DNA of 40,881 nucleotides from Caecitellus pseudoparvulus (GCA_965644315.1 CBFFRQ010000150.1:1-40881); one strand, 5' to 3'; positions 1-40,881 are shown, counted from the first letter of the stretch. The notes: a model not told the origin generated them from the letters alone. Program-made: numbers and translations.

Positions 1-1355
1 TAACCCTAACCCTAACCCTAACCCTAACCCTAACCCTAACCCTAACCCTAACCCTAACCCTAACCCTAACCCTAACCCTAACCCTAACCCTAACCCTAAC
101 CCTAACCCTAACCCTAACCCTAACCCTAACCCTAACCCTAACCCTAACCCTAACCCTAACCCTAACCCTAACCCTAACCCTAACCCTAACCCTAACCCTA
201 ACCCTAACCCTAACCCTAACCCTAACCCTAACCCTAACCCTAACCCTAACCCTAACCCTAACCCTAACCCTAACCCTAACCCTAACCCTAACCCTAACCC
301 TAACCCTAACCCTAACCCTAACCCTAACCCTAACCCTAACCCTAACCCTAACCCTAACCCTAACCCTAACCCTAACCCTAACCCTAACCCTAACCCTAAC
401 CCTAACCCTAACCCTAACCCTAACCCTAACCCTAACCCTAACCCTAACCCTAACCCTAACCCTAACCCTAACCCTAACCCTAACCCTAACCCTAACCCTA
501 ACCCTAACCCTAACCCTAACCCTAACCCTAACCCTAACCCTAACCCTAACCCTAACCCTAACCCTAACCCTAACCCTAACCCTAACCCTAACCCTAACCC
601 TAACCCTAACCCTAACCCTAACCCTAACCCTAACCCTAACCCTAACCCTAACCCTAACCCTAACCCTAACCCTAACCCTAACCCTAACCCTAACCCTAAC
701 CCTAACCCTAACCCTAACCCTAACCCTAACCCTAACCCTAACCCTAACCCTAACCCTAACCCTAACCCTAACCCTAACCCTAACCCTAACCCTAACCCTA
801 ACCCTAACCCTAACCCTAACCCTAACCCTAACCCTAACCCTAACCCTAACCCTAACCCTAACCCTAACCCTAACCCTAACCCTAACCCTAACCCTAACCC
901 TAACCCTAACCCTAACCCTAACCCTAACCCTAACCCTAACCCTAACCCTAACCCTAACCCTAACCCTAACCCTAACCCTAACCCTAACCCTAACCCTAAC
1001 CCTAACCCTAACCCTAACCCTAACCCTAACCCTAACCCTAACCCTAACCCTAACCCTAACCCTAACCCTAACCCTAACCCTAACCCTAACCCTAACCCTA
1101 ACCCTAACCCTAACCCTAACCCTAACCCTAACCCTAACCCTAACCCTAACCCTAACCCTAACCCTAACCCTAACCCTAACCCTAACCCTAACCCTAACCC
1201 TAACCCTAACCCTAACCCTAACCCTAACCCTAACCCTAACCCTAACCCTAACCCTAACCCTAACCCTAACCCTAACCCTAACCCTAACCCTAACCCTAAC
1301 CCTAACCCTAACCCTAACCCTAACCCTAACCCTAACCCTAACCCTAACCCTAACC

Positions 1356-1396
<41 letters not shown>

Positions 1397-4300
1397 CCCT
1401 AACCCTAACCCTAACCCTAACCCTAACCCTAACCCTAACCCTAACCCTAACCCTAACCCTAACCCTAACCCTAACCCTAACCCTAACCCTAACCCTAACC
1501 CTAACCCTAACCCTAACCCTAACCCTAACCCTAACCCTAACCCTAACCCTAACCCTAACCCTAACCCTAACCCTAACCCTAACCCTAACCCTAACCCTAA
1601 CCCTAACCCTAACCCTAACCCTAACCCTAACCCTAACCCTAACCCTAACCCTAACCCTAACCCTAACCCTAACCCTAACCCTAACCCTAACCCTAACCCT
1701 AACCCTAACCCTAACCCTAACCCTAACCCTAACCCTAACCCTAACCCTAACCCTAACCCTAACCCTAACCCTAACCCTAACCCTAACCCTAACCCTAACC
1801 CTAACCCTAACCCTAACCCTAACCCTAACCCTAACCCTAACCCTAACCCTAACCCTAACCCTAACCCTAACCCTAACCCTAACCCTAACCCTAACCCTAA
1901 CCCTAACCCTAACCCTAACCCTAACCCTAACCCTAACCCTAACCCTAACCCTAACCCTAACCCTAACCCTAACCCTAACCCTAACCCTAACCCTAACCCT
2001 AACCCTAACCCTAACCCTAACCCTAACCCTAACCCTAACCCTAACCCTAACCCTAACCCTAACCCTAACCCTAACCCTAACCCTAACCCTAACCCTAACC
2101 CTAACCCTAACCCTAACCCTAACCCTAACCCTAACCCTAACCCTAACCCTAACCCTAACCCTAACCCTAACCCTAACCCTAACCCTAACCCTAACCCTAA
2201 CCCTAACCCTAACCCTAACCCTAACCCTAACCCTAACCCTAACCCTAACCCTAACCCTAACCCTAACCCTAACCCTAACCCTAACCCTAACCCTAACCCT
2301 AACCCTAACCCTAACCCTAACCCTAACCCTAACCCTAACCCTAACCCTAACCCTAACCCTAACCCTAACCCTAACCCTAACCCTAACCCTAACCCTAACC
2401 CTAACCCTAACCCTAACCCTAACCCTAACCCTAACCCTAACCCTAACCCTAACCCTAACCCTAACCCTAACCCTAACCCTAACCCTAACCCTAACCCTAA
2501 CCCTAACCCTAACCCTAACCCTAACCCTAACCCTAACCCTAACCCTAACCCTAACCCTAACCCTAACCCTAACCCTAACCCTAACCCTAACCCTAACCCT
2601 AACCCTAACCCTAACCCTAACCCTAACCCTAACCCTAACCCTAACCCTAACCCTAACCCTAACCCTAACCCTAACCCTAACCCTAACCCTAACCCTAACC
2701 CTAACCCTAACCCTAACCCTAACCCTAACCCTAACCCTAACCCTAACCCTAACCCTAACCCTAACCCTAACCCTAACCCTAACCCTAACCCTAACCCTAA
2801 CCCTAACCCTAACCCTAACCCTAACCCTAACCCTAACCCTAACCCTAACCCTAACCCTAACCCTAACCCTAACCCTAACCCTAACCCTAACCCTAACCCT
2901 AACCCTAACCCTAACCCTAACCCTAACCCTAACCCTAACCCTAACCCTAACCCTAACCCTAACCCTAACCCTAACCCTAACCCTAACCCTAACCCTAACC
3001 CTAACCCTAACCCTAACCCTAACCCTAACCCTAACCCTAACCCTAACCCTAACCCTAACCCTAACCCTAACCCTAACCCTAACCCTAACCCTAACCCTAA
3101 CCCTAACCCTAACCCTAACCCTAACCCTAACCCTAACCCTAACCCTAACCCTAACCCTAACCCTAACCCTAACCCTAACCCTAACCCTAACCCTAACCCT
3201 AACCCTAACCCTAACCCTAACCCTAACCCTAACCCTAACCCTAACCCTAACCCTAACCCTAACCCTAACCCTAACCCTAACCCTAACCCTAACCCTAACC
3301 CTAACCCTAACCCTAACCCTAACCCTAACCCTAACCCTAACCCTAACCCTAACCCTAACCCTAACCCTAACCCTAACCCTAACCCTAACCCTAACCCTAA
3401 CCCTAACCCTAACCCTAACCCTAACCCTAACCCTAACCCTAACCCTAACCCTAACCCTAACCCTAACCCTAACCCTAACCCTAACCCTAACCCTAACCCT
3501 AACCCTAACCCTAACCCTAACCCTAACCCTAACCCTAACCCTAACCCTAACCCTAACCCTAACCCTAACCCTAACCCTAACCCTAACCCTAACCCTAACC
3601 CTAACCCTAACCCTAACCCTAACCCTAACCCTAACCCTAACCCTAACCCTAACCCTAACCCTAACCCTAACCCTAACCCTAACCCTAACCCTAACCCTAA
3701 CCCTAACCCTAACCCTAACCCTAACCCTAACCCTAACCCTAACCCTAACCCTAACCCTAACCCTAACCCTAACCCTAACCCTAACCCTAACCCTAACCCT
3801 AACCCTAACCCTAACCCTAACCCTAACCCTAACCCTAACCCTAACCCTAACCCTAACCCTAACCCTAACCCTAACCCTAACCCTAACCCTAACCCTAACC
3901 CTAACCCTAACCCTAACCCTAACCCTAACCCTAACCCTAACCCTAACCCTAACCCTAACCCTAACCCTAACCCTAACCCTAACCCTAACCCTAACCCTAA
4001 CCCTAACCCTAACCCTAACCCTAACCCTAACCCTAACCCTAACCCTAACCCTAACCCTAACCCTAACCCTAACCCTAACCCTAACCCTAACCCTAACCCT
4101 AACCCTAACCCTAACCCTAACCCTAACCCTAACCCTAACCCTAACCCTAACCCTAACCCTAACCCTAACCCTAACCCTAACCCTAACCCTAACCCTAACC
4201 CTAACCCTAACCCTAACCCTAACCCTAACCCTAACCCTAACCCTAACCCTAACCCTAACCCTAACCCTAACCCTAACCCTAACCCTAACCCTAACCCTAA

Positions 4301-4403
4301 CCCTAACCCTAACCCTAACCCTAACCCTAACCCTAACCCTAACCCTAACCCTAACCCTAACCCTAACCCTAACCCTAACCCTAACCCTAACCCTAACCCT
4401 AAC
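1..4403 (+). repeat. Telomeric repeat tract (TAACCC)n = (TTAGGG)n on the minus strand; left chromosome end
   Basis: Uninterrupted TAACCC hexamers from base 1 to ~4403, with one variant unit (TAAACCC, ~1375-1381). Confidence 0.99.
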
Positions 4404-4623
4404 TTTCCAAATGTCAACCTAATCATAGGTTGTGCATTGCTAACAATGCCTAATCCAGGCGCTCGTGCACCCAAGTGTGGTGTTGCACAGCGCTAGTGCA
4501 TTGCATTGGGTGCGCGGGTGAGCAGCAGTGCGATTTCCGCACGCCACGCTCCCCACGCAGTGCTAAGTGCGGCTCCGGCTGGACGCTGCACCACTGCTTG
4601 CCCGAAACCATTGCTTCATCATC

Positions 4624-7600
4624 ATGTCATCCAAGGCCAGCCAAGTCCTCGGCGTGCTCTTCGCGGACAAGTGCCTGGAGCAGCGTGTGTCAGGGCGGCC
4701 ACGAACAGGCGTGCTGACTGACATGTCACGCCGAGGGGCAGCCCGGACTTTCCAGCTCGGTGGCATGGACATTGACTGCACGGATGGCCAAGATGCATCA
4801 TTTTTCGTCCGCAAGTGGCTTGGCATCTTCGGAGATGAGCTGGAGGCCGAGTTTCCTGGAGCTGCTCCTGTGATGGTGCGCGCTAATTCCGCGCTGAAAC
4901 AATCCGCACCAGGGCAGACCATTCTCCTTGTCACGCTGCCGAGTGACGGTGAAGGCCCCGCCATTGCCAAGTCCCTGCGCGTTGCTGCTGCTGTGCGAGA
5001 AGACTTCATCATCATGTTGAAGGGGGCGGCTCTGTGGGCGTGGTGTACTCCAACACGCGGCAGTTCACGTCAGAGCGCGCCAGGGTCAGCGTGATCGCCC
5101 CTCCCTCTGTAGTGAAGGTTGCTCAAAAGATCTCTGAGGCAGCAACCAACATTGCCTGTGAGAGTGGGGATGTGTCCAAGATCTTGAAGCTTGTCCATGC
5201 CCATGTCACCAACACTCACTCCATCGCCAAGCGTGCTCCAAAGCCTGTCGGACACTCCGTCTCTCCAGAAGATGACGCCTCTGTCGACAAGCTGCCAAGC
5301 ACACTGCCAAAGCCCCTTGCTGAAGGCGGTCCCAAGAAGAAGAAGACACGGAGGGGCAAACGCAAGCCATCGACAAAGAGCTCTCCTCCTCGGCGCTTTG
5401 CTGAACTGTTCAAGGAGGGCGTCGTGACTACTCGCCCCACAGCGCCCTCCCCTCCATCTGCACCCGCCGAGTCGTCAGGCCAAGCTGCTCCTTCCCCTGA
5501 ACATGTCCCTCTTCCGTCCACCAGAGTCAAGCGCCCGACCTTCAGCAGATGGGACTCGCCCAGCCCACGCAAGAGACCTCCTCCCGTGTCCCCGACAGCT
5601 GCGGCACTATCGGGCAGCGGGGCACAGCCACCTCTTGCAAGTCCTGCAAACACGGCACCCACTACGCTGCTAAAACTTGCTGACTGCAGTCGCCGACCAG
5701 CACGGCTTGGACAGGCAAACCTTGACTTGGGTTCCCCCTTGCAGCAACTCCTCGCCTCTGCGCACGCGTTCCGCAATAAGGACCAACGACACTGTGTCCA
5801 GGCCTGCTTTGAAACAGCAGCAGGAGAGCCACTCTTCAATGACGATGACCTTGTCCTTCTTCAACACGCAGCCACCATCCAAGCGGCGCAGACATCCTTC
5901 TGTGCTGTGTTGAAGAAGAGCAGCGCGCGTCACCCTGGCACACCAGACTCGGAGGTCCATGCTGTCTGTGAAACAGAACCTTCCATGCCGACCACCGAGC
6001 AAGACAAGCTTGACCTCTTTCAATCGTTCCTGTACCGACATGCGCCTGATGATGCAGCACTCACCAGTGCCTGTCCACCTGTGCTCCTCCCTGGTCTTCA
6101 TCTCTTGCTCACGCGTATCAACGAGGGCCATCGGGAACTTGAAGGCGGCACAGTGTCTGGACACTGCCTGGTTGATGTCAAGGCAGAGAAAGAGATGACC
6201 TCCGAGGCAAAAGTCTTTGCTGGGGTGTACTTCGCGTTTGCTCTCAGCTTGGTTGACACTGGAGGTGTCTCCCACCTTCAGCTCATTGTCGTCAACGCTG
6301 AGAAGTCCACACTTGTACTGTGGAACCCTGACGAACCCTTCAAGAGCACCAACATTCCAATCGACGGCTGCCTGAACACACTCGACTCGATGGGCATTGA
6401 GTCTGTGTACCGTGTCTCATCCTCCCCGCTGAGTGGCAAGCCGATTCCCTTCAAAGACAGAGTGCGGCTGGCCATGCTGTCCCTCAGGTCTGACTTTCCC
6501 CCACTCCCGTTCGTAGCTGAGGACGAGACTGTCTACCCAAAGACTCTCATCACTGGCAAGACAACACGGGTGTACCTCCCTGTAGGCCGCACCACGCGCC
6601 AACAAGCAGCTGCCGATGAGAGAGCCAAGACGGTTGACCCCATACTGTCACTCATCCCAACATCTGTACAAGTCGCCGACCAGATCAGTAGCGATGCACC
6701 CCATACCCCTGTCGGCCGCGGAAGACACATGACACTCGCACTTGCTGCTTGGAATGTGCACGGCTCCTGCGGCCAGTGTGTCCACGATGTCGTCACCTGT
6801 GTCCAGTCTGTGTGCAGTGCGTCGTCCATGTTGGCACTCTGTGTCACAGAGCCTGGGGGGCACGGCCTGCTCGACACGGAAGTCATGGGCCTTGAATGCT
6901 TCCGCCCAAGCCCGCCTGATCGGCCTGTCGGGCGGAGTGAGGTTGCCTTGCTGCTTGATCGAAGACTCAATGGCTCAGTGATCCCGGGCCTCGACGTTGA
7001 TGGTCGCTGCATAATTGCTTGCTCGATCCCTGCAAGCCCACAACCCATCGCCATCATAGCCACGTACGTACCCAACTGGCACTCTTGGCAGCGAAAGAAG
7101 CCAGTCGCTGATCCGGACACGAAGCTTCCGTACCGGCAAGAGGTTTGGCGGCAGCTTGAGTCTGCTGTTCAACAGCTCCGCCTCACCCACATGATTGTCA
7201 TCATGGGTGACTTGAACACTCATCCAGGTGACGAAGGGGTAGGCACGTGGGGAGCAGATCACTGGGAGAACCGGACCGGCATTCCCGAGCCCACTGAAGA
7301 CATCCTGCAGATGCAGCTCCTCTGCGAGCAAGGCCCACTGATCCCAGCCGGACTTGGTGGCCTGCCAACGCACAGGTATGGTCGGGCTCTGGACCACATC
7401 CTGATGACTGAGGACCTCCACAGTATGTTGAGCAGACCACTGCACATCACAACAACGTTCTCCAGCGGGACGAAAAAGAGTGCCGCTCGACTAGTCCTCA
7501 GTGACCATCATCTTGTTGCAGCAGAAGTCCGAGTGAAGCCTGCCAAGCGAGTGTGGACATCATCCAAGAGCCCCCATGTACAGGCGGTGCCACCCTGGTG

Positions 7601-10600
7601 GACCTCAGCGACAGAGGCTGGGCTGGCAGCGCAAGCGATGTTTCGAGGATCCCTCAGCTCGCGGGCCACCGCGCTCCAGACAGGCAGCGCCGCCCCGAGC
7701 CTATCCTTTCTCAACGGTGCTATCGAAGCTGCGGCTATGGACACACATCGCAAGGCCAAGACCCCACGTGACCCTCTGCCCCAGCTGAAGATGGACATCA
7801 AGGCGGCCAGCGGGCTCAAGAAGTCCATGACTGCACGCGTGTCCAAGCTGCGGAAGACCATTGCCAAGCTGCACCGGAAGCTCGCACTTGCCACCGGTCG
7901 GCATCCTCAGCCAGACCACGCCCGTGCCATCCGAGAGGGAATCTCCATGGCCACTGAAGAGCTACACGCCACGCTTCAATGCCGCAAGGATGCAATGCGG
8001 AAGTGCACGAGGCTTGTGAAGAAGAAGCGACATGTCACTCTGTCCAGGATCCGAGCACGCTTGAGGGAACTCGCTGTCACGGATCCCTTCACTGCCCACC
8101 AACACATCAAGCGCCTGTCAGGTCGAGGTCGTCGAGCCCGTCGAGCTCCCATCAGGTCCGTGAAGTCCATGCAGGGAGTGCTCATCTCCTCCCCTGATCT
8201 GGTGAAGGAGGAGGTTGCCAAGCAGATGTCTGGCATCCTGAGTCACAACAAGCCCAGGCCAACATCGCTGAAGTACGGGCTGGCAAGGTTCCTTCCCTCA
8301 GCCCAAGAGTCCTTCACCCCGCCAGTGACATGGCTTCCCTCCAAGAAGCAAGTCAAAGTCCTCATGGGATCACTCAGCTTGCATCGACACCCAGGCTCTG
8401 GCAAGTTCCAATCAGAGCACATCAAGTATGCTGGGCCAGGCTTCCAAGACATCTACTCCCAAGCCGTCATCCAAGCGTTGCAACACGGCACCTGCCCGCC
8501 AGACTACCATGCAGGCATTGGGTCACTCATCCCCAAGAAGACGAGTGAAGCTGGGCGGCCTCGCACATACCGCTTGATTGTATGCCGCCCCCTCCTGCGA
8601 AGCTCTTCTTCTCAGTGGCCGCTGCATGCCTGGAGTCCTGGATGCAAACATGGGTGTCGAAGGAGCAGGCTGGCTTCACTCGACACCGCAACACGCATGA
8701 GCACATCTTGGCTCTCCAAGAGGTGATCAAGGGCCACCTGCGACAGTCAACAGCGCCAGTGCAAGTCCTGGTACTCTTCGTGGACTTCCGGGGAGCATTC
8801 GACTCTGTGAGCCACGCAGCCATCACAGAGATCCTTGAGGCTGCCTCCCTCCCTGCGCCACTCCTGGCCGTCATCAAGGAGTACATGTCCAAGGCGACGG
8901 TCTCCATCAACACGCGCCATGGTCTTTGTCGCCCCCTTCCTGTCAGCAATGGTGTCCCCCAAGGAGGAGCTCTGTCCCCCCTCCTCTTCAAGGTTGCGAT
9001 AGATGTGCTGTCGCAAAGGCTCCACGAGATGCCCCTCCAAGGCATCCAGGGAGTGGGCATCCCAACACCAGCAGGCCATGTCACCCACACCCTGTATGCA
9101 GACGACCTGGCCTGCATCGCAACGTCTGCCACGGCCTTGCACCGAATCTTCGTAGAGGTGAAGGCCATCGCTGCCCGGGTTGGCCTTGCCATCAACCCGT
9201 CGAAGTCCGGGGTCATGATCCTTGCCAACTCCGTGCGAGGCAGCCGGACACCAGTCAGTGAAAGGAAGAAGTTGGTGTGGCGCTCGGCTGCCCTCAAAGC
9301 GGGCAGCATGCTGAAGGTTGGCACCAAGTCCATCCAACGGGTGGCCGAGTACACCTACTTGGGTGTGCCGATGTCCGAACATCCTGCCAAGACCCGTGCA
9401 CTTACCCTGCAACAAGCTGGGCTTGCTTGCATCCAAGCCGGGTTCACTGCGGGCGCGCTGCTCAGTGCCACCTGGCTCGATGTGCAGCAGCGGCACCTGG
9501 TTGGGTATGCCACTGTCACGTCAGCCGCCGACTACATGCTGTCCACCCAAGCCAACAGTTCCCTGCTTCCGCTGCGCGATGTTGACCGCGGCGTCGCCCT
9601 CGCCTTGGACAGGACCCAAGTCGGCTCGCAGAGTGCACTCATGCGCCCCCACAGCTACGCCAAGCTGGCTCTATGCGGAGTCCTGCCTGCCCACATCCGC
9701 TCCACGCAACTGCGGACTGGGATGTTTGTCAAGGCTCTCCGGATGCTGCACTCGGACACCCCTCTTGCCCGAGCTCTGTGCCTGACCATCCCGCAGGCCC
9801 TTGACCTTATGCCTGCTTCGATGTCGACGACCTTCATCGTCGACACCATTGCTGATGGAGGTCGACTCCGGGCTGCCAGTGTCCCTGCTCCGTGGGCACT
9901 GCATGCCCTCTTGGACCTCTGGCTCATGGGCTGCATGCCAGACCTTGCACAGCTTCGGCTTGCATGTGCACCTGGCTCTGAGCATGCTGCCACAGCCCTT
10001 GCCCAAGTCCTTGCCGGACTTAAGACCACCCCGGGCCTCCACAGGTCTGCGGTGGTTGGGGTGGCTGCCAGCGAGACGTCGTCCATGGCCGAACCCCCGG
10101 CCTTCACGGCAGACACCCCCTGGGCCCTGCGTCGCCAAGTCCTCGCGTCGTATCTTCATGTAGCCCAGGCAGTGCCGAGTGCAGCTGCCCACTACACCAC
10201 CGACAGCCGAATCCCCCAAGTGCAGAAGCCCAGGCCGTATCATCTTGGGCCTGGTGCGCAGCACTTCGTGTGGCTACATCCACTGCCACACGGGGTGAAC
10301 CCCCTCTTCTGGGTCTGTCCTGATGACAGGCCCACCAGAGTGATGGTCCATCACTTCCAGACCTTACAGCTTCTTCATGGGGGGGACAGTGCCACTCTGT
10401 ACGAGTGCTGTCCGATTTGCGGACTCAACACCGATGTACAGCTGCACGTGCACATCCTGCTGCACTGCACCCACCACGAACTCACCATGGCACGCCAACA
10501 CACGATGACCAAGTTCAGAGAACTGGCCAACAGGTCAGCTGTGCCCGAGTCCGCGGCGGGCCAAGTGCAGTGCCTGCCCATCCCCCCCAAGATCTGCCAC

Positions 10601-11187
10601 GCCCTCCTTCGTGCCCCCGACCCAGAGCCGCGAAGCCTGCGGGACCTCGAGGTCCTCCACAGGCTCCTGCTCTGCGGGCAGTGGCCTCACCGGTGGGGGC
10701 TGGCCGACGAAGAGCAGCTTGTCTCTATGAAAGAGGCGGCTGTCCTCTCCCACCCCCACCTCGTCCACCGTGCTGGTCCTTGCCGTGTCCGTGCCCCAGC
10801 TGTATGGCAAGACATCCTGCGCAGCGCGGTTGAGTTCACAGCAAAGGCGTGGCGGGTCACAGTCACTTACATGTTGCGTATGACCGATGCCCACCACCTT
10901 GCTGTCCAGAGGCATGCTGAGTACCTGTGGTGGGCAGTACATGGGCGCGGGGCGCCGCTGCCTGGCCGCACGCAGCCAGTGCGGTCAGCGGCCACGCGGC
11001 ACACGCGCAGGCCCCGCACTCGCCGCAGGGCACGCACCTTTTCCCTGCCAAGGCTGGCCAAGTGCCGTCCACGGAGGGCAAGGTCCAGAGGACGCTGCAG
11101 CACTTCATGGGGCCTCAGCCAGCCCATGCAGACACTGATGGTGAGGGGGAAGGGCCCGATGGTTCCTGTGAAGAGAGCGAGGAGTAA
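4624..11187 (+). CDS. Retrotransposon polyprotein (~2190 aa reconstructed): N-terminal ORF1-like region, APE endonuclease, reverse transcriptase, CCHC finger; interrupted by 1-nt deletions at ~5015, ~8590 and ~11040
   Basis: Joins track ORFs 4567-5094, 5034-8726, 8582-11263 and 10927-11187. The shifts at ~5015 and ~11040 are located by homology to copies 2 and 3. The shift at ~8590 restores the RT motif YRLIVCRPL.AKLF. ATG 4624 aligns with ATG 12366 of copy 2. Confidence 0.8.
6730..7530 (+). other. Apurinic/apyrimidinic-like (APE/EEP) endonuclease domain
   Basis: Motifs AWNVHG, LCVTE, EVALLL, ATYVP, MGDLN, ALDHIL and SDH occur in canonical order. Confidence 0.92.
8350..9370 (+). other. Non-LTR reverse transcriptase domain
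   Basis: Motifs LIPKK, YRLI, QAGF, LFVDFRGAFDSVSH, NGVPQGGALSPLLF, LYADD, GLAINPSKS and YTYLGV. Confidence 0.96.
10405..10475 (+). other. C-terminal CCHC zinc finger of the retrotransposon ORF
   Basis: CPICGLNTDVQLHVHILLHC matches the Cx2C...Hx4C finger typical downstream of non-LTR RTs. Confidence 0.8.
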
Positions 11188-12009
11188 GGCGGAACGCAGG
11201 CGTGCGGGCGGGGAGTGGAACAGCCACGCTTGTGGCCGCGTCTACCCTCCACGAGTGTCCTGACGTGATGAACCTGTGTGAAGCGTGGTGATAACCACGG
11301 TAGCCCGAAGCAGATGCCCAAGACCTTACCTTTTACTTACTACATAGCCTGCGAGTAGCAGTGGAGTGAGCGGGAGCGTGCCTCGGGCCGCGGCGCGTGT
11401 GCAGCCGCAGTGCTGCACGGCCGCGGCCCGGATGGCGGCTGACGATGAAGCAAGCTCACTCACCACGAAACCAGGGCGTGACGGGTTGAAGAAGAAGGTC
11501 CTTTTCCTTTCTGTATCCCCCTTGATGCGCGCGATGCGCTCTGTGGCGCGGGCGCGTGTGTGCGCACGGGTGCTGGTGTGCGCGATCGAATTCCGCACCA
11601 CGCACCCGGCCGAGTTCCCGCGCAGAGGCGGAGCACACACCTCATGAAGGGCGCAGAGAGGCCTATGAGGGCCACAGAGGAGGTGGGTGAGGAATTTGGA
11701 TTATGATCTGTTGTCAAGACTGCGCGGATGCCTGGGTGTGCTCTGGTGTGCCCCAGGTGTCTGGCGCTGGCGGAGCAAGGGATGAAGTGTAGCGGAGGAG
11801 GGCCAAGATGATGAATTGGAGCGGGCAGGGACCTGCCCTAGCAAGTGGCGGCAGATATAACGGGTGCAAGCCTGTGTTTGTTGCGAATCCGCGCCAAGCG
11901 GTAGCCGCTGTGGCGTCCTACATGTGCAGAGGTGCATTGTGGGGCGCCCGTGTGACGCTCAAGCTGTACGGTGCCAAGCTGTGCCGAGGTGAAATGCATT
12001 GTGAGTTGC

Positions 12010-12017
12010 TAACCTAA
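12010..12017 (+). repeat. Short degenerate telomeric spacer TAACCTAA
   Basis: Lies between the 3' end of copy 1 and the 103-bp fragment. Confidence 0.8.
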
Positions 12018-12120
12018 GTGTCACTGCATTCTGTTGTGGCGCAGGTGGCACCACATGTCCAAGCCCAAGCTGTACCATGATGTAGCCTGCATGGAGGCAA
12101 TCTGCAATGCATTGAGTAGC
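12018..12120 (+). mobile_element. 103-bp 3'-terminal fragment identical to the 3' end of copy 2
   Basis: 12018-12120 is identical to 14963-15065; both are followed by TAACCCT. Confidence 0.93.
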
Positions 12121-12142
12121 TAACCCTAACCCTAACCTAAAC
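12121..12142 (+). repeat. Internal telomeric spacer TAACCC TAACCC TAACC TAAAC
   Basis: Read directly from the sequence; it abuts the 5' end of copy 2. Confidence 0.9.
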
Positions 12143-15065
12143 TTTCCAAATGTCAAGCTAATCACAAGTTGTGAAGTGCTAACATTGCCTAATCCAGGCG
12201 CTCGTGCACCCAAGTGTGGTGTTGCACAGTGCTTGCTGGTTGGGTGGTGCGCACCGGGGCGGGGTAGTGCGAATTCCGCACACCATCGCACCGTGGCTCC
12301 CAGTTTGCGCCCTCGGTCGGGGCATGCACCTGGGATCGACATCAAAAGCATCATTGACAAGCATCATGAACGCCCAAGTGGATCAAGTCCTGGGGGTCCT
12401 CTTCGTGGAGGGGTGCCTGAAGCGCAAGCAAGTGCTCGGCCCCAGAACAGGTGTCTTCACTGACATGCCACGTCGGGGTGCCGCACGCACCTTCGAGCTT
12501 GGAGGACCCCTGCCCAAGACTGATCATGATAGTTCATCTTCGGCACGGGACATGTGGCTCGAGGTCTATGGGGAAGCCGCCGAACGGCTGATCCCAGGGC
12601 TGAGTGCGGAATTCGGCAACGCCAATGCGGCCCTGCGCCAGGGACCCACCGGATCGCCAACCATCCTCGTCACGCTCGGAAGTGAGGGTGATTCACCAAC
12701 AGTGGCACGTCAACTTCGCATTCTTGCTGCTCAAGAGGACGACTTCGCCATTCGAGTCGGCCAAGGTGGGTTCGTCGCCGTGGCCTACACCAACACCAAG
12801 CAGTTCGCATCGGCGAAGGCGAAAGTGAAGGTGAAGGCCCACCCCACCGCCATCCAAGTGGCCCACCAAGTGACCAAGGAAGCAACCGAAATCGCCTGCC
12901 AGTCAGGTGATGTTGCCAAGGTCATGTGCCTCGTTAGGTCCCACTTCGACCATGGCCCCGTGCCAGCCCAAGCCGTCCGTCCCAGTGTCAGACAATCCGT
13001 CCCCTCCGAGGGTGATGCACCTGTCGACACCAAGACACCATCGACCTGGACTGACACTCAGCTCGACAAGGCACCGAAGAAGAAGAAGACCCGTCGAGGC
13101 AAGCGAGGAAAGGGCAAGTCAGCCGGACGATCCCTCACCTTCGAGGACGTCTTCATCAAGAACGTCCGGCCACCTGCACCTCGACCAACCTCACCACCTG
13201 CCACCCAAGGCTCACCCAAAGATACCGTCACCACCCCTGTGGTGCATGCCATGTTGCCTTCATCAAGGGTGCAGCGGGGCGTCGACCGCAAGTGGCCGTC
13301 CCCCACCCCGTCGGGCGAGGCAAGCCCCGAGGTGCACCGGTATCGGCCGTCTGCAGCAGCAGCATGGGAGGTGATCACAAGGGTGGTGCCTCTTCATGAC
13401 AGTGTGCGGACACCCGAGCACCTGGCCGAGTACCCCATCAAGCCTGGCCCTCTGGCCGACCTGCTGTCATCGACCCACGTGTACTCTAACGTGGGGGGCG
13501 GGCCTGTGTCCAGGCCTGTCTCGAGACGGCAGCAGGGGAGAGGGTCTTCGAGGCTGGGGACCTCCTCCTACTCCAGCATGCAGCCACCATCAACGCTGCC
13601 CAGCTTGCCTTCAAGCACATGGTCAGGCAGCTGGAGGGGGTGGTCAGTGACTCGTCCAGCTCGGACATCATGGACGTCGGCCAGAAGCCACCCTCCCCCT
13701 TCCGCTCAGACGGGCAACGGGTGGCCGTCTTCCGCAACATGCTGCACCAGCACTCGCCGGATGACACCTTCCTGGCCCCAGGTACACCACCAGTCCTGCT
13801 TCCCGGCCTGCACCTGCTCATCGACCGCATCAACCAAGGGTACCGTGCCCCAGCCGGGCATGATGACCTTGGCCAGGCCGGCGTCGACCCCAGCCAGGTT
13901 GATGAAGAGGGTGACCAAGAGGGGCACCTCGACGGAGTGCTGTATGCCTTCGCACTTCGAGAGGTGTGGACCGACAACACGGCCCATCTGCAGCTCATCC
14001 TCGTCGACCATGATCGAGGCAAGCTGGTGCTGTGGAACCCCGACATCCCTGACCTCCATGACGAGCTGCCCCTGCACAAGTGCATGACCCGGCTGGCAGC
14101 CGAAGGCATCAACGTCTTGTACCGGATCTGGACCACACCCGAGGCGGGCAGTCCAGCACCCTTCCGGGACAGGCTTCGAGGGGCACTCCAGTCTCTCCGA
14201 GATGACTTCCCCCCCCTGCCTCACAAGGCCACCGACGGCACCGTGCACCCCCAGACCCTCATCGCTGGCAAGGGCACAAGGGTGGCCATGCCTCATGGGC
14301 GGATGACCCGACAGCAGGCCGCCACCCTGGAGGCTGAGGTCAAGGACCCCCTCAAGCGGCTGGTGCCTGAAGACGGCGAGGGTCGCCTGCCCAAGGTCAA
14401 GGATGTGCCCCACATCTCGATCGGGCAGATGGGTGGACGCCTGATGTAAGTCACCTGTGGGGGCATACTCCCTGTGCCACACATGACTGAAGCTTTGTGT
14501 CGCGACCGACGCACATAGCTGACATCGGACATTGGAAAGTCCAACCCAACCTCACCATCACCAACCCAACATCGATACCAACACATCAGGACTCGGCTCA
14601 GTGGAAGGGGAAGGCACTTGCAGCAAGATCTGTGAGGCCGCCCCCAAACCTGAGCCGAAGGGACAGCCGGGCTGGGTCGTGTGCTTGCATCTCAGCAACA
14701 CCCAGTCCGTGTCGAGTCCATATCCTCCAGCCCACACCGCCACCCAAGCCAAGCAAGTCGGGTCTCCACCCCTGGACATCGGACCGAGACGGACGAGACT
14801 GGACTGGACGGACAAGACAAGAGTGGACCGAGACCTGGACCTACACCTCAAGACCATCCCACCGGGGCGGGCGCTGAAGCGCCAAGACAGACGGCGACTT
14901 ATACAACGGACACGAGTCTGTGCTAGTCGCAAAGCCGTGCAAGCGGTGCCGTCGTGGTGTCTGTGTCACTGCATTCTGTTGTGGCGCAGGTGGCACCACA
15001 TGTCCAAGCCCAAGCTGTACCATGATGTAGCCTGCATGGAGGCAATCTGCAATGCATTGAGTAGC
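12143..15065 (+). mobile_element. Non-autonomous relative (copy 2): complete 5' and 3' ends, only the N-terminal region, no APE or RT
   Basis: First ~90 bp nearly identical to the 5' end of copy 1. Its protein is homologous to the first ~700 aa of copy 1. It has the family 3' end followed by TAACCCT. Confidence 0.88.
12366..14449 (+). CDS. ORF1-like protein (~694 aa) of copy 2, with one 1-nt deletion in the G run at ~13495
   Basis: Blocks shared with copy 1: QVLGVLF, PRTGV.TDM.RRGAARTF.LGG, IAC.SGDV.K, KKKTRRGKR, CVQAC.ETAAGE, PPVLLPGLHLL..RIN.G, HLQLI.V...LVLWNP, SLR.DFPPLP, GR.TRQQAA. It stops (TAA) where copy 1 enters the APE domain. Confidence 0.8.
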
Positions 15066-15072
15066 TAACCCT

Positions 15073-16399
15073 CCTGAGGCGGCCGCAGTCTTGAGCAACC
15101 CTCATGCTGCTCTTCGCGGCCCCTCAGGTCTTCTCCGTCCTCCCAAGTACTGGAAGCAAGCTCTGGCTGCCGCCACGAGCTTCTCTGTATCTGCGTGGGA
15201 CGTGCTGGTAACGTGTATGCTTGGACGTACCTCACAGGTTGATCGTCATATCCAGGTGCACGCCAGGTATCTCTGGTGGGCTGCACATGGCCGCACGAGT
15301 CCACTCCCGGGCTTCTCCACTCCTGATCCCAGCGCTGTGAGAAAGCATACACGACATGTTCGCACGCGGCGCTTTGAGCGAACTTACTTTCCTGTCAGGG
15401 CTGAGCGCAGGCCCCCTCGCTCCTTCACGAGGCAGGCCACTCTCCTGGACTTTGGCCTCACACGGCCCGAAGCCCGTGATCACCCTCCATCGCCCTCTTC
15501 CAACTCGCCCACGTCCTCCGAGGTATCCCTGGAAAGTCCATCGTCCTCTGAATAGGCGGGGATCTGTGCGAGACAAAGCGCAGAAGCAGGCAAGCTTACG
15601 TATGTATCGTGGTAAGAACCACGGTCGTGGTTGACTGCGAAGGCGAGGCTGCTACATGCGCTGTCCTTGATGCTTGGTTTTCTCTGTGAAAAGTAAGGTT
15701 ATTGGAAAGTAAATGTTGTCAGTATACGTACCTGTGTCTTCGGGGTCCACAGAAAGGTCCTCTGGCGGCTCTGCGATGGTGCGGGCGGAATTTGGGAGCG
15801 TGAACAGGTGGGCGCAGCGTGCAACGCCGCGCGCGGAACTTACAGGTCCGCCAGGTCCTGATTGATGATGGGGCTGGGTCATCTGTGAACAAGGGAGCAT
15901 GCTGGTGTGTTCTTGGTGGGCGGGGGGCGTTGTTCCGGCGGTGCGCGCTGCTACCACCGGCGTGGTGCAGTGCAACACCGCCGTGAAACGCAACCCCCCA
16001 AAGGCGGCCACCGAGGCTCAGTTCAGCGCGCAGTGGCCCCAGGCACACGTGCAGTGCCTGGCGAGGGCCAGGAGATATGGGGGGATTCAGAATTATGATG
16101 CGAAGTGTGGACTGGGACGAAGTAAGAGTGGGCCCGGCCCCCTCTGGCTCAGCCGACTGAGCCGAGAGGGCGCGGGAGGGACAGTTCAGCACGTATGGGC
16201 GGGCGCGGGCGCGCCCTAGCAAGCGGCGGCTTATACAACGGACGTATGTCCGTGATGGCTGCAGACCCACGAGAGTGGGAGCCGCTGTGGTGCCTACTAC
16301 AGTGCATTCGTGTGCTGTGGTACGCAAGGCACCACGAGTGATGCCCAAGCTGTACCGTGCAAGAGTGTGCGGAGGCAAGTTGCAATGCATTGAGTGAGC
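15073..16399 (+). mobile_element. 5'-truncated copy 3 (ORF C-terminus plus 3' UTR)
   Basis: 15073-15555 encodes EAAAVLSNPH...HARYLWWAAHGR..PLPG...RTRR..RTYFP, homologous to the copy 1 C-terminus. The 3' end GCAATGCATTGAGTGAGC is followed by TAACCCCTAACC (16400-16411). Confidence 0.9.
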
Positions 16400-17017
16400 T
16401 AACCCCTAACCGAAGCTCTGAGGTGAGGCAAGCTTGAACACAATGTGCCGGATTAACAGCACACGCTCTGCACCATCATGCACTCACGTTTTCTAGTGTT
16501 TTATGTACTATGTGCACCGTTGCACAGCTTCGGCGAACCACACGAGTGGCTGTCTTAAGAGTTACGCGAATGATGCAAAAACATGTCTCACTTATCTGAA
16601 ACCGGAGTATCACAGACAAATTGAAGACAGGAGCTCGCGGTGCCTGCACCAGCAGACAAATCTGACAATACGCTCCATGACATTCTATCAACTACTATTT
16701 GGTTGCCCGCTCCTCCCACATCCGGTACAGAGCCAAAGGAGGATCGCATCTCACCCGTCAGAGCGACCCAGTGGCAAACAACACTGAGGCCATCCACGAA
16801 TCCATCACTATGATGTGCAATGTCTTACAAGTGTAATCTTCAACACTAAATACAATGTGCAGCTAGCCTTCATGCCAAGCGCTGTGGGCTTCCCGCGAGC
16901 ACGTTGTACCTCGCCGCGCTCACATTCCCAGGCAAGCTGCGAATTCAGCACGATCACGAGGCCACAGCTCAACACAATCGGTCTCCTTCACAATACACTT
17001 GCCGTACATATCTCAGT

Positions 17018-20000
17018 TTACTGTACGCACGCAGCGCCTGCGATGCCTGACTGGGCGTCCCGCGGCGCGTCAGCTGTGAAGGTGAGGCCTGTGGCCTGTG
17101 TGAACGCCGCAGCGGCCAAGGATCCCTCGCTGAGCTGGGTGCCTTGGGCTGGCACGAATGCCAGCTGCCCTTCCACGGCAGAGAGCGCTTCACCCAGAAC
17201 GGATGCGGCAAGAGTGTGCAGCGCACGGGCCAGGGCACGCTGGTTGTGCACTGTGCCCTGCCAAACGCCATCCCCATCCAGGGTGCCGCTCGCCGCCAAC
17301 GCCATGGATAGCGACTGCTGCACTGGCGCACTCCAAGCTGCTTCCACCCTCACACCCACGCTGGAGGCGACACTCGTCCAGCCGTCACTGGACTGCACGC
17401 GGAGGTTTGGGAACACCTGTGAGCCACTCGCGAGGTGCAGGCCAGTCACCAGCACGTCGCCTTGCAGGGCCTGCAGCTGGTCCAGTGGCACTGGCTGTGC
17501 GCCTCGCAAGTCTCGCAAGCCTGACCGAGTGCCAAGGGATATCTGCACAGGGTGCACAGGAGCCTGGGAAGCCACGGACCACTGCACAGCCATGGCAGTT
17601 GTGTCCTGCTGGAAGCAACACAGCTCGCTCGCACTGCTGCTTGCAGTCAGCGGCACAGGTGCAATGGAGCCTGAGAAGGCGGCCTCTTGACCGATGAAAG
17701 TGCTTCCACTGCTTGTGTTGGCAACCTCCCCTGCGCTGTCCGTCACCCTCACCGACAAGATCAACGTTTCCCGCCTGCTGCCCAGGGGCAAGGACAGGGT
17801 TAAGGCGGACAGGGTGGCGTTTGTGTCCAGACCAGCTGCAGGCGGAAGCAGCGACACCACTTGTGCTGTGCCCAGAGCAGTCCACGGCAGCACCGCAGCT
17901 CCAGAAGAGGCGTTCACAACAGACACCTCGTAAGTCAGGGAGCCCGCAGTCGCAACGGTGTTTTGCCACCGCCAACAGGCGTGCACTGGTGTCCCGACTG
18001 GCAGGAACAAGTTCTCAACAGGTGGAGTGGACCCCGCATGCCCCCCTGCAGGCCGCAGACACTGACAGCCATGTGGGTACAGGAGCTGCCGTATCCACCA
18101 CGATGCCGTCTGTGAAGGCGTACATCTGCACGCCAGCAGCGCTGGTCAACGCGACTGTTCCGCATAGCACTTCGCCTTGGCTCGGTGCACTACCGGGCAC
18201 AGCAGAACACATGCCTGAGGCCAAGTGTTGCAGGCCAGATTCTGCATCCGCTGCGCCCTCCCATGCCAGCGAGAGGAAGTCCGCAGACGCTGTGGCTGCC
18301 GCGTCAGAATATGCAGCCAGCTCGTCGCCATCCAGGGGCGCCCGGAGCGAATCCCACACGCGCAGCAGTGTGGGGCCAGTTGCGTCCACGGCACCCGTGC
18401 GAACGGTGCTGGTGGTGTACTCGCCAGCGCCATTTGCGAGGGTGAGGGAGAAGTAGGCCCGCTGTCCGTGAACAATGTTGGAGGCCAGGAATGTGTTCAG
18501 GGAGTCCAGAGGCACAGCGGCAGGGGGCGCGAGCTGCGTGCCGCCTTGGGAAGTGCCAGCCGACACGACCACCACAGCCAGGCCGCTCTCGGCATCTGCA
18601 GCGGCATCAAACGTCAGCGCAAAGGCTCCAGTCGCCCCAGACATGGAGGGTGCACAAGGAGTGCACTCAGTGATGAAGGGACCGTGGGTGGCCTTGTACG
18701 TGCCCAGGGGGCAGGAGACACAGGCACCACTGGCCGCCTCTCGGTACGTGCCTGGAGCACATTGCAGGGCTGGGGCATCTGAAGACATTGGCGGGCTGGG
18801 GGCGACAATCCCAGTGGCACCCGAGTTGCAGGCGTCACAGAGGGTGGGGTTGTTGCCCAGCACTTGCTTGCAGGCGGGCACGGCACAGGGTTGACAAGCC
18901 TTGCTCGTCGCGTTCAGCACGAAGCCCGGCCCACACTGGCACACGCCGCCGCCGTGCGTGAAGTCGGGCACAAATGCAGCATTGGGGTCGGCACAAGCGC
19001 ACGTGCTGCGCCCCGCAGGATCCCCGATCCCGAACGCCGTCAGCAGCAGGGCCTGTGCACTCATGCCCGCCAAGGAAGGCAGCGTCTCGTCACAGGCAAA
19101 GCCGTCGGAGGAGGCGACACTGGCGTGCCCCGCCATGTTCGTGGCGCACACACTGGTGAACACGGTGCTCCCAGGGGTCAACGCCAGGCCTGCCATGGCC
19201 CATGCCGTGCGTAGCGCCACGACTGTCCAGGGCATGACGTCATCCAGCCTTGCCGCGCTGCCCAGCGCGACCTCGTACGTTGCGATGCCAGAGGGGTCCA
19301 CGAAAGAGTCCCAGTTCGCGGCCGCCTGAATGCAGTCGGCGGCAAAGTCCACGTCGCCGCCCAGTCGAGCGCCATCGCGCACGACGCCGGCAGTGGGCCT
19401 ACTTGTGACCAAGGGGTGCAGGGCGCCCCACTGCTCGGCGCGCAAGGCCTGCTACGTTGGTCGCCTTGACACTACAAGCCAAGAAGCGGCCTTCAGGGAG
19501 GGGGCTTGGCACCCCATCGCTCCCGGGGCTGAAGGTGGCTTGGCCCTCACCTGGTCCCAGGGACAGCACGTTGGACAGCGGCACGACGGACCCAGTCCCG
19601 CCCGCCATCACCTCCACCAGCTCCACGCCAATGCCCACCACCGGTGCCTTGGCGAACTGCACGCCTGCCCATCCACACGTGACCTGGGTCGCATCGCTCA
19701 GCAGGGACACTTTGCTGCCAGTGGCGTCCAAGAAGTGGACGCTGCCGATGTCTGGCGGGGTGATGTCTACGACGACGGGCTTGGAGAACACTGTGCGCAG
19801 ACCAGCTTCGTTGGTGCCAATCACGGACATGTAGTACTTGGTGCCAATGACCAGGTGCAGGCCACTTCAGGTGGCAGCTGGGCTGGCGAGGGGTGCGGAA
19901 TACCCCTGCACCTGCTCCCCGTAAGGCGACGTGCCCAGGGAGGCCGAGTAGGCAACATCGCCCTCTGCGTCCAGGAACGGCGCCCAGGACAGGGCCACAG

Positions 20001-20235
20001 CGCTGGTGGAGGACGCGTAGTACACGTCACCCACCAGCTGCCCGTCCGTCAATGCCGCTGTGCCGTCGAAGGTCGCCGCTGTCTCTTCTGGGGTGAAGGA
20101 GGTGTGCTCCGCGCCCAGCAGCGCTCCGTCCTCGTCATATGCGACGACTGTCACGTGGTACTCCGCCCCACTCGGCAAATCAAAGCCGCTGGTGCTGGTC
20201 TGTTTGACAGTGTCCACACACATCAATAAGGGCAC
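17018..20235 (-). pseudogene. Disrupted large extracellular protein with Fn3-like repeats and Cys-rich (EGF/TNFR-like) modules
   Basis: Repeated motifs of type W..F.D..SG+..Y.V.LG, Y++SV.ATN.AGL and DxTPP, plus CQCGPGF and CVSCPLGTY. Split by an in-frame TGA at 19867-19869 and frameshifts near 19410-19445 and 18015-18050. Homology may extend to ~20500; both ends are uncertain. Confidence 0.7.
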
Positions 20236-20677
20236 TGCTGCGCGTTGGCGGCCAGTCCCAATGGACCAAGTTGGCGTGACACACTTCAGGCTCTCTGTGG
20301 AGATCTTGCTTCATTTCCACAGGATTTTACCGATTTCGTGTGCTGCACACAATTCAATGGGATTCATTCAAGTCATCCTTCCCAAACCATGCCTGGACGG
20401 CGTGTCACTCTCACCAGAGAGCGCTGAAGAGTGCTGGAGTGGCGTTTCGGTTTGCTTCACCACGACAATCCACGAGGCCTGCGATATCTCTTGTTTAGGA
20501 TGCACTCCACAGGCTCTGAGCAGCTGAGAGGTCTACAACATGTAGGTGATTTGAAAAAACTTTGAATTATTCTGCAAGTGTCTCAGACCACGCGGCTAGC
20601 CTCGGTGCCCTGGCTGGCCTGTGTGTGGATGAAACTCCCTTCACCCAGCCGGAGAGCCGGTGGCCCTGCTGCAGCTC

Positions 20678-23353
20678 TCAGCGGCGCACACACTTGGCAC
20701 TCGGCGAGCTAAGACCATGTTGCCTTGCTCGCTTCCCCCGCTGGGCAAACTGCTCTTCTTCTCGCTGCACCTTGCTGGCCACTCGCTCGACCTGGCCGAC
20801 AGTGGCGTGAGCAGCGGAGGCGATGCGGGACGCTGCTGTGTTGGGGCTGTACTTGGCAGTCTTGACCTCTTGTGTCTCCCGCTCCTCCCTGAGCAGTCGG
20901 CGAATGTCTTCCTCAACCTCTGGCGTGACGGACGAGCTGGCCTTGTGGTACAGGGGCAGGCCAGAGGCCTTGGCTTCCTCGAACGTGGTCGGGGCAGGCG
21001 CATCCGGGCGGCTCTGCAAGGCTGCTGTCAAGGTACCTCGAGCAAAGCCACCCGCTTCACCAGTCAGTACAGAGCAAACCTCTAGAGTGGCAGCAACGTC
21101 TTGAGACTTGCTGTGTGTCTCTTCCTGGCGGCATTCACCGCTTGCATACATTGACAGCAGCTTGGCAGCAGTGGCCTGGTTCTTCCCCAGCCAGTACAGC
21201 GTGGCGTTCATGTCGACGACGTACAGGCGAGTAGATGTGCCCGCTGACACCATGTGCCGCATGCCTGAGTGCACGCTCACCTTGCCCCCGGTGGTGGTGG
21301 CGCCGTGCACCGCGTCACGTCCATCCAGCAAGCCTTGCAGCCCCACATCGTTCTGCAATGACGCCTTCACCCGAGCGCGAGTGGCGGGGAAGGAGGACTT
21401 GGGATCCAAGATGCCGCGTGTGATGCGGCCTTGCACGGCGGTGCCTGCGCCACCCCGCGACTGAGACGCCCACACCTGGCGGAACAGGCTTGCAGTGCGC
21501 TCCAGTGCCGCCGAGGCCTGCTTGTGAGTGCAGGGCCCAATGTGAAGAGGGAGGATGGGCACCCCGCTCGGGTGTAGCCCAGCCTGAGTTGGCATGAAGT
21601 GCTCCCCTCGGCACCGACGGAGCAGCATGCCTGCTGAAGTGGCACAGGCAGCAGCAAGAGCGAGGGGGACGTGCTTGCGAAGCCTTGCAGTTGCCCTGAC
21701 TGCACGCCCTGGCCCGTACAGAGCCCACCCATAGGCTGCGAGGAATGCCTAGACTCGTGCCTTCTGGGGGTCTGACAGAGTCTTTCGTCGCAAGATGCGG
21801 CGGGCGCAGTTGATGAATGACTGGGTGTCGGCGGGCTCAGCGGAGTCCAAGGCGGCTCGTTGACAAGCAATGGCTTCGACTGGCAGAAGCACCTTTGGAG
21901 ACACCACGCCCAGTGCAGGCGTCCGGATCCACTCCGCTGTGTCAAACCACAGCCTGATCATGAGTGGGCCATCCTGGTGCATGGTTCGCTAGGCAGTAGC
22001 CTTGGCCACGCGGCTGGCAAAGTGCCAAGGGTCCACGGCGAACCGCACCACGCCTTTCCGCAGCAGTGGGAAGTGCACATCGATGATTGCCTGCAGGGCG
22101 TGCTGGTGGGCTTTGAGGTTGTCCACTGTGATGACGCTGGGGTGGGACGCCGCCGGGCCGCGCTCCCGTAGGTGCCCCTTCAGCCTGCGCAGTACTAAGC
22201 CCAGGACCCGGGCCAAGTTTGCCGCGCTTTCGTAGCCCGTGAACATGGGAGGCTGCAGGATGAAGCCGTACCGGCCCACAACCGTGGCTATGCAGGGAGC
22301 CACTCGCCACCGAGTCCTGCGTGTGGCCCGCGTGGCCCGGCCTCCGCTGCCCGCACAGGCTTCCTCCTCTGCACCCTCGTCGCTGTCGCTGTCACTGTCA
22401 CTGAAACTGCCTGCTTTACCATCCGGCCAACCTTCGGGCTCTTCCTCGCCCAGCTCGTGCTGTGGACTCGCAAGTGCAGCTGTGGCCCTTCACAGTGGCT
22501 GCGGGCCCGCGACTTGCACCCGGGCCGAAGATGCAAAGGTCCAGTCCATGCTGATGGTGTCAGTGAAGCGTGCGAGGACCAGCAGGTACCCCTCCAAATG
22601 CGGCTTGACAGCGACATGGTACATGTGCAGGACAGCAGCCCGCAGAGCCTTGCCACTTGTACTGGATCACACGTTGCCCACAACATGCTTTCTGGCTCGG
22701 CGCACGGCTTGGGCCAGTGCATATTGCACCTCAGGGCATTCACCGAGAGAGGCGTGCTTCTTGAACAGCTTCTCTTTGCAGGGGTCCACCTTGTCCTCGA
22801 AGGGCCGCATGAGGTCTCGCCAGAAGGCTTTCTGCACCTTAATCATGCCTTCCCGGCAGTGCATGTCGGAGCACTCCCACAGGCGAAGGGCGTGCACAAT
22901 GTGCACAGTGAAACGTGTCAGAGGGTGTGACATTGTAGTCAACGACATTGGGCGCAGCCTGCGTGTGGGAGGCTGCGCTGGCAGGGGCGTAGTTGACGCC
23001 ATGCCGGGCTGGGCCGTGGAGGAAACTGCCGCTGTGGGGCTGGAGGCAGCTTGGTGGATGGAAAGTCACCCAATCACGCTCCTTTGGGACGCGAGGCTTG
23101 CGCCCTTGCTTCGCAGGTCCTGGCAGTGCTGTGTGGGTGGGTCCTTCTCTTGGCGGTTCTCTTCGTGAGTGTGGCTTTCCTTTGGCTTGGCGTGCAAACT
23201 TGCTGCTGGAGAAGTTCTCGGCATTGTCCTGAGTCGTTGAAAAAGCCTGCCCAGGCGTACCTCTGGTGCATCCCTTCCCTGCATGTCCCCGCTGGCCTGG
23301 CCCTGCTGCAGCTTCACACAAGGCCAAGCCAGGCACACTCTCCGCTTTGCCAC
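20678..23353 (-). pseudogene. Decayed DDE-type transposase (Mutator/Zisupton-like motif order)
   Basis: Track ORFs 23066-23353, 22667-23002, 21989-22303, 21749-21982 and 20678-21628 share one frame, separated by in-frame stops. Motifs ISMDWTF (~22535-22555), VITVDN (~22120-22135) and AVDPWHF (~22020-22040). No TIRs seen. Confidence 0.55.
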
Positions 23354-23722
23354 AACTCAGACCATACCTTGCCATGGGTGACAGAAATGCAGCATGAAAA
23401 CTAAACCACAAGGAAAGTGTTTTGTACACTATCAGTTTGAGCCTGCTTCTCAGCGTACTGCGTCAGGAGGTGGTGCGTGTCGCGCTGGCGGGTCGCATTC
23501 CGTTGCGATTTCCGCACAAATATCTCTGCCGCATTCTTCGCACAAGTACCGATATGGCGGTTGCATCTGCATTTCCACAGGCTTGGCATCATCATCGTTT
23601 ATACCTTCCCTTGCTGCATACCTGTTGCTCTTCTGCGCGACATTTTGGAGCTTCACTCACACGAGCCTGCTTCTACCTGTGGCTCCAACTTCGGCGTCGT
23701 TTGCATCCTGGCGTCACGTATC

Positions 23723-24658
23723 ATGGCAACTTTTGATGATCCGGCACAGCTCAAAACCCAATGGAAAGCCGCTTGTGAAAGAAGTGATGTTTTTCAGCTG
23801 TGGCTTATCTTGGGGCGAGTCAGCGCCCAGTCTTCAGCTTTGGCAGAGAGGCTGGACAGTTCAGACACAACAGATGGGTTTCTAGTCGCTTGCCGATGGG
23901 GGGAGGTGGAGTTGATGCGTGAGCTGCTAGCCCTGGCAGGTGATCTTGCGGTGGATGTGCACGCGCCAGATGGGGGTGGACCTGAGGCCGCCTTCCGAGC
24001 CGCATGCACCAATGGCGACACAGACGTCGTGTGCGAGCTGCTGGCCCTCACTGGAGCGCGGGAAGTGGATGTACATGCAGCGGATCGGGCTGGACCCGAG
24101 GCCGCCTTCCGAGCCGCATGCTGCCTTGGCCGTGCAGACGTCGTGTGTGAGCTGCTGGCCCTCACTGGGGCGCGGGAAGTGGATGTGCACGCGGCGGATC
24201 GGGCTGGACCCGAAGCCGCCTTCCGATTGGCATGCCGTGGTGGCTACAAGGACGTCGTACGAATTTTGTTGGGCCTCACCGGGGCACGGGAAGTGGATGT
24301 GAATGTGTCAGATTGGGCTGGACCTGAGGCCGCCTTCCGACGAGCATGTGAGAGTGGCCACACAGACGTCGTGCGTGAGCTGCTGGCCCTGACTGGGGCG
24401 CGGGAAGTAGATGTGCATGCGGAGTATTTGGGGAAGCCTGATGCCGCTTTTCGGTTGGCATGCAGGAAAGAACATACAGATACCATGCGAGAGCTCCTCG
24501 CCCTCACTGGTGACAGAGCCATCCCACCTCACATCTGGCTCCAAGAAGGGGAGTCTGCCACGCAAGCTGCGCGTGATGCAGTGTGGGCTGGCACCAGCAC
24601 TCGGCGTGGGCGGCGTGCGATGCTCATGCTAAAAACTCGTGGTGCGGGATGTGCGTGA
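23723..24658 (+). CDS. Ankyrin-repeat protein, paralog A (39-aa repeats)
   Basis: Repeats of VDVHA.D..GPEAAFR.AC..G..DVVRELLALTG. ATG 23723 chosen by alignment of the W..AC...D N-cap with paralogs B and C. Confidence 0.88.
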   Translation: MATFDDPAQLKTQWKAACERSDVFQLWLILGRVSAQSSALAERLDSSDTTDGFLVACRWGEVELMRELLALAGDLAVDVHAPDGGGPEAAFRAACTNGDTDVVCELLALTGAREVDVHAADRAGPEAAFRAACCLGRADVVCELLALTGAREVDVHAADRAGPEAAFRLACRGGYKDVVRILLGLTGAREVDVNVSDWAGPEAAFRRACESGHTDVVRELLALTGAREVDVHAEYLGKPDAAFRLACRKEHTDTMRELLALTGDRAIPPHIWLQEGESATQAARDAVWAGTSTRRGRRAMLMLKTRGAGCA

Positions 24659-25465
24659 GGAACGGTCCCAATGCAGTCACCAATTGCGACAGCGCTTTTT
24701 CCTCTCGCACACCCTCCAACTCCCCAGGCGCCCAGCCAGAATCCTGCATTGCAGAACAGCACCAACTTTCAGCGCTTGAACGGCATTCAAGACATAACTA
24801 TGCCCACTGCTTGGAATGTGGTGTCATTTTGTCTTTTAAGGCACGCAAGTCATGTGCATCTCGCACATTTCGTCGCTGCCAAACACTCCCAAGCGGCTGG
24901 GAACGTTACAGAGACGTGCATCCTGCAAGGCAGCATCAGCACCTTTCTCTGTAGCAGCACAGCACACTAACACAGATCCACACCTTCCGGTTGAGAGGTG
25001 CAGTCAATGAAGGTGGCAACGCGTCGCCGATCTCCGCGACGCCACGAAACACCCTCCAGACGAGCTCGCCCCTTCCCGCCCTTAACAACGCTCGCAGCCT
25101 CGCCCTACCCGCTGTCTATCACACTGCAAAGTGGCAGTCGGGCGTTGAATCCCGTGGCAAGGTGTGGCAAGGTCAGGGGTACCGGCACAGCAGCTGGTGT
25201 GGCCTTGCAACCACGCAGTTGCCCCCAGCACCGCCGTCCCACTGCCTGACATGCGCTCACAACCTTAGCTGTGTGCAGCATGGTTGGCTTGGGTGTGAAG
25301 TGCCACCACCTCAGTGAGGGGAGAAAGCGTATGCTTTGAAGGTAGTGCTGTGTCTGCAAAGGCACCCTGCTTGGAAGTCACAAGTTAGCGTAGGGACCTG
25401 TTTCCCGCACCGTAGGGATCCAGGCAAGCCTCACGACTGACCCCATGCTTCTGACTTTTCGACAA

Positions 25466-26602
25466 TTATGCAGTACTATTCGCTGCTCTGAACAGCAGCA
25501 GTGTCCTGCGCCCGTTGCGAGTGCTTGTACCGTCCCAGACCGCGTCCTTTGCCGCCTGAAGGGCTTCCCTTGCGATCTTGCGCCTGGCTCGACTTGGCAC
25601 AGCACGGATGCCAGTCAGGGCAAACAGCTCTCGGAGCACAGCAATTTGGCGGCGCCTGTGCGCTTCACAAAAGGCAGCGTCGGGTCCTTTCTCGTCTCTT
25701 GCGCGTACATCAACGGCTCTTTCGCCCGACAGGCTCAACAGCTCGCGCACCACGTCCACCTGGCCAGCCGCACAGGCAACGCGAAAGGAGGCCTCAGTCC
25801 CCCGCCTGTCCTTGGCGTGCACGTCAACCTTTCGGCCACCGTTGAGCGCGAGAAGGATCTTCACAACGTTCAAGTGGCCGCCTTGACATGCCAGCCGGAA
25901 GCTGGACTCCAGCCCCTGGTGGTCGGCAGCGTTCACGGCCACTTCCCTGGGCGCTGACAGGGACAGCAGCTCGCGCACAACGCAAGCATGCCCACATTGG
26001 CAAGCCAATCGAAAGCCTGCATCACTGCCCATGTTGTCATTTGCCCGCACATTCACCCTGCGGCTTCCAGTCAGCGCAAGCAACTCACGCACGATTGGGA
26101 CGTGGCCGCCAGCGCAAGCCCACCTGAAGCCAGCCTCTGGACCAGCGTTATCACCTGCGTGCACATCGACCGCAGCATCTCCAGTCAAAGCCAGGAGTTC
26201 TCGCACAACTCCAAGGTGGCCATTGGCACAGGCCAGCTGAAAGGCAAGCTCACTCCTCGCGTGGACATCAACACGCCGAGCTCCTCCCAGCGCCAACAGC
26301 TCACGCACAATCTCCACGTGGCCCTGCAAGCACGCCTCTCGAAAGCCAGCCTCTGGTCCACCCCTGTCGCCAACGTGCACATCCACTTCTTGGCTTCCTG
26401 ACAGTGCAAGCAGCTCACGGAGCAAAGGAAGGTTGCCTTTCCGACACGCCAAGATGAAGCTCTCATTCGTCTCTTCGCTTGTCAGCCCTTCCACAAACGA
26501 CACAGCTTGCTGACAAGTCCCTCTTATGATTTCTAGCATGAGCTCATCATCGCTTGTGCAGCAAGCATCGCTCCAAAGCGTGGGTGCGTCTGCAAAGTCC
26601 AT
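25466..26602 (-). CDS. Ankyrin-repeat protein, paralog B
   Basis: Same repeat as A, same N-cap (LWSDACC) and same C-terminal DAVW.GTSTR.GRR motif. Confidence 0.88.
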   Translation of the reverse strand: MDFADAPTLWSDACCTSDDELMLEIIRGTCQQAVSFVEGLTSEETNESFILACRKGNLPLLRELLALSGSQEVDVHVGDRGGPEAGFREACLQGHVEIVRELLALGGARRVDVHARSELAFQLACANGHLGVVRELLALTGDAAVDVHAGDNAGPEAGFRWACAGGHVPIVRELLALTGSRRVNVRANDNMGSDAGFRLACQCGHACVVRELLSLSAPREVAVNAADHQGLESSFRLACQGGHLNVVKILLALNGGRKVDVHAKDRRGTEASFRVACAAGQVDVVRELLSLSGERAVDVRARDEKGPDAAFCEAHRRRQIAVLRELFALTGIRAVPSRARRKIAREALQAAKDAVWDGTSTRNGRRTLLLFRAANSTA

Positions 26603-26982
26603 ATCGTGCGATTTGGCGTGGTGGGTCAGATTCCGCACCGATGCCTTCTTCACCGTGTTAGGCTGACGCAGCTTGGAAAGTGCCGGGTAGGCCCCACAGT
26701 AAATTGAACTGTTCTGTGCAATTGATCTGATCCAGTGCGTTCCCGTTTGGTCTACGTTTGATCGAGGGCGAAGTCGAGGAAGGTGTGATGGGGCGTGGCC
26801 TGCGCTTCGCAGACTTTCAACAACAGCAACTCTGGTATCCCCACAAATTTCAACGAGAAGATACGCACCCTACTCACTTGGCCAGTCTTGTTTTAATTTC
26901 ACCGTGCAGTAAGGCCTGACAATTGCCACGCAGGGCCCCTGCCTCGGCAGCAGCGGAAATTGAACCACATTGTGCTCTCTAC

Positions 26983-28410
26983 ATGGCAGGTTTGGAAGCC
27001 ACAGCACAGCCCGCAGCCCAGTGGAGAGCAGCTTGTAAGCAAAGCGATGTAGACAAACTGTGGAGCATCCTGCAGCAAGTTAGCTCCCAGCCCCCACCCA
27101 TATTTGGGGCGGTGGCTTGCGCAGAAACAACAGCTGGCTTTCAGGTTGCATGCAAAGTGGGGCATTTGGAGCTGATGCGAGGCCTGCTGGCACTGACAGG
27201 TGCTCTGAAGGTTGATGTGCATGTAGCAGACAGGTATGGACCTGAATCTGCCTTCCGGGCCGCATGCAACAGGGGCCACCTTGGCAGTGTACGTGAGCTG
27301 CTCGCCCTCACTGGAGAGGACGCCGTGGATGTGCATGCAGATGATGGGCAAGGAGCTGAGGCCGCCTTCCGCGGAGCATGTATTGGCGGCAAGGTAAACA
27401 TTGTGCGTGAGCTGTTGGGCCTGACTGGGGCCAGGGCAGTGGATGTGCACGCAGGTGATGGGAGCGGGCCGGAGGCTGCTTTTCGATGGGCATGCGCCAA
27501 TGGCCACGTAGACATCGTGCGTGAGCTGCTTGCCATTGAAGGGGTTCGGGAAGTGGACGTACATGCAGAGGATGGCGAAGGTCCAGAGGCTGCCTTCCGC
27601 TGGGCGTGCGCAGAGGGTCACACGGAAATCGTGCATGAGCTGCTCGGTTTGAGCGGGCACAGAGAAGTGGATGTGCACGCAGCAGATTGGGATGGGCCTG
27701 AGGCTGCTTTTCGAGGTGCATGTGCCGAAGGCCATGTGGACATTGTGCGAGAGCTGCTGACTCTTCCCGGACACCGCCAGGTTGATGTGCACGCGGCGGG
27801 TTCGAGCGGGCGTGAGGAAGGGCTTCGGACAGCATGCGACCGCGGCCATACAGGCATCGTGCGCGAGTTGCTGCGGCTCTCTGGAGCCCGAACGGCGAAT
27901 GCGCGCGCGCCAGATCAAGATGGACCCGAGGCAGCCTTCCGGCTGGCGTGCTCAAGCGGTCATGTGGACATTGTGCGGCAGCTACTGGGCCTATACGGGC
28001 AGCAGGCTGTGGACGTCCATGCAGCCGATCGTCGGGGGTCAGAGGCCGCCTTTCGAGGTGCATGTGGCAACGGCCACCTTGACGTTGTATGTGCTCTCCT
28101 TGCTCTCACTGGAAACCGAGAAGTGGATGTTCATGCAGCCGATGGGCGCGGCGCTGACGCCGCTTTCCGGTGCGCGTTTCGCCACAGGCACGAACATGTC
28201 ATGCGTGAACTTCTCGCCTTGACTGGTACCCGTTACATCCCACCTTGTGCAAGGCAGCAAGCAGGACAGTCTGCAGTGCGCATTGCACGCGATGCAGTGT
28301 GGGCTGGCACCAGCACTCGGCACGGGAGGCGACCGATGCTCATGCGAAGGCTTCAGGGTGCGAAGTCAGCGAAGGCAGCCTCCCTGCGCTCCTCTACACC
28401 GCCATGGTAG
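26983..28410 (+). CDS. Ankyrin-repeat protein, paralog C
   Basis: About 10 repeats; N-cap QWRAACKQSD; C-terminal DAVWAGTSTRHGRRPMLM. Confidence 0.9.
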   Translation: MAGLEATAQPAAQWRAACKQSDVDKLWSILQQVSSQPPPIFGAVACAETTAGFQVACKVGHLELMRGLLALTGALKVDVHVADRYGPESAFRAACNRGHLGSVRELLALTGEDAVDVHADDGQGAEAAFRGACIGGKVNIVRELLGLTGARAVDVHAGDGSGPEAAFRWACANGHVDIVRELLAIEGVREVDVHAEDGEGPEAAFRWACAEGHTEIVHELLGLSGHREVDVHAADWDGPEAAFRGACAEGHVDIVRELLTLPGHRQVDVHAAGSSGREEGLRTACDRGHTGIVRELLRLSGARTANARAPDQDGPEAAFRLACSSGHVDIVRQLLGLYGQQAVDVHAADRRGSEAAFRGACGNGHLDVVCALLALTGNREVDVHAADGRGADAAFRCAFRHRHEHVMRELLALTGTRYIPPCARQQAGQSAVRIARDAVWAGTSTRHGRRPMLMRRLQGAKSAKAASLRSSTPPW

Positions 28411-28664
28411 TTGAGATGACAGCTAACCTTTGACGAAAGGTAGGTGCCTGCTCCACAAGCCCAAACGAGCGCCGATCCTTCACTGAACCTGAAAGCAACA
28501 TTCATGAGATTTTCTGGAGAGCGGCTACCTGCCGAGTTGCAACTCGGCGCCCTTGACCCCCCCCCAGAAATTCTCATGACTGTACTGCGAAGTCATGGCG
28601 CAACAATGCCACCGAGACACAGTGAAGTATGCGCCCGATGGTGAAGTGGGGACCATTTGCCCAC

Positions 28665-31600
28665 CTACAGGAATTGCCGCAACAGATTGCTGGCGGCGTC
28701 GACGCCCGCCAGTACCCGTGTCCAGTGAGCCTGGGTCACAGGAAGCACTGGCACGCTGTGCAGCCCGCTGGCGAGCACGCGTCCAGCGACTGCCAGAGGG
28801 GCACTCACTCCCTCATCGACTCCAAGAATCACCACCCGTGCGCCCGTGTTCACTAGGGCTGCTTGCAGGAGCAGTGCCACCTGCTCTATGTTCTGGCCAG
28901 GGCATTGGGCCAACAAGTCAGGCCAAGACAGGGCGACAATGGCACCACTTCCACAACATGCACATAGGGGCGAAGCAGGAGATGACTGTGGCCCGCTTGC
29001 GCTGCTGGATGGGCAGTGGAGTCCGGCTGACGTCAGCACCTGCCTCAATGAGTGCGGGGATGGCTGTTTGGCACTTCCTCTGCTGTGCCCGGTTGCACCA
29101 CGATTATGGTCCAGACTTTCAAGCTCCCGTGCGCCGACAGTGTGTACTGGTACGCCAAGCAATTTGGTTCCTGTTCTGCCAACTACCAAGGGAGACATTG
29201 GACGCCGTCCCTTCCTGCGATGAGTCTCAGATTCCATCATGCTCTGCGACGCGAAGTCTTCCAGAGATGTAGGCAGAAGAAGCAGTGAAACGTGAGACCC
29301 ATTTGCAGCGTTTGTGCCGCTACCGCAAACGAAAACAAAGGACCCTGCGTCCGCAGCCTGTTGCTGCTTTGCATGACACGTGTTAACCAGGCAGCAAGCT
29401 CCGTCATGCCCAGGCACTTCTTCAACATTCGCGACAGCGCTCTTTGCTGGGTTGATACAAGGGGTGCGACCCAGCACTGCCGAGCTTAACAGCACTACCG
29501 CAGCTAACACGAATACGACAACAACGGTGCAGTTTGACTTTCGATCACGTTCACAGCGAAAGCAATTGAGCCGCACAGAAGAGGGGTCACACCCTGTGCT
29601 TTGCGCACTCACAGGTCTTCCAACCACGCAGGTTGCCTGAGCGCAACCAATATGCACACGCCGATGCTGACCGCGGCAGCGGCCGCTGAGTGAGCTTCCC
29701 CAATACCCTCTCACAACAACAAGGTAGGCAATACACGCCATGAGTACACACATCAAGACCCACAGCGCTGGTGTGGCACCCCATTTGGGACTACAAACGT
29801 CCAAGAAGAGTCCACGGTGGTGGAGCCTCCTGTCCGCCTTTGCCCATCGGCGTTCGACAACAGACATGTCTGCGCATCCGTCACACACTGTGGTATCAAT
29901 CTGAACGGGAAAGTGCATGCTCCACCCAAGCAGGCCATTGCCCAGGCCAAGAAAACCATGGTGCGCTGCCGCCGTGTGTGGCTCCGCAGCCGCGCCACTT
30001 GGCCACCATGCGGACGGCACAGTGCCGGCTTGCAGCTTCCACCGAGGCTGAAGCACGGCAAAGACGCTGGCACTGTTAATGCGGTTATGGACACATGGCT
30101 GCGGCGACAGCCAACCTGCCTGGCCCCCACGCTCACAGTCTCGCCACGCCTGCCACCCAGCTACCAAGGAGGAGTTGGTGACTGCTGGCAACGTTAACGG
30201 CGCTTCTAGATGAGGAAGCGTGGCTTCAAAATCAGGCTGCTGCAAGACTCCAGCATGACGAATCACTCTTTGAACAAGTGCTGCCAGTGCTGCCTCGCCC
30301 GCCTTGGCAGTTTTTGCTTCAGGGTCTTGGCGCAATAAGTCCCCTGCCCACCCAAGTGACGCCAGTGCGCCTACCACCCCTCCAAAGCCAGTGTCCAACA
30401 GCTGCACAGCACCAAGACTCTGCGCTGTGTTGTGCCTGCTAGGGGGCGGCCCATGCCTAATTGCGCAGCCCAGCAGCGCCTCACGTTGCTTGCGAGACAC
30501 ACTTGGCAACGGCCCGTCTGTCTCCCAGGAAGCGCCGCAAGTGCCGCTGATAAGCGCACTGCTCGCCAAAGCAGCCACTGTCTCAGCAGAACCAGCATTC
30601 TCTGCCAGAATATCACACGCAGGAATAAACTCAGCGGCACCGGGTTCGGCGCAGGCAGCCTGTAGTTGAAGCAGCGCCACGCCCAGCAGAGAAGCACCAG
30701 CAGGCAAGTCCAGACTGGCGTTTGAGACGGTGGCGACTGGGAGGGACAGCTCATCTAACGCCGCAGCAGAGAGCATGATCGGGGAGCACTGAGAGACACC
30801 TGCAGAGCGCGGCTCGTATCGCAGTCCAAGCAAGCGCACCACATCTCGCTGGGGCCCGCACATTGGGGCTGCACCTGTCAGGCTTGGCAGAGTGAAGTCT
30901 GCGGTGCCGCCTTGCTCTGGATCATGCTCTGCCTGCTGAGCCGGCGCGAACCAGGCCCCTGTTGACGGCTGCTTCCATGGTGATGCAGCAGCAATTTCTC
31001 GATGCCACGCAGCATGGGCTGCACCCGGGCGCCCTTCCCACGCCCCCAGCACCGCAGAGCGTGGGTGCACACGCGGCAGGCCGCCTTCCGCGGGGCAAGG
31101 CTGTTGAACAAGCTCCAGTCGCGGATGGGCGTACCAGCCAGCAGCAGCTGCTGCAGGAACGCCTTTGGCGGGCACTGCGTGCGTCACGCCATCTTGCTGC
31201 ACCATGCGCCTCAGGCGGGGGCTGCCGTCCGGAGCAGAGTCCCACACCACACTGCGGTAAATGCCATTGCCACCCAAGTACAGCACACTCCCACCCAGGC
31301 GTTGATAGTGTGCCAGTGCGTCGTACATCGGCGCACTCCAATATTCTGGGTGCGCTAGCAGCAGAATCACGCGGTATCGAGCCAGCAACCAGGGCCCCTC
31401 AGTGTGCACGTCATAGTCTGTGATGTAGTCCGTGTTGCTTGGCTGCAGCACACCTGTTCGCGACCACAGCAAATGAGCAAGACCCACCTCTTGAGCTATG
31501 CCGTGCCCCCATGTATGCAGTGCGCGGAACTGACTTGTGCGAAATCTTTCCAGAGCAGCATTCACTGCATCCAGGCATGGTGGGGGGGGTGCACTGCCTC

Positions 31601-32540
31601 TCGATCCCGGCTGCAGTAGTTGCCCAAGCGGGGGACAAGATGTGGCGACCTGTTCGTCACGCCCATCGGCTGCTAGTGCCTCCCGCCACAGCTGCTCGTC
31701 ATTCTGGATGCCTGCTGCAGCTTTCTCAGCGGGCAGTGCGCCAGCGCCGTACTGGGAAACCAGGCCTGTCAGTGGCCGGGCGTGACTCACAGTCAACTCC
31801 TGTTGCCGCGGCGGAAACACTACGGGTGGGTGCTGCGGGCATTTGTTCTTGTCCACCACGTTCGAGGGCGACTTCAGCCCTGGCTTGGTGTGAGACCACG
31901 TGTACAATGACATATCACAGGCGCCAGCAGTATTGTACGCTGCCCACGTATTTGTGTTGGCCACGACAGCTACATCCGCAGCAGAGGCATTCAGGGGCGA
32001 TGCGCCACACCCTGCAAACACAGCAGCCGCTGCTGAATGGGGCGGGAACACGGCTGCATCGGTCGCTGCTGGTCCAGCGGGTGGGCAGGCGCCTCGCAGA
32101 AGCGCTACAGAGAAGAGGCCACCACCCCAGGTGCCGGAAAACGGTACCGCTGCCACGACAGGCCATCCCATGCCTTGGAGGTGCGGCACTGCACTGGTGC
32201 GCTTTGGCGGCTGCCAGGAGTCTTGCAACCATGGCTGTCTCCTGAAAGGCACCGAAAAGAGCCCCACCAAAGCAGCTGCGTGGCGCTGCCGCACCAGCGT
32301 CCGTTGACGTGCGCCGCCTCGCTTGGCAACGGCAGCACAGAAAGATGCATCTCCTTCAATCGCCCAGGAGCGAAGAAAAGTGTAATCTCCATGAATAGGG
32401 GCGGTGCTGCCTGCCTCCACACAGCGTAGGGCGCCAGCGTAGGCAGGGGCGGCTGGAGCTGTGCCTTCGGAATTTGCTACAATGCTGAGCACGAAGATCC
32501 ACACAGGCAAGAACAGAAGGTGCCACGCACGCATCCCCAT
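28665..32540 (-). CDS. Secreted or membrane-anchored protein with an N,N-dimethylformamidase beta-subunit-like domain
   Basis: Signal-like MRAWHLLFLPVWIFVLSIVANS. Motifs NTNTWAAYN..SLY, VS.ARP and DYITDYDVH...LL..Y.VILL..HPEYWS..MYDAL..Y...GGSVLYLGGNGIYR.V. Two hydrophobic segments later in the ORF. Start codon (32582/32540/32534) and exon structure of the 3' third are uncertain. Confidence 0.7.
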   Translation of the reverse strand: MGMRAWHLLFLPVWIFVLSIVANSEGTAPAAPAYAGALRCVEAGSTAPIHGDYTFLRSWAIEGDASFCAAVAKRGGARQRTLVRQRHAAALVGLFSVPFRRQPWLQDSWQPPKRTSAVPHLQGMGWPVVAAVPFSGTWGGGLFSVALLRGACPPAGPAATDAAVFPPHSAAAAVFAGCGASPLNASAADVAVVANTNTWAAYNTAGACDMSLYTWSHTKPGLKSPSNVVDKNKCPQHPPVVFPPRQQELTVSHARPLTGLVSQYGAGALPAEKAAAGIQNDEQLWREALAADGRDEQVATSCPPLGQLLQPGSRGSAPPPPCLDAVNAALERFRTSQFRALHTWGHGIAQEVGLAHLLWSRTGVLQPSNTDYITDYDVHTEGPWLLARYRVILLLAHPEYWSAPMYDALAHYQRLGGSVLYLGGNGIYRSVVWDSAPDGSPRLRRMVQQDGVTHAVPAKGVPAAAAAGWYAHPRLELVQQPCPAEGGLPRVHPRSAVLGAWEGRPGAAHAAWHREIAAASPWKQPSTGAWFAPAQQAEHDPEQGGTADFTLPSLTGAAPMCGPQRDVVRLLGLRYEPRSAGVSQCSPIMLSAAALDELSLPVATVSNASLDLPAGASLLGVALLQLQAACAEPGAAEFIPACDILAENAGSAETVAALASSALISGTCGASWETDGPLPSVSRKQREALLGCAIRHGPPPSRHNTAQSLGAVQLLDTGFGGVVGALASLGWAGDLLRQDPEAKTAKAGEAALAALVQRVIRHAGVLQQPDFEATLPHLEAPLTLPAVTNSSLVAGWQAWRDCERGGQAGWLSPQPCVHNRINSASVFAVLQPRWKLQAGTVPSAWWPSGAAAEPHTAAAHHGFLGLGNGLLGWSMHFPVQIDTTVCDGCADMSVVERRWAKADRRLHHRGLFLDVCSPKWGATPALWVLMCVLMACIAYLVVVRGYWGSSLSGRCRGQHRRVHIGCAQATCVVGRPVSAQSTGCDPSSVRLNCFRCERDRKSNCTVVVVFVLAAVVLLSSAVLGRTPCINPAKSAVANVEEVPGHDGACCLVNTCHAKQQQAADAGSFVFVCGSGTNAANGSHVSLLLLPTSLEDFASQSMMESETHRRKGRRPMSPLVVGRTGTKLLGVPVHTVGARELESLDHNRGATGHSRGSAKQPSPHSLRQVLTSAGLHCPSSSASGPQSSPASPLCACCGSGAIVALSWPDLLAQCPGQNIEQVALLLQAALVNTGARVVILGVDEGVSAPLAVAGRVLASGLHSVPVLPVTQAHWTRVLAGVDAASNLLRQFL

Positions 32541-32735
32541 ACTGCTAGTGTAAGGAACTGTAAAATGTAAGCCTGAGGGCATGCTGCTGCGCGGTCAAAT
32601 AAATTTGGGGCCTCTGCGGGCAGAAACTGGGTGAACAGGCTTGCTGCCACACATGTGACAATTCGGAATCACTCAAGTTTCGAGCAACCAAGACACCCAG
32701 CATCGCCAATAAGCATACTTTTCGAGCCACACTGG

Positions 32736-35421
32736 TTATACCATTTCTACACTAAGGCTTCGACCGCTCCCTGCGGCGCCACCACGCATTTGCTGCTCTC
32801 CCACACTCTCAGGACTGCCAGTGGACACAAGTGAGCCTGCTGGAGCCACATCTGCACCTTTAGCCTCTCCTTCTAGCTGAGTTCGGGCTGAAATTCCTGC
32901 CTGTTGCGCGCCGCCCAGGGCAGTATGAGCGTATGGCGTGGCCTGCAGAGCAGGCAGGCCAGCACCCGAACCAGCTTTCGCGCTAGCAAGCAGCGAAAGG
33001 CCTTGCGCGTCCTCTTCACACCCGTCGTAGAGGCTGACGTCAATGCGCCTTGCTTCAAGCTCAGGCTTCATCCCATCAAGCAGGCGACGGAAGAGGGCCA
33101 GCATGCTGGGCTGCACCCCGCACACCTGCATCCTGCACCTGCAATGCTCCGTCGGGTGGTACACTCTGGAGAGCTCGACCCAGCCCACAATGCTCTCAAG
33201 CATGCTTGAGCAAGCGCGCGTCCCAGCTTCGATGACGCGTTCGCCATCAAGTTCAGCTGCCTTGCAGATGGAGGCGTACTGGTCCAAGCAGACTCCGCCC
33301 CTGAGTCTGGTGTCCGGTTCGAATCGCAGCACGAGCTCGCGGCTCGTTGGTGGGAGCAGGTCTATCCCAGGGGATGTGATGCCCATGAACGTCAGCGGTC
33401 GTGCCCGTTCGCTCGTACCATGAAGCCCCTTGATAGTGCCGCCATCCTCCAACTCAACGCAAGCTGTAGCGGGCTTGGGAGACACGAGAAAGCGAGTTGG
33501 GGCGGTGGGCGATGGCGTCGTAGCCACACTCGCTGCGCGCTTCGCTTCCTCCTCAGCCTTTCGTTGAGCCTCCAGGTTTGCCTGGTGGACCGCTTCGCGC
33601 TCAGCTGAGATGGCAACGGTCTCATTGAACAGGCTCGTCGCGGAGCGCCCTGCCTGCACCACGACACAACTGAGAGGCACCATGCCCGGAAACACGACTG
33701 CTTCGATGGTCATAAGATCCTTCAGCCGACGTTTTGCATCCTTCGCCGCGTCAGTCTCGCCGTCTACAACGGCAGCACCGTCGGCCCTGTCTTCCCTCAA
33801 GCGCTCAGCGAGGACTGCTCGCTGAACGTAGGTCCAGAATCCGGGTTTGCCGTCGTCGCTTTCGAGCAATGGCTCTGGCTGATATTGTGCGATGAAGACT
33901 GAGAAATCTACAATGGTTTCAAACCTTTCTAGGGTTGACGCACATGCAAGGCCCCGAGCAAGCAATTCTGCTCCGCTCGGGCAAACGTAGCAGTGTGTCA
34001 TGGATGCAGACCGGAGGTACTGCGAGTTGGCGATGCACTGCCCAAGCCGGTGGGCGGCCCGGGCTGACAAGAAAGCTAGCGGGAGGGAAAAGGAGCGCAG
34101 GCGATCAATGGAAATGAGCTGAGCAGTCCACCAGCCAGCCCATGCAGGGAGAGTTTCGACCCGTAGCGGAAGGCCAGGGGGAAGCTCGTCAACTTCTTCC
34201 ACGCAAACGCCCTGGCGCTTCATCTTTTCGGTTTCTGTATGCCCCTTCACAGCCACAAGGCGAGCCAGAGTCAAGTCTTTGTGGTATTTCACATCACTTC
34301 GGTGCCACAGTGCATCACGCTTCAAACCATCCCGAAGCTCTCCTGAACTGGAAAAAACGCTGTTGGCGCCGGTGATGGAGAGAGCCAGTGTCACGACATA
34401 CTGTAGGAAAGTCTGATCTTCCACTGCCAGGGATGCGCTGTACGTGAGGTAGATGTTCAGTACAGCGGAGAAGAGGGACGTCAGCATGGACACCACCACG
34501 AGCGGGAGGCTGTCTTCCAAGGTGCCGCTGGCTACGATGTACAGCTGGAGAATGGACTGTGGAGCGCTCTCGAACACCGACTCCAACACCTTGCGAAGGC
34601 CTGGGTACCGGTGGAACACCGTGTAGTCATAGCACACCCCAGCTGGAAATACTACGCTCGTCAGGTCCAGCGCGGTCCCCACGATAGTGCCCTGCGGCAA
34701 AGACGTGCTGTAAGTGAGGGGAGCCTGGGTCGCGTACCTCGGGAAGCGCAGCAGATTCTTACAAAAACAGCCGCAAATGGGAGTTGGAGACATACGACTA
34801 CGTACACAATGCAGGACGGTCTGTCGCAAATGAAGCAAGGAGTGGGTGCAAGGTGACTGCGCGACCGGTTGCATGGGTGCCCCCTGCACGCACAAACCCT
34901 CGCTCTGACCGAGCTGAGCAGCCTGAATCCCACCCGTAAAGAGGTAACCAAATATGGTGGCGGGCAGCAACCTGTACGCGCCTTGCAGCGGAGCAGATGT
35001 GGGGCGGACGGGCGCAGCAACGGCTGGCGTTTCATCGCAGCAACGGACATGAAAATAATGCCCAAGCTCATGGGTACAACCGCTCCCGCCGCAGCGAGCT
35101 GGGTGATGACCAAGATGTCACTGACAATGTCCCAGATAAAGAGCACCGCACCGAACAACTGGGTTGCGATGCTAAGCGTCGCGTACGCGCATGGCTTTTG
35201 CTGGGCGTGGTGGGTGGAAAACTTGCGTTTCATCTTTGCTGCGCCTCGCTCCGAACGCTGAGTGTACGTACCTCCTGAAAAGAAGTCATGGTGCGCTGCC
35301 ACTTCCAAGCTGTGTGTGCTGAGCCCTTTGGCGGGGGTATGTGTTGCATCAGCCTGATGTACAGGTCTGACGCTTCCTTCGCAGGAGGCTCATCCTTGCC
35401 ATTCGCACCATCTTGCGACAT
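32736..35421 (-). CDS. XK-related multi-pass membrane protein with a cytoplasmic RNI/LRR-like segment; four predicted short introns (35310-35362, 34972-35048, 34821-34893, 34692-34762)
   Basis: LFIWDIVSDILV and ESVFESAPQSILQLYIV resemble XK-family signatures. Removing the four GT..CAG introns (53-77 nt) gives one continuous frame from ATG 35421. LRR-like segment: LRSASMTHCYVCPSGAELLARGL. Confidence 0.7.
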
Positions 35422-35818
35422 GCTCTGGCACGTTCGTGGCGGGGCCTGCACAAGCAAGGATCAGGAGAAGGCGCCGGCCTTCAGTGCGATAGTCACAGGC
35501 TAGAGGTCCTGGCATGCGGCCATGGCAGCAAATAGCAGGAATTTGCATTTGCTCCATCCGTTGCCCAACATTGTTGCAGTCCAGCTTGGTCGTTAGGGCG
35601 CCAGAAACGGTCGCTGCATACCTACCGTGCTGTGCCAGCTTGGTATCTCCAAGAAGGCATGCTCCTGAGGTGAATCAGCAATGATGACATCACGCAGGGC
35701 ACGGGCTTGTCGTCTTGAGGCTGATTGGGCTCGCACCGCTGCTCGCCACGACTTTCGTCACCTATCGCATCCACTCCACATGACCGATTCCTCCCTCACC
35801 AGAGTGGTGCCGCCCTTC

Positions 35819-38800
35819 TCAGAGTTGGCCGCGGTGCTTGCCCGCAGCAAGTATCTCCACTCTTGAAACAAACGTGGGCTCTCCTGTGGGCTTCTCAACC
35901 TCCTGCCAGCCCATATCCGTTTCAGCAACGCAAGTCTCAAGCTGGGAGTGTTCCAGGGATTCACTGCACTGCTGCTCAGCCCCATCACTACGCCGCCGCT
36001 TTCCAGTAACAGTCCACTCACTAGGAGACTGCCCACCAAACGCTGCCATCAGAAGGCTGACCCGCTGCCAGCACGTGGCCACAGCCCAAACGCGCTGCAA
36101 GCTTTCACAGCGCCCTTCTTTTGCCCTCGGAGAGAGGCCTAGCGCCCCGTGCGCGACCGCAACTGCGTGCCAAAGCCCGCCGAAAACGATGCTCACCCCC
36201 AAAGCAAGTGCAAGACACAAGAAGCCCACCACGATCACCGTACTGGTGGCTTCCACGACCGACACAGCCCGCTCCTGGCCTGACTCCCCACGCAGCTCGA
36301 AATCCATCAGCCCCAACATCGAATCCACCCACAAACTGGACTGGGACGCCACCGACAGCACATTCAACGAGCTCGACGTGTACGGCTGTGCCGCCACGTG
36401 CAGCACCAGCCCGATGCCCAGCACACCTGACACTGCCGCCGCACGAGCGAAACGAGCCTGCACCGTCACTGCCAAAGCCAACAGCAGCACCTTCTGCAGC
36501 GTGATCAACAGCTCCCAATACCAGTACCCACCACAGCATGCGCCACGAGCCTGCACTCGGTACCCTTCGTACAGGAAGCCTGCAGCGTGCTGGAAGGCCC
36601 GCACATGCAGGCGCCGTCTGTTCATGCGCAAGAAGAGCATGGCGCCGATGGGGGCGCCGAGCCCCACGAACACCAGACCAAGGCCTGCGAGGGCTCGAGC
36701 AGGTCCGAAGGTGGCGTCGAAGGAGCCGTGGCCAAGGCTGTGGCGGAACACGGTGAACCCAAAGATGGGGTCGGGAAAAGTGTCCAGGAATTTGATGAAA
36801 GACTCCACAACGCCAAAGTGGACGAAGAACAGGGCAATGAGAGCTGTCCGGGTTGCATATGCGGACAGCGGCAGAGCAACAGCTGGTGAGAATGTCGCTG
36901 CCCTGGACATCCAGCTGCGGGTTGGCCTGCCACGGGGCCCGATGTCCGTCCAAGTGCTGGACGTGTCACGGGCAGGGTGGCGGTCCCCTGTTCTGCTCGT
37001 GTCAATCGGTGGGGGGAGAAAGTCCGATGCAGTGCGCGATCCACTGCAAACTGAAGAATCATCAGACTCGTGTGCTCGCTCCGATATGTGTGACTGCAGC
37101 GCTTCTCCGGAGAAGCCGAGCGCCTCGGGGAAGGAAGGTGCTGCCCGACCTGAGGCAGGCAGAAGGTCATAGTCCATGCTGAACTGCGCCAAGTCAAGTA
37201 AGGCTTCGACGCCTTGGGGCTCGCGACCAGGCAACTGCAGACTGTCAGCGGGAGTTGCGTGCTCACCATGGGCGCCAGCGTCAGCAAAAGCTCCCCGGGG
37301 TTCATCGCTCACCGCAGGCAAGATCAATCGTGCCCCATGCTGTGTTCGAACTGGTTGACTGGCACATGGCTCAGCAGGGCCGCGGGCTCTCATCGGTGAC
37401 ACACCTTGCGCGCTCTGTAAAGCATGGCCGTGCTTGACACCATCGGCGGAGACGCCAAGGAGGTGATGAACGGACAGTGAAACTTGAATGGGTTTCAGCG
37501 CATGCCTGGGAGCTACTGATTCTGCAGGGCAGCATTTTGCAGCCACACCGGACGCCCGAACGGCCCACAGCAACGCAAAAGGAAGCAGCACACACACCAC
37601 CGGCAGCGCCAGAGCCACGTACAGCTCCTCGTAGAAACCCAACCGCAGCCCACACTGCACGGCGGGACTCGAGGTTGAAAAGCCCTTCACCGCCACACCC
37701 AACGCTGACAGCACCCCGTCCAACGGCTTTGCCGGCGACAGTCCCGCTGCACTCAACAGGGCTGCCACCTGGGCCCATGATGACACGACACGGAACACCG
37801 CAGCAGGGGGCGTGCTCACACCCTGCCCAGACCGGTTCAATGTCAGATACACCACGAACCCCAACGCAATCACCATCGTCAGCACCGTCACTGCCACGTC
37901 GCTGCCGTCTCTCGGACATGCTGTGCAGGGCGTGTCGGGGCCAGCCCGCCGCCACCCTGCCTCACACTCCCCACACATCGCCCCACGGTGGCCTTCCGCA
38001 CACTGCACCACAGAGCCATTGGCACGGCACACCGACGCAGGGGAACAAGGCAACATGGCACTGTCTGACGTCAAGGTCGGGCGCCCAGGCCCAGGCCCCA
38101 CCACAGCAGCCAACACCCGACCCCCTCTCAACCCGTACAGCGACCGGTACCCGCCCAGCAACGCCGGCGCAGCCGAAGAGAAACCTGACTGTGGCAGACA
38201 CTCCTCACACCACACTCCACCCTGCAGCACCAGCTGCCCCCCCGCACACACAGCGCCTTCCTCCGGGCACTCGATGCACACTCGGCCACCTGGACCAGCG
38301 TATGTCCCTGCAGCACACTGCCGGCACACTGGAGCATCCAGCACAGTCCCAGCCCGCACAGTGCCAGGTGCACACGCCTCGCACGCCAGGCCAGTCTCTG
38401 ACGCAGTCCCCTCCGCAGGGGTCTGGAAGCCCTCAGCACACTCGCACTGCATGGCACCTGGTGCCAGGCGCTGACTCGCATCACACGCTGGTGGCACAAC
38501 CACCACTGACACGACGCTGTCCCCACCCTGCCCTGGTACGCCATACCCACCCAGGCGCACCCGCAGTGCAGCACTGCCCACACTGAGCGGGCGCAGCTCC
38601 AGGGACAGCATGCCGCCTTGGCCTGTCCCCAAGCTCACCGCCACTGGGCAAGGCTGGCTCAAGCATGTCACAAGAGGCAGTCTGCGCAACATACTGCCCC
38701 TGCCCACTGCATCAGACACGTCCAGGTACAGTGTGCGCCGCTCCACACTGGCATCGGCGGCCATGACCAGTGACTGCCCGGTTCGTGACGGCAGCAAGAC

Positions 38801-40881
38801 GCTGGATGCCGCCGCCAGAGGCGGGCCGGGCGTCAAGGACATGTTCACCGGCACGCTCTGCTCATCAGCCAGGTTGCTGGAATCGGCCACGCTGCGCCCC
38901 AGCACAGTCAAACTGGCGGATGCCGCGGCATCGCCCCCTGAGCCTCCTGCACACGCCCAGTCTGCGAACGTCTCCCACTGCAGCTCCCCACCTTCGCCCC
39001 CACCACACATGTACCGAGCGTTCACAGACACCACTGCCGAGTCGCCCCTTGCTCCCAGGTCCAACCCGCCGTCCACTGGCACGCCCACCTGCCACGCACT
39101 GTCCCCTGTGCTGTTCAGATCCAGCTCAGCACGCACAGCTGTGGGCAGCAGGTTCACCAACAACACGCCCCGCCTCGCCCACCCCAGCCCAGCCACTCGC
39201 ATGTCCACCTCGCTGGGCAACACAGCCAACACCGTCACCTGCATCACCACAGGCACGATCAAGGGGGCACCGCCACGCCGCCCGTCATTGCTGGACACGT
39301 GCAGCTGTGACCTGTACAGACCAGTGCGCGGCACTGCCGTCGCATTCAGGCGCAGTGTCACGGCCCTCACGCCGCCAGACGCTGTCACACCCGACGCAGA
39401 CCCCACCAAGCCCATCCATGCCTGGGCATCGGGTAGACTCACTGACCATGTCAACGGCGCTGTGCCTGTGTTCCGCACCAGCACCTGCACAGTGGACACG
39501 TCAGTCGGTGCCAGGGTCTGGTGCAAGGAAGCGGGCACCACACTCAGCCGAGGCGCCTGCACCACCAACGTGATGGGGATTGACACGCCCGGCACATCGG
39601 ACACGCTGCGGCGACCAGGCAGCGCGGGCACAGACGATGACAGCGCCACCAACGACACCACGCCTCGGTACGTGCCGCCTGCCAGCCCGCCAGGGGACAG
39701 CACCACAGTCACGGACCGATCTCCTGACCCGATCGGCGCAGTCACTGCTGCCAGACCCACCCATGCCCCGCCACCCCCACGACCGACCACCGTGACAGAC
39801 CACGTCACGTGTGCAGGGGCCTGCACAGGGATGCTGCGAGTCACAGGAGCCACAGCTGGCCCAGCTTGTGCCTCCACCTGCACGGCGCTCACTGTGCTCC
39901 GCAGGTACGGCAGCGGGGCTGGCGAGCGGGATGCACTGGGCCGTGGCGGCGCACCTGCTGACTGACTTGGCAAAGGCGTGCTGGCCCCCGATGGCGTCGG
40001 CGCCGGGCTGGACGATGCACTGGGCACCACCAACGGGGATGTGCTGGGGGCTGCAACGCCGCCTGGTCGCACTGTCAACGGCACAGCCCCACTGCCCATG
40101 CTGACACCGGTAGCCACCACATCGACCACCACGTACACTGTCACAGCGCTGTCTTGAGGCGGGGACGGCACACCACCGCCGCCATCGACGACCAGTGACA
40201 CGTCCCAGTACTGTGTGCCGCTGCCTCCGCCGAGCACCGCGGCCTGCACAGCTGCCTTGACCCACGTGATCGGGGCGGAGCACAAGGCTGTCTGGCTGGC
40301 CAAGCCTGGGCACACGATGGACTGCACTGTCACGGCAGGCGCAGCTGTGCCAGTCCGGCTGAGGGCAATGGTGTCACTGCTGAGAATAGTGCCTGCTTCA
40401 GTCCCTTGGGCTGTGGACCTGGAGCGGAGGAGTGTGGCTTGAGGAGGGAATCCAGGAACAGGTGTGGGAGTGGCAGGAGACAGCCACGTGAGAGTGGGGG
40501 GAGAGGAGGATGAAGGTGCAGCTGTGGTCGAAGGAGGGGCAGAAGCGGTGCTGGATGGTGAAGGCAAGCGTGATTGAGAGGCACTCGGTGTGCCTGAAAT
40601 CGAACTGGTGGCACTGCCAGTCACTGTGGTGCTCGTGCTGGGTGTGGGGCTCACCGCTGCAGTGCTCGTAGCTGTGCCTGAGGCCCCGCTTGTTGGAGTC
40701 CCACTGTTTGTGGAACTTTGATATGGTGAGCATGAAGCTGATGGTGGGTGCGAGGAAGTGGTGGAAGGCGACCCCGAGCTTGTCGTGAATGACGAGGGGG
40801 TCGCAGATGAGGTCGCCGTCAGGGAGGAAGTGGCCGACATGGATGCAGTTTGAGATGGCGTGCCCGTGCTCGTCATGGAAG
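35819..40881 (-). CDS. Large surface protein, 5'-incomplete: Ser/Thr/Pro-rich stalk, Ig/BACON-like beta domains, Cys-rich ephrin-receptor-like repeats, multi-TM C-terminus
   Basis: Open frame of at least 1685 aa. Includes VRNTGTAPLTWSV, CEACAPG..CRQCAAGTY, CAEGHRGAMCGEC, GFLYEGYR...WYWELL...K+LL and QPY....LN.L motifs with multiple hydrophobic helices. Confidence 0.85.
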   Translation of the reverse strand, partial: SMTSTGTPSQTASMSATSSLTATSSATPSSFTTSSGSPSTTSSHPPSASCSPYQSSTNSGTPTSGASGTATSTAAVSPTPSTSTTVTGSATSSISGTPSASQSRLPSPSSTASAPPSTTAAPSSSSPPTLTWLSPATPTPVPGFPPQATLLRSRSTAQGTEAGTILSSDTIALSRTGTAAPAVTVQSIVCPGLASQTALCSAPITWVKAAVQAAVLGGGSGTQYWDVSLVVDGGGGVPSPPQDSAVTVYVVVDVVATGVSMGSGAVPLTVRPGGVAAPSTSPLVVPSASSSPAPTPSGASTPLPSQSAGAPPRPSASRSPAPLPYLRSTVSAVQVEAQAGPAVAPVTRSIPVQAPAHVTWSVTVVGRGGGGAWVGLAAVTAPIGSGDRSVTVVLSPGGLAGGTYRGVVSLVALSSSVPALPGRRSVSDVPGVSIPITLVVQAPRLSVVPASLHQTLAPTDVSTVQVLVRNTGTAPLTWSVSLPDAQAWMGLVGSASGVTASGGVRAVTLRLNATAVPRTGLYRSQLHVSSNDGRRGGAPLIVPVVMQVTVLAVLPSEVDMRVAGLGWARRGVLLVNLLPTAVRAELDLNSTGDSAWQVGVPVDGGLDLGARGDSAVVSVNARYMCGGGEGGELQWETFADWACAGGSGGDAAASASLTVLGRSVADSSNLADEQSVPVNMSLTPGPPLAAASSVLLPSRTGQSLVMAADASVERRTLYLDVSDAVGRGSMLRRLPLVTCLSQPCPVAVSLGTGQGGMLSLELRPLSVGSAALRVRLGGYGVPGQGGDSVVSVVVVPPACDASQRLAPGAMQCECAEGFQTPAEGTASETGLACEACAPGTVRAGTVLDAPVCRQCAAGTYAGPGGRVCIECPEEGAVCAGGQLVLQGGVWCEECLPQSGFSSAAPALLGGYRSLYGLRGGRVLAAVVGPGPGRPTLTSDSAMLPCSPASVCRANGSVVQCAEGHRGAMCGECEAGWRRAGPDTPCTACPRDGSDVAVTVLTMVIALGFVVYLTLNRSGQGVSTPPAAVFRVVSSWAQVAALLSAAGLSPAKPLDGVLSALGVAVKGFSTSSPAVQCGLRLGFYEELYVALALPVVCVLLPFALLWAVRASGVAAKCCPAESVAPRHALKPIQVSLSVHHLLGVSADGVKHGHALQSAQGVSPMRARGPAEPCASQPVRTQHGARLILPAVSDEPRGAFADAGAHGEHATPADSLQLPGREPQGVEALLDLAQFSMDYDLLPASGRAAPSFPEALGFSGEALQSHISERAHESDDSSVCSGSRTASDFLPPPIDTSRTGDRHPARDTSSTWTDIGPRGRPTRSWMSRAATFSPAVALPLSAYATRTALIALFFVHFGVVESFIKFLDTFPDPIFGFTVFRHSLGHGSFDATFGPARALAGLGLVFVGLGAPIGAMLFLRMNRRRLHVRAFQHAAGFLYEGYRVQARGACCGGYWYWELLITLQKVLLLALAVTVQARFARAAAVSGVLGIGLVLHVAAQPYTSSSLNVLSVASQSSLWVDSMLGLMDFELRGESGQERAVSVVEATSTVIVVGFLCLALALGVSIVFGGLWHAVAVAHGALGLSPRAKEGRCESLQRVWAVATCWQRVSLLMAAFGGQSPSEWTVTGKRRRSDGAEQQCSESLEHSQLETCVAETDMGWQEVEKPTGEPTFVSRVEILAAGKHRGQL

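Follow-up and report, generated by a model that had tools for sequence, protein, structure and literature searches.

Telomere-specific LINE-like elements and an RT-less coding partner form an array under a telomerase-type cap in Caecitellus pseudoparvulus

The window, i.e. the whole stretch of 40,881 nucleotides from Caecitellus pseudoparvulus that was analyzed, starts with a telomere, and the DNA behind it raises the question of which elements occupy this chromosome end and how they were added to it. The features of the window are listed in Table 1. The array consists of four head-to-tail units, all co-oriented on the C-rich plus strand with their 5' ends facing the chromosome end. Each unit has the 3' terminus ...GCTAAC, which is followed by 3-19 nt of telomere sequence in phase; poly(A) is absent. 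The array has a sharp boundary at 16411, and a search of positions 16412-40881 for DNA and protein related to the elements found none. The original prediction had described the four outward-facing units, their strand, the joining of their 3' ends to TAACC(C) and the lack of poly(A), and all of this was confirmed in the window. The same is true for the claim of at least three diverged subfamilies at this end, where unit A represents lineage I, unit C represents lineage II and B is the third. The units show an age gradient: the distal A and B match other copies at 99.9-100% identity, and the most proximal unit, C, is also the most diverged (93% identity to copies on contigs C197 and C44). The chromosome end is a stack of a telomere-only LINE family and its abundant partner without RT and endonuclease, under an ordinary telomerase cap.

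Table 1. Features of the window; positions are counted from its first letter.
Feature	Position	Strand	Remarks
Terminal telomerase-type tract (TAACCC)n	1..4402	+ (C-rich strand)	one irregular unit near 1377
Unit A, full-length autonomous element, lineage I, 7.6 kb	4403..12013	+	99.95% identical to C154:324-7940
5' end of A			CTTTCCAAATG..., joined to ...CCCTAA
5' UTR of A	4403..4623	+	three TTAG-like motifs on G strand
Single ORF of A	4624..11187	+	2188 aa in intact copies; breaks in the window at 5022, 8588, 11039
N1 domain	4624..5267	+	core aa 37-145, modelled RRM-like fold, weak matches
N2 domain, probable papain-fold (clan CA) cysteine peptidase	5673..6722	+	Josephin/C39/C58-like
APE-type endonuclease domain	6756..7547	+	WNV, TE, YVPN, GDLN, LDHIL, SDHH all retained
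Reverse transcriptase (RT) domain	8529..9367	+	Pfam RVT_1, 103 bits
Cys/His (CCHC-like) motif 3' of RT	10400..10480	+	read from sequence
Structured conserved 3'-terminal ~210 nt of A	11804..12013	+	ends GCTAAC; common to B and all lineages
3' end of A			...GAGTTGCTAAC
Unit A', 107 nt, extreme 5' truncation	12018..12124	+	100% match to 3' end of B
Short internal telomere tract that separates A' from B	12125..12141	+	
Unit B, 2.9 kb, partner without RT and endonuclease	12142..15069	+	
ORF of B	12366-14449	+	693 aa in intact copies; G6/G7 under-call at 13493
Unit C, lineage II, 5'-truncated	15073..16403	+	C-terminal coding part and 3' UTR
Telomere-phase remnant, 8 nt, at the border of unit C with unique subtelomeric DNA	16404..16411	+	

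As assembled, unit A has the look of an element with an ORF1 and an ORF2. A comparison with the intact copy on contig C154 revealed 0 mismatches and four 1-bp homopolymer deletions (5022, 8588, 11039, 12015), and Logan contigs from three independent runs contain the G (5021) and the C (8587) that A lacks. The two-ORF appearance is therefore an assembly artefact. Separate reading frames or programmed frameshifting in A were ruled out; the breaks are 1-bp homopolymer under-calls. The autonomous lineages have one ORF each, with a length of 2159-2336 aa.

The endonuclease domain of A scored barely above the Pfam cut-off for Exo_endo_phos (24.7 versus 24.5 bits), and its APE motifs are invariant in four lineages. 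The best PDB matches of the RT were R2Bm (63 bits) and human L1 ORF2p (48 bits), and the Cys/His motif lies downstream of the RT as it does in many LINE ORF2 proteins. A repeat scan found only the termini to be common between units, i.e. there are no LTRs; the 3' ends are constant and the 5' truncations variable. Judged by RT type, endonuclease motifs and lack of LTRs, which all fit, the elements are assigned to the APE-type non-LTR (LINE) retrotransposons.

The N-terminal region of the protein contains two domains, N1 and N2. The N1 model, too, is of medium confidence; its core (residues 40-140) has a pLDDT of 60-88. With VIA it matched the RRM of LINE-1 ORF1p, albeit weakly (Z 5.6 over 91 aligned residues, below Z 8), and many further RRMs at Z 4-5.5, which were interspersed with unrelated helical matches. 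N1 is a candidate for an ORF1p/gag-like RNA-binding module. In N2 the residues C381, H541 and N558/D560 (B numbering) are the same in all of five sequences with 41-50% identity; Cys, His and Asn/Asp follow the order and spacing of papain. An AF2 model of medium confidence (pLDDT 60-90 across residues 360-660) shows C381 opening helix 381-390, H541 just before strand 542-548 and N558/D560 after strand 553-557. Josephin gave the best Foldseek matches (E 0.03). Nearly all of the top 30 VIA matches were clan CA peptidases, with a best Z of 7.2 that is under the caution line of 8, and the nearest language-model clusters were Peptidase_C58 and C39 (0.82-0.85). On the basis of this modelling N2 is a probable papain-fold cysteine peptidase, which may be active as such. 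A Ulp1-type peptidase, which was suggested by the motif order, was rejected; the fold searches favour papain folds of the Josephin/C39/C58 type. A profile search of 1.84 billion representatives for homologues of the N-terminal protein returned a single 48-aa fragment, and the two nearest outside elements contained no match to it. By these comparisons the N-terminal protein is an orphan.

The ORF of unit B differs from intact copies solely in the G6/G7 run at 13493. It aligns collinearly with the N-terminal 700 aa of A (41% identity) and stops where the APE would begin; the protein keeps the N-terminal third of the autonomous ORF, with the RRM-like domain and the probable papain-fold cysteine peptidase. 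The prediction of autonomous and ORF1-only members holds with a correction: a partner without RT exists, but there is no separate ORF1, since B retains a part of a polyprotein. B is not a recent deletion derivative of A, an origin that is ruled out by its identity of 41-50% to the four autonomous lineages and its roughly equal distance from each of them. It carries the same conserved 5' end and 3' RNA structure as the autonomous elements. B has lost APE and RT and kept the N-terminal protein and both conserved termini, and the autonomous lineages may supply the RT that copies its RNA in trans.

Five autonomous lineages were found, which are 46-68% identical to one another. The fifth is located on an independent ENA metagenome scaffold; it has an intact 2159-aa ORF, the same termini and telomere repeats on both sides. 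The first ~110 nt of the 5' UTR show about 90-95% identity among lineages I, II, IV, V and B, and this conserved 5' module is probably an internal promoter or an end-recognition module. For the 3' ~210-nt structure 46 pairs are predicted, 14 of them with compensatory changes; 97.5% of cells are paired, as compared to 31-46% after sliding the partners. Synonymous sites are saturated between lineages, which bears out a long coexistence of the lineages.

The RT is 25-32% identical to its best outside matches among 5.8 billion proteins. A quick tree of four lineages and the 36 best database hits, which are anonymous sequences, unites the former in a separate clade, the stem of which has 1.74 changes per site. 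Against all PDB sequences, a profile of four APE domains matched plant APE and ExoIII alone (E 0.14-0.16) and no LINE endonuclease at E≤1. Exact look-ups of the window proteins in public collections gave no match, and no description of telomeric LINEs in stramenopiles was found in the literature. These searches agree with the original prediction, in which the domain architecture was not recognised from described telomeric elements. From sequence comparison, the family appears to be previously undescribed and very divergent.

How strictly are these elements confined to telomeres? All 161 scored matches, of which 58 are to the RT, 63 to the N-terminal protein and 40 to the B 3' end, are located at 59 contig ends, no farther than about 23 kb from the end, and their sense strand points inward; scoring covered the best candidates alone (51 of 141, 63 of 159 and 40 of 92), so that copy numbers are lower bounds and old degenerate interstitial copies could have escaped. 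None of the scored matches is in the interior of the contigs of 0.24-1.35 Mb. This mapping of copies upholds the telomere specialisation that had been claimed. All 3' ends are GCTAAC, running on in telomere phase without an A-run, and full-length 5' ends have the form CCCTAA|CTTTCC. The 3' ends are intact, and the variable 5' truncations leave fragments of as little as 17-107 nt. Copies at different ends show 99.9-100% identity and have intact ORFs, which, like the truncations, is a signature of retrotransposition. Every array examined from the chromosome end begins with a terminal TAACCC tract of 260-4400 nt. Internal tracts were measured at 35 distinct junctions, where their length is 0-67 nt (median about 7). 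A search for TERT found an intact frame of 1389 aa with Telomerase_RBD (79 bits) and RVT_1, in support of coexistence with telomerase. The element was also looked for in RNA runs, and no RNA run carries it.

Together, these results make it likely that we are dealing with a telomere-specific superfamily of APE-type non-LTR retrotransposons and its non-autonomous coding partner. In the mechanism that we propose, the autonomous element would be transcribed from the conserved internal 5' module and encode one polyprotein of about 2,100-2,300 aa, with an RRM-like domain, basic linker, probable papain-fold peptidase, APE, RT and Cys/His motif. The RNA would lack poly(A) and end in the conserved structured 3' UTR. 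Its last bases, ...GCUAAC(CC), would have the sequence of a telomerase template and base-pair to the TTAGGG strand, and reverse transcription would be primed by the 3'-OH of this strand. Such priming would explain why the element always occupies the C strand, turns its 5' end outward and is joined in phase to TAACCC at its 3' end. We favour, if only slightly, that most additions take place on ends that are eroded to fewer than about 11 telomerase repeats or to none, and that telomerase then re-caps them; re-capping would start from the terminal G of the cDNA. It is the short internal tracts, as compared to terminal tracts of 0.26-4.4 kb, that favour cDNA priming on eroded ends. The intact and conserved APE argues that nicking matters and fits end-priming less well. 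Blocks of the array may in addition spread by recombination between ends.

A second route of insertion, which is possible but in our view rather doubtful, resembles that of TRAS and SART: the APE would nick the G strand at a fixed position in duplex telomere repeats, and classical TPRT would insert the element internally. The endonuclease has every catalytic motif and is better conserved between lineages than the N-terminal region (54-68% versus 41-50% identity), the telomere phase is fixed at both junctions, the 5' module is conserved between lineages and at least one long internal tract, of about 410 nt, occurs on contig C5; all of this suits such a route. The junctions, however, do not. Telomere sequence is ≤3 nt at 12/35 of them, and at some a 3' end meets a truncated element or unique DNA with no telomere sequence in between, so that a telomeric target is missing. 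With random sites in tracts of ≥260 nt it would be extremely unlikely that 35/35 tracts are ≤67 nt. Short tracts could still result from recruitment of the RNP beside resident elements, for example with the 5' module as landing pad, or from later loss of the tract. Slow tract decay fails as an explanation because young copies, which are 100% identical to others, have short tracts too.

It is improbable that the elements are immobile now and that subtelomeric repeats were homogenised and spread by recombination, break-induced replication (BIR) or gene conversion alone. One A-filler-B junction, in which the filler has 8 nt, is indeed identical on contigs C32 and C151, so that some of the spread is segmental duplication or BIR and not transposition; MoTeR arrays are known to grow by BIR (PMC7367193), and concerted evolution could give the near-100% identity among dozens of copies. 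But ten lineage-I copies have nine distinct downstream junctions, 5' truncation points vary next to constant 3' ends, and wild metagenomes show differing truncation junctions. Furthermore, the many uninterrupted ORFs of 2,100-2,300 aa are under purifying selection (dN/dS 0.06-0.33). That a long-read assembler piled repeats on contig ends, with unreal order and polarity, is hardly credible in spite of the homopolymer errors and of the many array-bearing contigs of only 8-70 kb, since independent runs, among them marine metagenomes, yielded Logan contigs with the same succession of element 3' end, telomere repeats and truncated element, the ENA scaffold has a full element flanked by telomere repeats, and contigs of 0.24-1.35 Mb also terminate in such arrays.

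We raise only tentatively the idea of a second, retrotransposon-based end-healing system in a telomerase-positive protist, at essentially every chromosome end. A tract eroded to about ten repeats or fewer, or lost, would expose the G strand for template-mimicking RNAs; the element RNA would be copied onto the end and telomerase would re-cap it. The RT of the element might even make repeated copies of its CUAACC end and so seed repeats. If true, the system would amount to a mutualism convergent on HeT-A/TART, observed while it coexists with telomerase. Telomere-specialised retrotransposons are central to ideas on the kinship of telomerase and retroelements and on the replacement of telomerase in flies. 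The present case adds a deep-branching lineage of such elements in a stramenopile, at nearly all chromosome ends, with at least five long-coexisting autonomous lineages and a HeT-A-like coding partner, while TERT is still intact. Owing to a predicted RNA 3' end that resembles a template, to internal tracts that are very short and to the orphan RRM-like/peptidase-like N-terminal protein, it is a natural system for the question of whether such elements are telomere parasites or a telomere back-up. The HSP90 of the organism points to stramenopiles, with oomycetes and diatoms as the nearest named matches (73-75%) and 99% identity to a metagenome protein; the genome does not resemble an annotated Cafeteria genome. 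Since the organism is present both in culture-derived runs and in marine metagenomes, array polymorphism can be studied in nature.

Telomere-specialised retrotransposons are known from only a handful of hosts, namely insects, Giardia, Chlorella, two fungi, a lizard and rotifers (PMC10088271). Other telomere-associated retroelements include Giardia GilM/GilT, Chlorella Zepp, Anolis Tx1-1_ACar and rotifer/fungal Athena/Coprina (PMC10088271). Like the elements described here, they accumulate at or in telomeres that are made by telomerase, in eukaryotes that possess this enzyme, and they often form polar arrays; there is no report of them from stramenopiles, and it is by their descriptions that we set them apart. 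Athena/Coprina are endonuclease-deficient Penelope-like elements, whereas here an APE is present and the RT matches LINE RTs. Gil elements are not known to have an APE, and Zepp is polyadenylated.

MoTeR1/MoTeR2 of Magnaporthe (and the Fusarium FoTeRs) also occupy TTAGGG telomeres, their 5' ends directed at the chromosome end, in head-to-tail arrays with short telomere tracts between the elements, and they include a short partner with the same 5' and 3' termini as the RT element. Their arrays, too, are reshuffled by BIR (PMC7367193). MoTeR1 is of the CRE/SLACS type, with a restriction-enzyme-like endonuclease C-terminal to the RT and no APE (PMC7367193), and its 5' end carries long variant telomere repeats; the endonuclease here is APE-type and N-terminal to the RT. 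The MoTeR2 insert is without obvious function, whereas the partner ORF here is conserved and homologous to the autonomous N-terminus.

The TRAS1/SART1 elements of Bombyx (R1 clade) are likewise APE-type LINEs specific for telomerase repeats, with a fixed orientation in a telomerase-positive host. SART1 is known to depend on a structured 3' UTR, and the same may hold for the elements here. TRAS/SART differ by two ORFs, poly(A) and insertion inside long duplex (TTAGG)n arrays, as opposed to one ORF, no poly(A) and very short internal tracts; the APE profile also gives no match at E≤1 to the TRAS1/R1Bm endonuclease structures.

Drosophila HeT-A/TART/TAHRE (Jockey clade) form terminal head-to-tail arrays with 5' ends outward as well. 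They combine an abundant RT-less partner, encoding a gag-like protein, with RT-encoding elements, are likely added to chromosome ends and retain the APE in autonomous members. They have an oligo(A) 3' end and gag and pol ORFs, whereas the present elements have no oligo(A) and a single polyprotein, with an orphan N-terminal protein that includes a peptidase-like domain and an RT only remotely related to any database protein. The fly lacks telomerase; here TERT is intact and TTAGGG caps cover every array examined. By analogy, this chromosome end resembles a fruit-fly telomere, although the organism still has telomerase.

We consider it well supported that the array in the window is a real, telomere-specific LINE superfamily together with a coding, non-autonomous partner. 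The superfamily is apparently undescribed; neither a full-text literature search nor a 2023 survey (PMC10088271) yielded a telomeric retrotransposon from a stramenopile. The host genome itself falls among the stramenopiles by its HSP90, for which the nearest named hits come from oomycetes and diatoms (73-75% identity) and a metagenome protein reaches 99%.

The array was analyzed together with its flanks. All four units end in GCTAAC, which is followed by 3-19 nt in telomere phase, and none of them carries an A-run at its 3' end. The original prediction of head-to-tail units that run into telomere repeats without poly(A) is confirmed, and the diverged lineages, at least three, that it placed at one chromosome end are recovered as I (unit A), B and II (unit C). 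The distal units are young, with 99.9-100% identity to other copies, while the proximal one, unit C, is older and shares 93% identity with copies on contigs C197 and C44. Past position 16411 no element-related DNA or protein-profile match was found in the remaining 24.5 kb of the window. This subtelomere contains ordinary genes such as those for ankyrin-repeat proteins, with three ankyrin-repeat ORFs clustered at 23477-28410. Next to the cluster are an ORF of 1305 aa on the - strand (28665-32582), which carries a DMFA2_C domain, and a 1685-aa ORF that extends to the window edge.

Features of the telomeric array and single-base under-calls in unit A (window coordinates).
Feature	Position	Strand	Detail
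Terminal (TAACCC)n tract	4.4 kb at window start	C-rich strand on +	
Whole array	4403-16411	+	four co-oriented units
Unit A	4403-12013	+	full length, 7.6 kb
Unit A'	12018-12124	+	107-nt fragment, 100% identical to the B 3' end
Unit B	12142-15069	+	
Unit C	15073-16403	+	5'-truncated, different lineage
1-bp under-call in A	5022		G5/G6
1-bp under-call in A	8588		C5/C6
1-bp under-call in A	11039		T4/T5
1-bp under-call in A	12015		C2/C3

As assembled, unit A is split into three overlapping frames. It is identical to the copy on contig C154 save for four 1-bp deletions, each in a homopolymer run, and the extra G and C are present in Logan contigs from three other runs, one of them a marine metagenome. 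Since the losses are absent from the C154 copy and from independent runs, A is read as a single 2188-aa ORF, in which Exo_endo_phos covers aa 804-962 and RVT_1 aa 1303-1582. The predicted autonomous and ORF1-only members are therefore right with respect to the partner, whose protein matches the N-terminal 700 aa, but not with respect to a separate ORF1. The sequencing run X3, which has many 1-bp losses, looks like error-prone long-read data. Unit B differs from intact copies, which have an ORF of 693 aa, solely in a G6/G7 run at 13493; the same break recurs in about 22 other B copies and could reflect either a systematic miscall or genuine variation. Because homopolymer under-calls create false frameshifts, fragmented gene calls are to be expected in this assembly.

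Mapping of the copies over the assembly (30.6 Mb, 215 contigs) placed all of the best-scoring matches near contig ends and pointing inward, as would be expected of a telomere specialist. A contig end is no more than about 23 kb away from any of the 58 scored RT matches, 63 matches to the B protein and 40 to the B 3' end; since only the best candidates were scored, the counts are minimum values, and relics of old interstitial copies could escape. The scored matches are spread over 59 different contigs, their sense strand runs inward in every case (+ at left ends, - at right ends), and the interiors of the ten contigs sized 0.24-1.35 Mb contain none of them. No other unit is as abundant as B, for which at least 50 copies and 92 candidate 3' ends were counted, almost all of them at 99-100% identity. 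The element also occurs nearly unchanged in marine metagenomes from several studies. TERT, which the original prediction had proposed to look for, is present and intact on contig C77, not at an end (1389-aa open frame, Telomerase_RBD at 79 bits, RVT_1 downstream).

Comparison of full-length copies from the genome distinguished four autonomous lineages, I to IV. In the N-terminal region they share 41-51% identity (67-81% for the closer pair II/IV), against 54-68% in the APE domain and 62-84% in the RT domain. A fifth lineage, V, comes from an ENA metagenome scaffold; it has an intact 2159-aa ORF between CCCTAA repeats, the same termini, and 45-53% full-length identity to the others. Between lineages, synonymous sites have reached saturation; computable dN/dS values are 0.06-0.33. 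The autonomous N-terminal region is matched collinearly by the B protein, which ends where APE starts. Since it is about equally distant from all autonomous lineages (44-50% identity), B is an old, separate lineage; this rules out that it is a recent deletion derivative.

Both termini are conserved among the lineages. The first ~110 nt (CTTTCCAAATGTCAA...; window 4403-4512, also in the fetched sequences L054, L056 and L060) show about 90-95% identity among I, II, IV, V and B, far above the adjacent coding sequence. Because the sequence upstream of this module is variable, an internal promoter or an end-recognition element is the simplest reading of its role. Its G strand carries three TTAG-like motifs in a stretch of 60 nt. 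At the 3' terminus, the final ~210 nt are kept in all lineages, with a predicted common multi-helix fold. Of its 46 predicted pairs 14 have compensatory changes, and paired cells amount to 97.5%, compared with 31-46% when the partners are slid; the observed values were reached in 0-1 of 500 shuffles, although the number of independent events is small, as the sequences derive from just about five independent lineages. The fact that B shares this structure with the autonomous lineages gives a concrete basis on which it could be copied in trans. At the very end, GCUAAC(CC) corresponds to a telomerase-template sequence and complements the TTAGGG strand; the transcript is predicted to begin at CTTTCC and to finish in GCUAAC, possibly extended by read-through repeats but not by poly(A). 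On contig C201 (L055), lineage III has a 3' end that reads ...GAATAGCT, lacks AAC and is followed by the filler GGGCAAGG, similar to a filler on contigs C32 and C151.

The closest outside relatives of the RT have 25-32% identity (best E 6e-20). When a quick tree was built that included the 36 best hits, lineages I to IV grouped together as a clade (SH-aLRT 100); its stem is very long, and it has no supported sister in this tree. The best outside profile match is an APE-RT element on a Logan contig (L058:1-4879, ERR12387313, protein P0002; host GC 44%), which the tree did not place as sister of the family. It is preceded by an A-run and GGTTAGGG and followed by (TTAGGG)n, flanks that indicate a LINE with poly(A), associated with telomere repeats and oriented the opposite way, as in SART. 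An ENA metagenome contig (L057:1-12691, GC 61%) has two divergent RT elements in opposite orientations, one with a 714-aa upstream ORF without Pfam match; neither telomere repeats nor similarity to the N-terminal protein were detected on it. No LINE endonuclease structure matched the APE profile, and among 1.84 billion representatives the N-terminal protein had one homologue, a 48-aa fragment. AlphaFold models of this protein, for which five sequences were aligned, reach medium quality. Its domain N2 (residues 360-660) gave weak matches by three routes, namely Josephin in Foldseek (E 0.03), nearly all of the top 30 from clan CA in VIA (best Z 7.2), and Peptidase_C58 and C39 as nearest language-model clusters, which weakly suggest a papain-fold peptidase. 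The Cys, His and Asn/Asp are invariant, with order and spacing as in papain. The N1 core resembles RRMs, including that of LINE-1 ORF1p at Z 5.6, a lead towards a possible RRM-like module. Speculatively, the N-terminal protein might be a gag-like RNA-binding part, self-cleaved from the enzymes, with a conserved P-x-x-P-V/I-G boundary as the candidate site.

Nine different junctions were counted downstream of ten lineage-I copies, and 5' truncation varies between loss of 190 nt and retention of just 17 nt, as expected of target-primed reverse transcription. The telomere tract 3' of element ends measures 0-67 nt over 35 distinct junctions (median about 7; 12 at ≤3 nt); terminal tracts measure 260-4400 nt. 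An exceptional internal tract of about 410 nt directly follows a B 3' end on contig C5 (G000:C5:10582-10994). About 18 kb from the end of C154 (L010), a lineage-I 3' end has 9 nt in telomere phase and then very AT-rich DNA (TTTATAGTAATTAG...), in contrast to the ~60% GC of the genome. From junctions, tract lengths and the age gradient we infer that in most additions the primer would have been the 3' end of the G strand at a chromosome terminus that had eroded almost or entirely. Telomerase would then add TTAGGG to the cDNA end ...GGAAAG, a step consistent with the invariant CCCTAA|CTTTCC junction. A TRAS-like model, with APE nicking telomere repeats for insertion, is kept alive by an intact and conserved APE, although at several 3' ends only 0-2 nt intervene before unique DNA or a truncated element begins, leaving an endonuclease without a telomeric target. 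TART and TAHRE retain APE too. Blocks have also spread by recombination: the junction GCTAACC-GGCAAGGA-CTTTCC, with its 8-nt filler, is identical on C32 (L002:4916-4960) and C151 (L009), a sign of segmental duplication. Array blocks of the Magnaporthe telomere elements are likewise moved by recombination (PMC7367193).
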